Source of the DNA: a virus
Lineage: Duplodnaviria > Caudoviricetes
IMG/VR virus record: IMGVR_UViG_3300033141_003435
Location: 1-58,261 of that record
Strand: one strand, 5' to 3'
Length of the DNA: 58,261 nt
Shown: piece by piece, positions 1-58,261 of the stretch
Layout of the letters: the number at the start of each line of letters is the position of its first letter
Position numbering within the stretch: the first letter of the stretch is position 1
Translations under genes and position numbers: made by a program
The notes under the pieces: generated by a model
Database searches by the model: none
Told to the model about the DNA's origin: nothing
The model's input: only the letters and a program-made list of their open reading frames with translations

Positions 1-932
1 TGCAGTTCTATCACTTGCTTCACCAACTCTCGATGAAGTTGCACATAGTTAAGTTTTACCTCTCCTGATGTAAGCTCAATCAACTGTCGAAACCGATTTA
101 TCTCGTCGTATAAACCCTCGAAAAGTTCTGCTACAGCTCCTGTAACGGAAGTTCCGTCACTCAGTGTTACAGTTGCTGAAGGAGGGAAGCCTCCTCGCAT
201 CATTTCTGCTTCGCCTCCAACTCCACGGTGTGTCGGAATCCAAAGTCGACAACGACAGTTAGTAAGACATCGCGTATGTCCTGCTCCTGGCACTGAAGGG
301 AGTGTCTCTTTTGTGTATGGAGAGCCAGCGTATATCGCAAGACAGTCAGGACAGTGAGCATGACGAACAGTTCCCAACTTCCAATAAATGAGAGTGCTGT
401 CGGGAGTGGCGGCAACAAACCCATTCCAGAATTGTGCTCGAATTGAGTCGACGTACATACGAGTCTGAAGCTGTCGAGGCATCCGAGGAGTGTGTGTTAG
501 TGTCTTAACAGCGAACTGCTTAAAAAAGTTCATCTCCGCTTTTGCCGCCTTGTGTATGAAGCGAATGTCGGCTGCCGTGAGACCCTCCTTGACGTATGCT
601 TGATTTCCAGTAAAGTTAGCGCCCAATCTGTAAGCTTTGGCGAAAGTCTTCCTCATCAACCGTTCAGTTTCTAGTCGAAATTTGTTCCACTGAGTTCCCG
701 CTCCAGGAACTGTTGCCATTTGGTCGACAACGCGAGTCAACGCCCTTGCATACCCTGATTGGAGGCCCGCGAGTTGTTGTAAGATCGTTTCTGTCCCGAC
801 AGGAGTGAACCCTCCCAGCTCGTAAGAGATGTCTGTTTGAAAACTGCGCCATGCATCGAGCTGCTTCGGTAGAGCTTTAGCGTCAGCTCCACTCGCTTCG
901 TAAAGCGCTCTGTCTACCGCCTCAATATCCAT
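1..932 (-). CDS. MuF-like minor head/morphogenesis protein (partial, runs off left end)
   Basis: Not in the ORF track because there is no stop in the window. Hand translation from ATG 932 (MDIEAVDRALYE...) is open to base 1 and contains IYWKLG..HAHCPDC...LPSVPGAGHTRCLTNCRCRL, a MuF-type Cys/His motif; lies downstream of the portal. Confidence 0.7.
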   Translation of the reverse strand, partial: MDIEAVDRALYEASGADAKALPKQLDAWRSFQTDISYELGGFTPVGTETILQQLAGLQSGYARALTRVVDQMATVPGAGTQWNKFRLETERLMRKTFAKAYRLGANFTGNQAYVKEGLTAADIRFIHKAAKAEMNFFKQFAVKTLTHTPRMPRQLQTRMYVDSIRAQFWNGFVAATPDSTLIYWKLGTVRHAHCPDCLAIYAGSPYTKETLPSVPGAGHTRCLTNCRCRLWIPTHRGVGGEAEMMRGGFPPSATVTLSDGTSVTGAVAELFEGLYDEINRFRQLIELTSGEVKLNYVQLHRELVKQVIEL

Positions 933-1225
933 CGTCCAAACTCATCCTTCACGTACTTGTCTCGAAATCTGTCCCAAGCGTACAGATCACAGTCCGGCGC
1001 TCCGATCCTTATTCCTTCTTCATAGTAGCCCAACCACTCCTGCGCGAGTTCAATACGATAGTTGAACAGTCTTCTTTGCCAAGTAGACATGTTTTGAAGC
1101 GATTGATACGTGTGTCGTATCGCCCGATACGCTGCATATGCTCGATCAGCCGCCTTCTTCGTTTTGTAGATACACGGGCCGCTCCCGATGCGATACTTCC
1201 CGTTGGGGCATTTGTGCACAGGCAT
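914..1225 (-). CDS. hypothetical protein
   Basis: 103 aa ORF on the coding strand, tightly packed with neighbours. Confidence 0.6.
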   Translation of the reverse strand: MPVHKCPNGKYRIGSGPCIYKTKKAADRAYAAYRAIRHTYQSLQNMSTWQRRLFNYRIELAQEWLGYYEEGIRIGAPDCDLYAWDRFRDKYVKDEFGRWILRR

Positions 1226-1249
1226 CTTTGCTCACTTTAAAAACAGAAT

Positions 1250-1402
1250 TTACGCTCGCCTCCCAGTTCCAGCACCTCTGCCTCTGCCACGTCCGTACCC
1301 AGGGCCTCCTCTCGCACATCTACCCCGATTTGCGTTTCTGCGGCCTCCCCCAGGCATCCCTCTCCCTGCGCCAGCACCTCGTCTTTGTCCGTACCTAGCC
1401 AT
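1250..1402 (-). CDS. small Gly/Arg-rich basic protein (50 aa)
   Basis: Hand-translated MARYGQRRGAGAGRGMPGGGRRNANRGRCARGGPGYGRGRGRGAGTGRRA; strong RBS GAGGAGGTG 7 nt upstream. Confidence 0.75.
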   Translation of the reverse strand: MARYGQRRGAGAGRGMPGGGRRNANRGRCARGGPGYGRGRGRGAGTGRRA

Positions 1403-1428
1403 CGTCTATCACCTCCTCACTCTTGATC

Positions 1429-1836
1429 TTACAGTATCTTAAAGTTGTGGCTTTTTACCCACTTACGCACGGCAGCCCGTGTCCACTTCTTCTTGTCAAA
1501 CAAGAGAGACTGAATGTCCCACTTCCCAGTTTTCTTGTTCTTCCCGTAGACAGCACGAATCCCTTTCGATCGACTAATCCATCCTATACGAAACTTAGAG
1601 TAGTTACCTGGAGGTGCTTGTCGTACGCGATACCAGTTGGGCGTAACATCAATTCCTGGCTCAAGCAGTCGAGTCTCACGAAACTCCCTCCCAATACGAA
1701 GAGCCTTCGCTATCGCGCTTCTCTCACTCGTAACAGCTGACGAGAATTCTCTCAACTCATCGAGCACCGCCTCAATACTGTCGTACTCCCTCTCTTCAGC
1801 GACTTCGGACAATCCTTCGATTTGCTCATCTGACAT
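1429..1836 (-). CDS. hypothetical head-module protein
   Basis: 135 aa, RBS AGGAGG, immediately after the portal. Confidence 0.7.
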   Translation of the reverse strand: MSDEQIEGLSEVAEEREYDSIEAVLDELREFSSAVTSERSAIAKALRIGREFRETRLLEPGIDVTPNWYRVRQAPPGNYSKFRIGWISRSKGIRAVYGKNKKTGKWDIQSLLFDKKKWTRAAVRKWVKSHNFKIL

Positions 1837-1845
1837 ACTGCCCTC

Positions 1846-3432
1846 CTAATAGAGCTCAGGTCTTGTACGACCCGTGCGCAGAATATGACGAAGCTCATCC
1901 ACCATATCTTGTAACTTCCCGTCACCGCCAACTCGATTCACCAATGCAGCCAAATCTACGCTGTCTTCTGGGCCAGTCGGAGACGTTGTTCTGCCTCCTG
2001 AAGGAGGTCGTCCGGTAGGAACGGCAGGAGCACCAGCTCTCGCTTTCTTTTTGGGCACCATTGGCCCGTGCTTTTTCAACAGACTCAAAAGTTCATTCGC
2101 TTCCGCTTGAGAAAGCCCAAACATGAGATGTCGCACAACCCACTCGGTAGGAAGGTCAATCCCAGCTTCTACGTAGTTGCGCACAATAGTAGATTTGTAC
2201 TGCTCGATCTTCCAACGCAACTCCTCATCAGCGACCCCAAACCCAGGAAAGCGCAGTTTGAAAGAGACAGTGTTGGGATTGATTCCGTGCAAGATCATCT
2301 CCAGACGATACAACTTTCGAAGCCCTTTCGCGACAACGCTGCGCATTCTTCGCACAACTTTCGTAAATGCAAGTGACTGCTGAACAAGGGTCGCTTTTGC
2401 GTTAACATCCCGTTCGAACCCAAGATAAGCTTTCGGCACCTTTGTTCCAGAGAAAAGCTTGTTGTGAAAGTGCTCAATGTCTGCAATAGCCGCCACAGAC
2501 GTATCGGCTTGTATGACATCAATGTCTCCGACTCCTCCGCGTCGTACAGGCTGGTAGATGTCTTCTTGTGGAGCCATCGGGTTTTCTTCCATCTTAAGCT
2601 TGCCCTCAGAGTCAACATATCTTCGGCGTCTGTTCAACCTCTTCAGTCGGCGAATGTAGGCAATCGCCTCCATTACTCCCATATTTGAAACGTCAATCTT
2701 GTAGATTAGGCGTTGGTGCGCTCGTGTCAATCGATTGATGAGCATTGAGTCTTCTAACATACGCTCGACACGGTACAACCGTCGCAACTTAGCAAGCACC
2801 CCAGCGTTCACACCGTAAAGCTCTTCGCCGACCTTGAAGTGCACAATCTCCCACGGAGCAAACTTCGCTATGTTCTGCATCGCGCCCTCATACTCCTTCT
2901 GCACATACGGAAACTCAACATCTATCTTTCCGTTTTTGTCGAAGTTGTACCAAATTGTCTCGACGGGAAGTTTCTGCAGTTTAACAATGTTCTTCATGGT
3001 CGCAATGACTTCATAGAACGCATCACCAAACTTGCACACTTCACGTGCCATCCACCACACTCGAGACTTCAACTCAAGACGCTCTTCAAAGTCTTTGATC
3101 GTCGTCCTCAACGCTTCAGAAACAGAGTCACTGTCAAAGTTGTACGACTCATCACTCTCTTGTGCCCCCGATACAACAAAGTCAGCGTACAAATCGAGTG
3201 CAGAAGAAAGTTCGACAACCTCCTCGTCCATCTCCTTGTAGTCGTTATACTTTTTCGTGCGATCAGGCGAAAGCTCTATCAGTTTGGCGGTATCAGCCCA
3301 TTTGAGTGGAGTCGTATCGGGAAGACGTTCCGTCGTACTTACGTCAGATGCTGGATACAACGGTGTTACAGAGCGCCATAAGCTGGAGATATTTGCAACG
3401 AGTGCATCCCGTGCTCGTCTGATATCTGACAT
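1846..3432 (-). CDS. portal protein, T4 gp20-like
   Basis: Motifs YKEMD..ELSSALD.YAD, LEDSMLINRLTRA, IYKIDV.NM, EDIYQPVR, DIEHFHNKLF...KVPKAYL typical of T4-like portals. Confidence 0.88.
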   Translation of the reverse strand: MSDIRRARDALVANISSLWRSVTPLYPASDVSTTERLPDTTPLKWADTAKLIELSPDRTKKYNDYKEMDEEVVELSSALDLYADFVVSGAQESDESYNFDSDSVSEALRTTIKDFEERLELKSRVWWMAREVCKFGDAFYEVIATMKNIVKLQKLPVETIWYNFDKNGKIDVEFPYVQKEYEGAMQNIAKFAPWEIVHFKVGEELYGVNAGVLAKLRRLYRVERMLEDSMLINRLTRAHQRLIYKIDVSNMGVMEAIAYIRRLKRLNRRRRYVDSEGKLKMEENPMAPQEDIYQPVRRGGVGDIDVIQADTSVAAIADIEHFHNKLFSGTKVPKAYLGFERDVNAKATLVQQSLAFTKVVRRMRSVVAKGLRKLYRLEMILHGINPNTVSFKLRFPGFGVADEELRWKIEQYKSTIVRNYVEAGIDLPTEWVVRHLMFGLSQAEANELLSLLKKHGPMVPKKKARAGAPAVPTGRPPSGGRTTSPTGPEDSVDLAALVNRVGGDGKLQDMVDELRHILRTGRTRPELY

Positions 3433-3465
3433 TCTTATCTCCTATTCACACCTCTTTTCAGCGTA

Positions 3466-4107
3466 TCAGGCACCAGACTTGTTGTCAACGACCTCCTCGG
3501 CGTCTTCCGGTGTAGCACGCACGAGATCGCACTTCTCACACTTGTAGACTTCGACCTCTTCCCAGTCATGAGCACACGCATCTACCGCTGACTGAGTGCG
3601 AGGACGCCTTGCGGCTTCCCATTCGTCGGGAAAGTCTTTCCAGTCTACCTTGGCGAAGATTTCCATGTCACGTAGCTCAGCATCCGTGAACGGGTAGCGC
3701 TCCTTGACATCTTCCTCTCCGAACTCAGTCTTGAACTCATCCACGAGCTTTGACAGCTTCAACAAGTCTGCCTCTCCACGATTCTCGTTCAAAAGCAGCA
3801 TCAACTCTTCAGCCGTGCGATCGTCTACCTCTCCAAGATTCTTCACATACAGCTTCTTCATTCCGAGCTGTTTGCAGGCTTTCCAACGATGTTCTCCGTC
3901 AATGATCTCCAGCCGATTCCGCCCGATGTCTCTGACGATCACAGGATAGAGACGGTTTCCGTAACGACGAATCGACGCTACAACAGCCTTGAAAACGTGC
4001 GGCTTTTGCTCGTTGAAATTCCATCGATTCGGGAAGACTCGATTGATGTCTACGATCTCTTCCTTTACTCGCTCGATGGACTGCTTGATTCTTCTAAGAT
4101 TCCGCAT
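3466..4107 (-). CDS. ParB/Srx-domain protein with C-terminal Zn-ribbon-like motif
   Basis: PNRWNFN, PVIVR, IIDGEHRW; C-terminal CAH...CEKC. Start moved to ATG 4107 (or 4116) using the GAGGAG RBS. Confidence 0.85.
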   Translation of the reverse strand: MRNLRRIKQSIERVKEEIVDINRVFPNRWNFNEQKPHVFKAVVASIRRYGNRLYPVIVRDIGRNRLEIIDGEHRWKACKQLGMKKLYVKNLGEVDDRTAEELMLLLNENRGEADLLKLSKLVDEFKTEFGEEDVKERYPFTDAELRDMEIFAKVDWKDFPDEWEAARRPRTQSAVDACAHDWEEVEVYKCEKCDLVRATPEDAEEVVDNKSGA

Positions 4108-4691
4108 TTCTTGCATCTCCTCATTTTGACTTTCTTGAATTGATGTCTTGAGCACAAACGAGTCGACTCGGCCATCTCCTTCCACTCTTCAGGCGCTATT
4201 TCCTCGACTTCAGTTTCAGGCTCAAAGCCCTCACTCACCACGATCAACCTTTTCAACTGCTCTTCGTCATACGGAAGGACATCAAGCGGATTCTCGCCTT
4301 CCTCTTCCATTGTGTGAACAATCCTCGAAAGTGAGAGTCCCAGCTTTTCCACGTTAGCTTCACCTCGAGTTCTGTTGAGTATCATCATCAGTTCCTTCGC
4401 AAGGATGTCTGGAACCCGACCGAGATTCTTGACTGGAGTGAACTTCACCTTCAACTGAAGGAGCGCTTTCCAGCGATGCTCTCCATCAATGATCTCGTAC
4501 TTCCCAGACCCAGTTTCTCTCACAATGACTGGATAAATTTTCCCGAACTTCTTCAATGCGTTCTTCAGCGCGTTGAAAAGACGATCGCTCTGCACATTGA
4601 AGTTCCATCTGTTCGGCTTGATGTTCTTTGTCAGCACCAAAGTCTCTGGCGTTGACGCAATCCGCCTCTTCAGCTCTTCAAGCTCTTGCAT
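4065..4691 (-). CDS. ParB/Srx-domain protein (paralog of the adjacent gene)
   Basis: PNRWNFN, PVIVR, YEIIDGEHRW; C-terminal CSRH...CKKC. Confidence 0.85.
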   Translation of the reverse strand: MQELEELKRRIASTPETLVLTKNIKPNRWNFNVQSDRLFNALKNALKKFGKIYPVIVRETGSGKYEIIDGEHRWKALLQLKVKFTPVKNLGRVPDILAKELMMILNRTRGEANVEKLGLSLSRIVHTMEEEGENPLDVLPYDEEQLKRLIVVSEGFEPETEVEEIAPEEWKEMAESTRLCSRHQFKKVKMRRCKKCGILEESSSPSSE

Positions 4692-4986
4692 TCTCTCCTC
4701 CTAACAGCACATGCCAGTGCCAATGAAACTTGATCTGGCGTTGCTCCTTTCTGAATCCGACAAAAGCGTCACCGAATAAGTCGCGACAGATGTCCGTCAC
4801 TTCTTTCTCAACCATCTTCCAAAAGGTGCACGTCGGACAGGTGCACTGCAGATGAGACTTCAGCACAACCATAGGCACTTTGCATGTCAAACAGTCACAC
4901 ACGACATACTTGTCATCCTCGTAGTACCATCGTGTCTTCTTTTCAAGATTGCACAGCGGGCAGTCGCTACTTACAACTCGTTCCAT
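4678..4986 (-). CDS. HIT-like protein
   Basis: From ATG 4986: N-terminal CPLC and C-terminal HWHWH (HxHxH triad). Confidence 0.6.
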   Translation of the reverse strand: MERVVSSDCPLCNLEKKTRWYYEDDKYVVCDCLTCKVPMVVLKSHLQCTCPTCTFWKMVEKEVTDICRDLFGDAFVGFRKEQRQIKFHWHWHVLLGGENARA

Positions 4987-5002
4987 CGAAGCCTTCCGAT
5001 CT

Positions 5003-5914
5003 TCAGTCGTTGAACACCACACCTCGCCTCGCCCAGAACTTCGTAACGTAGTCTTCAAGCTCGCGATAGGCAAGCGCAGAAACAGCATCGACATAAACAG
5101 GATCGCGCGGATCAAAAGAAATCCCTTCAAGACCGATCTGCTTTGGATGTCTGTAAGCTACAACACCCTCGCTCGCATTCTCCCAGTGTATCCACTTCGT
5201 CTTTGGGTCAAAATACGTTGTTAATGCCCACCGAGTAAATGCCGACCAAGTTGTTGAATCCGCCGAGTAAAGCGGACAACCGAAAAGAAGGGAGCGCCGA
5301 AGTCCTGCGAAGAAGTGATATTTCTTCCCACGTTTCACTCCGTCCTCGACCATTTTACGCAGAAACTCAACAGTCCGTTGAGAATTGATCGACACTCCAG
5401 CAAAACCCTCTGAGAGAGCGATCCAATCGTACTCCTCGATCAGCTCCAAGTACGCTTCCTTCCCGATTGTTGGACGCCAAACAGGAATGATTCGCGCTCC
5501 GGTGTCTTCGAAACGTCTGCGATACTCCTTCACCTTCTCGTACCCGACAAAGTGATCAACATCCATCTCAACAGCGCAGTCGATGATCCCTGCCTGTGCC
5601 CCCGCTTTCAGGAGCACGCAGTACTTCGATACAAGCTCCTCTAGCTCGTGCTGATCAAAAGCATACTTCCCTCTACGACGGAGAATGTCGGTAACGAAGT
5701 AGCGATTGTTCAAAACCGCTACACCCGAATCAATCATCAACATCTCTCCGTTGCCCTTCACTCGCGTCAAGCCCTTCAGCACCTCCATCATTCCCCTCTT
5801 CGTAAAGGGAAACTCCCACAGATTGCTGAAGGCGTAGAGGCGATTCTTTGCGTGTGCGGCATCAAGAGATTTCGGCTGATCGTCCCAGTCAGCAACACAC
5901 AGAAAGATTCTCAT
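5003..5914 (-). CDS. dpdA: TGT-fold DNA transglycosylase, DpdA-like
   Basis: LMIDSG, EMD, IIPVW, YDWIAL, HFFA, YSADSTTW motifs of TGT/DpdA-like proteins; sits inside the que gene cluster. Confidence 0.72.
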   Translation of the reverse strand: MRIFLCVADWDDQPKSLDAAHAKNRLYAFSNLWEFPFTKRGMMEVLKGLTRVKGNGEMLMIDSGVAVLNNRYFVTDILRRRGKYAFDQHELEELVSKYCVLLKAGAQAGIIDCAVEMDVDHFVGYEKVKEYRRRFEDTGARIIPVWRPTIGKEAYLELIEEYDWIALSEGFAGVSINSQRTVEFLRKMVEDGVKRGKKYHFFAGLRRSLLFGCPLYSADSTTWSAFTRWALTTYFDPKTKWIHWENASEGVVAYRHPKQIGLEGISFDPRDPVYVDAVSALAYRELEDYVTKFWARRGVVFND

Positions 5915-5924
5915 CAGTCATCCT

Positions 5925-6614
5925 TTACTCGTTGATCCATTTTTTCGCTCCTTCTATGATGGCTTTTGCTCTCTCACCTGTAATCTCACCTCTCTCTACC
6001 TTGTCAACGTATCGTGCGACATGCGTTGCGTTCTGAAATTGAGGAACGCCTTGCACGCCACACCACTTCAAAGCTACCCACCAACGGAAGCACGCCGCGC
6101 ACTTCATGCAGCGCCCACTTCTTGAAGAGTAGCATGAGAGCGTTTGCAGAAGTAGTCTATCTGCCTTCTTTCCAAGCTCCCGCTTGAACCATCTTACCGC
6201 ATCGAATTTGCTCCAACCCTGCTCGGCGAAGGGGGCCGCTACTCTAACAAAACGCCCGGCATAACGGGAAATGAAAGAAGTCATATCAGCGTGAGCGACC
6301 CTCGTATTGTCGTTCACACGATCATCAGACACTCCTCCAAGATACACAATGTCAGCATAGCGGCTGGCCCCCATCGCCAACAGCACGTTCCGAAACGGAA
6401 TGTGAGCGTCTGGTAACTCCCAATCTGTAAGCGTGTAGCTAAAGTCAACCTCTGTATTTTTGATAAGCTTCGACACTACTTCCAGCTCTTTGTGCGCGTA
6501 ACGATGTCCCAAGTTAAAATAGAGGGTACGTGGCTTCTTGAGATAGAAATACAGTATGAAGCTGTCCAATCCGCCAGAAAACAACAAAATCTCCGACTTT
6601 TTGCCTCCGACCAT
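5925..6614 (-). CDS. queC: stand-alone QueC-like PP-loop ATPase
   Basis: LLFSGGLDS, IPFRN, SCY..RCMKCAAC Zn motif; start ATG 6614 with GGAGG. Confidence 0.8.
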   Translation of the reverse strand: MVGGKKSEILLFSGGLDSFILYFYLKKPRTLYFNLGHRYAHKELEVVSKLIKNTEVDFSYTLTDWELPDAHIPFRNVLLAMGASRYADIVYLGGVSDDRVNDNTRVAHADMTSFISRYAGRFVRVAAPFAEQGWSKFDAVRWFKRELGKKADRLLLQTLSCYSSRSGRCMKCAACFRWWVALKWCGVQGVPQFQNATHVARYVDKVERGEITGERAKAIIEGAKKWINE

Positions 6615-6647
6615 GTTTCCTCCAAAAATCACCTAATGTCCTCGATC

Positions 6648-6709
6648 CTCCACGAAGTTTTTTATCGCTTAAATATCTAAGTATTAACGCTACCGAAAAC
6701 TTCGTGGAG
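6648..6709. repeat. 14-bp perfect inverted repeat (hairpin) in the leader of queC-like/dpdA
   Basis: CTCCACGAAGTTTT (6648-6661) / AAAACTTCGTGGAG (6696-6709). Confidence 0.85.
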
Positions 6710-6738
6710 AACTGTTCTCACAAGTTAGCATTTTATCG

Positions 6739-6767
6739 TGTAACCTATTTATTTTCAATAGGTTACA
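6739..6767. promoter_or_regulatory. 11-bp inverted repeat overlapping an IHF-like site
   Basis: TGTAACCTATT-N7-AATAGGTTACA; contains TTTCAATAGGTTA, one mismatch to WATCAANNNNTTR. Confidence 0.5.
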
Positions 6768-6795
6768 TAGCCTCCCTCTCGCAAATCGTTTATTT

Positions 6796-8280
6796 TCAAT
6801 CATTTACAAGCCTCTTGAGAATCTCTTGCACCGAGTGTCTGGGCGGACGCATCTTAGATTTCATCCAAGGAGCCACATAGAGCTTCTTGTAGTCTGACGC
6901 GTAACGCGTCGCGTCCGTAACTCCTGCTTTTTCAAACGCCATTCGTCGAAGAGTGCAAGCTCCACAGACTCCACAAGCCTTTCCATCCTTCGGCGCGTTG
7001 TCACAAGAGTAAGTGATGTTGTACGGAACTTCAAGGTAGCTTCCGAGCTGTATGATCTCTGTTTTCATCAATCGTTCGAGGGGCATAACGAGTTTCGGTC
7101 GCATCAGCGTTCCGTAGTCAGAAAGCTCATTGAACTTTTGGAAGAACAGAATGGAGTTGTCTGGATAGCTTCCCTCCTCTTCCAACGTCCAGCCTGCCGT
7201 AATGTACTTCGCTCCCTTCGCTTCAGCGACCGCCATCAGAGAAGCTATCATCACGAGGTTGCGAGCAGGAGTCCAGCAGATCGTAGATTTCAAGTTTTGT
7301 CTCTTAGCTTTGGGCACAGGAAGACTCTTCTCAGTCAACACGCTGTGTCCGAGAGCACCGAGCCACTTCATGTCGAGAAACATGAACTCAACTCCAAGAT
7401 CAACGGCAATGCGCTTAACAGCCCGCCTCTCTCCCTCTTCACTCTTCTGCCCGTGATCAATGTGGCAAAGCACAACGTCTTTATGCCACAACTTCTTACA
7501 TACGTACGCCGCTGTCGTTGAATCTATCCCACCGCTTGAACAAACGAGCACTTTGTCTCCTTGAGCAGGAAGTTGAGAGATGAGCTTTGTCTGTAGCTCC
7601 TGAAATTTGAACTCCCTTTTGTCTACGTCGTACGTGCCACAGGTGTAGGACTCAACCTGTCTCCAGAACGGAAAGGCATGATCTCCGAAGATTGTGCGAA
7701 CAAATCTTTCTTCGCTGAGGATGAAAAACAGTTCGTCTGTTTCGCCGACAACCATAGTTTTGAAGTCTTTGATGAAGTGCAGACACCGCCTCTTAATGTC
7801 GTACAACAAGTAGGCGAAGCCCCCACTACACTCCTTAAAAGCCTTTAACAAGTCTCCAAACTTCTGATAGAGAAGAAACGGGACTTCGCTGTCTATCTCT
7901 GTTATCGGCTCAAGCTTGTGCTGTTTGATCAGCTCTTCGTCATTCGCAACTACACCGTTATGAGAAATGACGTGATAGTCACGAATAATGGGCTGCACAG
8001 ACCTCTCATCAAAGCTTCCCACTTCAGTCAGAGGTTGCGCTCGACAGTTCCAGATAAGAAAGTCTTCGGGCTCAATGCCATTGACAAACTGTCTCCACTC
8101 CGGTGAGGCGAGCACTTTACTCGCGGTTGTGGGACGCTTTAGCGTTTTGATACGACCCGACACCTTGACATCAACAATTCCGAAGGCGTCCTGTCCACGC
8201 TTTTCTGTCTCCAAAACCATGTGCTCAAGGAGACGCCCATCTACCTTTCTGTAAAAGACTGCTCCTCCGATTCCACACAT
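6796..8280 (-). CDS. gat-queC: Gat-QueC (class II glutamine amidotransferase fused to QueC)
   Basis: N-terminal MCGI, RGQDAFG, QP, HNG, DSE (Ntn GATase); C-terminal SSGGIDS, PARN, YPDN, YSC..CGVCGAC (QueC). Confidence 0.92.
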   Translation of the reverse strand: MCGIGGAVFYRKVDGRLLEHMVLETEKRGQDAFGIVDVKVSGRIKTLKRPTTASKVLASPEWRQFVNGIEPEDFLIWNCRAQPLTEVGSFDERSVQPIIRDYHVISHNGVVANDEELIKQHKLEPITEIDSEVPFLLYQKFGDLLKAFKECSGGFAYLLYDIKRRCLHFIKDFKTMVVGETDELFFILSEERFVRTIFGDHAFPFWRQVESYTCGTYDVDKREFKFQELQTKLISQLPAQGDKVLVCSSGGIDSTTAAYVCKKLWHKDVVLCHIDHGQKSEEGERRAVKRIAVDLGVEFMFLDMKWLGALGHSVLTEKSLPVPKAKRQNLKSTICWTPARNLVMIASLMAVAEAKGAKYITAGWTLEEEGSYPDNSILFFQKFNELSDYGTLMRPKLVMPLERLMKTEIIQLGSYLEVPYNITYSCDNAPKDGKACGVCGACTLRRMAFEKAGVTDATRYASDYKKLYVAPWMKSKMRPPRHSVQEILKRLVND

Positions 8281-8282
8281 TT

Positions 8283-9110
8283 CTACTCCCCCACTCGTAG
8301 GTTGACGTACAACTCTACGATCAGTTTAACGACACTGACGACCCACTCCTTTTCAAATGTCTTCTTGGGACAAGTGCTCATTGTGCAAGGGTCGTCAGTG
8401 AGTTTTACGAAAGCCGGACTGTTGGGACGCTTGAAGATTTGTATCGGACTCAGCTTACAAACAAGAGGTGCATCCAGGCACAGCTTCGGGATGTCCTTCT
8501 TTTTGAGAATCGGACATTTGTACAGCACGTCTCCGTTTTCGACTTTGAATTCGTTCTTGGTAAACTCAGGCTTCAACTGGCGGCGCTTACGATACTCAAA
8601 CTCCCCCGGATAAAGAAAGATGAACGGGCGGGAGTTGCAAACACCACATTTCTTGCATTCGCCGATATCCTCAAACTTCCCGCCCATCCAGTAGAGTTCG
8701 TCGTAAATCTTGTCAGTCAGTCTGTCTTTCTCCCTGACTCCACGAATCTTCTCTTGCACCCGCCACTCGACAATCTCTCCAAACTCTCCCAGCGCTTCGC
8801 GCAAATCTGAAGCTAGGCGCTGTACGTCAGTGTCGAATTTGCACGTGTAAACGTCGAAAGAGATGTATCCGTGCTCTGGATAAGTGTGAAAGGAGCAATG
8901 CGAATCGGCAATCAGAAAGACTCCCGAAGCTCCCTGAGGATAGTAGTCCCACTGGGTGTAGTTAAGAATCATCTGTTGGTGCTTCATCAAGAGCTTGGCG
9001 ATGATGTTCTTCAACTGCCCTGTGTTCGCGACAATGCTCGCAGCACGCATGTCCATCCAGCAGTCTACCATCAAATGCTTTGATTTTGGATCGTAAATTT
9101 CCATCGTCAC
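8283..9110 (-). CDS. speD: S-adenosylmethionine decarboxylase fused to a Cys-rich (YkgJ-like) domain
   Basis: KHLMVD, PQGASGVFLIADSHCSFHTYPEHGYISFDVYTC (pyruvoyl SpeD fold); C-terminal CKKCGVC...CP...C...PLVCKLSP. Confidence 0.82.
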   Translation of the reverse strand: MTMEIYDPKSKHLMVDCWMDMRAASIVANTGQLKNIIAKLLMKHQQMILNYTQWDYYPQGASGVFLIADSHCSFHTYPEHGYISFDVYTCKFDTDVQRLASDLREALGEFGEIVEWRVQEKIRGVREKDRLTDKIYDELYWMGGKFEDIGECKKCGVCNSRPFIFLYPGEFEYRKRRQLKPEFTKNEFKVENGDVLYKCPILKKKDIPKLCLDAPLVCKLSPIQIFKRPNSPAFVKLTDDPCTMSTCPKKTFEKEWVVSVVKLIVELYVNLRVGE

Positions 9111-9664
9111 CCCTCGAAATACTTGAAGATGAAAAGCTCCTCAGACGGGTCTTCGTATGTGAGTTTGAAGCCGTCTTCCGCCGCAATGCTGCTAAGAACT
9201 TCTCTCCAAGTGTTGTACGACCACCACGTTATGTGAGACGGATCGTTGTAGAACCACTTGTGCTCGATAGAGCAAAATCCGACGACAACACACATCGACG
9301 AAACTCGAGTGAACTCTTTCATCGTTTTGTAGATGTCCAAAGTCGTGAGATGCTCAAGAAGATCAAACGAGATTGTGCACTCAAACGCGTCATCTCCTCC
9401 GACCATCTCGGAAAGAATGCGCGCATCTCCGAGCTTGATCAACTCTGGGAGCGGACAGCGCTTGACAATCTCTTCGTTGTACTCGACACCTAAGACTGTC
9501 TTCCCCAAACTATGGAGAAGGTGTAGCCCTTCAATGCTTTCGCACGGACAAAAAAGAAAGCTCTTCATGTAGTCAAGCTTGCTTTGATGCTCCTCCCAAA
9601 ACGCTATCTCCGAGCGTCGCAACCCCCCGTATCTTTCATAGTACTTCTTGTCAAAACCAGACAT
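9107..9664 (-). CDS. class I SAM-dependent methyltransferase-fold protein (degenerate motif I)
   Basis: LGVE, GDA, FECTISFDLLEHL, DPSHI motifs. Confidence 0.65.
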   Translation of the reverse strand: MSGFDKKYYERYGGLRRSEIAFWEEHQSKLDYMKSFLFCPCESIEGLHLLHSLGKTVLGVEYNEEIVKRCPLPELIKLGDARILSEMVGGDDAFECTISFDLLEHLTTLDIYKTMKEFTRVSSMCVVVGFCSIEHKWFYNDPSHITWWSYNTWREVLSSIAAEDGFKLTYEDPSEELFIFKYFEG

Positions 9665-9673
9665 CTTCTCCTC

Positions 9674-10687
9674 CTAATCTGAGCGGTGCTGAAAGTAGTC
9701 TTGCACTTTCTTGAGTGCCCGATCGACACCCAAATGTTTGTACTTCTTGTAGACCCACTCCGTCTCGACCTGACAGTTCCAATAGCATCCGTGACACTGC
9801 GCCTTAAAATCGTGCTTCCAGTCTAGGTGTATCCTTCCGAACGGTATCTCTCTGACACTGGCCCACTCGAGAACGTTGTATCGACGAATCTTGTTGCCCC
9901 GAAGGTGCAAACAAGGTCGCAGTGTTCCATCCGCGTCAATCACCAAGTTCGTCATTCCCAAACATCTGTAACGATACTCGTCTGGACAGACGTTGGATGC
10001 AAACTTGAGCAGATACTCTGAGGTGTTGTGGATGAGGTATCCCTCCCTCTTCATTCTCACGAGCCTCTTCATAACAGCGTTCAACGCGTGCCAGTCAGAC
10101 ATACGAAACGCAAACTTGCGATCGTAGAAGCCGAAGTCATAGTCGTGTGACGGATAAGCGATGTAGGGCGTTATTTCCGACCAACAACCCTCCTTTGATA
10201 AGAGCTTGACAAGCATGGTCGCGCCCTTGTAGTTCTCACGATCGAGAGTAAGCGTTGCGTGTAAGTCTTCCACACCCAAACGCTTAGCGACTTCGATCAC
10301 TCTTAGAGCGTTGCTCGTCTTTCGCGCTCTATCTTGACACCCCATGGGATCGGCTGAGAGACTAAGATTCTTCAACCCGCAAGCCTTAAGCTCGCGGATA
10401 TACTGTTCGTCAAGCAGCATCCCGTTTGTCACAATAGCATAGCTTAGGTCACCTAAATGCTTGACGAAACGCTTCAATCGCTTCTTCCCCCAAACAGTTA
10501 CGTCCCCTCCCAGTATGACGATAAACGAGTCGCTGAAGTGTCTCTTCAAAACAGCGATGACCCGATAGACATCCTCCTCGGTAAGCTCATCAAACTGATT
10601 GTCTCGAATACGACAGTACTCGCACCTCAGATTGCACCTCCGCGTCGGTAACCAGGTCACAACGGGTGGTTTTGCAAAGACACTCAT
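9674..10687 (-). CDS. radical SAM protein with SPASM/twitch-like C-terminus
   Basis: CNLRCEYC, ILGGD, IVTNG; C..LVIDADGTLRPC...CHGCYWNC; start ATG 10687 with ATGA overlap. Confidence 0.9.
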   Translation of the reverse strand: MSVFAKPPVVTWLPTRRCNLRCEYCRIRDNQFDELTEEDVYRVIAVLKRHFSDSFIVILGGDVTVWGKKRLKRFVKHLGDLSYAIVTNGMLLDEQYIRELKACGLKNLSLSADPMGCQDRARKTSNALRVIEVAKRLGVEDLHATLTLDRENYKGATMLVKLLSKEGCWSEITPYIAYPSHDYDFGFYDRKFAFRMSDWHALNAVMKRLVRMKREGYLIHNTSEYLLKFASNVCPDEYRYRCLGMTNLVIDADGTLRPCLHLRGNKIRRYNVLEWASVREIPFGRIHLDWKHDFKAQCHGCYWNCQVETEWVYKKYKHLGVDRALKKVQDYFQHRSD

Positions 10688-11391
10688 TGCTCTCCTCCAA
10701 TCCAAAAGAAGCAATCGTAGGTGTCTCTCACAATTATCTCCTTTACACTTCGTCCAAGCTTCTTGCCCAGCACTTCAATGGAGTCTTCGTGAAACATCTG
10801 CACATGTTCGCGGTTGTAAGACATCTCAAGCACATCCCACCTGAAGTCGGGAAACATCGGCACAATCCCGAAGAAGTCTCCATCAAGCGCCTTCCCCAAA
10901 TGCTCAACAAATGCACTCAGATCAATGATGTGCTCAAGCGTATGTGAACAGATAATCACGTCAAATCTTTCCCCAAACTCAGCCCACGCAAAAAGATTCT
11001 CTGAAACATCGATGAGATCGATGCGATGGCTCCGCGCCTCCAGCATATCGTCGTCTGTATAGAAATCGGCGGCGACTAAGTCCCAATTGCGCCGTCTTTC
11101 TCGTATCTGACGAAGCGTATGCTGGGACTTGCCCGCACCGATGTCAAGCACCGCAAACTTGGGACGACGTATGACGTTAAGCCGCTTCAACACCATCTCT
11201 GTGTTCAATCGATTTAGCCATTTGTACACTTCCAACCGCTCTTCTATCCACTTCGCGTCTTCTCCAAGTCTGTAGTCAACTCTCTCGGGGTTGACGTTCC
11301 ATACAAGTTCGCAAGAGAAACACTTACGAAACGCCCCTTCGCGCAAACTCCCCCACGAGTCATCTCCACACAACGGGCAAACGTTTCTCAA
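10684..11391 (-). CDS. class I SAM-dependent methyltransferase with N-terminal Zn finger
   Basis: CPLC..CFSC, VLDIGAG, FDVIICSHTLEHI. Confidence 0.85.
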   Translation of the reverse strand: MRNVCPLCGDDSWGSLREGAFRKCFSCELVWNVNPERVDYRLGEDAKWIEERLEVYKWLNRLNTEMVLKRLNVIRRPKFAVLDIGAGKSQHTLRQIRERRRNWDLVAADFYTDDDMLEARSHRIDLIDVSENLFAWAEFGERFDVIICSHTLEHIIDLSAFVEHLGKALDGDFFGIVPMFPDFRWDVLEMSYNREHVQMFHEDSIEVLGKKLGRSVKEIIVRDTYDCFFWIGGEQ

Positions 11392-11993
11392 TGCTCCGAT
11401 TTTCCTTTCATTTCGACCATAGGAAGCACAAAAGTTTTGGGGCGTTCAAACGCCCCCGCCTTAGCCAGCGTGTCAATGATGATCTTGATGTAAGTTATCG
11501 CTTCCTCCTTCAAATCTTTGTCTCGAAGAAACTCGCCTTGCGCTGAGACTTCGAGTCCGTGTTTCGAGATTCGCACAACATAGCGATCAGGGAGCTTCAG
11601 TACCAACTTGGAATCCTGGAGGCGCTCATTGTGGAGATACGCAAAAATCCACATCTCTTCGCTTGACTTTCGCTCGTGAATAAACAGCCCCCTCCTCTGA
11701 GGGAAGTTGCACGTCGCGTGATCGTCGACGTAAAGGTCAGCTTGAGGTTTGTCAAACTTCAGCTCGTGGTACTTCACACCCCAACTCGCCAGCCACTCCT
11801 TTGTCACCTTCACTACGCCCTTGTCAGAGCTTCGGCGAGATGTAAAGAGTATGATTTTGTGCCCCGCATTATAGAGCGCATTAACAAGAGCGATGTTCTC
11901 TTTGTTTGGAACTCGAGAACGAAACGCTTCGACAGAATGGGTCGGAGGAGCATCACACAGTATTCCGTCAATGTCGACCACGTAGACCATCAC
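11388..11993 (-). CDS. HAD-superfamily phosphatase with C-terminal extension
   Basis: VDIDGIL, ILFTSR, KP.ADLYVDD. Confidence 0.85.
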   Translation of the reverse strand: MMVYVVDIDGILCDAPPTHSVEAFRSRVPNKENIALVNALYNAGHKIILFTSRRSSDKGVVKVTKEWLASWGVKYHELKFDKPQADLYVDDHATCNFPQRRGLFIHERKSSEEMWIFAYLHNERLQDSKLVLKLPDRYVVRISKHGLEVSAQGEFLRDKDLKEEAITYIKIIIDTLAKAGAFERPKTFVLPMVEMKGKSEH

Positions 11994-12940
11994 CTTCCTC
12001 CGATCAAGCGAAGAAACTCCTCTTTGACTTTGTCTTCGAGGAAGTTCCCCTGCATCGCTGAAGTTGTCATGACAGAAGCTTGCTTCTCAACACCTCTAGC
12101 CATCATACAAAGATGCTGAGCTTCGATGACAACTCCGACTCCCATGGGGCGCAACGTTTCTGTAATAGCACTTGCTATCTGTTGTGTAAGTCGCTCCTGT
12201 ATCTGCAGGCGTCTCGCATAGCACTCAACAAGTCTTATCAACTTCGAAATTCCGACAACTTTGTCTTTGGGAAGATAGCCGATATGCACTTTTCCAAAGA
12301 AGGGCATCATGTGATGCTCACACGTTGAGAAGAACTCGATGTTCTTCAGCACTATCATCTGATCATAGTGAAGCGTTTCAGAGAACTGAGCTTGAAGTTT
12401 GACGATGGCAGAGATGTTGTCGCGATACCCACCGAAGAGCTTGCCCCAGCTCTTAACGACTCTTGTCGGCGTATCCTTCAACCCCTCTCTGTTTGGGTCA
12501 TCTCCGATGTACTCGATGATTCGTCGTACGCTATCTTCGATTTCTCTCGGAGACTCCCAGGGAAACACAATCCACTTGCCGCGCGCCACCGTTCTGAGGA
12601 AGATGTCGGGCTTGATCGCCGCTCCTTCCTTCACGTACAACGCCGCCGTCAAAAAGCCCTTCTCAACATACGGACGAATCGTCTCCCCACTATCAACAAT
12701 GTCATCCACAATCACAGTGCGAGAAACATCGGGGGACGAATCAAGCGCCTCTAAAGTTCTCACGATTTCTCGAGCAACGAACCACCCTCCGACAGGAATT
12801 CCGAACACGGTTCGCAGCCCTCTTCGTGCGACTTCAATTGTCAGCTCGTTCCTTAGCTCATCGCAAAGCATTCCCAGCCCTTTCCACGAAAGAGCTATCT
12901 TATCTGCAGTATCTTGTGAAGTTGAAGACTGAGCCTCCAT
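11990..12940 (-). CDS. folE: type I phosphoribosyltransferase (Gpt-like) fused to GTP cyclohydrolase I
   Basis: N-terminal GIPVGG, VIVDDIVDSGET, WIVFPWE; C-terminal REGLKDTP.RV, CEHH, GISKL.R, RLQIQERLT, HLCMMARG. Confidence 0.92.
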   Translation of the reverse strand: MEAQSSTSQDTADKIALSWKGLGMLCDELRNELTIEVARRGLRTVFGIPVGGWFVAREIVRTLEALDSSPDVSRTVIVDDIVDSGETIRPYVEKGFLTAALYVKEGAAIKPDIFLRTVARGKWIVFPWESPREIEDSVRRIIEYIGDDPNREGLKDTPTRVVKSWGKLFGGYRDNISAIVKLQAQFSETLHYDQMIVLKNIEFFSTCEHHMMPFFGKVHIGYLPKDKVVGISKLIRLVECYARRLQIQERLTQQIASAITETLRPMGVGVVIEAQHLCMMARGVEKQASVMTTSAMQGNFLEDKVKEEFLRLIGGR

Positions 12941-13506
12941 CCTTCCCTCCGTTTCACAATTTCAACGCACCTTCTAATCTCGTCTGGGTCATTGTCTTTC
13001 GGCTGAAGGAAAAGATGAAGGCCCTTGTCGGTTGACGCCCTTTCGAACTCCTCCAGCTCGCTATCTGTGTGGTTGTCAAACACCACTTTGACCTCTTTCG
13101 CCAATTGAACGTTGTAAGCCGACCCTCTTTTCGGACTGACCGTAACCCAATCGACATAGCACTCCAACCATCGAGGGGAGTTTGTTCCATTAGTTTCGAC
13201 CGCTATCCACCGCACGCCCCTCTCACGTACGCCGCAAACGAACTGCATCATAAGCTCATCGTCTTGTATCGTCGGCTCCCCTCCGGTCAACACTATGCGC
13301 GGAACACAGTACGACGCGACTTTAGTTATCAACGCACCGACTGTGTATTTCTTTCCTGACTTCCAGGCGTATTTCGTGTCACACCAGGAGCAACGAAGAT
13401 TACATCCAGCGAACCTCACAAACACAACAGGCAACCCCGTCCAAGCTCCCTCTCCTTGTATGGAGTAGAAAACCTCATTTACCTGCAGTTTCTTTGGCTT
13501 TGACAC
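12895..13506 (-). CDS. queE: 7-carboxy-7-deazaguanine synthase
   Basis: EVFYSIQGEG, VFVRFAGCNLRCSWCDT, LTGGEP, VETNG, VTVSPK, WRLSLQLHK; GTG start 13506 with GAGGAG. Confidence 0.95.
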   Translation of the reverse strand: MSKPKKLQVNEVFYSIQGEGAWTGLPVVFVRFAGCNLRCSWCDTKYAWKSGKKYTVGALITKVASYCVPRIVLTGGEPTIQDDELMMQFVCGVRERGVRWIAVETNGTNSPRWLECYVDWVTVSPKRGSAYNVQLAKEVKVVFDNHTDSELEEFERASTDKGLHLFLQPKDNDPDEIRRCVEIVKRREGWRLSLQLHKILQIR

Positions 13507-13909
13507 GTCGTCTCCTCGGCCAGACAATCTTCTGCTCGTTGTACGTACAACTGGCGTTGCTGCTCTCCCACACAGTGACACTCCAAAGCTTGCAAATTTT
13601 CTTTGCCTCAAAAGGAGCTAGAAGCTTTTGCAGCTCCTCGTAAATCCACTTTGAAAGATTCTCTGCAGTCGGATTGAGTCCCTCGGGGAGAATACGATTC
13701 AGATATCCGTGGTCAAGTTGTGACGTTACCTTCGTGATGTAGCGTTTGATGTCTCTGAAGTCGAGTACCATGCCGATCTCTCGCGTTTTGTTGGCGACAA
13801 TAGTCACAGCCACCTTCCATGTATGCCCGTGCAACGCCGCACAAGCTCCATGATAGCCCTCAAGGTGGTGGGCCGCCGCAAAGTCGCTTTCCAAAGTCAA
13901 TGCAAACAT
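13475..13909 (-). CDS. queD: 6-carboxytetrahydropterin synthase
   Basis: FAAAH, C..LHGH, LDF, LDH..LN, PTAEN, V.E; start ATG 13909. Confidence 0.95.
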   Translation of the reverse strand: MFALTLESDFAAAHHLEGYHGACAALHGHTWKVAVTIVANKTREIGMVLDFRDIKRYITKVTSQLDHGYLNRILPEGLNPTAENLSKWIYEELQKLLAPFEAKKICKLWSVTVWESSNASCTYNEQKIVWPRRRRVKAKETAGK

Positions 13910-13919
13910 CTTGCCCTCC

Positions 13920-14132
13920 CTACAGCTCTCGCATCTCTCTGTCCTTACGCTTGTTGACACTGAGTTGCAGAACGCCAGCCACCATCCAAAAGATGAAGGT
14001 GGCTCCAATGCCCGCCAGCGGACACCACCAACGAAGCCCCAAGAGCCACCACAACACCTTGATCGTCGCCAGCAAGCCGAACAGTGTACCGACAAGCGCA
14101 ACCAAAGCAGGAGTTGATTCACCGACTCTCAT
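13920..14132 (-). CDS. small two-TM membrane protein
   Basis: Two hydrophobic segments and a basic tail; ATGA overlap with the upstream gene. Confidence 0.6.
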   Translation of the reverse strand: MRVGESTPALVALVGTLFGLLATIKVLWWLLGLRWWCPLAGIGATFIFWMVAGVLQLSVNKRKDREMREL

Positions 14133-14752
14133 TCCGTCACTTCCTGTATCGTGTAGAGTATCTCGGGGTGTCGCTCCTGAAGTCCCTTGACCAGAGACGC
14201 CACCTCGTCTGAGACAGAAGGCCAGAGGCCAGCCGGAATGCGAATCGTCACTTCGACATTCTGTATGAGTCGCTCCCCTTCCGCCTCTTCTCCCCCTTCT
14301 GCCATCTCTTCGCTCGCAGGAGGTTCGACATCAATCTGTGCCCAGTTTCGACGCTCCTCCAACTCGTCAGGAGTGAAAAGAGTGTCGAGATCAACTTCCT
14401 CCATCTCTTCCAGAGACTTGGCAAGTTGGTATCTCGCCAATTCGTCATACCCGTTGAACTCCGGGATACGATTCGATGCCAGCGAGTACCACTTCGCCTG
14501 CGCCTCCGTCAAATCGCTTCTGTCGATAACAGGCACTTCCGGAAGATTCAGCTTCTGTGCCGCCTTCCATCGAGCGGCCCCGGCAAGAATCACTCCGTCG
14601 CGCCAAACAACAATCGGGTCGATGAACCCAACCTTGGTTATCGACTCACACAGAGCGTCTATGCCCCTCTCTGTGTGGATGCGGCAATTCCAATCAGGCT
14701 CCTTGAGTGAGTCGACAGGAACAACCGCTCTCGATGACGCTGCCTCAACCAT
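14129..14752 (-). CDS. ParB/Srx-domain protein
   Basis: WNCRIH, GFIDPIVV, ILAGAARW, VPVI, LASNR; start ATG 14752 with GGAGG. Confidence 0.85.
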   Translation of the reverse strand: MVEAASSRAVVPVDSLKEPDWNCRIHTERGIDALCESITKVGFIDPIVVWRDGVILAGAARWKAAQKLNLPEVPVIDRSDLTEAQAKWYSLASNRIPEFNGYDELARYQLAKSLEEMEEVDLDTLFTPDELEERRNWAQIDVEPPASEEMAEGGEEAEGERLIQNVEVTIRIPAGLWPSVSDEVASLVKGLQERHPEILYTIQEVTE

Positions 14753-14827
14753 TTCAACCTCCAATTCAAAAATATGTTATCACGAGTCGGATACGCGCCC
14801 GACAACCGTGACAACGACGTTTCAAAA

Positions 14828-15217
14828 TCATTCCGTCAAAATTATCCGCTCAGGTCTCCTCACCAACATCTGGGGTGTGATTATACGGGGAGTGACGGCG
14901 TTCATCATCTTCTCAACCTCTTGCTCGAACAGCTTCTTGTCTCTGTGCGTTTGGAAGTACGACACCTCATCAGGAGGAGACCTCAGACAGTCAAAAATGA
15001 CAGCGTTCAGCGTCGCAATCTGTATTTTGAGAGTTGCGTGAGCTTGTTTTGTCAGTCTTCTTTCTCTTGCCAGTCTAGCGTGCCCTTCCTGCAAGACATC
15101 TCGATACATGATCGTCCGGCCAAGAATGAATCGAAGACGATCTTCCAACAGCCTCGCCTTAGCCGCTTGGGACTTAGGACGAGGTACACCTCCCAAGCGC
15201 TTATGCTTTTTACCCAT
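14828..15217 (-). CDS. hypothetical protein
   Basis: 129 aa, RBS AGGAGG, follows terL. Confidence 0.7.
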   Translation of the reverse strand: MGKKHKRLGGVPRPKSQAAKARLLEDRLRFILGRTIMYRDVLQEGHARLARERRLTKQAHATLKIQIATLNAVIFDCLRSPPDEVSYFQTHRDKKLFEQEVEKMMNAVTPRIITPQMLVRRPERIILTE

Positions 15218-15225
15218 AACACCTC

Positions 15226-17385
15226 CTAAAGAAAGTCTGGCTCGTCGTCGGCAAGAAAGTCGTCTTCGTCGTCCAGCTCTCCCGACATTATCGCCTTCAT
15301 AATCTGCATCTCTTCCGTCTCAATTCGCTTGGGACGACTCCGCTTCGTTCCTCCCAACAACCACTCCTTCGTTTCACGCTCAAGCTTCTCCTCCAACGTC
15401 TCGGTGTCTGCGAACTCTCCTAACTGAGGGAGGTCTGCGACCCCAAGATCGAACTGCTTAGTGGCAGCGAAAACGGCGCAAGCAAGAGCGTCGCTCACAT
15501 CCTTCGACCCTCCAGGAGGGTGATCAATCTTCCCTGTCCTCAAATCTCTCTGGAGCGTCCTAAGCTCCTCCATCAAAGGTTTATAAGGATAACATTTCAG
15601 ACGCCCCTCGTAAATACACTCTTTGAGCACCAGGTAAGGGTCCGGCGAACGATCAGCCGACTGGTGTCCGACTACCTCCTGTCCGAAACGCTTACGGAGA
15701 AGTTGTTGCGACTCCCTCGAACCGTACAAGTCGTATGTGATAGAAGAAAAGCGTACTCCGCAAACGTCTCTAAACCGATGGAGTATCTCCCTGATGTACT
15801 CAAACTCGATCTCACCCTCAGAAGGAGGGTTGATTCGCAGCACCAGGTCGACAAACACGATAGGGACAACCTCCATCGTCGCTTCGTAGTCGTCTTCCTC
15901 GGAGCTGGAGACGAACTCTGACTCGTGTCTATGGTGTCCACGTCTGTGATATTTGCGAGGCACCTCTTTGACCTGCCCAACGTGCACGATCGCCACTCCC
16001 GTTGAGTCTCCTGTTGACGAAAGGTCAATGTGTGCACACCTCAAAGCCCCTGGGTGAAGCTTCATTCTCGGAATGTCGAAAGATTTCCCTTCTGGAGGCT
16101 TCTTGATGAGACGATCAAGAATGACAGCATCCAACAGTCTGTCGTACGGAATGCCCTCGGGCCAATTGTCAGAAAGAGGAGAAGGAATTTGAGACGTGAA
16201 CATCGCCACGATTCTTGAGTCGTCGGGGATGAAACGATTCAACGATCTAACGTTCTTCCCCAAAATGTCTCGAATTGCCCCCTCCATATCAACCTCGAAG
16301 TCGCGCTTGTACTCAATCGGGATGGCACAGACCTCTCCACGCTTCTTGTAATTCTCCACCTCTTCAGAGGGAATTTCTTTCGGAGGCGTATGCTGATCAC
16401 CTATAAAAAGGTAGAATTTCCGACCGCTGTATCGTGACTCAGGTTTCGTCTCCCACTCAGAATGCTCGAAAACGACAGTCTCCCTTCCGTCGGCATGTTT
16501 GGAGAGTCGCTCCAGAAAGTCGTCAGGATGTTTGGCTGAAGAATTGAGAATCAACATCCCTGGGACGCGTCCCAAGTTCTGATAACGGGACTTCATCCTC
16601 CTCCAGATGCTGTCATGCAGCTTCTTTGCCTGATCCCACTCACGTTCGGCGGGGTTTGTGATCTTCGAACTCCCCTTGACAACCTGAAAGAAGTTTGCCT
16701 CCTCAATAACGCCTCCGAAGAGGTTCTCCCCAAGAGGAGCCAGTTCGGAAGAAGACCCCGGCACAATGCTGACCATCTTCTGCGGAAAGTCGATGATGGA
16801 CTGGATGTACTTGTTCCTCGGAAAGTCCTTCTGGAAATAAGGACTCTCGTCGATCATATCTTTAATCAATTTGAAGAGGACACGTTGGGCGTGCTGGGCT
16901 GAAACAGAGAGATTCATGAAACTGATCTGAGTCATCGGGGCCAGCCCGAAGTAGGCTTGGGGAGACTTCAAGCAGCTCAGCTCGTAAGCCATGTAAGAAA
17001 TCAACAACGCAGAAAGCCACGTCTTGCCCCAACCGATAGAGCCTTTAAGGATGACCCTCATCGGACGGGGATCGACCAGTACTACACGGTAGAAGTTGTC
17101 TTTGACCCCAGGATAGGTGCGCTGCCCTACAGCTCCAAAATAGTAGGGGTCGTTCAGCCACCGTACAGGATCGACAGGTTCACGCTCATACTTATTCTCG
17201 AACCACTCTTCGTACAACTCTCGGATGCTGAGGCCGCACTTAGCTGCTACTTCATGCAAATAGCGCTCCGCCTCTATCCCGAACTCTTCCATCGAAGGCG
17301 GCGACGATAGGCGCTTCTCACGACCCACTGTACACACCTCCCGATAAGACGCCCAACCCTCCCATGAAAGAAGGACAACTTCCAC
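15226..17385 (-). CDS. terL: terminase large subunit
   Basis: Walker A ILKGSIGWGKT, Walker B GGVIEE, coupling motif ILNSS, nuclease AHIDLS and DHPPGGSKDVSDA; true start may be ATG 17292. Confidence 0.9.
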   Translation of the reverse strand: MEVVLLSWEGWASYREVCTVGREKRLSSPPSMEEFGIEAERYLHEVAAKCGLSIRELYEEWFENKYEREPVDPVRWLNDPYYFGAVGQRTYPGVKDNFYRVVLVDPRPMRVILKGSIGWGKTWLSALLISYMAYELSCLKSPQAYFGLAPMTQISFMNLSVSAQHAQRVLFKLIKDMIDESPYFQKDFPRNKYIQSIIDFPQKMVSIVPGSSSELAPLGENLFGGVIEEANFFQVVKGSSKITNPAEREWDQAKKLHDSIWRRMKSRYQNLGRVPGMLILNSSAKHPDDFLERLSKHADGRETVVFEHSEWETKPESRYSGRKFYLFIGDQHTPPKEIPSEEVENYKKRGEVCAIPIEYKRDFEVDMEGAIRDILGKNVRSLNRFIPDDSRIVAMFTSQIPSPLSDNWPEGIPYDRLLDAVILDRLIKKPPEGKSFDIPRMKLHPGALRCAHIDLSSTGDSTGVAIVHVGQVKEVPRKYHRRGHHRHESEFVSSSEEDDYEATMEVVPIVFVDLVLRINPPSEGEIEFEYIREILHRFRDVCGVRFSSITYDLYGSRESQQLLRKRFGQEVVGHQSADRSPDPYLVLKECIYEGRLKCYPYKPLMEELRTLQRDLRTGKIDHPPGGSKDVSDALACAVFAATKQFDLGVADLPQLGEFADTETLEEKLERETKEWLLGGTKRSRPKRIETEEMQIMKAIMSGELDDEDDFLADDEPDFL

Positions 17386-17399
17386 TTCCCTTCCCTACA

Positions 17400-20330
17400 G
17401 TAACAACAACAGCAGTAGGAAGACCGTTCTTTGCCCTCTGTAGGGCTTCATGAACAGCCTCTGCTACTGAAGAACAAATGTTTGAAATCTGAAATATTTG
17501 TGTAGTCTTCCCAGTAGAAGCAGCACGGACTCCGTACAACGAAGCAGTCAGAAAAAGCAGACACGCACGAAAAAATCGACACGCGCGAAAAAATCGACAC
17601 GACGTGATGAGGGAATAACTAGACGCCCTTAACTCGTTACGCAGATGTTTTTTATGCGAATCGACACCATAACGCTCATGAGAACTCTGCTCTAGTATGA
17701 CAGAGTTGCCCTTCGCTACATGTGCTCTCACTACTCTCATGTGAGTAGACGTTAAAAGCCACCCAAGAACACCCTCGTACAACGTCAAGCATACTGTCAG
17801 AAGTCTCTCAGAAGACTCCCGTACGTAATGCCGGAGACACCTCATCTGCCTTCCCAATAGAGTGTCCATACCTATATCCTTACCTATATCCATACTACAG
17901 CCCACCGTACAACGCAGTAAGTGCCTCCTTCCGACAATACGCTCTATAAGACTATGGTCGTTCTCGACGCTCGCGTGTAGCGTGCTCGCTCGTTTCAGCG
18001 TGCTCATCTGGCAGGCCCGACGAAAACGAAGACGTGATATACGGCGTACAACGTAACTCGCGTATATACGTCTAATATATACACGTGTTATTCTCGCTAC
18101 TTCCAACACCAGAAACAACGCAAGAGTCTTCACGAGAGTCTTCACAAAGTCGTGCAGTGAGCACACACGTCCCTGCGCACGTGTATAGCGAGAACTTGTG
18201 CCCTCACTCCTCTCGCGAGTAACGAGAGCGCTCGCTTCTCTCGAGAGCATAGCGAGTTCTCGTGTATAGCGAGAACATGGGAGTATAGCGAGGTCGTACG
18301 GGTTTAGCGAGAACTTGTGAGTGTAGCGAGAACTTGTGTGTGTAGCGAGAACATGCGAGAAAAGCGAGAACTTGTGAGCATTGTGACAACGTGCGTTGTC
18401 TCTACATACGTGTGTAGCGAGAACATGCGAGAAAAGCGAGAACTTGTGAGCATTGTGACAACGCACGTTGTCTCTACATACGTGTGTAGCGAGAACATGC
18501 GAGAAAAGCGAGAACTTGTGAGCATTGTGACAACGCACGTTGTCACAATGCTCACAAGTAGCGAGATCAAGCGATTTTAGCGAGTCCATACGACTCTCAC
18601 TACTCTCACGAGTAACGAGCGCACTCGCATCTCTCACGTGTGTCATAGCGAGAACTTGTGCCCTCGCTACACTCACGTGTATAGCGTGCTCGAGAGCATA
18701 GCGAGAGCACTCACTCTCACTCCACCCTTGTGTGACATAGCGATCACACAAGTCCTCGCTCCTCTCGTGTGTAGCGAGAACATGAGAGTTTAGCGAGGTC
18801 ATGCGTGTTTGGTGACAACGCTCGGTGTCACTCCTCTCGTACGTAGCGAGAGCAAGCGAGTTCGGTGTCTCCTGAAGTAGTGGCGACACCGAACTCGTGA
18901 GCGGAGCGAGAACATGCGTGTACAGCGAAAGCCCATGTAGAATACGGCCCCAAATCGCTGCTTCATACGCGCTCACTCCACTCACGAGTGCCAAAGCGAG
19001 ATCACGTGGCGCTCGCAACCCTCGTGAGTAGCGTGCGCTGGCGCTTCTCTCGCTAAAATCGCTTGATCTTGCTACATGTGCGTGTAGCGCGTGCTCTCGT
19101 GTATGATGAGCGCACACGGCTCGCACAAGTGACATAGCGACAACGAGCGTTGCTTCTGAGTGGAGCGCTCTCGCGTGTAGCGAGAGCACGCGATACTTGT
19201 GCGTGTTGCGAGCACATGTGCGTGTAGCGAGCACTCTTGCTGCTCTTGTGTGACATAGCGAGATCGCTCGGTGCACACACGCGTCGTATAGCGAGATCAC
19301 TCGTTGCTCTCGACACTTGTGTGTCAAAGCGTCAACATGCGACTGAGAGCGTCTCCACAAGTTGCTCTCAGGCCCGATCTTAGCGAGTCCATTCATCATG
19401 TCCGACTCACGTGTGTCATTGCGTGCACACATGTCACGCTTGTGTGTCAAAGCGTCAACGTGCGTTTGTAGCGACAACGAGCGCTGCCTCGTGAGTCGTG
19501 TAGCGAGGGCACTCGCATCTCTCACGTGTCGTATAGCGAGATCACTCGTTGCTCTCAGCACTTGTGAGTGATTGCGACAACGCACGTTGCCCACAAGCGC
19601 CATCTTAGCGAGTCCATTCATCATTCTCGGCTCACGTGTGTCATTGCGTGCTCGCTCGTCATGTTGTGTAACTCAGCGCTCACATGCGCGTGTGACGAGA
19701 GCGCACGAAGCGATCGACTAACTCAGCGCTCACGCACGTCGTGCTGGGCAACTCAGCGCGCTCGCGGGCTGCGTTGAGTAACTCAGCGCTCACATGCGCA
19801 GCAGCATATGCGTGATAGCGACGGCGCACGGAGACTTTTGTGAGAGACGGGCACGTCAACACAAGGGCGTCGCGTACAGCCACGAGGGTCTTCACGCTCT
19901 CTGTCACAGAAGTCTCCACGCACAACTTGCGCGCTCACCACTCACAAGGGCGTCGCGAACTCTCACTAGGGTCTCCACGCTCTCTATCACAGGAGCATCG
20001 TGCGCAATTTCGTGCGCAAAATGCGTCGTCGTACGTCGCGCAGATGACGTGCCCTTTTGTCGTCGGTGTCGACGTGCCTTGACTGACATGGCTCGACAAA
20101 CATTGTCGAGTGCGTTTGCGTGCAGATAAACGTCCCCGTTTCTCACACGATTCTCACGCGATTCCTCCCTCTTTTTCTCGCACAATTTCTCACGCTTTTT
20201 CTCACGCGTTTTTCTGCGCTTTTCCTCACACAATTTCTCGCGCAATCCTGCTCGTGATTTTCGCACGTTTTCTCTCCCATTTTTCACGCGTTTTTCATCG
20301 CCCTATTTCTCGTGCTTTTCACCCGATCAT
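17400..20330. repeat. repeat-dense block between terS and terL (candidate packaging/terminus region)
   Basis: Many same-strand TAGCGAG motifs, 19-bp and 72-bp periodicities, duplicated 20-50 bp blocks, AACTCAGCGC x4, phased T-tracts. Confidence 0.85.
18338..18559. repeat. 72-bp tandem repeat x~3 ending in a 22-bp-arm perfect hairpin
   Basis: Units start at 18338, 18410 and 18482; ACTTGTGAGCATTGTGACAACG-CA-CGTTGTCACAATGCTCACAAGT at 18514-18559. Confidence 0.9.
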
Positions 20331-20932
20331 TTCCGCGCATTTTCTCCCCCTTTTTCCTCGACAATTTCCGCTGGGATTGCCTTCGCTTCTAACTCCTCTA
20401 AAGCACGCTTGTGAAGAAACTCGAATACCTTGTCCACTTTTCGTCTGTCTTTCTCCTCTAAAACACGCTCCATTATCGACGGAAGAAACTGCGGCTGCTG
20501 TTGCAAAACCTGTGTGAGGTAGATATCAAGGTCTATCATCGTTTTCGCCTCTGTGAGTGATCGAACCCTTATCTTGCCGTCCTTAACATCCTTCGCTACC
20601 TGCGAGAGAGCGTACCTCACCATTTTCCTGTAGAGCTTAACCATCTCGGTTAGACCCTTGGCTTGCTCCCGCATCTCCTCCTCTCTGGCTGACCGTTCCT
20701 CTATCTCCTTCCGCTTAACCCACTCCTGCCAGTTCTCCTTCAGAGACCATCTCTTTATCTTCGTATAGAAGGAGTTGAACTTAGACTCATATAGAGGCGT
20801 GCCTGGAGTAACATCTGGGTGCTCCTGAAGAAACCGAAGTTGGGCTACCTTTTTAAGCGTCCTTCCCTCCCCAAGATAGTAATAGAGCTCGAAAGTATCG
20901 GAGTGCTTTGGGTAATCCATCGTTCTCTCCAC
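20327..20932 (-). CDS. probable terminase small subunit (N-terminal HTH)
   Basis: FELYYYLGEGRTLKKVA...IKRWSLKENWQE HTH followed by a coiled coil; first plausible gene upstream of terL. Confidence 0.6.
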   Translation of the reverse strand: MERTMDYPKHSDTFELYYYLGEGRTLKKVAQLRFLQEHPDVTPGTPLYESKFNSFYTKIKRWSLKENWQEWVKRKEIEERSAREEEMREQAKGLTEMVKLYRKMVRYALSQVAKDVKDGKIRVRSLTEAKTMIDLDIYLTQVLQQQPQFLPSIMERVLEEKDRRKVDKVFEFLHKRALEELEAKAIPAEIVEEKGGENARK

Positions 20933-20943
20933 CCGTCGTACTC

Positions 20944-20972
20944 AACATAGACTTTCTGCTTCGCTTTGTCAA
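20944..20972 (-). promoter_or_regulatory. sigma70-type promoter for terS
   Basis: TTGACA-N17-TATGTT on the minus strand. Confidence 0.7.
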
Positions 20973-21118
20973 GCTCTTTCGTAACATTTGCGCCTTAGAG
21001 CGCCTTGGAGCGAAAGAAAGCGTAAGGGGAAGGGAAAGTATTGGGTAACAGCTGAAAGAGCGTTCTCCGGCAAGCTGAGGGCGGAGAAGTAACATTTCTC
21101 AAAGAGTCTGTAACCGTT

Positions 21119-21535
21119 TTAGCGATATGAAGAGTACCAGAGCTGTGTGACAGCATTGAGAACGGAGTTGGCGATGAATCTCCAAAGCCCTCCCCGGTGC
21201 TGGCGGCGGAGATACTCGGCAAGTCGCCCAAACACCTCCTCTTTGGCCTTCACCTCGAAGACGTAAACGTCTTCCTTCAAAACACGGTCGTGGCTGTATT
21301 TCACAAGTCGTGCGGTGATTGTCTCATAGATCGGCGTTTCGGGTTCGAAGATTGATCGAACCTGAATAGGGCGAGCCAGAGCAGCGGTGTAGATGACGCG
21401 TTCGTGACTCTCTTCTGCTGACTGTCTTTCCGTCTTGAGGGGCGTCTTCTTCACTTGCTGTTCCAAGCTTTTCCGCTGGAGTTCGGCGACCTCGGTGACG
21501 CCTTCGACTGAACTGCGTTTACGCCTCTTGCTCAC
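21119..21535 (-). CDS. hypothetical protein
   Basis: 138 aa, GTGA overlap, RBS GAGGAGG. Confidence 0.65.
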   Translation of the reverse strand: MSKRRKRSSVEGVTEVAELQRKSLEQQVKKTPLKTERQSAEESHERVIYTAALARPIQVRSIFEPETPIYETITARLVKYSHDRVLKEDVYVFEVKAKEEVFGRLAEYLRRQHRGGLWRFIANSVLNAVTQLWYSSYR

Positions 21536-22041
21536 TCTCCCTCCTCGACTTGTCCGAACTGCTCCATCAACGTTCTGGTACGATCGACCTCGGTGGTCAA
21601 TCGCCTCAACGCCGCCGCGAAAGCGACGGCATTGTCACTCCGAATTGTCGGCCCCTGACTTGACGGTGCTCGAGTTGCGATCCCTCCTTCAGGTTCGATG
21701 ATGTGTATTGTGACATCTGGATGTCTGGGAATCTCCTCCCCTTCAGGAACTTCGGGCCAATCCGGATGCCAAAACAGACACCTGAAGGCGAACTGACGCT
21801 CATCCCACGAGACACCGACTGCCTTGGCTCCCTCAGGAAGGCCCTCGACAATCACATGGCGCTCTCCACTCTGACAGAATGCGGCGATGCAGACGGGTGA
21901 TAACAAAACGTACTTGAACCCACGACGCCTCTCGGGTCCGCTCACCTGACTGCTCTTCAGCCATGACGTAAAAAGCTGTTCTCTCTCTTTTCGTACAACG
22001 TCAGTCAGCTTTTCACAGGGAGTACGATGCTTCTTCATCAC
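21532..22041 (-). CDS. hypothetical protein
   Basis: 169 aa, coupled to neighbours. Confidence 0.65.
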   Translation of the reverse strand: MMKKHRTPCEKLTDVVRKEREQLFTSWLKSSQVSGPERRRGFKYVLLSPVCIAAFCQSGERHVIVEGLPEGAKAVGVSWDERQFAFRCLFWHPDWPEVPEGEEIPRHPDVTIHIIEPEGGIATRAPSSQGPTIRSDNAVAFAAALRRLTTEVDRTRTLMEQFGQVEEGE

Positions 22042-22268
22042 AAGTGGTCAGAAAGCTGCTTGTCACCGACCAAAAAGTCCACCACGTCTGAAGGGCTGTG
22101 TGCGAGAACCCAATCAAGCCCCAAACGTACGAGATCGGAGACCTTCACCTCTCCGTCAACCTCAGCCGTTGCTTTTCGAGCGAACTCTTGCAAACTCTCC
22201 TTGAAAGCGTCAGAAGCCCTGATTGTTATCGTACGCTTCAATACAACTTCTTCTTCTCCTTCACTCAT
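22038..22268 (-). CDS. ribbon-helix-helix-like DNA-binding protein
   Basis: Alternating strand KRTITIRA, helix, then VSDLVRLGL; RBS AGGAGGAG. Confidence 0.6.
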   Translation of the reverse strand: MSEGEEEVVLKRTITIRASDAFKESLQEFARKATAEVDGEVKVSDLVRLGLDWVLAHSPSDVVDFLVGDKQLSDHL

Positions 22269-22291
22269 GTCTCCTCCTTAAAAGAAAAGTG

Positions 22292-22422
22292 AGAGCGGAT
22301 GTGGAGTAACGGCACCCTCTTGCCTGAACTTCTCGTCGATTGCTCAACGAAAGGAGGCGGACACTCCTTGCCCGGGTTTTGGAGCGCCTCTTGTGCCGCT
22401 TGGGATTTCACACATCCGCTCT
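22292..22422. other. structured intergenic element (multi-stem, possible cis-regulatory RNA)
   Basis: AGAGCGGATGTG / CACATCCGCTCT closing stem, inner CGGCAC/GTGCCG and AAGGAG/CTCCTT stems. Confidence 0.55.
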
Positions 22423-22638
22423 TCATATCATCAAACTCACCTCGAAGCTCCGAGAACGAAGCTCTTCTCTGAGCGTCGCCAGAAAGGCCCTCCGGGGCTT
22501 CGGCGAGTATCGTCCATAGTATGCACTATAGTACGACACTAAGTCCAGAAATTTCTCCCAATCTTTGAACTCGGCGAGATCGTTGACCAAGTCAATCGCT
22601 TTTTGTTCCGTCACCTTAAGGGACATTGTGCCTCTCAT
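22423..22638 (-). CDS. hypothetical protein
   Basis: 71 aa, ATGA overlap. Confidence 0.55.
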   Translation of the reverse strand: MRGTMSLKVTEQKAIDLVNDLAEFKDWEKFLDLVSYYSAYYGRYSPKPRRAFLATLREELRSRSFEVSLMI

Positions 22639-22874
22639 TTGTCTAAACGCTCCAAGTCTCTCGTAATGCGTTTCGCAATTCTGATCGCCTTCTCTGCCGG
22701 AATGACGTTGTACTCCGTAGCCTTCAGCACCCTGTCAATACCCCGTACTTTGATCAGCGGAACCCTTTCTCCACTGTCGCTTGTTCCGATAGCCACAACC
22801 TTGCCCCACCCAAGACAACAAGCTCGCTTATCGTCCCAAACTTGGACCTTCTCTCCCAGTTTAAGTTTGCTCAT
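22635..22874 (-). CDS. hypothetical beta-rich small protein
   Basis: From ATG 22874 (GGAGG RBS): LKLGEKVQVWD..LGWGKVV, resembling 40836-41060. Confidence 0.6.
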   Translation of the reverse strand: MSKLKLGEKVQVWDDKRACCLGWGKVVAIGTSDSGERVPLIKVRGIDRVLKATEYNVIPAEKAIRIAKRITRDLERLDK

Positions 22875-23763
22875 TTGCACCTCCAACACTCTTCTGCTTA
22901 CGATGACGAAGCAGATTCTCCAGAACGCCCTCAAGCGTCACTTTCTCCATGTGCGTCAATGCCCAAACTAGCTCCAAAGGAGTTGTCACTACCCCAAAAT
23001 GCTCCTTGAGACTTTGCTGCAGACTCTGAAGCGCACTAGCCAGACGTATCACGCTTCTCCTCCTATAATTTGCTCCAAGCCCGGCGTTACGCATCCGTTG
23101 CGCCAGAGTCTGCACCGAAATCCCAAGTTGCTTCGCAACCCTCTTCTTGTCGTAGTGTCTTGTTTGAAGCAGCATCAAAAGATGTGCTCTCTTCGCCATT
23201 CGCTCTGCTTTCTGATAGGCGCCCTTCCCTCTTCGAACGAAGTCTATCAACCCAAGCTCTTCCGTCAATTGTCGTACACGCTCCCTAGACAACTTCAACT
23301 TCTGCCCCGCTTTACTGTAGTTGAAAAGCGAAGAAGACAGAACTTTCCGAAGCATCTCCCTCCTTGTACGACGAATCACCTCTGAACGTGTGCCATAAAG
23401 CTGACGAAGCACTACATCTCGATGTACGAAGATACGAAGTGTGTCATATGACACACCAATCCTCTCTGCAATCCCATGAAGTGTGCTGCTTGACTTCACC
23501 AACTCTTGGGCAATCAAATCCCAATGTCGTTCACACTTCACCATTGCCCTTGCTCGTCTCATACTTGTCTTACGTTCTCTCGCTCTATACGCGTGAGCCG
23601 CCTCTTGATTCTGCCAAATCCAGTAATACAACGAGTTGATTGACGCTCCTGGACTCCCAAAACGTCGTACAATCTTTTCCAGAGTTACGCCCTCTTTCAA
23701 AGCCCGTACGACAGCCTCACGATGACGATCGTACGCAAGACTGCTAGTTCGTCTTCTCCCCAC
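22861..23763 (-). CDS. multi-HTH transcriptional regulator
   Basis: Several HTHs: TLHGIAERIGVSYDTL, SKAGQKLKLSRERVRQL (sigma region 4-like), KKRVAKQLGISVQTL (Fis-like). Confidence 0.75.
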   Translation of the reverse strand: MGRRRTSSLAYDRHREAVVRALKEGVTLEKIVRRFGSPGASINSLYYWIWQNQEAAHAYRARERKTSMRRARAMVKCERHWDLIAQELVKSSSTLHGIAERIGVSYDTLRIFVHRDVVLRQLYGTRSEVIRRTRREMLRKVLSSSLFNYSKAGQKLKLSRERVRQLTEELGLIDFVRRGKGAYQKAERMAKRAHLLMLLQTRHYDKKRVAKQLGISVQTLAQRMRNAGLGANYRRRSVIRLASALQSLQQSLKEHFGVVTTPLELVWALTHMEKVTLEGVLENLLRHRKQKSVGGANEQT

Positions 23764-24718
23764 TCTCCTCCTCCTCCTTCAAACCAGACAAATCACACGA
23801 TTTAGACCATAACTCTTTGTGCAACTTAGTCATACGCTTCTTCTCACTCGAAAGAAGGTAGCCCGTCGAAAAGAGATACTTCTGCTGAAGGGCAATAAGC
23901 TCCATAAACATCTCCTCAAGTTGTGACAGCTCACTCCCCTTCGAAAAGCCACCCAAGACATCTCTCCAAACAGCTAGACGAAATGAGTCCCAATGTCGAC
24001 AAACATCAAGTGAAGAAGGCAGCCTGAAGGTCGAATACGGCGCAACGAATCCGCCAAGATACATCGGTTCAAGTCGTTTGAATCCATGCGGATTCGTTAT
24101 CGGACTCAAAAGATGCTTCAGAAACAACGACCAGTTCTTCCACATCCCGGCCAACGCCTTCGCTTTGAGCCAAGTGCGCAGAGGCTCTTCATCCCCTTCA
24201 AGCACAGCTATTTGGACCGCCTTAGCCATCCCAGTCATAATCTCTCCAACACGAAACAGCTCGACCAACAACGGTCGTCCTTTCGCTTCACCTACCATCC
24301 ACAACACAGCCCAGAGCTTGCTATTCCCAACAAATTTAGTAAACTGGGCCTTGTCATCGACAACAACTCCCAACCGCCAACTCACCGGAATAAGCTCCCC
24401 AGAGGAAGTTCGCAGTGGACGCTTGTGCTGTGACAGTTGATCGAAGAGCAGCTCACAAACCATCCTTGGATCACCAAGACTCGCAAGCCACATATAGAAT
24501 TCTGCTCCTATCTGCCTTCCATCTCGAATTCCGAACTGTCGTTTGACTCCCTCTACTATACAGCTCTCATCTATCTCCTGCAAAGCCACTGCGTCCTCAC
24601 CTTCAGCTTCGTACATCAACCTCCAATGTCGTTCACTGTTCGCCAAGACTTTCACCTCTCTCATTGAAGAGCGCGCAAGCAGGAGAAACAACTGAGAGCT
24701 TTTGGTTGGTGTACTCAC
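23744..24718 (-). CDS. hypothetical protein
   Basis: 324 aa ORF directly downstream of the JAB genes; true start probably 24647-24665. Confidence 0.7.
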   Translation of the reverse strand: MSTPTKSSQLFLLLARSSMREVKVLANSERHWRLMYEAEGEDAVALQEIDESCIVEGVKRQFGIRDGRQIGAEFYMWLASLGDPRMVCELLFDQLSQHKRPLRTSSGELIPVSWRLGVVVDDKAQFTKFVGNSKLWAVLWMVGEAKGRPLLVELFRVGEIMTGMAKAVQIAVLEGDEEPLRTWLKAKALAGMWKNWSLFLKHLLSPITNPHGFKRLEPMYLGGFVAPYSTFRLPSSLDVCRHWDSFRLAVWRDVLGGFSKGSELSQLEEMFMELIALQQKYLFSTGYLLSSEKKRMTKLHKELWSKSCDLSGLKEEEESGEKTN

Positions 24719-25409
24719 ATGTCAACACGCCGTCCCTTCCACTCACAGGAGTTGCATGACTGCACTCTCGACAAAACTTCCCTGGAGTCACCGTCCCCAA
24801 CTTTAGACTCTTCGCAACAGGAGCAACCAACTCTCTTGAGTCGAACTCAACCTTTGACACCTTTTCGTCGATCTCCTGTTTGAGAGCTGTTCTTTGTGAA
24901 GAAGACAACGTTGTACTGATGACCACCTTGATAGGAAGTGTATACGCTCCAAACTCAGCTTGTCCATCAATGCGAGCAAGGGCTTCTCCCCCTGTATTGA
25001 GAACCAACGACACAAACCACTCTCCGCACTTTCGCAAGTCTGCACAAGTCTTCTCGTCAATATCGCTCCAGAAGACCTCTCCATCTCCATGCGTATGCCA
25101 CCAAAACTTGAGCAACAACCCCTCATCATGACTTTTCTCATTCATCAAAGTCGCCTGGAGAGCAGCAACCTGCTCCGACTCAAGCTCCACATCAGCCAAC
25201 CCAGCTTTTTGCTCCAGCAGATAGAGCCTCTCAACACAAAGTCTTCCCTCTTCTGCTATCCTCAACTCACCCAAGCCGCTCACTTCATATGGAGCAACGT
25301 CCCTTGCGATAAAGAGCAGCTCATCCCACTGCTCTCTCGAAAGAACCAACCTCAATTTAGGCCCTTCGTAAGCGGCTGACACCTTCCCTCTTCCGTCTAA
25401 CTCTTCCAT
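24633..25409 (-). CDS. JAB/MPN+ metalloprotease with C-terminal Cys4 module
   Basis: EVSGLG, WWHTH.....WS..D (JAMM motif); CRECSH...C...PACALF. Confidence 0.85.
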   Translation of the reverse strand: MEELDGRGKVSAAYEGPKLRLVLSREQWDELLFIARDVAPYEVSGLGELRIAEEGRLCVERLYLLEQKAGLADVELESEQVAALQATLMNEKSHDEGLLLKFWWHTHGDGEVFWSDIDEKTCADLRKCGEWFVSLVLNTGGEALARIDGQAEFGAYTLPIKVVISTTLSSSQRTALKQEIDEKVSKVEFDSRELVAPVAKSLKLGTVTPGKFCRECSHATPVSGRDGVLTCEYTNQKLSVVSPACALFNERGESLGEQ

Positions 25410-25422
25410 TGTTCCTCCTCAG

Positions 25423-26466
25423 TCATTTTTTCTTTCTCTTCCATAGGTGACATGCGGCGGCTCCAGCATATATGTCTCCAGGCTCAAGCGTCTCACCACG
25501 TGCCATCGCTTCATGAAATAACGTCCCCATTCTTTCGCAATGCGGCTTCTCTCGTTCATTGAAGTATCTGCACGTTCCACATGTTTCTCTTTCCCACTTC
25601 TTGGATTTTTCGGACTTTACTTTTTTCTTCGCTTCACCCTTCACATCATCGCTCTGCAGCTTCTTTGTCAACGTTTCAACAACCTTCTGCTGTTCAGAGC
25701 GAGTTTTGAACTCTCCGACTTTGCTCTCTCTAGGAAGAAACTGCGAACAAGCGGGGGCTGTAGGACGACGATGAGTATCTCGAACAGACTCTGAGTTGGT
25801 GCACAACCCTGTTAAGCTCCTACCAGTACTGTAATAAAAACACTCTTGACAACGATTCCTCCACCACTCCGATTCGCCTCTCCACTCTCGCAGCGCCCAA
25901 CGCCTTCTTGGTTCTTCGTCGACTTCTCTCGGAGACAATTGAAGCTTTCGTACCATCTTACGCAACTGCTCCTGACGCCTTTCGCTTAACTCGGATGAGA
26001 AAGAGAGCTTCAAGTTGTCGACCTTCAACCTTCCGTATCCTTCATCGACATCAAGACGCAACTTATATTCTTGAGATGTGTTCAACACCAACGAAAGAAA
26101 CCAACCTCCACTACTGACCAACGCTCTTATTGTCGACTCGTCCGTCCCAGACCAAAATGCGCCCATCCTTCCGTGCGAATGCCACCAAAACTTCAACTCC
26201 TCCGACTCATCGTGTTCGTGGATATACTTCGCTATTGCTTCACCATCCAGTGTTGAATGAGTAGTCGAGCACCGCTGAGGGAACAAAAGCCAGTCGTAGA
26301 CAACCAGTTTGTGATCATCCTCAACACGTACCTTCCCCAGTCCACTCAACTCGTCGGGCAACACCTCCTTTGACAAAAACAGAATTTCTTCCCATATCCG
26401 ATTCGACATGCTCACTTCTACTTCAAACTCAACGTCGAGCAACAAATCCTTCCCGTCTTTTCTCAT
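25423..26466 (-). CDS. JAB/MPN+ metalloprotease with two C-terminal Cys4 modules
   Basis: ELSGLG, WWHSHGRMGAFWSGTD; CQECFYY..C..PACSQF and CGTCRYF..C..AACHLW. Confidence 0.87.
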   Translation of the reverse strand: MRKDGKDLLLDVEFEVEVSMSNRIWEEILFLSKEVLPDELSGLGKVRVEDDHKLVVYDWLLFPQRCSTTHSTLDGEAIAKYIHEHDESEELKFWWHSHGRMGAFWSGTDESTIRALVSSGGWFLSLVLNTSQEYKLRLDVDEGYGRLKVDNLKLSFSSELSERRQEQLRKMVRKLQLSPREVDEEPRRRWALREWRGESEWWRNRCQECFYYSTGRSLTGLCTNSESVRDTHRRPTAPACSQFLPRESKVGEFKTRSEQQKVVETLTKKLQSDDVKGEAKKKVKSEKSKKWERETCGTCRYFNEREKPHCERMGTLFHEAMARGETLEPGDIYAGAAACHLWKRKKK

Positions 26467-26469
26467 TCA

Positions 26470-27129
26470 TCAACCTCCTGTCACAGACTCTATCGTTGGA
26501 GTATGCATTGACGCTACAAATGTCATCTGCTCTCCCGACTTTAAGTATCCTCGCACAGCCCTCACCACCAAAGCCGCTACCAAAAAAGCCACGTCGATGA
26601 TTGCTCTTGCTGTACAAGGCAACTCTGCTGCATCCTTATCTTCAAACAAAGTCGTCTCATATGCTGTGATTCCATCTACATCACAAGGGTTGAAAGCGAT
26701 GACCTTTACGTTCTCACCCCCTATTCGACCGTCGACAAAAAGACGAACAGCTGGATTCAACCGCGCCTTCTCCCAAATCTTCTTTCTCACTTCCATCTTG
26801 TCCACGGCAGCGATGACTACCCCTTCGAGTTCCGACCCCTCCCAGTACTTCTCAATCGGACTTATCTTCGCCTCTCCCATCCCTAAGAGAATGTCGGCAA
26901 GGGCAACCGCCTTATTGCTTCCAATGTCTTCAATCCTGAAGAGCTGATTTGGGGTGTTGTGCTCTTCAACTTTGTCTCCGTCCCAAAGCTCCAATCGCTC
27001 CACCCCGAGTTTCACCAAGCCCAAAGTCGTCCAGCTTCCAATTCCGCCGCAACCAATCACCGTCACCTTCACTCCCTTTAGCTTGGCGGGCTCTAAGAAA
27101 TCCATCTGACGCCAATATCTCGTCTCCAT
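26470..27129 (-). CDS. ThiF/MoeB/E1-like activating enzyme
   Basis: RYWRQ, VIGCGGIGS, DGDKVEEHN..NQ, AVD....R, DGR, candidate catalytic Cys in ELPCT; no Zn-binding CxxC pairs. Confidence 0.92.
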   Translation of the reverse strand: METRYWRQMDFLEPAKLKGVKVTVIGCGGIGSWTTLGLVKLGVERLELWDGDKVEEHNTPNQLFRIEDIGSNKAVALADILLGMGEAKISPIEKYWEGSELEGVVIAAVDKMEVRKKIWEKARLNPAVRLFVDGRIGGENVKVIAFNPCDVDGITAYETTLFEDKDAAELPCTARAIIDVAFLVAALVVRAVRGYLKSGEQMTFVASMHTPTIESVTGG

Positions 27130-28472
27130 CACGCACCTCCAACTTCAGGAGACGGAAGCTCCTCACCCGTCCAATTTTTCCACAGCACATTCAACCTTGT
27201 GAAGCAATCACCGTAGTTGTATGAGTTCAAAAAGTTCCAGATCAACTGCACCAACATCAAGAAATTCCACTCCTTCAACAGCTTAAGGGCCGCACCTCTG
27301 ATGTTACCCCAACAAATGCTCTGACCAGCCGTAGGCTTGCCGCTAACGTGCGGATGTTGGTAAGAACTTCTCTTCCCGTAGCGCAAATTCTCCAAAGCTA
27401 TTTGAGCATCTCCTCTAAACAGCTTCAAAATGATACGAAACTCTCCAATTTCTACCATACGTTGCTCTACCTTCCTAACCCCCCGGTTCTGCACTTCGTA
27501 ACGATAACACAACTTTGCTGGAACCGTATCTACCACCAGACCGCCATCCAAGAAGCGAATAGCTCTCACAAACTTCAGCGCTGCTATCTCTTGCAACTGC
27601 TGTTGTGCCACCTCAGAAATCTTCGCTCTAGACTGTGAAGCAGCCTTAATAGCATTGACAGCACTCTCTAACGTAGCCTCTGCTTCCAACACCGCTCTCA
27701 TCGCCTGCTCAGAGACAGTAGCATCAACGTTGCTTCGATGAAACAACCGCACCCGTGCAAGAATCGCTTGCTGTACTGTTTCCCTTGTATGTGTAGTGCC
27801 AAAAGCCCTCATACGCTGCACAATCTCCTCAAGTCTAGCGCCCATCTCTTCGTCAGGATTCACCAACCGCTGCTCCAAAGCCCGAAGGTGTTCCGTGAAA
27901 AACTGAGACGCCTTGACTTGTGCGACAGTCTCAACAAACTCTTGAAACTTAGTGTTCAGCGTATTTCTTCCCTGCACGATCGCTCTTCTAAGCTCGTCAA
28001 ATCTCCGCTCTAACCCGGTAGCCAGCATCTGAGCAAACGCCTCCTCATCCCGTCGTGTCATCTTCTTCAACACTTGCTCCCGATGCTCCATCAGGTTGAA
28101 CGCCTGTACTTCCAACTCCTCAACATCCTTCAGTTGGGCGGCTCGTCCTCCTCTTCTAACTTGAGAGACCTGTTGCTCCTCATCCGTTTGTGATTGCGAC
28201 TGAGTTCTGTCCAACGCTCCTTCAGGAATCGAAATGGTTGCTACTTCTCCCTCTTCCACTCTAGTTGATCCGTATCCTGCTTGATTCAACGCTTCCAATA
28301 CCTGCTCTCGATACTCCTCAGGACACTCAAGAACATTAACGCGATACACAACGGGCAAGCCTGAGAGGTTGACTCTTGTAATATCCCCCGAAAAAGGGAT
28401 TCTTACCCATTGAGCATCCTGCTCTGCAGGTTGGCCAGAGCTTTGTCTAGCCGTTGGAGGTCGTTGACTCAT
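27129..28472 (-). CDS. E2/UBC-like conjugating enzyme with long N-terminal coiled coil
   Basis: C-terminal HPHV-x9-CWGN matching the E2 HPN...C signature; context between Ubl and E1. Confidence 0.72.
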   Translation of the reverse strand: MSQRPPTARQSSGQPAEQDAQWVRIPFSGDITRVNLSGLPVVYRVNVLECPEEYREQVLEALNQAGYGSTRVEEGEVATISIPEGALDRTQSQSQTDEEQQVSQVRRGGRAAQLKDVEELEVQAFNLMEHREQVLKKMTRRDEEAFAQMLATGLERRFDELRRAIVQGRNTLNTKFQEFVETVAQVKASQFFTEHLRALEQRLVNPDEEMGARLEEIVQRMRAFGTTHTRETVQQAILARVRLFHRSNVDATVSEQAMRAVLEAEATLESAVNAIKAASQSRAKISEVAQQQLQEIAALKFVRAIRFLDGGLVVDTVPAKLCYRYEVQNRGVRKVEQRMVEIGEFRIILKLFRGDAQIALENLRYGKRSSYQHPHVSGKPTAGQSICWGNIRGAALKLLKEWNFLMLVQLIWNFLNSYNYGDCFTRLNVLWKNWTGEELPSPEVGGA

Positions 28473-28484
28473 TTGCTCCAGCGA

Positions 28485-28751
28485 TCAGCTTCCAGCAGCT
28501 ATCCTCGGCACTGACACAACAGCGTCTCCAGGGTACACCATCATGTCTTCAGTTACCCTCTGACCGTTGACGAAATACTCCATGTTGGAGCGAAGCGATC
28601 CCTCCTCGATCAGCTGTCGAATGCTCCGACTTTCCTCATTTGGAGGAAGACTGATCTGCTTGGGTCGTCGACCCAACTCCGCAACCTTGATAGGCCGTCT
28701 TGCTGGAGTTGCTTCGTTAACAACCTCAGGTTCTCTTCTTTCGTCCGTCAT
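28485..28751 (-). CDS. ubiquitin-like beta-grasp protein (ThiS/MoaD-like)
   Basis: 88 aa; YFVNG...V.PGDAVVSVPRIAAGS, with Gly at the penultimate position; RBS AGGAGG. Confidence 0.8.
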   Translation of the reverse strand: MTDERREPEVVNEATPARRPIKVAELGRRPKQISLPPNEESRSIRQLIEEGSLRSNMEYFVNGQRVTEDMMVYPGDAVVSVPRIAAGS

Positions 28752-28769
28752 TTGACTCCTCCTTTCTTT

Positions 28770-28808
28770 CCATTATTTTTATTATAATTCTGCAAAATCC
28801 TTCGAAAA
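28770..28808 (-). promoter_or_regulatory. phage-specific promoter copy 1 (Ubl operon)
   Basis: TTTCGA-N15-TATAAT-AAAAATAATGG. Confidence 0.8.
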
Positions 28809-29090
28809 CTGTTGCTGCAAATCACGCAAAATCTTGTCTACGTCCTGAGCTAGCTGCTCCTCGTCTGGCGATCGCATCGGCTCCTCCTCAACACCCAACA
28901 ACCCCAAAGCAATCTTGATTCCTTGAGCCAACGCTCCTGATAGCATTCTAAGCTCTTGTCCATTGTCACTATCTTGAAACATACTGTTGATTCGCTCGTA
29001 GACAAGGCGCATATACTGCATCTTCTGCACTCGTTTGAGCAAATCAGTGTTAGCGTCTTCTAACTTGTCAAGTATGTTCATCGTTTCCAC
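28782..29090 (-). CDS. hypothetical protein
   Basis: 102 aa helical ORF with GGAGG RBS. Confidence 0.6.
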   Translation of the reverse strand: METMNILDKLEDANTDLLKRVQKMQYMRLVYERINSMFQDSDNGQELRMLSGALAQGIKIALGLLGVEEEPMRSPDEEQLAQDVDKILRDLQQQFSKDFAEL

Positions 29091-29692
29091 CTCCTTCTTC
29101 TGCGAAGTTTAGGACGAAGCTTTGTCTGAAGCTCCTCTTCAACCATCTGCACCAGACGATCCCACTTCATCTCCGTCATACTCGCCAACTTAAAGCGAAT
29201 CACATCTCTAATCCGCCAAAGTGCGTCACTGTAGCTGATCTTGTTGCTTCTCACTCCTGTCACAAGACGTATAGCCTCTTGCACAACAGGATTCGCAAAA
29301 CATCTTCCGTAGCGCATATCACAAAAAGCCTGCTCCTCAGGAGGAACTGCTCCAGATAGATGCACCAAACAAGTGTCGCACATCTCACCCTTCACAATCT
29401 GCAAAGTGCAAAATGCGTTGAACTCAACGCTCATAAGCGCTTCCTCCAACAACCGCCACTCCCGATAAGTGAGCGTACGACGATTAAAGAGAAGCATCGA
29501 CAAAATTCCAAACTTCTCTGCTTCATAGAATAACGCCACCTCTGGAAAGGGATATTTCATCAACATTTTTATCATTCTCCGTGGAAACTCTACTCTCCAG
29601 CTCCCTGTTATCGGAGCGACATTGCCTCGAAACCTGTACCAAGAGTGCAACAGCGCCTTCTCCTCACTACTCATCTCTTTTTTCCCTTCCAT
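29078..29692 (-). CDS. hypothetical protein
   Basis: 204 aa, Cys-containing (CDTC..C..C), downstream of promoter copy 2. Confidence 0.65.
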   Translation of the reverse strand: MEGKKEMSSEEKALLHSWYRFRGNVAPITGSWRVEFPRRMIKMLMKYPFPEVALFYEAEKFGILSMLLFNRRTLTYREWRLLEEALMSVEFNAFCTLQIVKGEMCDTCLVHLSGAVPPEEQAFCDMRYGRCFANPVVQEAIRLVTGVRSNKISYSDALWRIRDVIRFKLASMTEMKWDRLVQMVEEELQTKLRPKLRRRRRWKR

Positions 29693-29727
29693 TATTTTTA
29701 TTATAATTCTGCAGAATCCTTCGGAAA
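29689..29727 (-). promoter_or_regulatory. phage-specific promoter copy 2
   Basis: TTCCGA-N15-TATAAT-AAAAATAATGG. Confidence 0.8.
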
Positions 29728-29737
29728 GAATGTCGTC

Positions 29738-29917
29738 TCACTTCCCTTTGGCCTTCTCACGCTCGAATCGCCTCAACTTGCGCTGTAGACTGTCGATTTT
29801 CGTTTGCTTCTCCCTCACACTGTTTGAGAGCTTCTTTATCTGAGTCATCAATTCTGCCCTTTCCTTCCTCAAACGAGAAAGCTCTCCCCTATGAAACACC
29901 CTTTCAAAAATGCTCAC
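29738..29917 (-). CDS. small coiled-coil protein (59 aa)
   Basis: Hand-translated from GTG 29917 with AAGGAGG RBS; fills the gap after sbcC. Confidence 0.55.
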   Translation of the reverse strand: MSIFERVFHRGELSRLRKERAELMTQIKKLSNSVREKQTKIDSLQRKLRRFEREKAKGK

Positions 29918-29931
29918 TAGTCATCCTCCTT

Positions 29932-31707
29932 TCAGACAACTCTACTTACTCCTCCCGATTTTCTGACGCGTATCACATTGTCAAAGAAGTCTCCCATCTC
30001 TGACATATGAGAGATGACATAGACAGCCTTCTCTCTTGCGAACTCCTGGAGGAGCGTTACAAGTCTCTCTACTCCCGCCTTGTCCAACGCCTCAAACACC
30101 TCATCCAAAATAAGTAGATTCACCTGCGTGTGAGAACGTCTGCTTATCAAATCGTGCAGCGCCAACAACACAACTACATCCGCTCGGCGCTTCTCGCCTC
30201 CAGAACAACCTACGTAAGAGTCGGAGGCACTTTGTTCTCGCACAACAACCGAGAGCTTATCGCGTATCTGACCAGCTTTAGTTTCGCTCGTGCTGCGAAA
30301 TTCTACACTTATCTTTCCATCTGTCAAAAGATTGCTGTATCGAACTGCGGATTCATTCAACATCGGTACAACACTGTCGAGAAGCATCGATTTGATGCCC
30401 CTGTTTCCAAAGCCCTCAACCCAAAAGTTGAGATGCGTAAGACGCTCACCGATGCTCTCTAACTCAACCTGCGCCTCTTTCAACTCCTTCACCAATTTGC
30501 GCTTCTCCTTAGTGCGCTCCCTCATACGATTGCGCAACTCCCTCAACACTCTACGATTCGCCTCAAGAGACGCTTCAGTCGCCTTCAAAGCACCTTGCTC
30601 CGCCAATTGAGCCTCAAACTCACCAACAATGCGCCTCACTTCAACAACCTCAGATGACAACTTTTGCTCCTCTCTTTTGAGACTGCTTGTAGCCTCAACA
30701 GACTGCTTCAAAAGCTCTTCCAACGACGCCTTCTTCTCTTCAAGCAGTCGTATAACACCAGCAATTCCGCTCTCTGTCACCTTCTGTCCACAAGTAGGGC
30801 AGACACCTCCAACCCTCTTGCACTTCGCTTCTAAATCGCTCCCAACACTCCGAAGTTCGCGCTCAGTCTGCCGCACTTTCATATCCTCTCGTTGTAGAGT
30901 GTCAGATGCCTTACGCCACTCATCCTCAAGCTTGTTTCGACGTTCTCGCATCTCCTCAAGACGCTGAAGGTCGATCGCCTTCTTCGACTCTTCGGCGACC
31001 CGCTCCGCCAACTCTTGAGTCTCAACTTCCAGTTTTCTCAACTGACTTTCTTCGTCAGCGATGACTTTCATCAGCAACGAACGCCTCTCCTCAAGTCTCA
31101 CTTTGTCTCGCTCCAACTTCGCTGCTTCCGCCTGCACGTCTGACACAGCCACTCTCACATTCTGTCTTGACTCCTCCAACCATTCCAATTGCAAGATGTC
31201 ATCAAGAACCGCTTTCTTCTCACTATCTCCCACCTGTGTGAAACGATAAGGAAGCCCTTGCGGAAAGTAGACGCTATTTGTGAAGACTTGAAACGTCATG
31301 CCCAAAATGTCTCGAATTTTCGCATCTGTAGCCTGCATAGTTGGCATCGTGATGTTATGACTTCCTCTTTTGAAGCTAACGCCTGCGGGAAATCTTGAAC
31401 GACACACAGAAAACGGAGTTTCATCCACGCTAAAAGTCACCTCGACAAAGCAGCGTGGAGAATCTTCGTCTCCTTCAAGAAGAGAGTCACGACGTACAAC
31501 ATCATCGGCTGCCACGCCTCGAATCGTACGACCGTACAGTGCCCAACACAACGCCTCCCAAATTGCGCTTTTTCCCGCCCCATTAGAGTCTGCCACACTT
31601 CCCTCAACCTCTCCGACAACGTAAAACAAGCCAGACTGCGGGATAGATAGCTCCAGCTCTTCAAACGACATAAAGTTCTTGGCTTTGATTTTGTGAAACG
31701 TTATCAA
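29932..31707 (-). CDS. sbcC: SbcC/Rad50/gp46-like ATPase
   Basis: SNGAGKS, Zn hook CPTC, signature SGGE, LLILDEVFEALD, ISH. Confidence 0.95.
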   Translation of the reverse strand: MITFHKIKAKNFMSFEELELSIPQSGLFYVVGEVEGSVADSNGAGKSAIWEALCWALYGRTIRGVAADDVVRRDSLLEGDEDSPRCFVEVTFSVDETPFSVCRSRFPAGVSFKRGSHNITMPTMQATDAKIRDILGMTFQVFTNSVYFPQGLPYRFTQVGDSEKKAVLDDILQLEWLEESRQNVRVAVSDVQAEAAKLERDKVRLEERRSLLMKVIADEESQLRKLEVETQELAERVAEESKKAIDLQRLEEMRERRNKLEDEWRKASDTLQREDMKVRQTERELRSVGSDLEAKCKRVGGVCPTCGQKVTESGIAGVIRLLEEKKASLEELLKQSVEATSSLKREEQKLSSEVVEVRRIVGEFEAQLAEQGALKATEASLEANRRVLRELRNRMRERTKEKRKLVKELKEAQVELESIGERLTHLNFWVEGFGNRGIKSMLLDSVVPMLNESAVRYSNLLTDGKISVEFRSTSETKAGQIRDKLSVVVREQSASDSYVGCSGGEKRRADVVVLLALHDLISRRSHTQVNLLILDEVFEALDKAGVERLVTLLQEFAREKAVYVISHMSEMGDFFDNVIRVRKSGGVSRVV

Positions 31708-31718
31708 CAGTCAAGCTC

Positions 31719-31907
31719 CTACACAAGCGTAAATGCAATCCCTCTCCGATCAGCTTCCTTCTCTGCATACGCTTGTGCGTCCTGCTGAGACTTAAATCGA
31801 GCTAAAACAACACTGCTTCCCACCTCCTCACACACCAACAACACCCTGTAGCGCAGCGCCCATACCTCTTCCATCACGTCCACCTTGATACGATGCTTAG
31901 ACTTCAT
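31719..31907 (-). CDS. hypothetical protein
   Basis: 62 aa, GAGGAG RBS. Confidence 0.55.
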   Translation of the reverse strand: MKSKHRIKVDVMEEVWALRYRVLLVCEEVGSSVVLARFKSQQDAQAYAEKEADRRGIAFTLV

Positions 31908-31910
31908 TGC

Positions 31911-32150
31911 TCACTCCTCAACTTCATAGACAACATTAAGTTGTCGAAAAGTAAAATGCGTTCCGCAATCAGGACACACTGTAATGACTTCTTTAAGAAG
32001 ATGAAGCTCGCGATCCTTACAATTCGGACAGACAATGACACAATTCTCTTCTTCAACACACACTACTTCTACGTTTTCAACGGGGCGCATCGCATCGCCA
32101 AATCTTCTCAAAAACGCCTCTTCCTGACTTTTAATGCGAAGTTTGCTCAC
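31911..32150 (-). CDS. Zn-ribbon protein
   Basis: CPNC...CPDC. Confidence 0.6.
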   Translation of the reverse strand: MSKLRIKSQEEAFLRRFGDAMRPVENVEVVCVEEENCVIVCPNCKDRELHLLKEVITVCPDCGTHFTFRQLNVVYEVEE

Positions 32151-33151
32151 CTCTCCCTCCTTGAAATAAAGCCCTTTCCAAGAAGAGCAAGCTCACGTGC
32201 CTTATCGCCTCCCCGAGCCTCCGCATAACGTTCAACTAGCGTCGCCGGATCGTCAAGAAGCGAAATTTCCGCCCTCCTCTCAACCTCCACGACTTCAGGC
32301 GAGACAACAATCGCTTTCACTCCTTTAGGCAACGAGACAGAACGCGTTGTTGTAACCCGATAGAAATCCCTCTCATTAAATCTGTAGTCTGGATTCTCAT
32401 CGAGATTCACTTCAACAAATCTGCTAGAGTCGATCTCCTCAAAGCTCTCAATAGAACACGCTGAAGGGTCTAACTCAACGATCCAGCATCCTCGCTCCTG
32501 CCCTCTATCTCCCCAATTGTGCTGTTGCGGCGCTCCAGGAATCAACACAGTGTCGGAGACAATCGTCGGATTGTGATAATGTCCAACAACGGCGAAAGCA
32601 AATTCATCTAGAAGCTCGGGAGGCAGCCCTTCCCTAACTTCGTAGGAACCGTAATGTTGTCCGACGACATCTCCGTGTGTAATGAGCACAGTTCGACTCT
32701 TGTCTCTCACCGCGTCAAACATGTGAAGCTGATCAGAAACGTTGTAGCAGTAAGGGACACAGACAATCGACAGTCCTTCAAACACGTCGCTCACCGCATC
32801 TATCATACAACGTGAACCCAAAGCAAACTCAACCATGTTCAGAGCTGAGTAAGGAAAGTAAGGATGCTTGAAAAGCAAGTCGTGATTGCCAGACGCCCAG
32901 AAGCTTGGCTTCTTCAGCTTTCGAAGGATGCGAAGAGTCTCATAGACTGTTCGCACAGAGGCTCGATGCTTTTCGTGCCAAAGGTCTCCAGCGTGAATGA
33001 AGACATCAATGTCATCTTCATTCGCTCTGTCTATGAGCAGCTCAAGAACCTCAAGCTCCTCTTTCAGTCGGGAGTTAATGCCGTATTCGACAGCATGAGC
33101 AAACTGTTTAAATTCGTAGATGTGCGTATCAGCAGCAACTAAAGCTCTCAC
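32147..33151 (-). CDS. sbcD: SbcD/Mre11/gp47-like nuclease
   Basis: ADTH, AGDLW, GNHD, THG, GHYH metallophosphoesterase motifs. Confidence 0.93.
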   Translation of the reverse strand: MRALVAADTHIYEFKQFAHAVEYGINSRLKEELEVLELLIDRANEDDIDVFIHAGDLWHEKHRASVRTVYETLRILRKLKKPSFWASGNHDLLFKHPYFPYSALNMVEFALGSRCMIDAVSDVFEGLSIVCVPYCYNVSDQLHMFDAVRDKSRTVLITHGDVVGQHYGSYEVREGLPPELLDEFAFAVVGHYHNPTIVSDTVLIPGAPQQHNWGDRGQERGCWIVELDPSACSIESFEEIDSSRFVEVNLDENPDYRFNERDFYRVTTTRSVSLPKGVKAIVVSPEVVEVERRAEISLLDDPATLVERYAEARGGDKARELALLGKGFISRRER

Positions 33152-33166
33152 CGTTTCTTCTTCTAA

Positions 33167-33448
33167 TCAAGCGTTGTGCTTTTGCTCGACCGGATCGCAT
33201 TGTGGACCACCTTGCGAAATTGTTGAGGACGAAGCAAAGAGAGTTCGCAACCCGCCACGTTGCAGCACCTTTACCTGCGAATCATCGAACCACTCCGCAG
33301 CTACGCTCCCACCATCTCTGTCTTTCAGTTTCCGCGGCTGGATGCATACCCTCGTACACCCATTCAGATAGTGAGCTATCGCCACCGCGATTCCCTCAAA
33401 CCCTGTGATTGTGTCTCTGACCCTCTTACCCAAAATTGACTTGTCCAC
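33167..33448 (-). CDS. conserved phage hypothetical protein
   Basis: LGKRVRDTITGFEG....LNGC...QP; AGGAGG RBS. Confidence 0.7.
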   Translation of the reverse strand: MDKSILGKRVRDTITGFEGIAVAIAHYLNGCTRVCIQPRKLKDRDGGSVAAEWFDDSQVKVLQRGGLRTLFASSSTISQGGPQCDPVEQKHNA

Positions 33449-33458
33449 TTTTCACCTC

Positions 33459-34013
33459 CTACAGATTTTCCCACCGCTCTTTATAGCGTCTGAGGAACTC
33501 GTCCAAGTTTCCCCAAATGAGTGGGCCTATACTCTTAGAGACAGACAGCCCCGTCAAGGAGAGACGTGAAGAAACAAACTCCACATACTCGCTAGGAAGC
33601 TCTCCGAAGAAGCTTCGCCAATCTGCTTTACCCATCACGAAAAAAGTGCCCTGATGGTACAACTGACGGAAGATAAGTACGACGGGACTTTTCGCTTTCT
33701 TCAATGCCGCTACATACCACGCAAGCGGCGTATCTGAGTTCCCAACAAACATGCCCAACAGATTCAGATAGCGGCGTATCTTACACTCAACGTGTATGTC
33801 CCAACGATCGTCTCGTCTCAACTCCCCCTTCACCTTCTTCATCGCAACGATGTCATACGCCATTGAGCGACTCCACCCTCCTGAGAGTGGAACACGCTTC
33901 ACAATGCCGTCCTTAGCTGGATACAAAGCAGCGGTGAACTTTCTTGCCACTTCCCTCTCAAAGTCAGAACCCTTTTTCTTGCTTCGTTTTCCTACTTTCG
34001 ACCAATCAACCAT
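33459..34013 (-). CDS. Holliday junction resolvase (PD-(D/E)xK)
   Basis: KGSDFEREVA, RVPLSGG, DIV, VECK; start ATG 34013. Confidence 0.85.
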   Translation of the reverse strand: MVDWSKVGKRSKKKGSDFEREVARKFTAALYPAKDGIVKRVPLSGGWSRSMAYDIVAMKKVKGELRRDDRWDIHVECKIRRYLNLLGMFVGNSDTPLAWYVAALKKAKSPVVLIFRQLYHQGTFFVMGKADWRSFFGELPSEYVEFVSSRLSLTGLSVSKSIGPLIWGNLDEFLRRYKERWENL

Positions 34014-35031
34014 CTCCTGCCTCACACTCTGCTCGTGACTCACTTTGTCTGTCCTCCGTTTCTGTTCTTGCAAGAGCTTCCCTCCAAAGCTCCTCATTGA
34101 ACTCACTTGCTCTAAACTTCTTTTCTCCGATACTGTACCACGTCGACTTCGGCTCATGTTGCACCTTCCCTTCTCGCACTGCCAAAGCAAGAAGCCCAGA
34201 ATCTCTCAAAATACCTCGATCATAGTACAGCTCGAAATCTGCATAGCGAAACGGAACACAAACCTTCGACTTAGTGCACTCCAAATCACCCCGCATTCCA
34301 ACGACGCGATCACCCTCAACAATCTTGCCCGCTTTGCCTCCCTTCTTCCGCATCTTCAAACGGAGACTTGCATGAAACTTAATCGCCCGTCCGCCAGTTG
34401 TCTCCTCAGTTTCTCCGAAAAGCACCATCGGACGATCACGAAGCTGGTTGACAAAGACCGCAATCGCTCTTGAGTCTCGAATCAGTCTTGTAAGTCTTCG
34501 CAACCCCGCTGAGATGACCCTGGCCCTTAACGCAACCTCTGGATGTCCGTAAGGCTGTCTGCTCTCTTCTTCCGCCTGAGTGGCCGCTACAGAATCCCAT
34601 GCAATCAAAAAAGGTTTGTCACGAAAATAGGAGTCAGATCGAACAGCTTCGATCCCATCCTCCATCTGCTGAAAGACGCTTTCGATGGGCATCGGCTCGT
34701 AGTAGAAAAGACGATCCAGATCAATCCCAAGCATCTCAGCCCAAGGCTCGTTGAGTGCTCCCTCGGAGTCGTGAAGCATTGCCACTCCACCAGCCCTTTG
34801 TGTTTGTGCTATCGCTTGATAGACGAACACGGACTTCCCACTCGAGAAATCTCCGTAAATCTCCGTGAGTCGACCCTCAGGCAACCCCCCTCCCATGATG
34901 TAGTCGAAAGCAATGACTCCTGTGCTCATCACCCTCACATCGGAAGAGAGGTCGATGGACTCGATTTTTCGGCGCAGTCGTGCAAATGCGGCAGCTTGCT
35001 CTCTTGCTACGACGTTTACCTTCTCACTCAT
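34006..35031 (-). CDS. recA: RecA/UvsX recombinase
   Basis: GGGLPEGRLTEIYGDFSSGKS, WDSVAA, VNQLR, TTGGRAIKFHASLRL. Confidence 0.95.
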   Translation of the reverse strand: MSEKVNVVAREQAAAFARLRRKIESIDLSSDVRVMSTGVIAFDYIMGGGLPEGRLTEIYGDFSSGKSVFVYQAIAQTQRAGGVAMLHDSEGALNEPWAEMLGIDLDRLFYYEPMPIESVFQQMEDGIEAVRSDSYFRDKPFLIAWDSVAATQAEEESRQPYGHPEVALRARVISAGLRRLTRLIRDSRAIAVFVNQLRDRPMVLFGETEETTGGRAIKFHASLRLKMRKKGGKAGKIVEGDRVVGMRGDLECTKSKVCVPFRYADFELYYDRGILRDSGLLALAVREGKVQHEPKSTWYSIGEKKFRASEFNEELWREALARTETEDRQSESRAECEAGDG

Positions 35032-35939
35032 TTCTTCACATCACTCGGCTTGCGCAGCTTCCTTAACCTCTCTTCCACCTTCTCGCTCTTGCTGAAGGCA
35101 GGCTTTGCGTTTTTGGTCGCCGTCTTTGTCGCCCCTCCTTTCTTGAAGTCTTCTTCGGATGGAGGGGTGACTACTCGAGAATCAGTCGGAGCTTTCACAG
35201 TTGAGGGCTTCTTCGGCGGTACGGCAGGCGGTGCTTCTTCCTCTGCTACTAGCTCTTCTGCCGCTTGTTCTTCGCTCCTTCGCTGTGTCTCACCCGGCTC
35301 TTCTCCTTCCAAGATCGCAACGATGTCCTCCACTGGCAGAGGCATGTAGAGCTGATCGAGGTCGTTGAGTTGGTCAGCTATCGCCTCGGGATCGACGGGT
35401 GCTGGATTTGCTGCTGGCATCGTAGAGTAGCGAGTGTCCGTCATCCCCGTTCCTGTTCTCTCGATGAGTATGTAGCGTCCTTCCCGGTAGTCGTCTAAAT
35501 CGCCGTAGTCACCGTCGGTGAACATCCACAAGATGTCCTGGAACAGCCCTCTTCCACATTCGAAAACCTGCGGACCTCTCTCGAGATCGGACCCATCCAG
35601 AATGTTCATCGCGTAGCGTTCCGCCTGCTGCATCGCCTCTCCATACCGAACATCGTCGGCGCTGGAGCTTCGAAGCAACTCTTCAACGAACTCACACACC
35701 GGACAGGACTCTCGCTCATCCAGCGTCTTTCTGCAAACAACCTTCCTCTGGTTCTCTCCCACATTCCAATGCACGTACACCTTCTTGTAGAAGACATCCG
35801 ATGGGTTCCTCCAGTTAGGCAAGATACGTATCATGTTCTTGCCCACTTGAGGGCGCCACCACACTCCGCCGTCTTCAAGTTTACGCTTCAGGTTTTCAAA
35901 CTCCCTCCGGTAAATCTCACGCTTGTCTTCCACGAACAC
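35028..35939 (-). CDS. ssDNA-binding protein, gp32-like
   Basis: IRILP, H..C...CPVCE Zn site, GTGMTDTRY, charged tail; next to recA. Confidence 0.8.
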   Translation of the reverse strand: MFVEDKREIYRREFENLKRKLEDGGVWWRPQVGKNMIRILPNWRNPSDVFYKKVYVHWNVGENQRKVVCRKTLDERESCPVCEFVEELLRSSSADDVRYGEAMQQAERYAMNILDGSDLERGPQVFECGRGLFQDILWMFTDGDYGDLDDYREGRYILIERTGTGMTDTRYSTMPAANPAPVDPEAIADQLNDLDQLYMPLPVEDIVAILEGEEPGETQRRSEEQAAEELVAEEEAPPAVPPKKPSTVKAPTDSRVVTPPSEEDFKKGGATKTATKNAKPAFSKSEKVEERLRKLRKPSDVKK

Positions 35940-35950
35940 ACCTCCTAGAG

Positions 35951-36526
35951 TTAAGATTTATTTCGTCGACGTGAGTCTTCAAACGCCTTCCTTTTGTTGA
36001 GAAAAAGGTCGGTGTCCCACTCACGCCGTCGATTTGCGGCCAAAGTCATCAAACAATCCTTCTTCTGTGCCAAAGAGTCTCGAATGCTCCACAACACATC
36101 AAGCTGGAGCTGAAGCTCGATAACTTGGCGTCGTCTCTCTTTGAGTTGTGGGTCTTCATTCACCTTCGCCGACACTTCAGCCTCTGTTGGCCTCCTTCCT
36201 CCAGAAGCCGTAGCCAATCTGTTCTTTATGAACGTGTACAACTTCGCTTCATACTCTCTTAGCTCGTTTTTGGCGGAGTCAACCAGCGCTTTCTGCATAC
36301 CGAGCAATCGAGCGTAGTAAGTGTAAAGTGCGGGTTGTTGAGCCAATTCCGTATCCAAGTTGTTCTCGTCTATATGCAGATGCTCCATGTAGTTCAACTC
36401 TACGACTTCCTCGCCAAAACGCAGCTTCAAAACACCGTTGTCCGAAAACCGTGTTGAGTGACGCCTAGAGACATCTCTCACACTGCCCACTTTTTTAAGT
36501 CGTCTTACTCTACTTTTTCTCTCCAT
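35951..36526 (-). CDS. UvsY-like recombination mediator
   Basis: Helical; TEAEV.AKV..DP, Q+KDCL..LAAN.R.E; position next to SSB/RecA. Confidence 0.6.
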   Translation of the reverse strand: MERKSRVRRLKKVGSVRDVSRRHSTRFSDNGVLKLRFGEEVVELNYMEHLHIDENNLDTELAQQPALYTYYARLLGMQKALVDSAKNELREYEAKLYTFIKNRLATASGGRRPTEAEVSAKVNEDPQLKERRRQVIELQLQLDVLWSIRDSLAQKKDCLMTLAANRRREWDTDLFLNKRKAFEDSRRRNKS

Positions 36527-36914
36527 CTCCTGCACCCGGCTCCCATCGCTTCAGCACCTCTGTCAAAAGCTCCACGACCTTTTCTTGCCCCTCGAATGCC
36601 CGCTGCAACTCCTTTGCTCGTTTTGTGGCTTCCATCCCCGCATTCATCAACTCCACCCGCATCTTTCCAACGAAGCTCTCAACGGCAGCAGCGTTACTCC
36701 ACTCATGGGACTGCAAGGCTTTAGGATGACGCCTAGCAAGATCAGAAAGCTCCTTCCTTTCGAACAAAAGTCTGAGGGTGGCGTCTATGCCTTGAAAGTA
36801 CCCCCATAAGAGCAACGCCTCAGGCGTGGTGAAGTGAAGACTTGCAAAAGCTCTTGCAATTGTCGCTCGTGCCATCTTATCAACTACATCCTGCAACTTG
36901 ATCTGCTTAGGCAT
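36510..36914 (-). CDS. hypothetical protein
   Basis: 134 aa, first gene after promoter copy 3, AGGAGG RBS. Confidence 0.65.
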   Translation of the reverse strand: MPKQIKLQDVVDKMARATIARAFASLHFTTPEALLLWGYFQGIDATLRLLFERKELSDLARRHPKALQSHEWSNAAAVESFVGKMRVELMNAGMEATKRAKELQRAFEGQEKVVELLTEVLKRWEPGAGDGEKK

Positions 36915-36926
36915 TAATGCCTCCTT

Positions 36927-36964
36927 CCATTATTTTATTATAACTCTGCGAAATCTTTCGGAAA
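36927..36964 (-). promoter_or_regulatory. phage-specific promoter copy 3 (recombination operon)
   Basis: TTCCGA-N15-TATAAT-AAAATAATGG. Confidence 0.8.
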
Positions 36965-36967
36965 AAA

Positions 36968-37777
36968 TCACTGCAGCCCCCTCTCCGTGAATTGTTGAGC
37001 CGCTTCCAAAATGCTCTTCGGATGACCCATTCCTCGCACTTCAACACGCCTACTTGACTGTAACTCCTTCAATGCTCTTGATCCAGCGTAGTACTCATAC
37101 AACGTCATCCACCCTATGCTATCGATCTTCTCGTGTCCCAAACGCACGTTGAACATATGAATCTTGTCCAAATAGTAGAATCCCGCTCTAAGGTTGCGTT
37201 CAACGTCATAGCTGTCTTCTGGCTTCGTCCATAACATGTGCTTATCTCCACGAGCAAACAACTCATCGCAAACTTGCTTCATCGTAGAATCGATTATCTG
37301 CATCAACCCACGAGCCTCCCAAACAGGAGAGACCGCTCTCGGATTCCAGTTTGACTCCTTTTCAATAATCGCACAGTACAACGCCAGCGTTTGTCCACGC
37401 TTTCCGTACTCCGCAACTCCTTCAAGCATCGTTTCTGCCGCAACTCTCTTTTGAGCTGGTGTCAACAACTCCCTTCCCTTTGCGTCCCTTGCCTCCTTGT
37501 CAATAATGTTGTAAAGGAGCATCTTCTCCTCGAACGTTGTCGAAAGAAGAGCAAGCTGATTTTGTTGCTTAGACAGTTCGAGCTGAAGTCTGTCTATCCC
37601 GAGACGAGTCTTCATATAGACGCCTGCCCCAACAACCGCCGAACACAAAAGGACCACAAAGCAAAGAAGCACAAAGTATCCACGCACCTTCGCCTTTCTT
37701 TGTGCTTCCATCAAAGACGACTTGAGTCTCCTGTACGATTTCGTCGAGCGAGGAAGTTGTGTTGCATTATTTGCCAC
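36968..37777 (-). CDS. membrane-anchored lytic transglycosylase (SLT domain)
   Basis: N-terminal TM helix and coiled coil; IIEKESNWNPRAVS, ARGLMQI, NLRAGFYYL, YYAG. Confidence 0.88.
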   Translation of the reverse strand: MANNATQLPRSTKSYRRLKSSLMEAQRKAKVRGYFVLLCFVVLLCSAVVGAGVYMKTRLGIDRLQLELSKQQNQLALLSTTFEEKMLLYNIIDKEARDAKGRELLTPAQKRVAAETMLEGVAEYGKRGQTLALYCAIIEKESNWNPRAVSPVWEARGLMQIIDSTMKQVCDELFARGDKHMLWTKPEDSYDVERNLRAGFYYLDKIHMFNVRLGHEKIDSIGWMTLYEYYAGSRALKELQSSRRVEVRGMGHPKSILEAAQQFTERGLQ

Positions 37778-37790
37778 CTTCTTCCCTCCT

Positions 37791-37991
37791 TTAGACCCCG
37801 CAAAAGTCTTTGAAGCATGAAGGGCAAAGAGCAGAAATGCGATATTCCGCCACGTCGATCGGCTTCATAGTCTGTTCGTCGACTGACTTCTTGCATGAAA
37901 TGCAAATCTTCTGCGTCTTTGCCTCAGAAGCGGTCATCCCAAACATCCTCTTGGCAAAAGCATCCTTGAGCGTTTCCAAATCATTCGACAT
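37791..37991 (-). CDS. small Cys4 protein
   Basis: CISC...EYRISALCPSC. Confidence 0.6.
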   Translation of the reverse strand: MSNDLETLKDAFAKRMFGMTASEAKTQKICISCKKSVDEQTMKPIDVAEYRISALCPSCFKDFCGV

Positions 37992-38226
37992 GCTCTTCCT
38001 CCCTTACAGCTTGTCTAGAGGGCCTCTTCTCTCGCAGTCTCTCGGCTTCTTTCTTGAGTTCAGCGTTCTCTTCCATAAGAGCGGTGTACTCCTCCATGAA
38101 CTGCCACATGTGCTCTCTCATCTTTGAGAGCTTTGAAACCGCTCCCAAAGACAGAACGATCACCCCAAGAATGAATCCGACGAAAAGAGCGAAAACAGCC
38201 ACTACCCAAGATAGCGCATCAGACAC
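37981..38226 (-). CDS. small membrane protein
   Basis: N-terminal TM followed by a coiled coil. Confidence 0.55.
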   Translation of the reverse strand: MSDALSWVVAVFALFVGFILGVIVLSLGAVSKLSKMREHMWQFMEEYTALMEENAELKKEAERLREKRPSRQAVREEEHVE

Positions 38227-38476
38227 TCTTCTCTCCCTTCTCGCCTCTGACTTTCGACAACAGCCCCTTCAGCTCATCGTCTACGGCAACGAACATAGAG
38301 ACCGTATCACCCAAGAGGTGAACGTTTTTAAGCTTAGCTACAAGCGTCGCAACAACATCACGTCGTAATCTCAGTCGCGTCTCAGCAGGAATATCACATC
38401 GAAATCGCACCTCAAGAAGAATAGAGACAACATCCCTCTTCTCAGCAGACTTTTTTGTCGTCAAACACTTAGCCAT
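38219..38476 (-). CDS. hypothetical protein
   Basis: 3' part of ORF 38219-38695 that does not overlap its neighbour. Confidence 0.45.
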   Translation of the reverse strand: MAKCLTTKKSAEKRDVVSILLEVRFRCDIPAETRLRLRRDVVATLVAKLKNVHLLGDTVSMFVAVDDELKGLLSKVRGEKGEKSV

Positions 38477-38759
38477 TTTTTGCCTCCTCAATTTCTTCAA
38501 GCTCTGATTCGTGAACAAGCTCTCCGAACCCGCCCACTTTACCGTAGTAGACCTCACCTTCGATTGGAAGACCCTCAAATGCGGACCGCACACTGTAAGA
38601 CATACACGCAGGATTTCCGATTTGATGCATCCACCCATCCGACCAGATGTCTGTGTCCTTTCCTTCAATGACAATCGTCGGATTAGAGTCCCCATACTTC
38701 TTGGCGAAATACGGAGAATTCCCTTTGATTCGATACGTCTTACCAGATTCGATCTTCAT
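38469..38759 (-). CDS. hypothetical protein
   Basis: 96 aa, AGGAGGAG RBS. Confidence 0.65.
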   Translation of the reverse strand: MKIESGKTYRIKGNSPYFAKKYGDSNPTIVIEGKDTDIWSDGWMHQIGNPACMSYSVRSAFEGLPIEGEVYYGKVGGFGELVHESELEEIEEAKNG

Positions 38760-38777
38760 CAGACTCCTCCTTGATAC

Positions 38778-39176
38778 TCACCACTCCCTCTCGACATCGC
38801 CGTTCTTTCGCACCTCTTTGCCGCATTCCACACAAAATTCCCCTGTACGCCCCGTCCCGCTATAATTGAAGACCATGAGAGAGATAGTACGTTTGTGAGA
38901 ACACTCACACTTGTCCCTATCGTCATCGTTGTGCTTCCGAGCACCCCTATACCTCAGCTTCAAATGCACAGTGAATGTGTCTTCGAGCGGAAGCATCCCA
39001 ACATTCCGTGGGTCAATCCTTATGTACGAGTACTCTGTCCTTCCATGCCCACAACAAGATGCGATAGTTCGCAACCCAAAATCATTCAACGTTTGTATGA
39101 GGGGAGCAAGACAAGCGTCGATCATGACTTCCTCTCCCTCGATAATGACTTTCCGCTTCGTTCCCTCTTCACACAC
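38778..39176 (-). CDS. hypothetical protein with T-x-x-SCCGH motif
   Basis: IDACLAPLIQTLN..GLRTIASCCGHG plus C-terminal Cys pairs. Confidence 0.65.
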   Translation of the reverse strand: MCEEGTKRKVIIEGEEVMIDACLAPLIQTLNDFGLRTIASCCGHGRTEYSYIRIDPRNVGMLPLEDTFTVHLKLRYRGARKHNDDDRDKCECSHKRTISLMVFNYSGTGRTGEFCVECGKEVRKNGDVEREW

Positions 39177-39201
39177 CTATCAGTCTTCTCCTAGAGTTCG
39201 A

Positions 39202-39531
39202 TTACTCGCCGCGAACAAACTGAAGGCAAGCTCGCAGTCTTCCAACAAGCGGCAGAAGTGAAGAATATATGCTGTCGATGCTCTCACACAGCTCAGAAAA
39301 GACAGACCCCGCAGTCTCTCCTTCCCGAAGCACTGACGATGCTTCTCCTCCTCCACTACGCGCCGCCGTCTCAAGAAATCCCAAGAAAAGAAGGTTATGC
39401 AGCTCTTCAAACAGCTCTCGCGCTTCGTTTGCCAGCGACGAGCACTGACGCGCAGTGCCCTTCAATTGGGAAACCTTGTCTCGGTTCGCCTCCACGATAG
39501 GTTTTCCTGGACGGACATCATGTCTTGCCAT
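39202..39531 (-). CDS. hypothetical protein
   Basis: 109 aa, GAGGAAAGG RBS. Confidence 0.55.
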   Translation of the reverse strand: MARHDVRPGKPIVEANRDKVSQLKGTARQCSSLANEARELFEELHNLLFLGFLETAARSGGGEASSVLREGETAGSVFSELCESIDSIYSSLLPLVGRLRACLQFVRGE

Positions 39532-39644
39532 CCTTTCCTCCTCTCATCCAATGAATTTGGCATTGTCAAGGAGTCTATCCCTGACACCACAGATTCGTGG
39601 TCGCCGTTTCCACCCACAATCCAAACGGAGGTGAATTACAAAAT

Positions 39645-40100
39645 TCATAGCAGCACTCCATCTCGAATGTCTTCTTTCAATAATGCCATCAATTCGCATT
39701 TCGATTTACGATAGTTTCGCCACGCATAGGGAATCATGTCCCAAAGCCTCTTCAACTTCCTATCCAATTCTGGGTGTTGATCTGCTATTTCTCGACACAA
39801 AAAGAGCTTACAACTTATACACTTGACAGTACACCCATTTGGGCCAAGATAGACACAACACTCACAACAAGTAACGTTCCTCGCACTTTCAAACTTAAGG
39901 TAGCTTCTACCTCTGTCTGCACAAATCACCCCCTTGCCAACTTTCTCTACCCGACAAGGATCATACCGCTTAATAAGAGAATCTGCGACAGCATAGACTC
40001 TATCGTAAAGCTCTTCCCACTCCTTCATCGTTTTTACTTTAAACACGGCTGTCTCACTCTGACCCCACCGATTCCTCTTTGCCATTCGTTGCACAGCCAA
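39645..40100 (-). CDS. Cys-rich hypothetical protein
   Basis: PC..C..CCECC...GCTVKCISCKLFLC. Confidence 0.65.
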   Translation of the reverse strand: MAVQRMAKRNRWGQSETAVFKVKTMKEWEELYDRVYAVADSLIKRYDPCRVEKVGKGVICADRGRSYLKFESARNVTCCECCVYLGPNGCTVKCISCKLFLCREIADQHPELDRKLKRLWDMIPYAWRNYRKSKCELMALLKEDIRDGVLL

Positions 40101-40839
40101 AACGGCGATTCCATTTCTTGAGGCGGCTTCTGACTATCTGCACTTTGCTTATGTGAGAAGCTGTCATAACGCGTCGTCGTTGGACATCCAAACAGAATTG
40201 TTCAAGCTCTGAGAAACTTGCTCCTTCCAAACTTTTCGCCAAAGCGCTTAAAGAAACGCCAAACTTCTCATCAACCCTGTCTTCAAAACGACGAAGCCAA
40301 TCCTCTATTTGCTTCCTGGTGGGGAGCGGAAGCTCCAACTCTATCTGGAACCGCTGTTTCACGCGTCGCTCAAGAAGCTCTGAACGAGTTGTTGCGGCAA
40401 TGACTACCACATAGCTTGGAAGTGTATCGACCTGAAGCAACAAAAAGCCCACAACGTCTCTGTCTCTCGCAACAACGTCAAATTCATCAAAGAACAGAAC
40501 ACATCGTCGTGTTCTGACTTGCTCGAACAGTCGCGCCAACCTAACAACGCTCTCCTCAAAAGAGTCTGCCAACACAGCTTCGTATCGAACAACAAAAAGC
40601 GGCAAAAGCAACTCAGACGCAATCGCCTCTGCCAATAAGGTCTTTCCGTTTCCCGACGAACCTGTGAGCAACACCCGGTGTCTCGGCTCAAGATTCTTCG
40701 CCCGGAGCAGCCCCGACTTATGCTGCTCCTCAATGAACTCCTCACATTCTGTCATGACAACATCGGGCAAAATAAGGTCTTGAATCTTTGCTGTCGGATG
40801 AACTTCCGTCAAGCACTCCAAAAAGCGCAAATCCTTCAT
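40054..40839 (-). CDS. AAA+ ATPase (partly degenerate)
   Basis: GSSGNGKT Walker A, VLFFDE Walker B, VVIAAT, RF. Confidence 0.88.
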   Translation of the reverse strand: MKDLRFLECLTEVHPTAKIQDLILPDVVMTECEEFIEEQHKSGLLRAKNLEPRHRVLLTGSSGNGKTLLAEAIASELLLPLFVVRYEAVLADSFEESVVRLARLFEQVRTRRCVLFFDEFDVVARDRDVVGFLLLQVDTLPSYVVVIAATTRSELLERRVKQRFQIELELPLPTRKQIEDWLRRFEDRVDEKFGVSLSALAKSLEGASFSELEQFCLDVQRRRVMTASHISKVQIVRSRLKKWNRRFGCATNGKEESVGSE

Positions 40840-41060
40840 TTAGACGCTCCCTTCTCAGACTTCTCGGGGACGAAATCGTACCGATCACCGTAGAAAACAC
40901 GCCGCAGACTGTGCGAATAGACAAAGACAGTTCTCTTCTTCGGATTCGTCATCGGACGAGCGATCTCAATGACCGTCCCGACTCCAAGAAGAACGGGCTT
41001 TGAGTAGCTCATATCCCAGATTTGAACTCTCTGTCCTCTTTCCAAATCGTCTTCGCTCAT
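40836..41060 (-). CDS. hypothetical beta-rich small protein
   Basis: LERGQRVQIWD..LGVGTV, resembling 22635-22874. Confidence 0.6.
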   Translation of the reverse strand: MSEDDLERGQRVQIWDMSYSKPVLLGVGTVIEIARPMTNPKKRTVFVYSHSLRRVFYGDRYDFVPEKSEKGASK

Positions 41061-41350
41061 CCAATTCCCCCACCAAACCAGGGCTTGTCGACCTTTCTTA
41101 GCATCGCTATCTCAAGCTCCTTCAACTGCTTGTCTTTCACATACAAAAGCTGGGTGAGCTTTCGCACTTTCTCTTCCAACATCCTCAACTCAGAAGAAGC
41201 TTCCTCTTTCCAATCTTCGATCGCCATCAACCGTCGTTGTACCGCCGTCAGCGTCGTGCGCACCGACTCCCGAAACTGCTGTGTCTCCTGCTCCATTTCA
41301 CTGAGCAAGTTCAACAGCACTCGCAACGAAAGCTTTTCTTTCTCATCCAT
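41057..41350 (-). CDS. coiled-coil protein
   Basis: From ATG 41350; heptad-like pattern. Confidence 0.6.
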   Translation of the reverse strand: MDEKEKLSLRVLLNLLSEMEQETQQFRESVRTTLTAVQRRLMAIEDWKEEASSELRMLEEKVRKLTQLLYVKDKQLKELEIAMLRKVDKPWFGGGIG

Positions 41351-43790
41351 GAAATTCGACCTCCTCCAGACTCCCCCACCTCTCACCAATCGAAATATCG
41401 ACCCGCAACGGAAACGACATAAAGTCAAACTGAAGAGATTCGGGAGCCTGCTTCATAAGCTGCACGATTTCTTCGACCTCCTCAGGAGGCGCATCAACGA
41501 CTATCGAGTCATGCACAGTCGCTACCAGCAACGACTTCAAACCATTGACTCGCAAGTACTCAGCGATCTCATTAAGCACAATCAAATTCAAGTCCGATGC
41601 TGTCGACTGAATCGGGAAATTGAATGCTTTCCGAATAGCGTCCGCCTCTTCGTAGCCCTGTAAGTTGCGTCGCCTCCCAAAGAAGTTCTCGATCACCTTA
41701 TTACCGGCTCGAATCCGATTTCTAATGCCGTCCTGATACGCACGCACTCCTCTAAAAACTCTAAAGTAGTGCGACATAAACTCTTCCGCGTCCGCCAAAG
41801 AAATTCCTGTTGACTCCTGTACCGTATATGGTGACCCACCGTAAATCAACGCAAAGTTCACCGCTTTTGCGATTCTTCTCTCTTCCGTCCCCTCCATCTC
41901 CTCTGCTTTGTATTCTCTGCCCTCTCTGATCGACTTGATTCGCGCCGCCGTTTCAGCATGTATATCACGTCCCGCCTCAAACGCCGCCTTGAGTTGAGGG
42001 TCTCCGCTTGCATAAGCCATTACCGCCATCTCCATTTGAGAGAAGTCAAGTTGTACAAGCTTTCCTCCCTCAAATCGAGAGCGAAAACAATCTCTGACTT
42101 CATACGGTAAATTCTGCATGTTGGGGTTCGAAGAGTTAAGTCTCCCACCTGAGGTGAAGAAGCCGTAGCTTCCATGCACCAACCCGTCGACATTCTTCTC
42201 TGCGAAATTCTTCAGATAAGTATTTAGCGTCTTCACCGTCCTACGATACTCAATCAGCCTTCTCGCAAAATCGCAACCCCTCGACGCGTAATTCTCAAGT
42301 ATGTCAGCTGTAAGTTGCGGCTGCCCCCGAGCCGTTCTCGAAATAACAGGCATATGATACCTGTCAATCAACACCTTCTTCAGTTGGGGAAGAGAGTTAA
42401 ACGAAAACGTCTCCCTTTCGTCATCCTCAATCATGGGATCGGCCCTAAGTTGACGAAGCAACGAATCCACTCTCGCTTGAAGCTCTCTCTGCTTTGCGTC
42501 CAACACCCCAAAATCAAGACAAAGGCCGTTCACTTCTATGTCTGTCAGTGTAGAAATCGTAGGGTTCATAATCTCTCTGTAGAGAAACATCATGCCCTTC
42601 TCTTTCAACTTCTCTTCAACTTCGGAAACCAGCCTCAACGCAAAAATGGAATCAAGAGCACAGTACTTAAAAAGCTTTTCTGTGTCTTTCTCCTCTAAAT
42701 TAGAGTAGTCACCGCCGATCAAATCTTCCTCGTAGCCCCCCTCTTCAGGAAAGTACTGCCACACCAAAGACTTCAACGCCGTCGACTGCTGAACTCCCTC
42801 ATTCAACAAGTGTTGTGCTGCCTGAGGGTCAATGTAGAAGCCCTCAACCCTCACTCCGTACTTCACACGCAGCCAAAGCATATCGAACTTGGCGTTTATC
42901 GCCACCTTCTTTGCTTTGCCGTTAAACAGATGCTGAAGCTTGCTCACCAAAAGATTGGAGCTACAAAACTCAGGAGCTTCTCGATGCTCCAGCGGAATCA
43001 CACAACACTCACTTTCAGTCGCAATCGACATACAAAGTATCCTTGCGCCCGATTCCCACGGATCCAAGCCCGTTGTCTCAAGATCGAACGCAAGCCACTC
43101 AGCGTCTCGAGCAAGAGATATAAACTCGTCTAACTCACGACAAGTCTTCACCACAGTAAAAGGGATGCTATCCCGAGTAGGCGCTCCACGCGAGAGAAGT
43201 TTGAGCACCTGTCGAAGCTCTCTTCTCCACTGATGTATGGCATTTGGAGAACGACAAACATAGCTGGGATGCCACAGAAAAAGAAAGACTGAGTCGCCTA
43301 TCTTTTTTACTGTCCCTCTTACGCTCCCAATCGAACGTGCCCCAGCCACCGCCTTGGCCGCTATCCCTCCCAAAACGATAACCACTTTATGATTGAGCAA
43401 CTCCTCCCACTCTTCCTTGTGCTGCTCCATACAGTAGCTTTGAGTGGCCGGATCAGGGTCAGCATTACCTGGCGGTCGACAATGTACAACGTTGGTGAAA
43501 CAAATCTGTGTGTCGTCAAGCCCCAACACTCTCAGCTCCCTACGCAACAACTGCCCCGATTGTCCGACAAACGGAATTCCTTTTATGTCCTCGAACTGTC
43601 CAGGAGCTTCCCCCAAGCAAACCAGCTCAGCGTCTTTGATTGGAATCGAAGCCGGAACTGGAAGTTTTCCGTACAACTTGCATTTCTTCTGCCCGCAACG
43701 CTCAGTAGGACGTGTTGTCCCTCGCTGACGATTCTCAACCCCATCAAATTGCTTCTTAATCAAGTCTGATGGCCTCGGCAATCTGCTCAC
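41343..43790 (-). CDS. polA: family A DNA polymerase with N-terminal family-4 uracil-DNA glycosylase domain
   Basis: UDG: GEAPG..E...PFVG.SG, TNVVHCRPP.N, HPSY; exonuclease: FDLETTGL, NAKFD, YCALD; polymerase: DFSQME, RRIAKAVNFALIYG, TVHDS. Confidence 0.95.
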   Translation of the reverse strand: MSRLPRPSDLIKKQFDGVENRQRGTTRPTERCGQKKCKLYGKLPVPASIPIKDAELVCLGEAPGQFEDIKGIPFVGQSGQLLRRELRVLGLDDTQICFTNVVHCRPPGNADPDPATQSYCMEQHKEEWEELLNHKVVIVLGGIAAKAVAGARSIGSVRGTVKKIGDSVFLFLWHPSYVCRSPNAIHQWRRELRQVLKLLSRGAPTRDSIPFTVVKTCRELDEFISLARDAEWLAFDLETTGLDPWESGARILCMSIATESECCVIPLEHREAPEFCSSNLLVSKLQHLFNGKAKKVAINAKFDMLWLRVKYGVRVEGFYIDPQAAQHLLNEGVQQSTALKSLVWQYFPEEGGYEEDLIGGDYSNLEEKDTEKLFKYCALDSIFALRLVSEVEEKLKEKGMMFLYREIMNPTISTLTDIEVNGLCLDFGVLDAKQRELQARVDSLLRQLRADPMIEDDERETFSFNSLPQLKKVLIDRYHMPVISRTARGQPQLTADILENYASRGCDFARRLIEYRRTVKTLNTYLKNFAEKNVDGLVHGSYGFFTSGGRLNSSNPNMQNLPYEVRDCFRSRFEGGKLVQLDFSQMEMAVMAYASGDPQLKAAFEAGRDIHAETAARIKSIREGREYKAEEMEGTEERRIAKAVNFALIYGGSPYTVQESTGISLADAEEFMSHYFRVFRGVRAYQDGIRNRIRAGNKVIENFFGRRRNLQGYEEADAIRKAFNFPIQSTASDLNLIVLNEIAEYLRVNGLKSLLVATVHDSIVVDAPPEEVEEIVQLMKQAPESLQFDFMSFPLRVDISIGERWGSLEEVEFHG

Positions 43791-43818
43791 AAGGCGACTC
43801 CTCTCATGGAGGAAAGAA

Positions 43819-43884
43819 TGAAGGGAGTCAGGGGAGGCAACAAGTGTCGAAAACCGGGGAATAAAGGAAGCCCGACTCCCTTCA
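43819..43884. other. hairpin in the polA leader
   Basis: TGAAGGGAGTC (43819-43829) / GACTCCCTTCA (43874-43884), extendable by GGG/CCC. Confidence 0.6.
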
Positions 43885-43956
43885 ATGTATCTCTTTGGAA
43901 GGGTCCGAACTCCTCTCTACCAACCGCGAAATTTTCTGAGTTCATCTTCCTTCCTT

Positions 43957-43995
43957 CCATTATTTTTATTATAATTCTGCGAAATCTTTCGGAAA
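43957..43995 (-). promoter_or_regulatory. phage-specific promoter copy 4 (polA operon)
   Basis: TTCCGA-N15-TATAAT-AAAAATAATGG. Confidence 0.8.
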
Positions 43996-44007
43996 TTTTT
44001 TAACAAT

Positions 44008-44373
44008 CTAAGCTCCAAAGCACCCGAAAGTGCGATCTAAAACTTCTTCCAAACAAGGAAAATCCGACGGAAACCGCCGAGAAAACTTCATTTCCACAGA
44101 AACTAAATTGTCGCCGTAGACTGCGCTCACCTCTCTTTCCCTCTCCGTCCAACCGTTCTTCACCAAAAAATCAACAACCTCCTCTACCGTAACAGAAGGA
44201 GACGAATCAGAGTCGGATTGAAAAACTAGCCGAAGTCCTACCGTAACTACAACACCAAGATCAATCTCCTCCATCACACATCCCTCTGCTGTCACTACTG
44301 AAGCTACATCATGCTCAATCCACATACCTGTACGTCGTACCCGACAAGCGAAGACTTCTCCGTCAGACATCAA
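44008..44373 (-). CDS. hypothetical protein
   Basis: 121 aa, overlaps the helicase stop. Confidence 0.55.
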   Translation of the reverse strand: MMSDGEVFACRVRRTGMWIEHDVASVVTAEGCVMEEIDLGVVVTVGLRLVFQSDSDSSPSVTVEEVVDFLVKNGWTEREREVSAVYGDNLVSVEMKFSRRFPSDFPCLEEVLDRTFGCFGA

Positions 44374-45733
44374 CTTCTCCTTCTTCCCACCTCTGCTGCA
44401 TTCGTTCGAACTCCTCCTGCGGAATCGTTCCTCCCTGTATCTCCCAAAATCTGTTTGAAGCCAAATCCTCTTTGAACGGGATGGTCACCTCACTAATGTT
44501 ATCACGATTCTTCGCCAGAAAGAATCGCCCTTCGTTGATCCTTCTCTCTCGCGTCGTACGACAGATGGCAAGAACAACGTCCGCTACCATCGCCTTCTCG
44601 AAACTCTCAGCGATGTCAAGCACCGTTATAATCGGCTTTGACAGCCCAGAACGATTCGTTTGAGATGCTGTCCAAATAGGCTTGTCCAACTCCATTGCGA
44701 GTCCTCGAAGCGTCTCGTAAATCGACCCAAGCTGATGTCGTGTCTCTGCTCTCGCATAAGCGACCTCTGGACGCATCAGATCGGCGTAGTCAACAATGAT
44801 AACATCGGGATCAAACCCTTCTCTCAAACGAAGAGTGTAAATAAAGCCTCTCAACATATCGACTGTACAACTCCGCGAAGGCCACTCCTTCACAACCAAG
44901 TCTGCGTTTCCAACAACCCTCCGAATCCTCTTCATCTTGCGTCTAACTTCGTCCTGTCTATCAAACAGTTCGTCTTTTGCCACCTTCGAAAGAGACGAAA
45001 CGTAACGAGCCTTCACTCTCTCCTTACCCAGCTCAAACGTCACATGTAGAGGTTTCTTCCCAATCCGAAGAACGTTGCACCCGATCTGTATCAATACAGC
45101 ACTTTTCCCTCTTCCCGTTGGAGCGAGCACAATCCCCAACTCTTTCCCACCAAGACCGCCTCCCAGAGCTTCGTCAAGCTTTCTAAACCCAGTTGAAATC
45201 TTCCCTTCAGAACTAGATCGAAACGACAACTGATCGATATCGCGAAGAAGAAAATCTCCCGCATCCTCCCCCCCAGCCATCATCGTCGCAATCTTGCGAA
45301 ACTGCTGTGTGACTACGGATGTGCTCACTCTCTCAATGGAAACGGCCTCTGTCTGCGCAACACGACTAAGCTCTAAAAGCTCTCTACGAAGTAAGAAGTC
45401 GTAAACACTATCGACAACATACTCTCGCTCCTCCAACGAGACACTGTAGACTTTCGTCACCTCCGCCCAGAAATACTGGTCTGGCACGTACGACTTTTCG
45501 CTATCTAGAAGACGCTGCAGCTCACTTTGTAATGTGCGTTGTGAAGGAACTCTCTTATACTCACTGAAGTGGTGCTGCACGATTCGAAAAATCAAGCGAT
45601 GAATCGGATTGTCAAAGTGCCTCTCTTGCAGAACACCGCTAAACTTCGACATCACCACCTTGTCGCGTGCAACATATCCCAAAACTGTCAACTGAAGTTC
45701 TTGAGAAAGAACTTGCTCGTTGTTCACAACCAT
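44363..45733 (-). CDS. dnaB: replicative DnaB/gp41-like helicase
   Basis: LAPTGRGKS, TFEL, IVDYADL, WTASQTNR, AESFEK, KNR. Confidence 0.93.
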   Translation of the reverse strand: MVVNNEQVLSQELQLTVLGYVARDKVVMSKFSGVLQERHFDNPIHRLIFRIVQHHFSEYKRVPSQRTLQSELQRLLDSEKSYVPDQYFWAEVTKVYSVSLEEREYVVDSVYDFLLRRELLELSRVAQTEAVSIERVSTSVVTQQFRKIATMMAGGEDAGDFLLRDIDQLSFRSSSEGKISTGFRKLDEALGGGLGGKELGIVLAPTGRGKSAVLIQIGCNVLRIGKKPLHVTFELGKERVKARYVSSLSKVAKDELFDRQDEVRRKMKRIRRVVGNADLVVKEWPSRSCTVDMLRGFIYTLRLREGFDPDVIIVDYADLMRPEVAYARAETRHQLGSIYETLRGLAMELDKPIWTASQTNRSGLSKPIITVLDIAESFEKAMVADVVLAICRTTRERRINEGRFFLAKNRDNISEVTIPFKEDLASNRFWEIQGGTIPQEEFERMQQRWEEGEVDV

Positions 45734-46566
45734 TCCCAGTCCTCCTCATACTCATCTGTCAGATGAGCAAAATCGTGCTCCCACATTCTCCTCTGCTCTT
45801 CCTTACACTCTTGTCGTGTTTGCATCACTCGCTTCCTCCACTTCTCATTCCGAAGTCGTTTTAACGGCTCTCTCGTCATCAAGTTCCACACTTCGAAAAC
45901 ATCGTGCATCTCTCTCGGGTTGTAGATATGAACGTCCCGAAAGTTTCGCATTTTCGGCAGCACCTTTACAACAGGAGAAGTCGCCAAGAAATAGTCTGTG
46001 AACACGCGTCCCCTCTCCGACACAAGCACAACCAGCAAATCAAGCCAGCCCCACCCGCCGCATTGATTCTGTGCGTACAACCGATGGTCGTGTACAACAC
46101 TCACACCTTCATAGAAGCATCCCCTTCCTTCAAGCGAGAAATGCTGCTTCACATTCAAGAACGATATCGTCTGCAAGTACTCCGCAATCGTCATACGCGT
46201 ACCAGCAACATTTGCTCGAAGCTCCTTCCACCGAATCTCAAAAATCTCACGCGCCCTGTCAGTTCCCAGCCAGTTCAATGGAGGATATGGCCATCCCGCG
46301 TCATGCTCTTCAGATACAGGTTCGCGAAACATCACTTCGAAGTACGTCCGCTCATCAATGTTGAGCTTCTTACAATTCTCAACAATTTTGTTGAACTTCG
46401 TACGCAATTTTGGACTTCTCACGTTGTACCTACAAGAGACTCCTGTCACGGCAGAAACGAAAGCTCCATACAGTTGTGCCGCCGCTTTCACCCTTTGAGT
46501 TGCAGGAGATGATCGCCAGCTACTAAGCTCACGAAGCGTCTGTTTGTACTTTTCCCTCTTGTTCAC
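45724..46566 (-). CDS. hypothetical protein (possible helicase loader/initiator)
   Basis: 280 aa directly upstream of the helicase; function inferred from position only. Confidence 0.6.
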   Translation of the reverse strand: MNKREKYKQTLRELSSWRSSPATQRVKAAAQLYGAFVSAVTGVSCRYNVRSPKLRTKFNKIVENCKKLNIDERTYFEVMFREPVSEEHDAGWPYPPLNWLGTDRAREIFEIRWKELRANVAGTRMTIAEYLQTISFLNVKQHFSLEGRGCFYEGVSVVHDHRLYAQNQCGGWGWLDLLVVLVSERGRVFTDYFLATSPVVKVLPKMRNFRDVHIYNPREMHDVFEVWNLMTREPLKRLRNEKWRKRVMQTRQECKEEQRRMWEHDFAHLTDEYEEDWEWL

Positions 46567-46873
46567 GCAAGCCCCCCAACGTCTCTCTCACTTTCTCCAA
46601 CGCCTCCCCCAATGCTTGGTGCACCATAGTAGCCTTCCTCACTCCCATCCTCAAAACGCGTCGAAGTGGAATGTCAAACTCATCTCTATACCCTTCTTCA
46701 ATGTCATAATTTGACCAACAACGAATATCTACAAAACTCTTCCCATCACGTCTAAAAGTGAACGCTCTCAGCTTCTGCGTCCTTGAAACGTCCCACTCCC
46801 CAACCAACTCAACATCCTCACAGCCCTCAAAAACACTCCATGGCCACGGCTTTCCCTTCCTTAACTCACTCAC
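46529..46873 (-). CDS. PC4/YdbC-like ssDNA-binding protein
   Basis: LRAFTFRRDGKSFVDIRCW motif. Confidence 0.55.
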   Translation of the reverse strand: MSELRKGKPWPWSVFEGCEDVELVGEWDVSRTQKLRAFTFRRDGKSFVDIRCWSNYDIEEGYRDEFDIPLRRVLRMGVRKATMVHQALGEALEKVRETLGGLREQEGKVQTDAS

Positions 46874-46944
46874 TTACACACACCTCCTTTCACCAGAATA
46901 TCTATGTGATCACGACACCTTCGACGTCGTGTTGTACCAACCCT

Positions 46945-47140
46945 TGTTATGTTATTAATTAAGTAATTGATCCAGTTAAGTCTGTTAATAAGAACATTCA
47001 GGAGAATATAACCTAGTAACCCAGTAAAGAGAGTAAAGAGAGTAAAGTTGCCCTCTTTAGACACTTGTACCCTCTTTAGACTCTTGTTCTAGAGAACATG
47101 TCAGTAACTCATCTCTTAAAAGAGATGAGTTACTGACACG
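46945..47140. repeat. AT-rich tract, short direct repeats and a 40-bp palindrome (candidate origin)
   Basis: TGTCAGTAACTCATCTCTT-AA-AAGAGATGAGTTACTGACA at 47099-47138; AGTAAAG x3; CCCTCTTTAGAC x2; TGTTCT-AG-AGAACA. Confidence 0.7.
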
Positions 47141-47168
47141 CCCTGCGGGCGTCAACTGAGATAGGAAC

Positions 47169-49541
47169 TCAAACGGTGACATGTTGTACCTCGAACCCCT
47201 GCTGTTCATACACGCTGATCCTTCTACGTGCATGGCTCGCAAGATACTTATTCCCGACATCGAGAAAGTCGTAAATCTTCACAACATTGTCTCCTGTCGT
47301 CTTGCGCCTCATCCCTCTTCCAACACGCTGCAGAAGCTTTATCTGTGACTTTCCTCCACCAGCCAAAACGAGCACTCGTATTTCCGGCACGTCCATACCC
47401 TCGTCGAAAATGGGCGTCGCAACAATTGCACCAACCCGTCCCCGACGTAAATCCTTGAGCGCCTTCATCCTCTCACTTACATCCACACCTCCATGTAGAA
47501 GTCTCACTCGTCGTACTCCAGCATCAGTTTCACTCAGAGTCCAAAAAATACTGGTCTGATGCTTGACCGTATTTGTCAGAACAAGTGTCGACTCTCCTCT
47601 CTTCATAGCTTCGCTTACAATCTTCGCTATCAGCAAATTTCGATCGAAGTTTGTCTCGATTCCCAACCGATAAGCGGCGTGGTACGTTTTGCGCTCCAAG
47701 TCAGTGCTTATCGTACGATTCTCGACTACGTATATGATCGGCTTGGCTGAAATTCCTCGCTCAATCAGGTCTGCATTTGTGATGCTCCCGACAACGCCTC
47801 CCGTCTGTCCGATAAGCTGTAGATTGCTGATTGCGTCTCTCATAACTGGCGTTGCACTCATCCCATACCTGAAGTAAGCGTTACAACGTCTGGCGATAAA
47901 CAGCCAGGACTGGGATGTCAAGTGATGACAGTTGTGTACTACAATTCCATTCGCAATGAAAAGTCTATCTTCGTCATCCAACTCTATATCGTAAAGTTCT
48001 CTCTCACCGAGTGAAATCACCTCTCTAATCTTCTCCTCCTTGAACTTCCCTCTTCTGTTGTAGCGAGTTTTTCGCGAAAACTGCTTTCGCTTCAGCTCAA
48101 AGCCGAACAAAGAGTTGAACGCGTGTACGTATTCACCGTAGATTGCAAGTCTCCATCTATCACGGTGAGGCGCTCGTCGCCTATAGCGATACACTGTATT
48201 CCACACACCATAAACTTTCAACATGTCAGATAATTGACGAACGCACTTCTCAGATGTCATATCAACACAAATTCTCCTATTGTCGGGGCTGTGCCCCTCC
48301 GCATCGAACAGCCCTTTTATCACTCCAACACTGCATTTTTCATACAGCTCTTTGGGAATCTCGACTGTCTCTGTTTTTCTCCCTCTAGGAATGTCGTACT
48401 TCTCCTCAAGGCGTCTGGCGTCTTCTCGTTCAAGAGCGAAGATGGTATCGCCTCGAGCGTTTGTGTATTCTCTCATAGCACAGCGATGTCTTCTAAAGAT
48501 TTCTCTAATTTCGTCTACATCCTTCCTAAATGCGAACTTGATGTACCCACGATCGTTCGTCCCATCGCCCAATATCCAGCCGAGCATATATTCGTCCTCA
48601 TCGTAAGGGAGCTTTCTCATTAGATGCTTCAAAACCAACAGTCTGTCGACCTGACTAATCGGCTTAAGCGTTATCCCCTTTCCACTCCAAAACGTTGGCA
48701 CAATGTGATTGGCGGAAGCAATCAAATAACTGTTCTCTCCAGACAAAACATACTTGAAAGCGGGCGCTTTCGTCTTCCATTTTCTCTTGACCCTCGCTAC
48801 TCCATCAGGAGTTAAAACTGTGTCTCCCACACGAAGCTCTCGCAGCAACACCATCCCGTTTGGAGTAGCTATCTGAGTGTCTCCGTCCAGACATTCGTCC
48901 AGGAACAAACAGTCAACATTCTCCCACAGATACTCCCTGACTCTCTCACTTTTTGACTTCAATCTTTGATACAGTGTAGGAATCATCCCGACCGTAATCT
49001 TCTTCGGCTCCCAACGATCAGCGAAGATTACGCCGACTTCACACCCCAACCTGTTCTCAAGTCGCTCTCTTGTCTGCTCTGCTAAGTTTTGAAGGTGTGT
49101 CAGGAACAGCGTACGACACTGGAGGACGCTGATTATGCCCGCCGCAAGCTCCGTCTTTCCCGAGTTAGTGGGAGCCATCAACACACATCGCTTCCGCTTC
49201 AATCCCTCTCGTATCATCTCCAACTGATAGTCTCGAAGCTCGATCCCCCGCAACTGCGGCAACGCATCTTCACTAACTTCAGCGGGCTGTCTTCGTGCAT
49301 CAACAATCAAACACTTCTCTCTAAGCTTCGGGGGGAGAATGTCAATTAAGCCCGACGGAAACGTCATGCGATAGAGATTCAAAAATGAGTAAGTTCCGTC
49401 CCATCTCCCAGAACGAAACGAGGGCATCCAGAATCGTCCAGGAACGACAAAAGTCAAAGCTTTCTTCAACGCCAGTCTCTCGACGTTCGTATCGACGTGA
49501 GTGACCTGAGCTTTAAGGTTACCTAATTGAATCTTAATCAA
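47169..49541 (-). CDS. uvsW: SF2 helicase, UvsW-like, interrupted by an intein
   Basis: LRDYQ, APTNSGKT, LDE|CH, GMSATP, EGMDVP, QRVGRGMR. Confidence 0.92.
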   Translation of the reverse strand: MIKIQLGNLKAQVTHVDTNVERLALKKALTFVVPGRFWMPSFRSGRWDGTYSFLNLYRMTFPSGLIDILPPKLREKCLIVDARRQPAEVSEDALPQLRGIELRDYQLEMIREGLKRKRCVLMAPTNSGKTELAAGIISVLQCRTLFLTHLQNLAEQTRERLENRLGCEVGVIFADRWEPKKITVGMIPTLYQRLKSKSERVREYLWENVDCLFLDECLDGDTQIATPNGMVLLRELRVGDTVLTPDGVARVKRKWKTKAPAFKYVLSGENSYLIASANHIVPTFWSGKGITLKPISQVDRLLVLKHLMRKLPYDEDEYMLGWILGDGTNDRGYIKFAFRKDVDEIREIFRRHRCAMREYTNARGDTIFALEREDARRLEEKYDIPRGRKTETVEIPKELYEKCSVGVIKGLFDAEGHSPDNRRICVDMTSEKCVRQLSDMLKVYGVWNTVYRYRRRAPHRDRWRLAIYGEYVHAFNSLFGFELKRKQFSRKTRYNRRGKFKEEKIREVISLGERELYDIELDDEDRLFIANGIVVHNCHHLTSQSWLFIARRCNAYFRYGMSATPVMRDAISNLQLIGQTGGVVGSITNADLIERGISAKPIIYVVENRTISTDLERKTYHAAYRLGIETNFDRNLLIAKIVSEAMKRGESTLVLTNTVKHQTSIFWTLSETDAGVRRVRLLHGGVDVSERMKALKDLRRGRVGAIVATPIFDEGMDVPEIRVLVLAGGGKSQIKLLQRVGRGMRRKTTGDNVVKIYDFLDVGNKYLASHARRRISVYEQQGFEVQHVTV
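47931..48893 (-). mobile_element. intein with LAGLIDADG homing endonuclease (321 aa)
   Basis: Starts CLDGDT, ends GIVVHN followed by Cys+1; LGWILGDG and KGLFDAEG motifs; inserted in the DECH Walker B. Confidence 0.95.
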
Positions 49542-49578
49542 CTTTGCCTCTCCGTCAACCCTTGTTCCTTTTTATTTT

Positions 49579-49607
49579 ATTATAATAAATGCCCTGTAGA
49601 AAATCAA
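49579..49607 (-). promoter_or_regulatory. sigma70-type promoter for the helicase operon
   Basis: TTGATT-N17-TATAAT. Confidence 0.75.
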
Positions 49608-49678
49608 GTAAATTTTTTGTTTTCAACAACTTAGCTCTCTCTCTCTCTGCGCACTCGACATTTGGAGCTCGCGGTCAA

Positions 49679-49928
49679 CAAGTTCAAGCCGTAAGCTTTG
49701 CAAGTTCAAGCCGTAAGCTTTGCGAGTGCAAGCCGTAAGCTTTGCAAGTTCAAGCCGTAAGCTTTGCAAGTTACAAAACCGCATTTTGCAGAACGAGGCC
49801 ATAAGAGCGACAACGTGCGTCGTAAGCTTTGCAAGTTCAAGCCGTAAGCTTTGCAAGTTCAAGTCGTAAGCTTTGCGAGTGCAAGCCGTAAGCTTTGCAA
49901 GTTCAAGCCGTAAGCTTTGCAAGTTCAA
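49679..49928. repeat. two blocks of four 22-bp tandem repeats (iteron-like)
   Basis: Unit CAAGTTCAAGCCGTAAGCTTTG at 49679/701/723/745 and 49832/854/876/898; the third unit of each block is the variant CGAGTGCAAG. Confidence 0.92.
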
Positions 49929-50016
49929 TGTTGAATGTTGTACCGAGCGTTTGATTTTTTCGACGCGACGTATGGGACCAACTTTCAGTGTTTGGTTTTT
50001 TGATGGTCGTTGTGCG

Positions 50017-50883
50017 CTACGAAGTTGAACCAACTTTTAGCTTCCTCACAGCTTCTTCTCGCTCTTCCTTTGGGAGACGCAGCGCGTCTCCCCAGTCTTT
50101 GCACTCAGGCGGCGGAGTTTGAATCTCCGTCTTCACGACCCAGCGCAGAAGATCGTAAATTCTTAAAGCTTCCTCACTCGCATCTCTATCGAGTGCGACT
50201 ATCACTTTCGATGGAACGAGGTTGAGAATCTTGCGAAGTTGAGCATTCGTGGCTCTCTTTCCCAACAACGCGACTCCACCAAGAGCAATCGCGTCAAACA
50301 CCCCTTCGCATATTGCAACAACCGCGCCACTCTTCCCTCTGAATCTGTCGATCCCGTAAACGACTTCTGTCTTCGGAAGCAGCCCCTCTTCTCTCTTCGA
50401 CGGATTCCTCCACTTAGGGCCGACTCCCTCTAGCCTTCTCCCGACGTAGTACACAACTCTTTGATTTTCGTAGCAAGGAAAGATCACTCTGTTGGACCAG
50501 TGCGGACTCCACACTGCGTTGGAAACGCTGATGTCGTTGCGTGACAACCCGCGAAACTCAAGATACGCCACCGCCTTCGCCCTCTCCTCTCGATGGACAC
50601 TAGACGAAGAGAGCAACGAAACAGCTGACGCCAAAATACTGGGACGACTTCTCTCTATGGGCTTCACTGTTCGCTCGATGTAGGCAGCTATCTCTTCAAA
50701 CTGTACGGCACGAACGACCGCAGGAAAGTCACGTTTTAGCCTTTCCACCGAACCTGCGGCGTCGCACAACTTGCAGTGAAAGACTTTGTGTCTGAGGTTG
50801 ATATAGAGATGCTTGTGGTGCCATCCAGACTTATCCCCGCAGTAAGGGCACGCAACGACAACCTCGTCTCCGTATCTCTTCAT
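50017..50883 (-). CDS. DNA primase (Zn finger plus TOPRIM)
   Basis: CPYC..CKLC, RVIFP, CEGVFDA, LGK, ALDRDA, DWGD. Confidence 0.92.
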   Translation of the reverse strand: MKRYGDEVVVACPYCGDKSGWHHKHLYINLRHKVFHCKLCDAAGSVERLKRDFPAVVRAVQFEEIAAYIERTVKPIERSRPSILASAVSLLSSSSVHREERAKAVAYLEFRGLSRNDISVSNAVWSPHWSNRVIFPCYENQRVVYYVGRRLEGVGPKWRNPSKREEGLLPKTEVVYGIDRFRGKSGAVVAICEGVFDAIALGGVALLGKRATNAQLRKILNLVPSKVIVALDRDASEEALRIYDLLRWVVKTEIQTPPPECKDWGDALRLPKEEREEAVRKLKVGSTS

Positions 50884-51251
50884 TTCTCTTCGACTTCACT
50901 TTCCATGGGGACTCCGAACATACGCTTTGCTTCCTCGGGGGTCAATTCTTCGCCGTTCCAACGTTCGAGGTTCCGACGAAGCTCCTCTTCAATACTACGC
51001 TCAAGTGGGCTGACGTTGGCTCGCAGCTCTTGAAGAAGTTTCTCTCTTCTCTCCTCTTCGCTCATACGCTTAAGACGACGACGAGTCTCCTTATTAGCTC
51101 GTTTCACGAACTTGCGCAAGGCTCTCACGTACGGGTCTCTCCGAAGCTTTCTCAACAAGTTCCAGATGATGAGTCGACGAATCAGTCGATCCCCCGTTGG
51201 GCTGAGCAAGAAGGCCACGACTACAGCAAATACAAGTAGCACATACTTCAT
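50880..51251 (-). CDS. membrane-anchored hypothetical protein
   Basis: From ATG 51251; N-terminal hydrophobic helix. Confidence 0.6.
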   Translation of the reverse strand: MKYVLLVFAVVVAFLLSPTGDRLIRRLIIWNLLRKLRRDPYVRALRKFVKRANKETRRRLKRMSEEERREKLLQELRANVSPLERSIEEELRRNLERWNGEELTPEEAKRMFGVPMESEVEEK

Positions 51252-51252
51252 C

Positions 51253-51465
51253 TTACTTCCTCCTTTCGTCTTTTGCTCTTTCAACCGAACAATGCTTCAA
51301 GTCCAGTGACACACAATGCACTTCTCGCAGATGCTCCACAATGTGCGCTCCACAAAGCTTCGCTCCACAATGCAGACATTGTGCGTCAACATCCCTCGGA
51401 CAAAACACACCCCGCTCTTCCTCTTTGCTTCTCTTACACTCAGAGCAAATCTCGTAAAGCATCAC
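51253..51465 (-). CDS. Zn-finger protein
   Basis: CSEC...C...CLHC..LC..H..H...H. Confidence 0.6.
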   Translation of the reverse strand: MMLYEICSECKRSKEEERGVFCPRDVDAQCLHCGAKLCGAHIVEHLREVHCVSLDLKHCSVERAKDERRK

Positions 51466-51668
51466 TCCTCCAATTTGTCTGTGTTTGGGGCTGGCTCCTG
51501 AAGATTGTCCTTTTCAAACGCGCCCTTTCCAACGAGATACCCTCGCAGAAAGGTCATGCGTCGCTCAAGTTCGACTCTTCGCCATGTCGGAACTTTCTCC
51601 GTATCAAGTTCCGCTCTGATGGCGTTCATCTCCCTTTGAGCTTCTTCGATACTCTTAGGCGCTTTCAT
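51462..51668 (-). CDS. hypothetical protein
   Basis: 68 aa, AGGAGG RBS. Confidence 0.6.
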   Translation of the reverse strand: MKAPKSIEEAQREMNAIRAELDTEKVPTWRRVELERRMTFLRGYLVGKGAFEKDNLQEPAPNTDKLEE

Positions 51669-51840
51669 GTGACACCTCCTTTTTTGTTTTCACGCCTTCT
51701 TTGCCTTTCCAATCTCTACAAACAGAAGCAGGGTGCTTCTCTTCCTTGTGAAGCTTGCAGACTCCTCGTCTCAAGAAGTACGACCTTACTAGCGGCGCGT
51801 AGAAGTGAACGCAGTTAGAACACCTCCGTCTGTCCCTCAT
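51655..51840 (-). CDS. small Cys4 protein
   Basis: CSNCVHF...GVC...VCRDW; AGGAGGAG RBS. Confidence 0.6.
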   Translation of the reverse strand: MRDRRRCSNCVHFYAPLVRSYFLRRGVCKLHKEEKHPASVCRDWKGKEGVKTKKEVSHESA

Positions 51841-51841
51841 G

Positions 51842-52024
51842 CTACTCCTCCTTCAACTGCGCTATCTCTTTCAACAGTCTTATCTTGGCGGCGAAAGTAG
51901 CGGGGTACTTCTCCCCCATCAGCGTCGAAAGATAGCCCCACTGTGTTGGCGTAAGAGTCTCAGCCAACTTCCAAACAATCTCGCCCTTCAGTGTTTCCAT
52001 TTTTGCCTCCCACCACATCGTCAT
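51842..52024 (-). CDS. hypothetical protein
   Basis: 60 aa, ATGA overlap. Confidence 0.5.
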   Translation of the reverse strand: MTMWWEAKMETLKGEIVWKLAETLTPTQWGYLSTLMGEKYPATFAAKIRLLKEIAQLKEE

Positions 52025-52263
52025 CTCCGACCACGCTCAAAAACTTCGTTCAGCGTTTTCGACCCAACTGAACGAATGTTGACGCCGCCTCTTCCACCTT
52101 CAGCTTTGTAAAACTTGCCCCCGAAGTAAAAGACAGCCTTGAAAGACGGACACCCAATGTACGCGAACTCATCTGGAAGAGCGTCGCTGATGTCGCAGAG
52201 TCGACGGTTGTTCTTCTCCACCCACTCGTTCCATTGTTCAACTGTCATGTGTCTTGGAAGCAT
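52021..52263 (-). CDS. hypothetical protein
   Basis: 80 aa, GGAGG RBS. Confidence 0.55.
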   Translation of the reverse strand: MLPRHMTVEQWNEWVEKNNRRLCDISDALPDEFAYIGCPSFKAVFYFGGKFYKAEGGRGGVNIRSVGSKTLNEVFERGRR

Positions 52264-52771
52264 CTTCTTCCTCCTTCAATACTGAGTCTGGGATGCCCCA
52301 AACTTTGAGCACGTCGTCTAGAGTCTTGCAGTGTGAAAAGTCTGTCGTCACGTAATCTTTGATGTACCCGTCTTCCTTCAGCTTCGCGAATATCAAGAGT
52401 GCACTGCCTTTGTAATGATCTCCACTTTTCTTCCCCGCGGGCTCTAGAGTGACGACCTGCTTGTGTGGAAGTGTGCCTTCAGGCGCATCATCCTCCAAGT
52501 GCTGTTGGAGAACCAGCTTTGTGCAGAACTCTCCTGTTGAGACCTTTCGCGTAATGAAAAGCTTAAGCAACTCGACGGGAAACAGCACCGGATTCGCTCT
52601 AGCGGAGATGAAGAGATAGAGCAAGTTGTCTTCACTGAGAGCACAAATGACTCGCTTGCTCGTCAGCTCTTTCTGCTCCTCGCTCATCAGCTCTTTCTGC
52701 TCCTCCTCGCTCATCTCTTCGACTTTCCACACTGTCACTTCCTCGTTGTCGAAAACTCGTTTTTTCTTCAT
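52238..52771 (-). CDS. hypothetical protein
   Basis: 177 aa. Confidence 0.65.
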   Translation of the reverse strand: MKKKRVFDNEEVTVWKVEEMSEEEQKELMSEEQKELTSKRVICALSEDNLLYLFISARANPVLFPVELLKLFITRKVSTGEFCTKLVLQQHLEDDAPEGTLPHKQVVTLEPAGKKSGDHYKGSALLIFAKLKEDGYIKDYVTTDFSHCKTLDDVLKVWGIPDSVLKEEEDASKTHDS

Positions 52772-52953
52772 GTTGAGGCTCCTCTACTGACGCAAGTCTC
52801 TCTGACGACGATTCTCCAACCCAACACATTGTCTTCTTCGACAAGTATCCGCTCATCGTTTCGCTTCCAGAGAACCCACGGCGGGCTGCTGATTCCGTAG
52901 GTGATGTTCTGGCGCTCAAAGCCCATCCTCTTCAACTCAGTCTCGTCAATCAT
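52768..52953 (-). CDS. hypothetical protein
   Basis: 61 aa, AGGAGG RBS. Confidence 0.55.
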   Translation of the reverse strand: MIDETELKRMGFERQNITYGISSPPWVLWKRNDERILVEEDNVLGWRIVVRETCVSRGAST

Positions 52954-53281
52954 TTCTTCCTCCTTTCTTAGACTTTGATCTAAAGCTAAAACAGAACGTC
53001 AGAAGGTTCTCTGACACTGCCCCACTGTCTGCCCCCCCAACGGCACACCACCCATTTATCGTTTTTGAGCTATACGGATTGAAGTGAGCACACTCACCAC
53101 ATCGAACCATCAACTTTTGCTCCGTCTCTATCCGCTCCTCGATGTAGCGCAACCGAGACTCAATGAAATCCTTGCTCGCCGCCGAAGCGTTGCGAAGGTC
53201 GATCTCAAATGCTTCTTTCACCGCCTTGAGAGCCGCATAGTCCATACTGTCGTACACTTGCCTCCAAGCGTTTTTGCGCAA
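52946..53281 (-). CDS. hypothetical protein with C-terminal Cys4 module
   Basis: CGECAHF...GWC...FCFSF. Confidence 0.6.
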   Translation of the reverse strand: MRKNAWRQVYDSMDYAALKAVKEAFEIDLRNASAASKDFIESRLRYIEERIETEQKLMVRCGECAHFNPYSSKTINGWCAVGGADSGAVSENLLTFCFSFRSKSKKGGRND

Positions 53282-53282
53282 T

Positions 53283-54290
53283 TCACACCTCCTCTATGAA
53301 CTTCACCAACCGACAGTGCCTCATCAGCCCCCTTAGTGGAGGCTGATATCTGACGAGCACTCTCTTTCCGTAGTACTCTTTCTTCAAGCTTCCGTCTGAG
53401 GCTGTCATTTGCTCCCTAAGCTCATCCGTCAGATTTCCGAAAGCACCGACCACTTTTCCGTCAATCGACACCGTACACGCTCCGACTTTCCCTTCGATCC
53501 TTCCAGCTCCAGGGCTCCACCCAGTTATCACAGCCTCTACATCATCGTAGCGTTTGACCTTCAGCCAACAATCCACTCTTGAGTTGGGCCTGTACTTGGA
53601 ATAGATGTGCTTCAGCATAACTCCTTCTCCCTTTCGTCTCACAACCTCTTCGTAGAACGCTTTCTTCCCCTCTTTGACAACTTCCGACACTTGAAGACGA
53701 AGCGATTTGCAGACCGTCTCCAGCTTCTTTCTTCTTGCTTGCCACGAAAGCTCTGTCACATCTTCTCTCCCAAAGCGTATTATGTCAAACACTACAAATC
53801 TTGCCCATCCAAACTTCTTTTGGGTCTCGAGTGCTTGTTCGGGCAGTGCCCCATTTATCGCTTGTATCGCCGCTATCGGCGGCCTCTTGTCGCCTTCTCC
53901 GGCAATCATCTCCCCGTCTAAGATCGTTCCCTCTAACGCTTCAGAGTATCTGTCGTGATACTGAGGGTAGTTGTCCGTCTTTTCGTTGTACAGCAGCGTT
54001 TTCGGGTCTTTCCCTCTTGTAGTGAATCGAATTCGTCCACGATGAAAGTGCATCAACATTCTAACCCCATCAAGCTTCTCTTCGCAAATCCAATCTTTGT
54101 CCTCCCAGTACGGCTCCGGGTTCTCCGTTACGTCTTCTGCTAACATCGGCTCTATCTGTGTCGGAGTGTCTTCCGTCGTAAAGTGCTTTGCTACTCTTCC
54201 TTCTAGCACCTCATATGTTTCCGACTCGTCCGCTTCAAGCCCCAAGCTTCTCACGTACTCTACAAATTCTTGTTTAGGCGACTTGCTCAT
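53283..54290 (-). CDS. lig: ATP-dependent DNA ligase
   Basis: EEKLDGVR, ILDGE, VFDI, EGVMLK, WLKVK. Confidence 0.95.
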   Translation of the reverse strand: MSKSPKQEFVEYVRSLGLEADESETYEVLEGRVAKHFTTEDTPTQIEPMLAEDVTENPEPYWEDKDWICEEKLDGVRMLMHFHRGRIRFTTRGKDPKTLLYNEKTDNYPQYHDRYSEALEGTILDGEMIAGEGDKRPPIAAIQAINGALPEQALETQKKFGWARFVVFDIIRFGREDVTELSWQARRKKLETVCKSLRLQVSEVVKEGKKAFYEEVVRRKGEGVMLKHIYSKYRPNSRVDCWLKVKRYDDVEAVITGWSPGAGRIEGKVGACTVSIDGKVVGAFGNLTDELREQMTASDGSLKKEYYGKRVLVRYQPPLRGLMRHCRLVKFIEEV

Positions 54291-54501
54291 CTTTCATCTC
54301 TTCCCTGGGAACCAGATCAAAGGTCACCGACATGTCCCCTGAAAAGCGATCTTGTACCTTGATCCCGATCAAGTCGTGGGCGGACGAATACTTCCACCGC
54401 TTGGTCAGTCTTTCTCTTGGGTCGTTCTTGAGAGCTTTGAACATAGCAAGCTCTAGTCTCCCAAGGACTCTTCTTTCACTGCGTTTTCGTCCTCTTGCCA
54501 T
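54274..54501 (-). CDS. hypothetical protein
   Basis: 75 aa, AGGAGG RBS. Confidence 0.55.
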   Translation of the reverse strand: MARGRKRSERRVLGRLELAMFKALKNDPRERLTKRWKYSSAHDLIGIKVQDRFSGDMSVTFDLVPREEMKDEQVA

Positions 54502-55051
54502 TTCGTTGCCTCCTTTGTTGAATGTCTAACAGCCTCTGAAGCTCAGAGGCCATCGCTCTAACGATGTCGTACGTAGCATCTAAGCTTGTATCGACATCGC
54601 CGAGATCGTCCCAAAGCTCCTGATAAGCTTTGTTTGCCGTAAGCCCGTCCATCAGCTTTTCCACCAGCAGTCTCTCATATCCGTGTTTGCCTTCTTTCCA
54701 CTTTTCGATCGTCATCCGCAGTGTCTTCAGCCGTTCCTCTCTCCATCGTTTGCTTCCGAGTCCCTCGATGTCTACCACAACGTTTGTCGCAAGTCGACTT
54801 TGCTTTCGAAGATAGTTTCGACTCCCCTTTGGAACGCTCTCCGCATTCCAACTCCCGAGTTTGAAGTTGATGATTTCCCGCTTTGCGATCGTTCCAACTT
54901 TAGCAGGATTAAGCTGCCCCTTCTTGGCGGCTTCTAGTATCCCGACCAGAGCTACATTTCTTAGCTCGTCCCGCTCAGTTTGTATCGTAGTGTCTCGAAG
55001 CTGCTTGCTTACGACTTTCTCCACGATAGGGAGAATCTCTTCGAACTTCAC
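54476..55051 (-). CDS. sigma-factor-like protein
   Basis: Region 2-like ERDELRNVALVGILEAA...IAKREIINF; C-terminal helical DGLT..AY; weak similarity judged by eye. Confidence 0.5.
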   Translation of the reverse strand: MKFEEILPIVEKVVSKQLRDTTIQTERDELRNVALVGILEAAKKGQLNPAKVGTIAKREIINFKLGSWNAESVPKGSRNYLRKQSRLATNVVVDIEGLGSKRWREERLKTLRMTIEKWKEGKHGYERLLVEKLMDGLTANKAYQELWDDLGDVDTSLDATYDIVRAMASELQRLLDIQQRRQRNGKRTKTQ

Positions 55052-55248
55052 CGTTGCTCCTTTGCTTTGTTCAAAGCAAGCCTGAGAGAAGCGATGTCAT
55101 CTTCCAAAGCAGAGATTTCCGAGTTCAGCCAGTCTGTGTTTATGCTGGAGCCGCAAGAGCTTTTGAGTCCTCTGAGTTCGGCCAGCGCTCTTTCTTTTGC
55201 TTTGATCAGTTTCTTGGCCTCTTTGATGAACCATTGATTTCTGTTCAC
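55048..55248 (-). CDS. hypothetical coiled-coil protein
   Basis: 66 aa, AGGAGG RBS. Confidence 0.55.
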   Translation of the reverse strand: MNRNQWFIKEAKKLIKAKERALAELRGLKSSCGSSINTDWLNSEISALEDDIASLRLALNKAKEQR

Positions 55249-55583
55249 CGTTGCCTCCTTTTCTTAAACAAGCGTTCCATTCTCGCTATATCTCTTCGCC
55301 TTGCCTTCACTTGCTTTTCCTTCCCCATCGACTCCAGAAGAGCGAAGTAGCCCTCCCTGATTTCAGAAGTGACATCCTTGAACGTTTCCCTGAGTTGTCG
55401 ATATCGTCGATCATAGTCGCCTATCAGCTCCACTCGATCTCCCTTCCAGCGAGTAGATTTCAGAAACCCTTGCAGCTTTGGGTCGTTAGCCTCTATCTCG
55501 ACTTTTTTAGCTAGACCGCCAACTCCCCAAAAGTTGACCTTCTCCTTCTTTGTGAAATTGAAGAACTGAAAGTATTGTCCCAT
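55245..55583 (-). CDS. hypothetical protein
   Basis: From ATG 55583 (MGQYF..N.TKKE; RWKGDRV.LIGDY). Confidence 0.65.
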   Translation of the reverse strand: MGQYFQFFNFTKKEKVNFWGVGGLAKKVEIEANDPKLQGFLKSTRWKGDRVELIGDYDRRYRQLRETFKDVTSEIREGYFALLESMGKEKQVKARRRDIARMERLFKKRRQR

Positions 55584-55594
55584 CTCAAACCTCC

Positions 55595-55885
55595 TCAACG
55601 CTCCTTCCAAAGGAAGAGCATTAGCTCTCCAACTGTTCGAAGCCCTCTGTATTTGTTACGAGCATCGAAGAAATCTACGCAATAGATTTCTTCGAACAAT
55701 ACGTATTGCTCATCCCGCGTTATAACGACATCGTAGGGCAACTGTCTTTCTATCTCTGCGTCTTTCCTATCCGCCTTTTTCCACACCCGTATCATTCCCC
55801 CATCATCGGGAGAACCATACAGTTCCACCAACCAGGACGAAATCTTCTTCGTCCTACTGTCTTCCCCTCCTAGCTGCAATCTCAT
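55595..55885 (-). CDS. hypothetical protein
   Basis: 96 aa. Confidence 0.55.
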   Translation of the reverse strand: MRLQLGGEDSRTKKISSWLVELYGSPDDGGMIRVWKKADRKDAEIERQLPYDVVITRDEQYVLFEEIYCVDFFDARNKYRGLRTVGELMLFLWKER

Positions 55886-56028
55886 TTTGCTCTCAACTTA
55901 TACAGATACCGAAAACGACGATTGAGTTCGTCTTCGATCCTTTTTCCGACAGCCGTATTCAACTCTAACCTGAGTTGCCGTTTGAGCTGATACATTGTCG
56001 GCTTCCTACCTTTGCTTTTCTTTCCCAT
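55882..56028 (-). CDS. small basic protein (48 aa)
   Basis: Hand-translated MGKKSKGRKPTMYQLKRQ...; AGGAGG RBS; ATGA overlap. Confidence 0.55.
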   Translation of the reverse strand: MGKKSKGRKPTMYQLKRQLRLELNTAVGKRIEDELNRRFRYLYKLRAK

Positions 56029-56043
56029 CTGTTGCCTCCTTTT

Positions 56044-56241
56044 TTAGATGCTCTCAACATCTCCGAAAGCAAGTCCCTTACCCGAATTCTTTCTCCAGAA
56101 TCTTTCGTAGATTCCTCGTCCCGATTTCGTTGGGTAGAACTGCTTCCCGCATCCTAAACAAGTAATACGACATTCGCACAAACGAAAGTCAAATCCGATC
56201 CTGAACATTTTGTGTTTGTGCTCTCTTGTTTTTGAAGTCAT
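56044..56241 (-). CDS. small Zn-ribbon-like early protein
   Basis: ATG 56241 with AGGAGG RBS; CEC..CLGC. Confidence 0.55.
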   Translation of the reverse strand: MTSKTREHKHKMFRIGFDFRLCECRITCLGCGKQFYPTKSGRGIYERFWRKNSGKGLAFGDVESI

Positions 56242-56298
56242 TTGTTGCCTCCTAGTTTTTGTTTTGTTTTTTCCTTTTTTTTCTTCCATTCTATATAT

Positions 56299-56327
56299 AA
56301 TATAATGTATCCTTATATATTTGTCAA
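56299..56327 (-). promoter_or_regulatory. strong sigma70-type early promoter with AT-rich upstream element
   Basis: TTGACA-N17-TATATT; A/T tracts upstream. Confidence 0.8.
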
Positions 56328-56524
56328 GTATTTTAAGGAAAAAATTAAAAAAAGTCTAAAAAAAGTTGGCGACTTTTTACTGGAGAACAAGTTCTCCTTA
56401 GAGCACAAGAAAGAACAAGATTGATTATCCCATAGTATTAATGCCTTGAAGTTCTTACTGGAGAATCGAAGAGCCCTTGTTTGCAAAACCGCCATTTTTG
56501 CAAAATTTCGACGACTTTTTAAGC

Positions 56525-56791
56525 TCACAGCGATATCTCTCCGAAGCTCTGAGCACAGTACGCCCCGTTCGCTAGCCTTAGATGCTCTTCAACCCACTGT
56601 GTGTGCTTGCAGCCTCTCTCAACTCTCTCCGTACCACTCGCGTCTCGAATGCGCCGTACTCTCTTTGTCCACCCAGGACAGTTGCAGCCTAGCGTTCCCT
56701 CTGACGACAGCTTCACCTCGTAGAGTCGATTGCTGTTCGGAGACCTAAAACGACAAATAAGAACCCAGCTCCTTCTCAAGAGTTCCTCCAT
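56525..56791 (-). CDS. SWIM zinc-finger protein
   Basis: S....YEV......CNCPGW...CKH. Confidence 0.7.
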   Translation of the reverse strand: MEELLRRSWVLICRFRSPNSNRLYEVKLSSEGTLGCNCPGWTKRVRRIRDASGTERVERGCKHTQWVEEHLRLANGAYCAQSFGEISL

Positions 56792-56826
56792 TATTTTTAT
56801 TATAAAAGTCAGAACTCCTTCGGAAA
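56788..56826 (-). promoter_or_regulatory. phage-specific promoter copy 5
   Basis: TTCCGA-N15-TATAAT-AAAAATAATGG. Confidence 0.75.
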
Positions 56827-56879
56827 AAGTGAGATAGACGTGTGCCCCAGACTCAGAAAAGGCTTTGTGCACGACTACA

Positions 56880-57311
56880 CTACTTGATGATAACCTGATT
56901 CTCCTTCGTCGAAAGCGTCAAAGGAGCGAAATGAAAGAAGAGATGTTTCGAATACCAGATCAACTGCTTGAAGCCGCTCTTACCCTCTATCCACTCAATG
57001 ATGTCGTCGGCGCTCCACGACTTTGACATTGCGTGAGGATAGAAGTCGACTGCACAAGAATAATGCCCTCTGAAGAGGTGGTCGCTATTGTTGACGCCGC
57101 CCACCTTGTTGTTCAGCTCGACACTTCGCTTCCCAGACAGCACTTCGATTGCGTCTCCCGTTTCATCTCTTAGCGGCTGCAACCAGTGGACGCAAAGAAA
57201 CTTGATTTTCGCTTTGTCTGACTCAGTTAAAACGATCTCTGCTGCCAGCTCTGGAAAGTCCCTGCTGACTTTAAACTCGCTGAAACTGAAATTCCGTGTG
57301 ACATCCCCCAT
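56880..57311 (-). CDS. peptidase M15 family (candidate endolysin)
   Basis: NFSFSEF, LQPLRD, SGKRS..LN..VGG...SDH, AVDF, FFH. Confidence 0.85.
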   Translation of the reverse strand: MGDVTRNFSFSEFKVSRDFPELAAEIVLTESDKAKIKFLCVHWLQPLRDETGDAIEVLSGKRSVELNNKVGGVNNSDHLFRGHYSCAVDFYPHAMSKSWSADDIIEWIEGKSGFKQLIWYSKHLFFHFAPLTLSTKENQVIIK

Positions 57312-58261
57312 TATCTCGTCTCGCCGTAGACTTCCTCCCAAGCCTTCGCCAGAGCCTTGAATCGTGACCAGTCGATTCTCTCTACGCGATAGTCCTCCAG
57401 ATACCGTACAACGCCACCCTCATCGAGTATCTGAATTGTCTCCACCGGAAACGATCCGTAGATGATGCGCTTTCCCTTCGCTTTAGCTTTCGTCCACATG
57501 AACTTTCCCATCTCGTACTGCTGGTCAGCATCTCCGAATATGAACGTCGGTGAAGGGGCATTGGGAGGCCACGTCATTCCACGTCCGTCACGAGAACGAC
57601 CACCAGCATCCTCCGTGAACCTTCGCCACTTGTTCGCCGACCCAAGATAGACATCAACGAGCGGTCGTTTTCGTCCACGGCTGTCAGTGATCTTTTCGGC
57701 AAAATCAGCCTTCGTCGAAAACCCGTGCATCTCAGCCACAGCCAGTCTGTCATACCCTTTTTTCCCGTGCCATCCCAGACGCACCACACTCCCGGTCTTG
57801 ACACCCGCTCGAAGCGTCGTCCACTCACGGACTCCGACTTCCCTGTTCTCAACAAGCATCCTACCTTTTCCCTCATCCACGCTCTTGACAACGAAGTTTG
57901 CTTTTTGGTCACACTCTCCTTGCTTTGCGCACAGATGTGGCTCCCGCAGTTCGTCCAGAGCACCCTCCGAATGGCTGATGTCGACGATGACATGTCTCAA
58001 GTCCGTGTAGCGCTTCAGCACATTCTCATAGACATCCTCATGAAACCGCATAATCTCATGAAATGTCGTGCCGCTCCCGCCGTGTGCAGGTTCGTTGCAC
58101 ACCTTGACCCAGGGCTTGTAAGCGTCGCCATACACTTTGCGATACATGAGGCACACCCTCTCGGTCAAGTCATACACATACGACCTGATAGACTGGTCCC
58201 AGATATGCCGGGCATGGATACCCTGGACGTTGTTCTGAAACGGATACATATTGTACCGAAA
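57311..58261 (-). CDS. hypothetical protein, possibly glycoside hydrolase-like TIM barrel (partial, open to right end)
   Basis: Frame open beyond 58249; VCNEP motif reminiscent of the clan-A acid/base site. Confidence 0.5.
   Translation of the reverse strand, partial: FRYNMYPFQNNVQGIHARHIWDQSIRSYVYDLTERVCLMYRKVYGDAYKPWVKVCNEPAHGGSGTTFHEIMRFHEDVYENVLKRYTDLRHVIVDISHSEGALDELREPHLCAKQGECDQKANFVVKSVDEGKGRMLVENREVGVREWTTLRAGVKTGSVVRLGWHGKKGYDRLAVAEMHGFSTKADFAEKITDSRGRKRPLVDVYLGSANKWRRFTEDAGGRSRDGRGMTWPPNAPSPTFIFGDADQQYEMGKFMWTKAKAKGKRIIYGSFPVETIQILDEGGVVRYLEDYRVERIDWSRFKALAKAWEEVYGETR

Follow-up and report, generated by a model that had tools for sequence, protein, structure and literature searches.

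The stretch of DNA analysed here (henceforth the window; 58,261 nt, IMG/VR record IMGVR_UViG_3300033141_003435) carries all of its genes on the - strand. The region of interest lies between the genes for the small and large terminase subunits (terS and terL; Table 1), a location that had been predicted from the sequence alone and that the phrog_6299 and phrog_2 matches of the flanking genes confirm. With tblastn, terL matched 357 phage records, every one at <60% identity; the 30 matches listed had about 33% identity, many of them being annotated as large terminase, and a TerL profile search of 185,579 species genomes found no relative. A sigma-70-like promoter match is located near terS (20972-20944), and terS relatives adjoin terL directly upstream in two related loci (L012/L013). 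ORF127 carries an array with a period of 12 nt (20151-20258), and one direct repeat pair spaced by 83 nt (19860-19912 and 19943-19995) is listed with it; its codon-usage score of +0.048 is at the low end of real genes, and neither a Pfam match nor a relative in the related loci was found for it. The four copies of AACTCAGCGC reported in the original prediction are all present, at 19670, 19720, 19750 and 19780, on the + strand and nowhere else in the window.

Replication genes occupy 29-51 kb of the window, and a lineage-specific protein with four HTH stretches is encoded at 22861-23763. Three ParB_N-domain proteins are encoded within 15 kb; they are short (208-239 aa) and carry a GxxRxxA box, and two terminate in CxxC pairs and are encoded after a DpdA-like gene. 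No HTH family match was found in these proteins, and they resemble helpers of the 7-deazaguanine DNA-modification genes more than proteins that bind centromeres. A scan of 57 ORFs against PHROGs gave no ParA. The phage appears to be lytic: it encodes a replisome of its own, and neither an integrase nor a partition ATPase was seen in this half of the genome.

Table 1. Features of the terS-terL region and of the second tandem array (window coordinates)
Feature	Position	Strand	Description
terL (large terminase)	15226..17385	-	phrog_2; likely start GTG 17328
ORF768, 768 codons	17318..19624	-	stop-free across whole array; ends at terL start
Four GTTGTACG copies	17533..18052	-	non-array tail of ORF768; three different codon phases
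12-nt repeat tract	18123..18145	-	strain-variable; sister record +69 nt, in frame
Polar WAGCGAGNNC array	18186..19615	+	29 + strand sites; 2 reverse 10-mer sites within 18080-19700
19-bp tandem run	18250..18380	+	six exact 19-bp steps from 18267, preceded by 17-bp unit
72-bp repeat	18338..18544	+	2.9 copies, 98% matches
Perfect hairpin, 22-nt arms	18514..18559		arms 18514-18535 and 18538-18559, 100% complementary
Domain closed by 32-nt inverted repeat	18553..19080		18553-18584 and 19049-19080, 94% complementary
Duplicated blocks	19335..19661		102-nt pair 19335-19436 and 19560-19661, 77% identical
Untranslated gap	19625..19903	-	contains all 8 stops of otherwise open frame and four AACTCAGCGC copies
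ORF127, basic, low-complexity	19904..20287	-	from ORF list and repeat search
terS (small terminase), 201 aa	20327..20932	-	phrog_6299 'terminase small subunit', E 2.2e-12
22-nt x 11.4 tandem array	49679-49928		between primase and helicase; iteron-like, origin-like

A polar array of a ten-base motif

We counted 46 matches to WAGCGAG in the window against 22.6 ± 5.5 expected from 100 dinucleotide-preserving shuffles, none of which reached 46. Thirty-three of these matches fall within 18093-19612, 29 on the + and 4 on the - strand, which bears out the earlier claim of many copies lying nearly all on one strand; the other 13 (3 on the + and 10 on the - strand) are distributed over the remaining ~56.7 kb. 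The sharper motif is WAGCGAGNNC, as a C at position +9 was found in all 29 + strand sites of the array but in only 1 of the 13 WAGCGAG sites outside it. A count across the window, along the lines of a check suggested in the original prediction, showed this 10-mer to be confined to the array, with 29 + strand and 2 - strand copies in 18080-19700 and a single copy in the other 56.6 kb. The information content is 1.8-2.1 bits at each position of AGCGAG, 1.4 bits at W and 1.84 bits at the C at +9; about 10 of the 19 positions in the unit are conserved.

The sites at 18267, 18286, 18305, 18324, 18343 and 18362 follow one another in exact 19-bp steps, as had been reported. Over all + strand spacings (n = 28), however, 19 bp was found in 9 and 53 bp in 5 (19 + 53 = 72), the others being irregular; the 19-bp phasing therefore holds only locally. 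Such phasing, at 9 of 28 spacings, may simply be the footprint of duplication, an observation that would count against a packaging function. The array shares with CRISPR the presence of regularly spaced short repeats and was nevertheless rejected as one, in line with the original prediction: CRISPR repeats measure 23-55 bp and alternate with unique spacers of similar length, whereas the units here measure 19 and 72 bp, the spacers within the 19-bp period (9-12 nt) are mutually related and none is a unique one of ~30 nt, and no cas genes were seen among the ORFs scanned.

Nucleotide-level selection on the motif core is supported by two observations. In the six tandem 19-mers, the register of which is independent of the motif, changes number 1 in 42 cells for the 7 core columns and 16 in 72 for the remaining 12 (Fisher p = 0.005). 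Furthermore, the 29 sites place the core in every one of the three codon phases (15, 4 and 10 sites), and protein-level selection therefore cannot explain its conservation. Given this conservation, the multi-site protein-binding platform proposed originally is a fair reading of the array; the part of that proposal that pointed to a pac region finds no corresponding architecture in related phages (see below).

The motif sites are embedded in a dense set of other repeats, and the 72-bp triple repeat, the 22-bp-arm hairpin and the duplicated blocks that had been noticed from the sequence were all recovered (Table 1). Tandem Repeats Finder (TRF) reported a period of 19 with 5.7 copies at 18264-18371. 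In each 72-bp unit there are two motif sites at a distance of 19 bp, along with a small palindrome of 16 nt; the 4-nt loop of the palindrome is flipped between copies. On the - strand the hairpin with 22-nt arms is followed by a T-rich stretch and gives a terminator-like match (a 20-pair hairpin), and the domain closed by the 32-nt inverted repeat is packed with further hairpins. The ATGATG that forms the start context of ORF768 occurs in both duplicated blocks, in the same frame and at a distance of 225 nt. Repeat families with periods of 11, 12, 18, 19, 24, 72 and 83 crowd the same 2.9 kb, together with a 245-nt out-of-frame duplication, and GTTGTACG has 18 copies in the window against 1.12 ± 0.99 expected. 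The most frequent 7-mer reaches 22 copies per 1.5 kb here versus at most 7 in every other fetched locus. Alternating purine-pyrimidine runs of at least 8 nt, a slippage-prone composition, make up 20% of the array versus 2% of the sequence elsewhere. The lowest GC contents in 60-nt windows are 0.33 (17450-17509) and 0.38-0.40 (18020-18109, adjoining the array). No DnaA box (TTWTNCACA) was found in the region, the two in the window being at 27176 and 55777.

Folding of 18500-19100 yielded -307.9 kcal/mol compared with -218 ± 6.7 in shuffled sequences (z = -13.4), and 200-nt windows across 18400-19200 gave z between -3 and -7. Both strands fold to a similar degree (-307.9 versus -290.8 kcal/mol for 18500-19100, the latter being the + strand; -158.5 versus -179.3 and -229.4 versus -237.2 kcal/mol in the other comparisons), which indicates near-perfect Watson-Crick inverted repeats and no strand-specific G-U signal. 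A search of Rfam 15 found no family at its gathering score, with 8 matches to microRNA models scoring 20-32 bits where gathering scores are 45-100. The self-complementarity is thus that of DNA-level inverted repeats, with no evidence of a specific RNA, and the structured RNA offered as one option in the original prediction is not supported.

ORF768 and its variation among strains and relatives

One - strand frame, ORF768, which the original prediction had overlooked, is open across the whole array. Over 17318-19624 this frame has 0 stops compared with 42 and 35 in the other two - strand frames, and after masking of repeat copies the counts are 0, 38 and 28 (P = 2.4e-12). Every 288-nt window has 0 stops in the ORF768 frame and 3-18 summed over the other two, and the ORF768 stop codon overlaps the likely terL start (GTG 17328, with GGAGG upstream). 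The region is therefore not plain intergenic DNA. As judged from the ORF list, untranslated gaps of several hundred nt seem to be present elsewhere in the window, and an absence of untranslated RNA is thus not a general rule here, a point that speaks against the pass-through reading given below.

We found that ORF768 is atypical in codon usage, with a score of -0.029, whereas 35 of 36 held-out ORFs (i.e., other - strand ORFs outside the codon-usage training set) scored between +0.012 and +0.204, the sole exception being the ORF over the second array; the 21-22 training genes, left out one by one, scored between +0.029 and +0.175. In-frame repeat pairs differ at 33, 32 and 38 sites on codon positions 1, 2 and 3, respectively, meaning that there is no sign of amino-acid constraint. 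ORF768 has no Pfam or PHROG match. A search of 5.8 billion cluster representatives, using words from the first 500 residues, gave no homologue of similar length, and one of 1.84 billion representatives gave none for the C-terminal 276 aa. No fold was predicted either (AlphaFold2 pLDDT 37, ESM Atlas pLDDT 0.35; single-sequence folds are weak evidence), although the ESM Atlas holds ORF768 letter for letter as a 768-aa protein. No Shine-Dalgarno-like sequence precedes its first ATG, which together with the perfect 22-bp hairpin inside the frame argues against efficient translation. In short, ORF768 is a long open frame that has the orientation of the genes and is packed against neighbouring ones, yet in other respects it looks unlike an ordinary protein gene.

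A sister record (G001, locus L006) is 99.56% identical to the window and 37.3 kb long, extending ~19 kb beyond the left end of the window. The left 207 nt of the array are identical in it base for base, and all 8 of its WAGCGAGNNC matches are located within its first 167 nt, i.e., in the array. It carries a 69-nt in-frame insertion, and its frame is open over 1036 nt (stops 0, 28 and 11); in the shared part, 3 of 4 SNPs between the strains are synonymous third-position changes, a sample too small (n = 4) for inference. The sister record stops at window position 18352, on the margin of the 72-bp repeat; assemblies break anyway at the margins of tandem repeats with 98% identity. The sequence from 18352 to 19650 thus comes only from the assembly of this window, in which the 72-bp repeat may have been given a wrong number of copies.

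By comparison with more distant relatives, the array was absent in 10 loci with TerS at 36-39% identity, where the slot between terS and terL measures 0-4.7 kb and holds ordinary ORFs (e.g., ParB_N, radical SAM, vWA). It was likewise absent in relatives with TerL at 46-55% identity and in one at 70% (L019), which has ordinary ORFs upstream of terL. In the phages RcZahn and DLP5 a ParB-like gene adjoins the terminase genes, and the regions shown for them have neither an annotated repeat region nor a gap where one could lie. As the array is missing from phages with related TerS or TerL, these comparisons do not show a conserved pac architecture for the family. The region occupies a variable slot between terS and terL, with the array being lineage-specific as far as the compared loci indicate. 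Being lineage-specific and differing in copy number between two near-identical strains, the element evolves quickly.

Candidate functions of the region

The reading that we tentatively favour is that the region is a platform for protein binding at the DNA level, probably in the service of packaging, and that a pass-through reading frame runs across it. We consider it very probable that both layers exist; that the DNA layer serves packaging is a possibility suggested by its sequence and surroundings, which we regard as less likely than not. The first layer would be a lineage-specific platform carrying WAGCGAGNNC, an asymmetric 10-bp site, in at least 31 copies, 29 of them co-oriented, with palindromes and short repeats mixed in, and would have grown by tandem duplication of the 19-bp and 72-bp units while the core stayed constant and the spacers drifted. 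The existence of this layer is supported by the statistics given above, and from these and the neighbouring genes we infer its function. Its most likely reader would be a putative sequence-specific DNA-binding protein of the phage, and its most likely role the recognition and orientation of DNA for packaging, by TerS or a helper (one candidate being the protein with four HTH stretches). Packaging would be the likeliest role given that the platform lies between terS and terL and that its polarity follows the direction from terS to terL; moreover, as the 22-nt array sits where an origin is expected, packaging is left as the natural function for this neighbourhood.

The second layer concerns translation. 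The platform lies inside a long string of - strand genes, and selection would keep the 768-codon frame stop-free, whereas the peptide itself seems not to matter. The openness of the frame is an observation, for which we infer the following reason: it may let ribosomes traverse 2.3 kb of hairpin-rich transcript and reach terL; their passage would bring about translational coupling and guard against premature termination, also at the terminator-like 22-bp hairpin. A stop-free, non-gene-like frame over an array of nucleotide motifs would be a concrete case of selection for translation itself and not for a protein. This bears on how phages avoid polarity across long cis-acting regions, as well as on the reading of orphan ORFs in viral metagenomes, ORF768 already being present in a public structure atlas.

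The pac sites known from other phages, of about 100-300 bp and with few repeats, are much smaller than the array and usually lie in or upstream of terS. The array, at 1.4 kb with at least 31 sites downstream of terS, is not a compact pac site, which speaks against packaging. For SPP1, PMC4737164 describes a pac with three sets of direct repeats that span promoters and the start of terS and overlap coding sequence, and TerS rings in which neighbouring HTH motifs are about one DNA turn apart. The array resembles SPP1/SF6 pac in that cis-acting short direct repeats lie beside the terminase genes and overlap coding sequence, and in that the proposed reader is an HTH-bearing small terminase. Unlike SPP1 pac, it has the length, number of sites and position just given and is not common to relatives, and its 19-bp step mismatches the spacing of roughly one turn between HTH motifs in TerS rings. 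Should the array be the recognition site for packaging, no pac-type element described would come close to it in size and repetitiveness, and it would offer a clean natural substrate on which to study how polarity is read by a small terminase.

Several other explanations can be weighed against this reading of the region. ORF768 could be a genuine, fast-evolving, repeat-rich orphan protein with an accessory or cargo role, the array being a by-product of slippage without a DNA-binding role. The significantly open frame ending at the terL start, the in-frame strain indel with mostly synonymous SNPs, the fact that a gene caller gave exactly ORF768 (its ESM Atlas entry) and the ordinary cargo genes found in the same slot in relatives all agree with this; we nonetheless regard it as unlikely, given a core that is constant in all three codon phases while spacers drift, codon usage outside the range of 35 of the 36 other ORFs, even divergence of in-frame repeat copies over the codon positions, 19-nt periods and a 245-nt out-of-frame duplication that give no protein-level repeat, and the failure of the homology searches and fold predictions described above. 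An element acting as - strand RNA, i.e., a leader or attenuator for read-through from terS to terL, or a set of ~29 CUCGCUA sites recognised by an RNA-binding protein, is quite unlikely. It would account for a motif found almost exclusively in the transcribed sense, for the very strong folding and for the terminator-like hairpin with its T-rich tail, and an open frame running through that hairpin would fit translation-controlled read-through; however, the equal folding of the two strands and the lack of any Rfam family at threshold tell against it. The array could also be a functionless, self-expanding satellite in a variable slot, with selection only for an open frame that leaves terL expression undisturbed. 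Several unrelated short repeat families within the same 2.9 kb, copy number that differs between strains, absence from relatives and slippage-prone composition are what such a satellite might show, but neutral satellites homogenise whole units and not cores, whereas here the core and the C at +9 (29 of 29 array sites versus 1 of 13 outside) remain constant while spacers diverge. In addition, phage genomes rarely keep 2.9 kb of ballast, and we judge this account decidedly improbable.

Other alternatives retain a DNA element but assign it a different reader. One, to which we give a low probability, is that it is aimed at a host factor or at DNA transit instead of the terminase, whether as a polar Chi-like attenuator of a host exonuclease (entering from an end to the right of the array), as a sponge for a DNA-binding or defence protein of the host or as an injection pause of the T5 iss type. 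Strict polarity (29 to 2) and a short, asymmetric core with three G are in keeping with this, and the core on the + strand would face an enzyme arriving from the terS side. Known Chi sites, however, which the RecBCD or AddAB of the host recognises and which are over-represented and skewed in its genome, are 5-8 nt long, whereas conservation here extends over at least 10 positions, and the motif is neither enriched nor co-oriented in the rest of the window (10 of the 13 outside sites being on the other strand). The T5 iss repeat region (bioRxiv 10.1101/866236) is untranslated (97 stop codons in 1662 bp) and lies in the terminal repeat with DnaA boxes, its order being conserved across T5-like phages; the array differs in its stop-free frame, its place between terminase genes, its lack of DnaA boxes and its restriction to one lineage. 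A replication origin or copy-control iteron field bound by an initiator is suggested by the tandem units. Origins of the iteron type contain tandem direct repeats of 17-22 bp; the iterons of lambda ori (inside gene O), P1 and F measure 19 bp, and such arrays comprise 4-14 copies in which most of the unit is conserved, beside an initiator gene and an adjoining AT-rich unwinding element. The array is like them in its tandem units of ~19 bp within a reading frame where the peptide is poorly constrained, and the AT-richer patch at 18020-18109 beside it may speak for an origin; it is unlike them in having ~31 sites conserved at only ~10 of 19 positions, no DnaA-box match, and terS and terL as neighbours in place of an initiator gene. 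As a better origin candidate exists elsewhere in this genome in the 22-nt x 11.4 repeats, an origin at this locus is very unlikely. Least probable of all, in our estimate, is the ParB loading (parS-like) or centromere-like site that the original prediction had also proposed. Three ParB_N proteins are encoded nearby, and plasmid centromeres can be arrays of short direct repeats, as in parC of R1 or pSK41 and sopC of F, where head-to-tail arrays of short sites like those seen here are coated cooperatively by a small DNA-binding protein. However, the motif is asymmetric, whereas parS is a palindrome of about 16 bp served by a ParB with an HTH and a ParA partner; no HTH family match was obtained for the ParB-domain proteins, no partition ATPase or centromere-binding protein was identified for the array in a phage that looks lytic, and the ParB-like gene beside the terminase genes of RcZahn and DLP5 comes with no repeat region.

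A second array between primase and helicase

Besides the array between terS and terL, the 22-nt array is the only tandem array in the window. One frame is open across all of it as well: every third unit is a variant without TGA exactly where the open frame would meet one, and it is in the two remaining frames that the 8 TGAs of the standard units lie. The two blocks of this array may be one duplication, in which case the pattern of unit variants may reflect a single event. We put forward, as a doubtful but possible generalisation, that this phage threads cis-acting DNA arrays with pass-through frames in which the peptide is irrelevant, a pattern seen at both tandem arrays. If the pass-through reading is true, it would represent a general way of placing large DNA-level elements in operons without polarity, and some long orphan 'proteins' in viral catalogues would not be functional proteins. 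In both arrays the repeat period is not a multiple of three, yet one open frame crosses each; among 38 - strand ORFs, codon-usage scores below zero are confined to the two frames over the arrays.

A polar array of WAGCGAGNNC sites

We found that the array between terS and terL is real and nearly one-stranded. The motif WAGCGAG occurs 46 times in the window compared with 22.6 ± 5.5 expected, and 33 of these copies lie inside 18093-19612, with 29 on the + strand. Aligning the sites extended the motif to WAGCGAGNNC, in which the core is joined by an almost constant C at +9 and the flanks are weaker. This longer form is found 31 times in the array (29 on the + strand vs 2 on the - strand) and once across the other 56.6 kb; in the sister record (L006, a near-identical strain that reaches some 19 kb past the window) it is confined to the array. 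The six TAGCGAG/AAGCGAG sites listed in the original prediction do follow exact 19-bp steps, and we also recovered its perfect hairpin with 22-nt arms, its duplicated blocks, its four copies of AACTCAGCGC and its 72-bp repeat (TRF: 2.9 copies, 98% matches), with tandem-repeat copy number being uncertain in the right two-thirds of the array, which come from a single short-read-type assembly. The proposed 19-bp phasing holds locally (TRF: 19 bp x 5.7 copies) but not array-wide, where the 28 spacings include 9 of 19 bp and 5 of 53 bp.

Alternating purine-pyrimidine runs of at least 8 nt make up 20% of 18150-19650 compared with 2% of the remaining window, a composition prone to slippage and Z-DNA. 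Each 72-bp unit carries a 16-nt palindrome whose 4-nt loop is flipped between copies (GTGC vs GCAC), the hallmark of a template switch at a hairpin in replicating DNA.

The motif is under selection as nucleic acid. Specifically, the six tandem 19-mers showed changes in 1 of 42 cells in the seven core columns compared with 16 of 72 in the other twelve (p = 0.005; the register was fixed by position, independently of the motif). Furthermore, the core falls in all three codon phases of ORF768, a 768-codon frame covering the array on the - strand (15, 4 and 10 sites), meaning that selection at the protein level cannot conserve it.

The segment 18500-19100 folds far better than shuffled sequences (z = -13.4). 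In each of three segments spanning the array, one strand folds about as well as the other, and a strand-specific RNA structure was rejected on that ground; Rfam searches over the region returned only sub-threshold matches to microRNA models. The self-complementarity is therefore that of near-perfect inverted repeats in DNA, and the structured RNA considered in the original prediction was not borne out; the self-complementarity itself argues neither for nor against a role as RNA. We considered a likeness of the - strand form of the core to a T7-type promoter core, and rejected such a promoter because the ORFs scanned include no single-subunit RNA polymerase and promoters repeated at 19-nt intervals would be senseless.

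A stop-free frame across the array

The original prediction overlooked the stop-free - strand frame that runs across the array. ORF768 contains no stop over its entire length, compared with 42 and 35 in the other - strand frames and 33, 26 and 29 in the + strand frames. Every 288-nt window likewise has 0 stops in this frame, compared with 3-18 summed over the two other - strand frames, and masking the repeat copies left counts of 0, 38 and 28 (P = 2.4e-12). The TGA of the frame overlaps the likely terL start (GTG 17328), which has a GGAGG eight bases upstream. Reading the overlap by eye revealed no slippery heptamer, and a programmed frameshift fusing ORF768 to terL was rejected. The sister record, 99.56% identical across 10.9 kb, has 69 nt inserted into a tract of 12-nt repeats, a multiple of three, and its frame is open over 1036 nt (stops 0, 28 and 11). 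In the shared part, 3 of 4 SNPs are synonymous third-position changes, a sample (n = 4) that carries little weight.

In other respects ORF768 is unlike a protein gene. It scores -0.029 in codon-usage log-ratio (stop codons excluded from the score), compared with +0.029 to +0.175 for 21-22 training genes (leave-one-out) and +0.012 to +0.204 for 35 of 36 other - strand ORFs. Differences between its in-frame repeat copies are spread evenly over codon positions 1, 2 and 3 (33, 32 and 38), and some copies are mutually out of frame. There was no Pfam or PHROG match, no homologue of similar length, and no HMMER match for the last 276 aa among 1.84 billion representatives. The fold was not confident (AlphaFold2 single-sequence pLDDT 37; a structure atlas's own model 0.35), and the atlas gave no feature match and structure rows with TM of at most 0.26 by query. 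The first ATG has no Shine-Dalgarno-like sequence upstream; most other genes do. The frame moreover traverses the perfect 22-bp hairpin, as well as a domain of 528 nt that a 32-nt inverted repeat closes. The conceptual protein is rich in His, Cys, Thr, Arg and Val because of the alternating purine-pyrimidine composition of the array.

TRF detected one other tandem array in the whole window (22 nt x 11.4 copies), which forms two blocks of about 5 units. It is located between the primase and helicase genes, a place expected of an origin with iterons, and is a candidate iteron-type origin. It is crossed by one open - strand frame, whose codon score (-0.075) is, besides that of ORF768, the only negative one among 38 ORFs. 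The junction between standard units, CTTGAAC, gives a TGA in one of three phases. A variant unit, CTTGCAC, recurs at every third position, precisely where that TGA would otherwise fall in the open frame; all 8 TGAs of the standard units are in the two other frames. The two blocks may be one duplication, in which case this pattern counts as a single event.

Relatives and the putative role of the array

Distant-mode blastn of 17400-20300 against 50,697 phage records gave no match. A strict two-site pattern scan of viral contigs found only the sister record, while with looser patterns (viral contigs and genomes, at least 120 matches each) the multi-copy loci among the matches listed were unrelated simple coding or tandem repeats. 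Among the matches listed, the closest cultured phages (Vibrio SIO-2-like phages, Rhodobacter RcZahn, Stenotrophomonas DLP5 and others) have a TerL identity of only about 33%; in RcZahn and DLP5 a ParB-like gene and then a small ORF precede terL, and a repeat region is absent. In ten viral loci TerS and TerL show 36-39% and 46-55% identity to those of the window, and the terS-terL gaps of these loci (0, 0.6, 2.6, 2.9, 3.8 or 4.7 kb) lack the array and hold ordinary ORFs (ParB_N, radical SAM, vWA and unknowns). A metagenome search with TerL yielded 6 loci, only one of them close (L019, 70% identity), with ordinary Cys-rich ORFs and no array upstream of terL; a TerL profile search of species genomes found no relative. 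ORF127 (a basic, low-complexity ORF), a four-HTH protein and several neighbours are without counterpart in the related loci. Given that relatives carry ordinary ORFs or nothing in this gap, the slot is a cargo site and the array is specific to its lineage, in which one near-identical strain was the only close relative found.

We interpret the region as a platform of many sites at the level of DNA, probably bound by a sequence-specific protein; in this reading it was built by duplicating 19-bp and 72-bp units, with selection acting on the 10-bp site. A candidate reader of such head-to-tail repeats, judging from its sequence, is the 300-aa four-HTH protein, with four HTH-like stretches about 50-60 residues apart (picked by eye) and weak matches to Sigma70_r4, HTH_8, HTH_23 and HTH_28; PDB sequence searches with this protein and TerS gave nothing usable. 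For ORF768 the best explanation is a pass-through frame, presumably keeping ribosomes on a long, hairpin-rich stretch of the operon and delivering them to terL. We consider it highly probable that both layers exist, i.e., a DNA motif platform and an overlaid open frame. The lambda origin, which lies inside gene O, is likewise a cis-acting array within an open frame.

Packaging recognition is our best single guess for what the platform does, if a tentative one, because of its position between the terminase genes and its polarity along terS to terL. A pac-type recognition region is the closest functional likeness, but the array differs from known pac sites in size and position and lacks conservation among related terminases, for which reasons we do not class it as one. 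Among the papers listed by our literature searches, none describes, in its title or the start of its abstract, an array this large between terS and terL.

Several other explanations were weighed. It is unlikely that ORF768 is a real orphan repeat protein, as its open frame comes with a negative codon score, even differences across codon positions, no homologue and no confident fold. Just as unlikely is a Chi-like or T5-iss-like element that acts on a host factor or on DNA transit: the T5 iss region resembles the array in its crowded repeats and palindromes, but is described as untranslated (97 stops) and conserved among T5-like phages (bioRxiv 10.1101/866236), whereas the array region has a stop-free frame and is lineage-specific. 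An RNA-level attenuator is a slightly weaker candidate, considering that both strands fold about equally and Rfam matches are sub-threshold. A satellite tolerated by the phage is improbable, and origin iterons are more so, since the 22-nt array between primase and helicase is better placed and makes an origin role here less likely. A ParB loading site, also raised in the original prediction, is the least plausible of all, despite the three ParB-domain genes downstream.

Genomic setting

The 58,261 bases are the whole IMG/VR record, classed as linear and about 50% complete. The - strand carries every convincing gene, and GC skew is negative along the entire window.

Features of the window, with their place in the order of transcription
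Feature	Coordinates	Strand	Order and contents
Replication/recombination module			1: ligase, primase, helicases, DNA polymerase, UvsX/UvsY-like, SSB, RusA, SbcCD-like
Several orphan genes			2
terS	20327-20932	-	2, after the orphan genes
Array region			3: 2.9 kb
terL	15226-17385	-	3, after the array region
One ParB-domain gene			4
7-deazaguanine pathway			5: QueD, QueE, FolE, two QueC-like genes, DpdA-like gene
Two further ParB-domain genes			6
Portal gene			6, after the ParB-domain genes
7-deazaguanine DNA-modification set	3466-14764		
ORF768	17318-19624	-	
ORF127	19904-20287	-	between terS and array
16-nt palindromes	18385-18400, 18457-18472, 18529-18544		one per 72-bp unit
Four-HTH protein	22861-23763	-	
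Helicase	47169-49541		
22-nt array	49679-49928		
ORF across 22-nt array	49623-50033	-	
Primase	50017-50883		
TTATAATA promoter-like block	56805, 43974, 36943, 29706, 28787; partial at 49585	-	
GTTGTACG cluster	17533-18052		

A conserved, promoter-like block, about 45 nt long, has TTATAATA at its centre and an RBS-like stretch after it, and occurs in 5-6 copies in the replication half (28.7-56.8 kb), with no copy in 0-28 kb of the window. This suggests that the blocks are early/middle promoters and that the packaging and structural half is transcribed by a different mode.

The DNA-modification set is large: FolE fused to a longer N-terminus, QueD, QueE, a Gat-QueC-like gene, a second QueC-like gene and a DpdA-like gene, alongside a second radical SAM gene, a methyltransferase-like gene and a SAM-decarboxylase-like gene. 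Directly after the DpdA-like gene come two ParB-domain proteins, each with CxxC pairs at the C-terminus, which may be helpers of its product. We also observed 18 copies of GTTGTACG in the window where 1.12 ± 0.99 would be expected; 14 of the 18 are on the - strand. The wider word GTYGTAC is enriched genome-wide and nearly strand-symmetric (37 on the - strand and 34 on the + strand), and could, like GTTGTACG, be tied to 7-deazaguanine modification or be a site for a nuclease or methylase. Finally, in one relative (L016, 11241-14414) TerL is 1057 aa long and contains an intein that itself bears an HNH endonuclease domain (Intein_splicing E 1e-28, HNH_3 E 3e-9).

What the first reader, a model, noticed from the sequence alone, without database searches (positions are those of the whole stretch)
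24633..28808. Phage-encoded complete ubiquitin-like conjugation operon (Ubl-E2-E1-JAB-JAB) with its own promoter
Seen: five tightly packed genes directly behind a phage-specific promoter. They are an 88-aa beta-grasp protein ending IAAG-S, an E2-like domain (HPHV-x9-C) on a long coiled coil, a ThiF/E1 with a candidate catalytic Cys (ELPCT), and two JAMM proteases. Established: E1+E2+JAB+Ubl is the minimal protein-conjugation set, used by bacteria in anti-phage systems (Bil/Bub, CBASS Cap2/Cap3); sulfur-transfer ThiF/ThiS operons lack an E2. Inference: here the virus owns the machinery and may tag host or virion proteins, or counter host ubiquitin-like defence. No thiamine, Moco or Cys-synthesis gene is nearby.
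Basis: partly seen in the sequence, partly recalled or inferred. Interest (0 to 1): 0.93.

Follow-up and report, generated by a model that had tools for sequence, protein, structure and literature searches.

The report
Phage-encoded ubiquitin-like protein tagging cassette
An uncultured tailed phage carries its own compact set of genes for a small ubiquitin-like tag, the two enzymes that would activate and hand it on, and two enzymes that would trim or remove it, a kit so far studied in bacteria as a defence against phages rather than in the phages themselves.

Summary
On the minus strand of a 58-kb viral contig, five tightly packed genes (24633-28751) encode:
- an 88-aa ThiS/MoaD-like beta-grasp protein ending ...IAAG-S;
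- a 447-aa protein whose C-terminal domain carries an invariant HPH...C.G motif;
- a minimal 220-aa ThiF-type E1 with an invariant Cys;
- two paralogous JAMM peptidases with intact HxHx7SxxD motifs.

The 447-aa protein founds a large, unnamed, metagenome-only and mostly viral family (477 representatives). A family member links it to eukaryotic E2 enzymes, with HPH aligned on HPN and Cys on the catalytic Cys. The AlphaFold topology fits a UBC fold hung on a long coiled coil.

The order Ubl-E2-E1-JAB recurs in five further distinct viral or metagenome loci, always beside SbcC/Rad50 where the contig reaches. The tag's terminal Gly is invariant, followed by zero or one residue.

A 39-nt promoter-like element occurs four times in the window. 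It is conserved at the same two positions in a relative.

The closest described system is the uncharacterised plasmid PRTRC cassette (Iyer type 6d). Its curated thresholds are not met.

Conjugation chemistry, targets and biological role are inferred, not shown. Verdict: new variant of a known kind, high interest.

The parts
28770..28808 (-). Promoter-like repeated element (TTTTCGAAGGATTTTGCAGAATTATAATAAAAATAATGG; TATAAT at 28781-28786), overlapping the last codons of the upstream gene; the AAGGAGG ribosome-binding site follows.
   Evidence: The 18-mer core has 4 exact copies in the window against 0.01 expected. The copies align over about 39 nt. The element is conserved at the orthologous site in L009. 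Promoter function is inferred.
28485..28751 (-). Ubiquitin-like tag (88 aa): disordered N-terminal tail, ThiS/MoaD-like beta-grasp core at about residues 26-87, C-terminus ...PRIAAG followed by one extra Ser.
27129..28472 (-). E2-like protein (447 aa): small N-terminal alpha/beta domain (22-64), disordered linker (73-104), long antiparallel coiled coil (110-297), C-terminal UBC-like domain (about 300-447; window 27132-27575) with H373-P374-H375 and Cys387.
   Evidence: AlphaFold pLDDT 86.8 with topology helix, 4 strands, HPH, Cys, 3 helices. The family has 477 representatives. G343, H375, C387 and G389 are invariant in 86 members. Family member P0079 hits UQ_con and UBE2L3/L6. The family profile's top PDB rows are UBE2L3.
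26470..27132 (-). Minimal E1-like adenylyltransferase (220 aa, ThiF family) with a Gly-rich ATP loop, N-terminal RQ.D Arg, Asp111/Arg116 and invariant Cys173 (ELPCTAR).
   Evidence: Pfam ThiF 62.7 bits, above the cut-off. Cys173 is invariant in 5 and in 6 homologues, including the Flavobacterium and crAss-like phage ThiF proteins. Best PDB rows are PaaA, MccB, Uba1, Uba5 and Cap2.
25423..26466 (-). JAMM/JAB metallopeptidase 1 (347 aa) with two C-terminal CxxC...C...C modules.
   Evidence: Prok-JAB 26.5 bits, over the cut-off. HSHx7SxxD is intact; Cys at 206, 209, 222, 240 and at 296, 299, 310, 339. All 11 PDB rows at E<=1 are Rpn11/PSMD14 or CSN5, weak at E 0.15-1.
24633..25409 (-). JAMM/JAB metallopeptidase 2 (258 aa), paralogue of JAB1, with one C-terminal CxxC...C...C module.
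   Evidence: 30% identity to JAB1 over 239 aa, E 5e-31. HTHx7SxxD is intact. Prok-JAB 20.1 bits, below the cut-off.
29078..29692 (-). Conserved companion gene (204 aa) with four invariant Cys (C95, C105, C108, C131). It has its own copy of the promoter-like element (core at 29689-29706).
   Evidence: Homologues sit at the same place in L009, L004 and L006. No family hit. Its role (adaptor, E3-like or target) is speculative.
28782..29090 (-). Conserved companion gene (102 aa), directly upstream of the Ubl.
   Evidence: Homologues sit at the same place in L009, L004 and L006. No family hit.
29932..33151 (-). Context: SbcC/Rad50-like (29932-31707) and SbcD/Mre11-like (32147-33151) nuclease genes, the constant neighbours of the cassette.
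   Evidence: phrog_77 at 1e-106 and phrog_100 at 3e-35. SbcC/Rad50 lies within about 3 kb of the cassette in L004/L005, L006, L007 and L009.

Best explanation
This is a self-contained, phage-encoded ubiquitin-like protein conjugation module, transcribed with the replication and recombination genes from a phage-family promoter.

Proposed mechanism (inferred from the families):
1. A JAMM peptidase removes the single residue after Gly87 of the 88-aa tag.
2. The minimal ThiF-type E1 adenylates Gly87 with ATP, possibly with a thioester on Cys173.
3. The tag passes to Cys387 of the UBC-like domain of the 447-aa protein.
4. The tag is then transferred to lysines of target proteins.
5. The long coiled coil and small N-terminal domain of the E2-like protein serve as a built-in targeting or dimerising arm. 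No E3 is recognisable, although a conserved four-Cys 204-aa neighbour is a candidate adaptor.
6. The two JAMM peptidases, with their Cys4 modules, also reverse the tagging.

Shown here: the identity and intactness of the parts, their conservation as a unit, and their viral ownership.

Inferred: every chemical step, and the targets. Phage or host DNA-metabolism proteins, or host defence proteins, are the leading guesses.
For: Parts:
- ThiF scores above the Pfam cut-off. The N-terminal Arg, Gly loop, Lys74, Asp111, Arg116 and Cys173 are invariant in 6 homologues.
- Both JAMM motifs are intact, and the two peptidases are paralogues.
- The tag models as a beta-grasp. The top Foldseek and VIA rows are MoaD, ThiS, TtuB and BubA. 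Its terminal Gly is invariant in 6 of 6 loci and is followed by nothing (L004, L009) or by one residue (S, K, C, R). Two close relatives end RIRGG.

E2:
- The family has 477 representatives at E<=1e-3. H375, C387 and G389 are invariant and H373 and P374 nearly so in 86 members.
- The AlphaFold model (pLDDT 86.8) gives helix, 4 strands, HPH, Cys, 3 helices.
- P0079 is a secure family member (hhalign Prob 99.95, E 3e-38). It hits Pfam UQ_con at E 2.9e-5 (24.1 bits, cut-off 27).
- P0079 also hits PDB E2 enzymes by phmmer at E 0.003-0.005. Of 15 rows, 11 are named E2s and 2 more are UbcH7-like. HPH aligns on HPN and Cys on the catalytic Cys.
- UQ_con is the most recurrent Pfam family among weak hits: 3 of 86 members plus 3 of 49 others.
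- A 20-member profile that includes the window's domain has UBE2L3-type chains as its top 9 PDB rows, E 0.016-0.023.
- ESM Atlas structure neighbours include Prok-E2_D clusters at TM 0.48-0.51.

Unit:
- Ubl-E2L-E1 are adjacent in all 5 further distinct loci (L004/L005, L006, L007, L008, L009), with a JAB in each.
- The genes overlap or lie at most 13 nt apart.

E1-tag pairing: complex prediction gave 'weak support'. The score was 0.52 against a best control of 0.00. That mark was reached by 116 of 157 solved complexes and 2 of 215 mismatches, but scores at or below 0.60 came from only 18 of those solved complexes and both mismatches. Runs agreed in at least 92% of contacts and partner pLDDT was at least 87. 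ThiF-ThiS-like complexes are solved, so this may reflect likeness only.
Against: - The window's own 447-aa protein hits no E2 model directly (part A). The link to E2 enzymes is transitive and every E2 hit is sub-threshold or borderline.
- Whole-model fold searches returned only coiled-coil matches, and no domain-only model could be made.
- hhalign against PRTRC Prok-E2_D aligned only the active-site motif (Prob 1.5%, E 0.033).
- The tag's nearest structures are sulfur carriers (MoaD, ThiS, TtuB). JAB+E1+ThiS-like sets also occur in sulfur pathways (Iyer 2006, passages read).
- The E1 family lacks the Arg of the usual N-x-x-R-Q motif; it has PNQ, GGQ or SGQ instead. That this Arg is the canonical one is recalled, not tested.
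- The E1 is very short and has no separate Cys or UFD domain.
- No E3, no target and no expression data are known.
- The complex prediction gives only weak support.
Confidence: 0.62

Rival explanations
1. Sulfur-carrier system. The E1 adenylates the ThiS/MoaD-like protein and it is converted to a thiocarboxylate. This donates sulfur to a small molecule, tRNA or DNA modification. The conserved Cys of the 447-aa protein acts as a persulfide relay rather than a conjugating thioester, and the JAB only matures the C-terminus.
For: The tag's best structural matches are MoaD, ThiS, TtuB and CysO. The best NCBIfam rows for the E1 are ThiF and MoeB, all far below cut-off. JAB+E1+ThiS/MoaD clusters for sulfur assimilation are described in Iyer 2006 (passages). 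The phage invests heavily in base modification, with 7-deazaguanine genes at 5003-14122.
Against: No rhodanese, cysteine desulfurase, ThiG/ThiH, MoaE, TtuA-type or CysM-type family appeared among the 35+10 ORFs scanned. The 447-aa family links to UBC/E2 enzymes with the HPN-like motif and the Cys in register. Two JAMM peptidases with Zn modules are more than C-terminal trimming needs. In two relatives the tag ends at Gly with nothing to trim.
Confidence: 0.13
2. Counter-defence by deconjugation or decoy. The JAMM peptidases strip host Ubl conjugates (Bil, CBASS Cap2-type). The phage tag, E1 and E2 act mainly as decoys or competitors for host enzymes rather than tagging their own targets.
For: Bacterial Ubl systems are anti-phage (abstracts and passages of PMC10557695 and 10.1101/2023.09.04.556158). 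There are two paralogous JABs with variable numbers of Cys4 modules. The number of JABs and modules varies between relatives, as expected of an arms-race gene.
Against: All four functions are kept together in 6 of 6 loci, with invariant catalytic residues in the E1 and E2L. That argues for a working cascade of the phage's own. The JABs show no specific similarity to PADLOC defence JAB models: JAB1 has no hit and JAB2 only E 0.019.
Confidence: 0.12
3. RiPP-like C-terminal modification. The E1-like enzyme chemically modifies the C-terminus of the small protein, as MccB and PaaA do with their peptides, yielding a modified product rather than a protein tag.
For: The best PDB rows for the E1 are PaaA (E 5.7e-10) and MccB (E 2e-8).
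Against: These matches cover only the Rossmann nucleotide-binding stretch, residues 9-91. The substrate is a folded 60-residue beta-grasp ending in Gly, not a short peptide. That MccB uses an N-terminal peptide-clamp domain is recalled; the 220-aa E1 has no room for one. The E2-like and JAB partners are unexplained by this reading.
Confidence: 0.04

Closest known systems
PRTRC system (ParB-related, ThiF-related cassette) of plasmids and ICEs, equal to operon type 6d of Iyer, Burroughs & Aravind 2006
   Same: It has the same four functions in one mobile-element cassette: a small Ub-like protein (Prok_Ub), an E2-like protein (Prok-E2_D), a JAB and a ThiF-type E1 (PMC1779556 passages). The window's E1 finds PRTRC ThiF proteins by tblastn at 27-28% identity over 72-75% of its length. 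ParB-like genes lie 1-2 genes upstream of the cassette in L004 and L006. Its function is also unknown: PRTRC appeared only in genome-annotation contexts in 45 papers (listing only).
   Different: Curated thresholds are not met: PRTRC_ThiF 38.5 bits against 144.75 and PRTRC_A 15.6 against 101.8. The tag is not Prok_Ub and the E2-like protein is not Prok-E2_D by Pfam. Here the E2 keeps the classical HPH(N)-Cys arrangement, whereas type 6d E2s lack that His. Here the E2 sits on a 190-residue coiled coil, the JAB lacks the DUF2016/JAB-N domain and carries Cys4 modules instead, and the carrier is a virulent-type tailed phage.
BilABCD (bacterial ISG15-like) and Bub anti-phage ubiquitination operons
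   Different: Those are host defence systems (abstracts and passages), while this one is phage-borne. There is no sequence-level match of the Ubl, E2L or JABs to PADLOC models (PADLOC-DB of 2023 may predate Bil and Bub models). The E1 is far smaller, and the E2 architecture (coiled coil) is different.
Type II CBASS Cap2/Cap3
   Same: The E1 Rossmann core matches 32 PADLOC 'E1-E2' (Cap2) models, best E 1.4e-11, and PDB Cap2 (E about 9e-4). A JAB partner is present.
   Different: The matches cover only residues about 17-90. Here E1 and E2 are separate genes. No CD-NTase or effector was found among the 45 ORFs scanned. A dedicated Ubl is present.
Eukaryotic UBC/E2 enzymes (Pfam UQ_con), e.g. UBE2L3/UbcH7
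   Same: The motif Y-x-H-P-H-(x)n-G-Q-x-C-x-G aligns on Y-H-P-N-x4-G-Q-V-C-L. The secondary-structure order is the same (the canonical UBC order is recalled).
   Different: The third motif residue is His, not Asn. Helix 2 starts 2 residues after the Cys. There are long beta-hairpins and a fused coiled coil with an N-terminal domain. No member reaches the UQ_con gathering score; the best is 24.1 bits against 27.
JAB-ThiF cassettes of crAss-like (cr111_1, crAss001-type) and Flavobacterium psychrophilum phages (FpV4 group)
   Same: The E1 is 32-35% identical, including the invariant Cys. An adjacent JAMM protein has an intact motif. A roughly 420-aa neighbour carries Y-x-H-S-H...C-x-G, which hhalign places on the E2L motif. 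An unnamed 420-aa BFVD model, whose accession resembles that of a Flavobacterium phage 23T row in the same list, matches the E2L model at prob 0.97.
   Different: The hhalign probabilities are only 1.6-2.6%, and the family HMM found nothing in these loci. No small Gly-terminated tag gene was seen there. The gene order differs. Those genes are annotated only as 'thiamine biosynthesis protein' and 'hypothetical'.

Membership tests
ThiF/E1 adenylyltransferase superfamily (PF00899) | Match to the family model above its gathering score, with the Gly-rich nucleotide loop | tested here: met
   62.7 bits against 28.1, E 3.8e-17. GCGGIGS is conserved in 6 of 6 homologues.
ThiF/E1 adenylyltransferase superfamily (PF00899) | Conserved Cys in the crossover region for acyl-persulfide or thioester chemistry | tested here: met
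   Cys173 (ELPCTAR) is invariant in 6 of 6 cassette homologues and in the FpV4 and cr111 ThiF proteins. Its catalytic role was not tested.
JAMM/MPN+ metallopeptidases (Prok-JAB PF14464) | E...HxHx7SxxD zinc site | tested here: met
   JAB1 has HSHGRMGAFWSGTD and JAB2 has HTHGDGEVFWSDID. The upstream Glu lies in ELSGLG and EVSGLG (alignment). Pfam gives 26.5 bits (over the cut-off) and 20.1 bits (under it).
UBC/E2 superfamily (PF00179 UQ_con and Prok-E2 families) | Match of the protein itself to an E2 family model | tested here: not met
   The window protein shows no UQ_con or Prok-E2 row even at E<=10 (part A). The best family member, P0079, scores 24.1 bits against a cut-off of 27.
UBC/E2 superfamily (PF00179 UQ_con and Prok-E2 families) | HPN-type motif followed by the catalytic Cys, in register with known E2s | tested here: met
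   HPH373-375 and C387 are invariant or nearly so in 86 members. They align on the HPN and Cys of UBE2L3/L6 through P0079 and through a 20-member profile that contains the window's domain (E 0.003-0.02).
UBC/E2 superfamily (PF00179 UQ_con and Prok-E2 families) | UBC fold (helix, 4-stranded antiparallel sheet, active-site loop, 3 helices) | tested here: inconclusive
   The AlphaFold secondary-structure order fits. ESM Atlas neighbours include Prok-E2_D clusters at TM 0.48-0.51. Whole-model Foldseek and VIA lists were filled by coiled coils. No domain-only model was made.
Ubiquitin-like/ThiS-MoaD beta-grasp modifiers | Beta-grasp fold | tested here: met
Ubiquitin-like/ThiS-MoaD beta-grasp modifiers | C-terminal Gly available for adenylation | tested here: met
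   Gly87 is invariant in 6 of 6 loci. The endings are AG-S, GG, GG-K, AG, AG-C and GG-R.
PRTRC system (TIGR03734-03742) | ThiF component reaches the TIGR03736 cut-off | tested here: not met
   38.5 bits against 144.75.
PRTRC system (TIGR03734-03742) | Prok_Ub tag, Prok-E2_D E2 and DUF2016-JAB components | tested here: not met
   None of these Pfam families hit the window proteins, whereas all hit a bona fide PRTRC locus. PRTRC_A scores 15.6 bits against 101.8. hhalign of E2L against PRTRC B gives Prob 1.5%.
Type II CBASS (Cap2/Cap3) | E1-E2 fusion next to a CD-NTase and an effector | tested here: not met
   E1 and E2L are separate genes. PADLOC E1-E2 matches cover only residues 17-90. No CD-NTase family was found among the scanned ORFs.
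Sulfur-carrier pathways (ThiFS, MoeB-MoaD, TtuBCD, CysO-Mec) | A sulfur-accepting or sulfur-donating partner enzyme in the neighbourhood | tested here: not met
   No such family was found among the 45 ORFs scanned with Pfam or PHROGs. The record is only about 50% complete, so absence from the whole phage is not shown.

The most novel reading that the evidence does not exclude
Tailed phages own an autonomous ubiquitin-like conjugation machine built around a previously unrecognised E2 family: a classical HPN-Cys active site on a coiled-coil arm, with 477 cluster representatives, mostly viral and none named. The phage would use it during the replication and recombination phase to tag host or phage proteins. 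Its constant seat beside SbcCD/Mre11-Rad50, and its position between those two genes in one distant phage, points to DNA-end processing or to defence systems that sense it. A remote version may sit unrecognised in cultivable crAss-like and Flavobacterium phages, where it is annotated 'thiamine biosynthesis protein'. This would be protein ubiquitination-like signalling used by the virus side of the phage-bacterium conflict.
Probability: 0.5. Interest if true: 0.9.

Novelty: new variant of a known kind. Interest (0 to 1): 0.8.

Why it matters
Ubl-E1-E2-JAB cascades in prokaryotes have so far been characterised as bacterial anti-phage systems (Bil, CBASS Cap2/Cap3, Bub), or predicted on plasmids (PRTRC, type 6d).

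My seven answered literature searches found no description of a bacteriophage carrying the full set. The nearest item was an Asgard-virus preprint reporting only E1-like genes.

If the cassette conjugates, several things follow:
- Phages would use the same chemistry offensively or for their own replication control.
- A large unnamed viral E2 family would be defined.
- A minimal 220-aa E1 and an E3-less, coiled-coil E2 would become attractive objects for structure and mechanism work.
- 'ThiF / thiamine biosynthesis' annotations in gut crAss-like phages would be re-read.
- The question of what a virus-encoded ubiquitin-like system targets in a bacterium becomes testable with a five-gene construct.

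Tried and rejected
- A profile of the full-length family against PDB sequences gave only designed or coiled-coil proteins.
- DNA search of the cassette against GenBank phages found no match.
- tblastn against GenBank phages with the 447-aa protein, P0064 and P0030 found no match.
- The E1 alone in viral contigs found none. P0012 in viral contigs found none.
- The E2L alignment in genome contigs (one genome for each of 185,579 species) found none, so there is no host clue from prophages.
- The family HMM against the Flavobacterium and crAss loci found no hit at E<=10.
- Prok-E2_D searched in the records of L004, L006 and L007 found no match at E<=1.
- hhalign of the family against PRTRC B and against the crAss/FpV 420-aa proteins aligned only the motif, at Prob 0.2-2.6%.
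- Ubl homologue search in the 5.8-billion-protein set found only the protein itself.
- Sigma-70 and terminator consensus scans were no better than shuffles: 7 against 6.1 and 6 against 7.5.
- Sequencing runs: none was listed and no RNA holder was listed, so there is nothing on expression.
- tRNA scan: none found, so no host hint.
- The 324-aa ORF (23744-24718) and the HTH-rich 300-aa ORF (22861-23763) downstream were considered as cassette members. I rejected them because there is no homologue in the related loci.

Full report
**What the window is**

The window is a whole IMG/VR virus record of 58,261 bases. It is linear, and CheckV's estimate of completeness is about 50%. Nearly all long ORFs lie on the minus strand.

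PHROG scans of 35 ORFs found the following:
- portal and the large and small terminase subunits;
- family-A DNA polymerase, DnaB-type helicase, primase, ligase, UvsX-like recombinase, SSB, a UvsY-like protein and a RusA-like protein;
- SbcC- and SbcD-like nucleases;
- a run of 7-deazaguanine genes (FolE, QueD, QueE, QueC-like, Gat-QueC, TGT-like).

It is therefore a tailed phage with its own replication and DNA-modification apparatus. No close relative exists among 50,697 GenBank phage records (polymerase at most 30% identical).

**The observation**

- tag: 28485-28751;
- 447-aa protein: 27129-28472;
- E1: 26470-27132;
- JAB1: 25423-26466;
- JAB2: 24633-25409.

The spacers are 13 nt, then a GTGA overlap, then 3 nt and 13 nt. 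Every quoted motif is present. The only slip is the spacing, which is HPHV-x10-C rather than x9.

Family scans gave the following:
- ThiF scores well above its Pfam cut-off (62.7 bits).
- JAB1 is just above the Prok-JAB cut-off, and JAB2 is just below it.
- Both JABs have a perfect HxHx7SxxD site and are paralogues (30% identity over 239 aa, E 5e-31).
- All 11 weak PDB rows for JAB1 are Rpn11/PSMD14 or CSN5 (E 0.15-1).
- Neither the tag nor the 447-aa protein matches anything meaningful in Pfam, PHROGs, PADLOC or NCBIfam.

**The promoter-like element**

The 18-mer TTATAATAAAAATAATGG occurs four times exactly, always on the coding strand, at 28770, 29689, 43957 and 56788. Shuffles give 0.01 expected.

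The copies align over about 39 nt: TTTCCGAAGGATT...GCAGAATTATAAT..., with a perfect TATAAT. One copy ends about 20 nt before the tag's start codon and overlaps the last codons of the preceding gene. Another precedes the 204-aa gene upstream.

In L009, a relative whose proteins are 42-63% identical, the same element stands at both orthologous places. It was not seen in the more distant L004 and L006. A generic sigma-70 scan did not beat shuffles.

So a phage-lineage regulatory element is real. That it is a promoter is inference.

**The tag**

A search of the 5.8-billion-protein set found only the protein itself. The related loci, however, each carry a small ORF at the same place. The C-terminal Gly is invariant, with these endings:
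- ...IAAG-S (window);
- ...IRGG (L009);
- ...IRGG-K (L008);
- ...IVAG (L004/L005);
- ...ITAG-C (L006);
- ...VKGG-R (L007).

A Gly-terminated beta-grasp with zero or one extra residue is what a JAB-matured modifier looks like. This reading rests on Iyer 2006, passages read.

The AlphaFold model has a core pLDDT of 88-91 and a disordered N-terminal 25 residues. Its top Foldseek rows are MoaD, MOCS2A, ThiS and TtuB, at prob 0.96-0.99 but E only 0.03-0.2, with none at E<=0.001.

**The E2-like protein**

Only two close homologues turned up in the word-indexed search. A profile of the C-terminal 150 residues, run against 1.84 billion cluster representatives, found 477 proteins at E<=1e-3 (21 at 1e-10, 6 at 1e-30). 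Most are 350-500 aa long with the domain at the C-terminus.

About the family:
- In an 86-member alignment, G343, H375, C387 and G389 are invariant and H373 and P374 nearly so.
- None of 40 members scanned has a Pfam family over cut-off.
- Ten clusters looked up hold only unnamed ENA, JGI or Logan metagenome proteins.
- ESM Atlas neighbours and BFVD hits are mostly viral.

AlphaFold with this alignment gives pLDDT 86.8. The model has a small alpha/beta domain (22-64), a disordered linker, long helices (110-297), then four strands (302-362), the HPH loop, Cys387 and three helices. That order is the UBC order; the canonical topology is recalled, not computed.

The fold was therefore tested by sequence instead:
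- P0079, a 183-aa member that lacks most of the coiled coil, is a secure family member (hhalign Prob 99.95, E 3e-38, 170 columns).
- P0079 hits Pfam UQ_con at E 2.9e-5 (24.1 bits, cut-off 27), over profile positions 19-117 of 140.
- By plain phmmer it hits human UBE2L3 and UBE2L6 at E 0.003-0.005. Of 15 rows at E<=1, 11 are named E2 enzymes, 2 are 'L3A2-1' chains with the same aligned sequence, and 2 are unrelated.
- In that alignment, lyHPHvksdGQcCLgnI lies on iYHPNidekGQvCLpvI. That places HPH on HPN and the invariant Cys on what I recall is the catalytic Cys of UbcH7.
- UQ_con is the most recurrent Pfam family among weak hits of the family: 3 of 86 and 3 of 49 further members. All of these are below the cut-off.
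- A profile of 20 short members plus the window's own domain has UBE2L3-type chains as its top 9 PDB rows (E 0.016-0.023), before any coiled-coil protein.
- The ESM Atlas's own model has Prok-E2_D clusters among its structural neighbours (TM 0.48-0.51, 'under the bar').

Taken together I regard UBC-superfamily membership as likely, about 85%. It is not proven for this protein.

**The E1**

At 220 aa it is close to a bare adenylation domain. Six cassette homologues keep the N-terminal R-Q-x-D, the Gly loop, Asp51/Asp53, Lys74, Asp111, Arg116, Asp134/Arg136 and Cys173-Thr174. Cys173 is also kept in the Flavobacterium and crAss-like phage ThiF proteins.

The Arg of the usual N-x-x-R-Q motif is replaced throughout by PNQ, GGQ or SGQ. 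The canonical motif is recalled, and I cannot say what this replacement means.

The best PDB rows are PaaA, MccB, Uba1, Uba5, TcdA and Cap2, all over the nucleotide-binding stretch only.

A predicted E1-tag complex gave 'weak support'. The score was 0.52 against a best control of 0.00. That mark was reached by 116 of 157 solved complexes and 2 of 215 mismatches, but scores at or below 0.60 came from only 18 of those solved complexes and both mismatches. Runs agreed in at least 92% of contacts and partner pLDDT was at least 87. ThiF-ThiS-type complexes are solved, so likeness alone could explain the pass.

**Conservation as a unit**

Five further distinct loci were recovered through the E2-like protein: L004 (L005 is a near-identical second copy), L006, L007, L008 and L009. 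In all five the tag gene lies immediately upstream of E2L. A ThiF gene is adjacent, or in L007 one gene away. A JAMM gene is present, complete in L004, L006 and L007 and cut by the contig end in L008 and L009.

L007 is distant: its E2L is 27% identical over the domain only. Its order is SbcD-like, tag, E2L, JAB, E1, Rad50, so the cassette sits between the two nuclease genes. SbcC/Rad50 is within about 3 kb in every locus that reaches far enough, which is 4 of 4 plus the window.

Two more genes travel with the cassette in the window, L009, L004 and L006: a roughly 200-aa protein with four invariant Cys and a roughly 100-aa protein. The two ORFs downstream of JAB2 do not travel with it.

The number of JABs and of their C-terminal CxxC...C...C modules varies:
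- window: 2+1 modules on two proteins;
- L006: 2;
- L004: about 6;
- L007: 0.

**Relation to known systems**

By tblastn the E1 finds 'PRTRC system ThiF family protein' on plasmids (27-28% identity over 72-75% of its length). A PRTRC locus proved to be Prok_Ub + Prok-E2_D + DUF2016-JAB + ThiF next to ParB. That is operon type 6d of Iyer et al. 2006 (passages). It is the closest described system in composition and in its mobile-element lifestyle, and its function is unknown too (listing only).

Membership fails, however. PRTRC_ThiF scores 38.5 bits against 144.75 and PRTRC_A 15.6 against 101.8. There is no Prok_Ub or Prok-E2_D hit, and hhalign against PRTRC B gives Prob 1.5%. Type 6d E2s lack the classical His, which this family keeps.

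Bil, Bub and CBASS share the parts list, but they are host defence systems and show no specific sequence relation.

A second and remoter relative may be hidden in cultured phages. Twenty-nine Flavobacterium and 26 Bacteroides (crAss-like) phage records carry a 32-35% identical ThiF annotated 'thiamine biosynthesis protein'. Beside it lies an intact JAMM protein and a roughly 420-aa protein with Y-x-H-S-H...C-x-G. hhalign places that motif on the E2L motif, but at Prob of only 1.6-2.6%. An unnamed 420-aa BFVD model also matches the E2L model at prob 0.97. This is a lead, not a finding.

**Mechanism and rivals**

The best reading is a working phage-owned conjugation cascade (0.62). The sulfur-carrier reading (0.13) is kept alive by the tag's structural neighbours. 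It is weakened by the E2 link, by the absence of any sulfur partner among 45 scanned ORFs, and by the double JAB. Counter-defence by deconjugation (0.12) and RiPP-like chemistry (0.04) are less likely. The remaining weight is for something not thought of.

**Literature**

Seven searches were answered. I also read passages of PMC1779556, PMC10557695, 10.1101/2023.09.04.556158 and 10.1101/2021.07.29.454249. None of this gave a description of a bacteriophage encoding the full Ubl-E2-E1-JAB set. Known phage cases are the lambda/T1 tail-assembly Ubl+JAB and E1-like genes in an Asgard virus. Subscription-only papers and bioRxiv supplements were not visible, so prior mention cannot be excluded.

**Verdict**

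The chemistry and biology are untested. It is a new variant of a known kind. Interest 0.8.

Noticed in passing
window 5003-14122 (minus strand), flanked by ParB-like genes at 3466-4185 and 14129-14764: A run of 7-deazaguanine (queuosine-precursor) genes: TGT/DpdA-like, QueC-like, Gat-QueC fusion, SAM-decarboxylase-like, radical SAM, phosphoheptose-isomerase-like, FolE, QueE and QueD. This suggests the phage DNA carries a modified guanine.
   Followed up: no
window 28770, 29689, 43957, 56788 (minus strand): Four exact copies of an 18-mer inside a roughly 39-nt element with TATAAT, against 0.01 expected. They precede the Ubl gene, the 204-aa gene, a gene at about 43790-43950 upstream of the DNA polymerase, and a gene near 56748. 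Two positions are conserved in L009.
   Followed up: partly
window 22861-23763 (minus strand): A 300-aa protein with a Sigma70 region-4 hit (E 1.4e-8) and several further HTH hits. It is a possible phage transcription factor or sigma-like protein that could read the repeated element.
   Followed up: no
window JAB1 residues 206-240 and 296-339; JAB2 residues 213-245; L004:8627-9994; L006:8294-9319: The JAMM peptidases carry C-terminal CxxC-x(12-14)-C-x(13-28)-C modules in variable copy number: 2, 1, about 6, 2, and 0 in L007. No family matched; they may be Zn ribbons for substrate or tag recognition.
   Followed up: partly
window 29078-29692 and 28782-29090; L009:400-1268; L004:5438-6272; L006:4671-5634: Two genes of unknown family always precede the tag gene. 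The larger has four invariant Cys (C-x9-C-x2-C-x22-C). It is a candidate adaptor, E3-like factor or target.
   Followed up: partly
L001 (Flavobacterium phage FpV4) 2548-5618; L002 (uncultured crAss-like phage cr111_1) 2430-5660: Cultured or gut phages carry [about 420-aa protein with Y-x-H-S-H...C-x-G]-[JAMM protein of about 420 aa]-[ThiF]. They are annotated hypothetical, 'metalloprotease domain' and 'thiamine biosynthesis protein'. This may be a remote version of the same cassette, but no small Gly-ended tag gene was seen.
   Followed up: partly
L007:2698-10046: In a distant 85-kb viral contig the tag-E2L-JAB-E1 genes are inserted between the SbcD/Mre11-like and Rad50-like genes. The Rad50-like gene has a zinc hook.
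   Followed up: partly
L006:840-3773: The SbcC-like gene of this relative carries an intein, with Hint, LAGLIDADG and Hom_end hits.
   Followed up: no
window 26470-27132 (E1 residues 58-63): The whole phage E1 group has H-N-x-P-N-Q, G-G-Q or S-G-Q where ThiF/MoeB-type enzymes, as I recall, have N-x-x-R-Q. The conserved Arg is missing in all 5 aligned sequences.
   Followed up: no
window 27129-28472, residues 22-64 and 110-297: The E2-like protein has a small N-terminal beta-beta-beta-alpha domain and an antiparallel coiled coil. The coiled coil's structural neighbours include AcrA hairpins, YscO/FliJ and SMC/Rad50 arms. These are generic coiled-coil matches, noted only because SbcC/Rad50 is the constant neighbour.
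   Followed up: no
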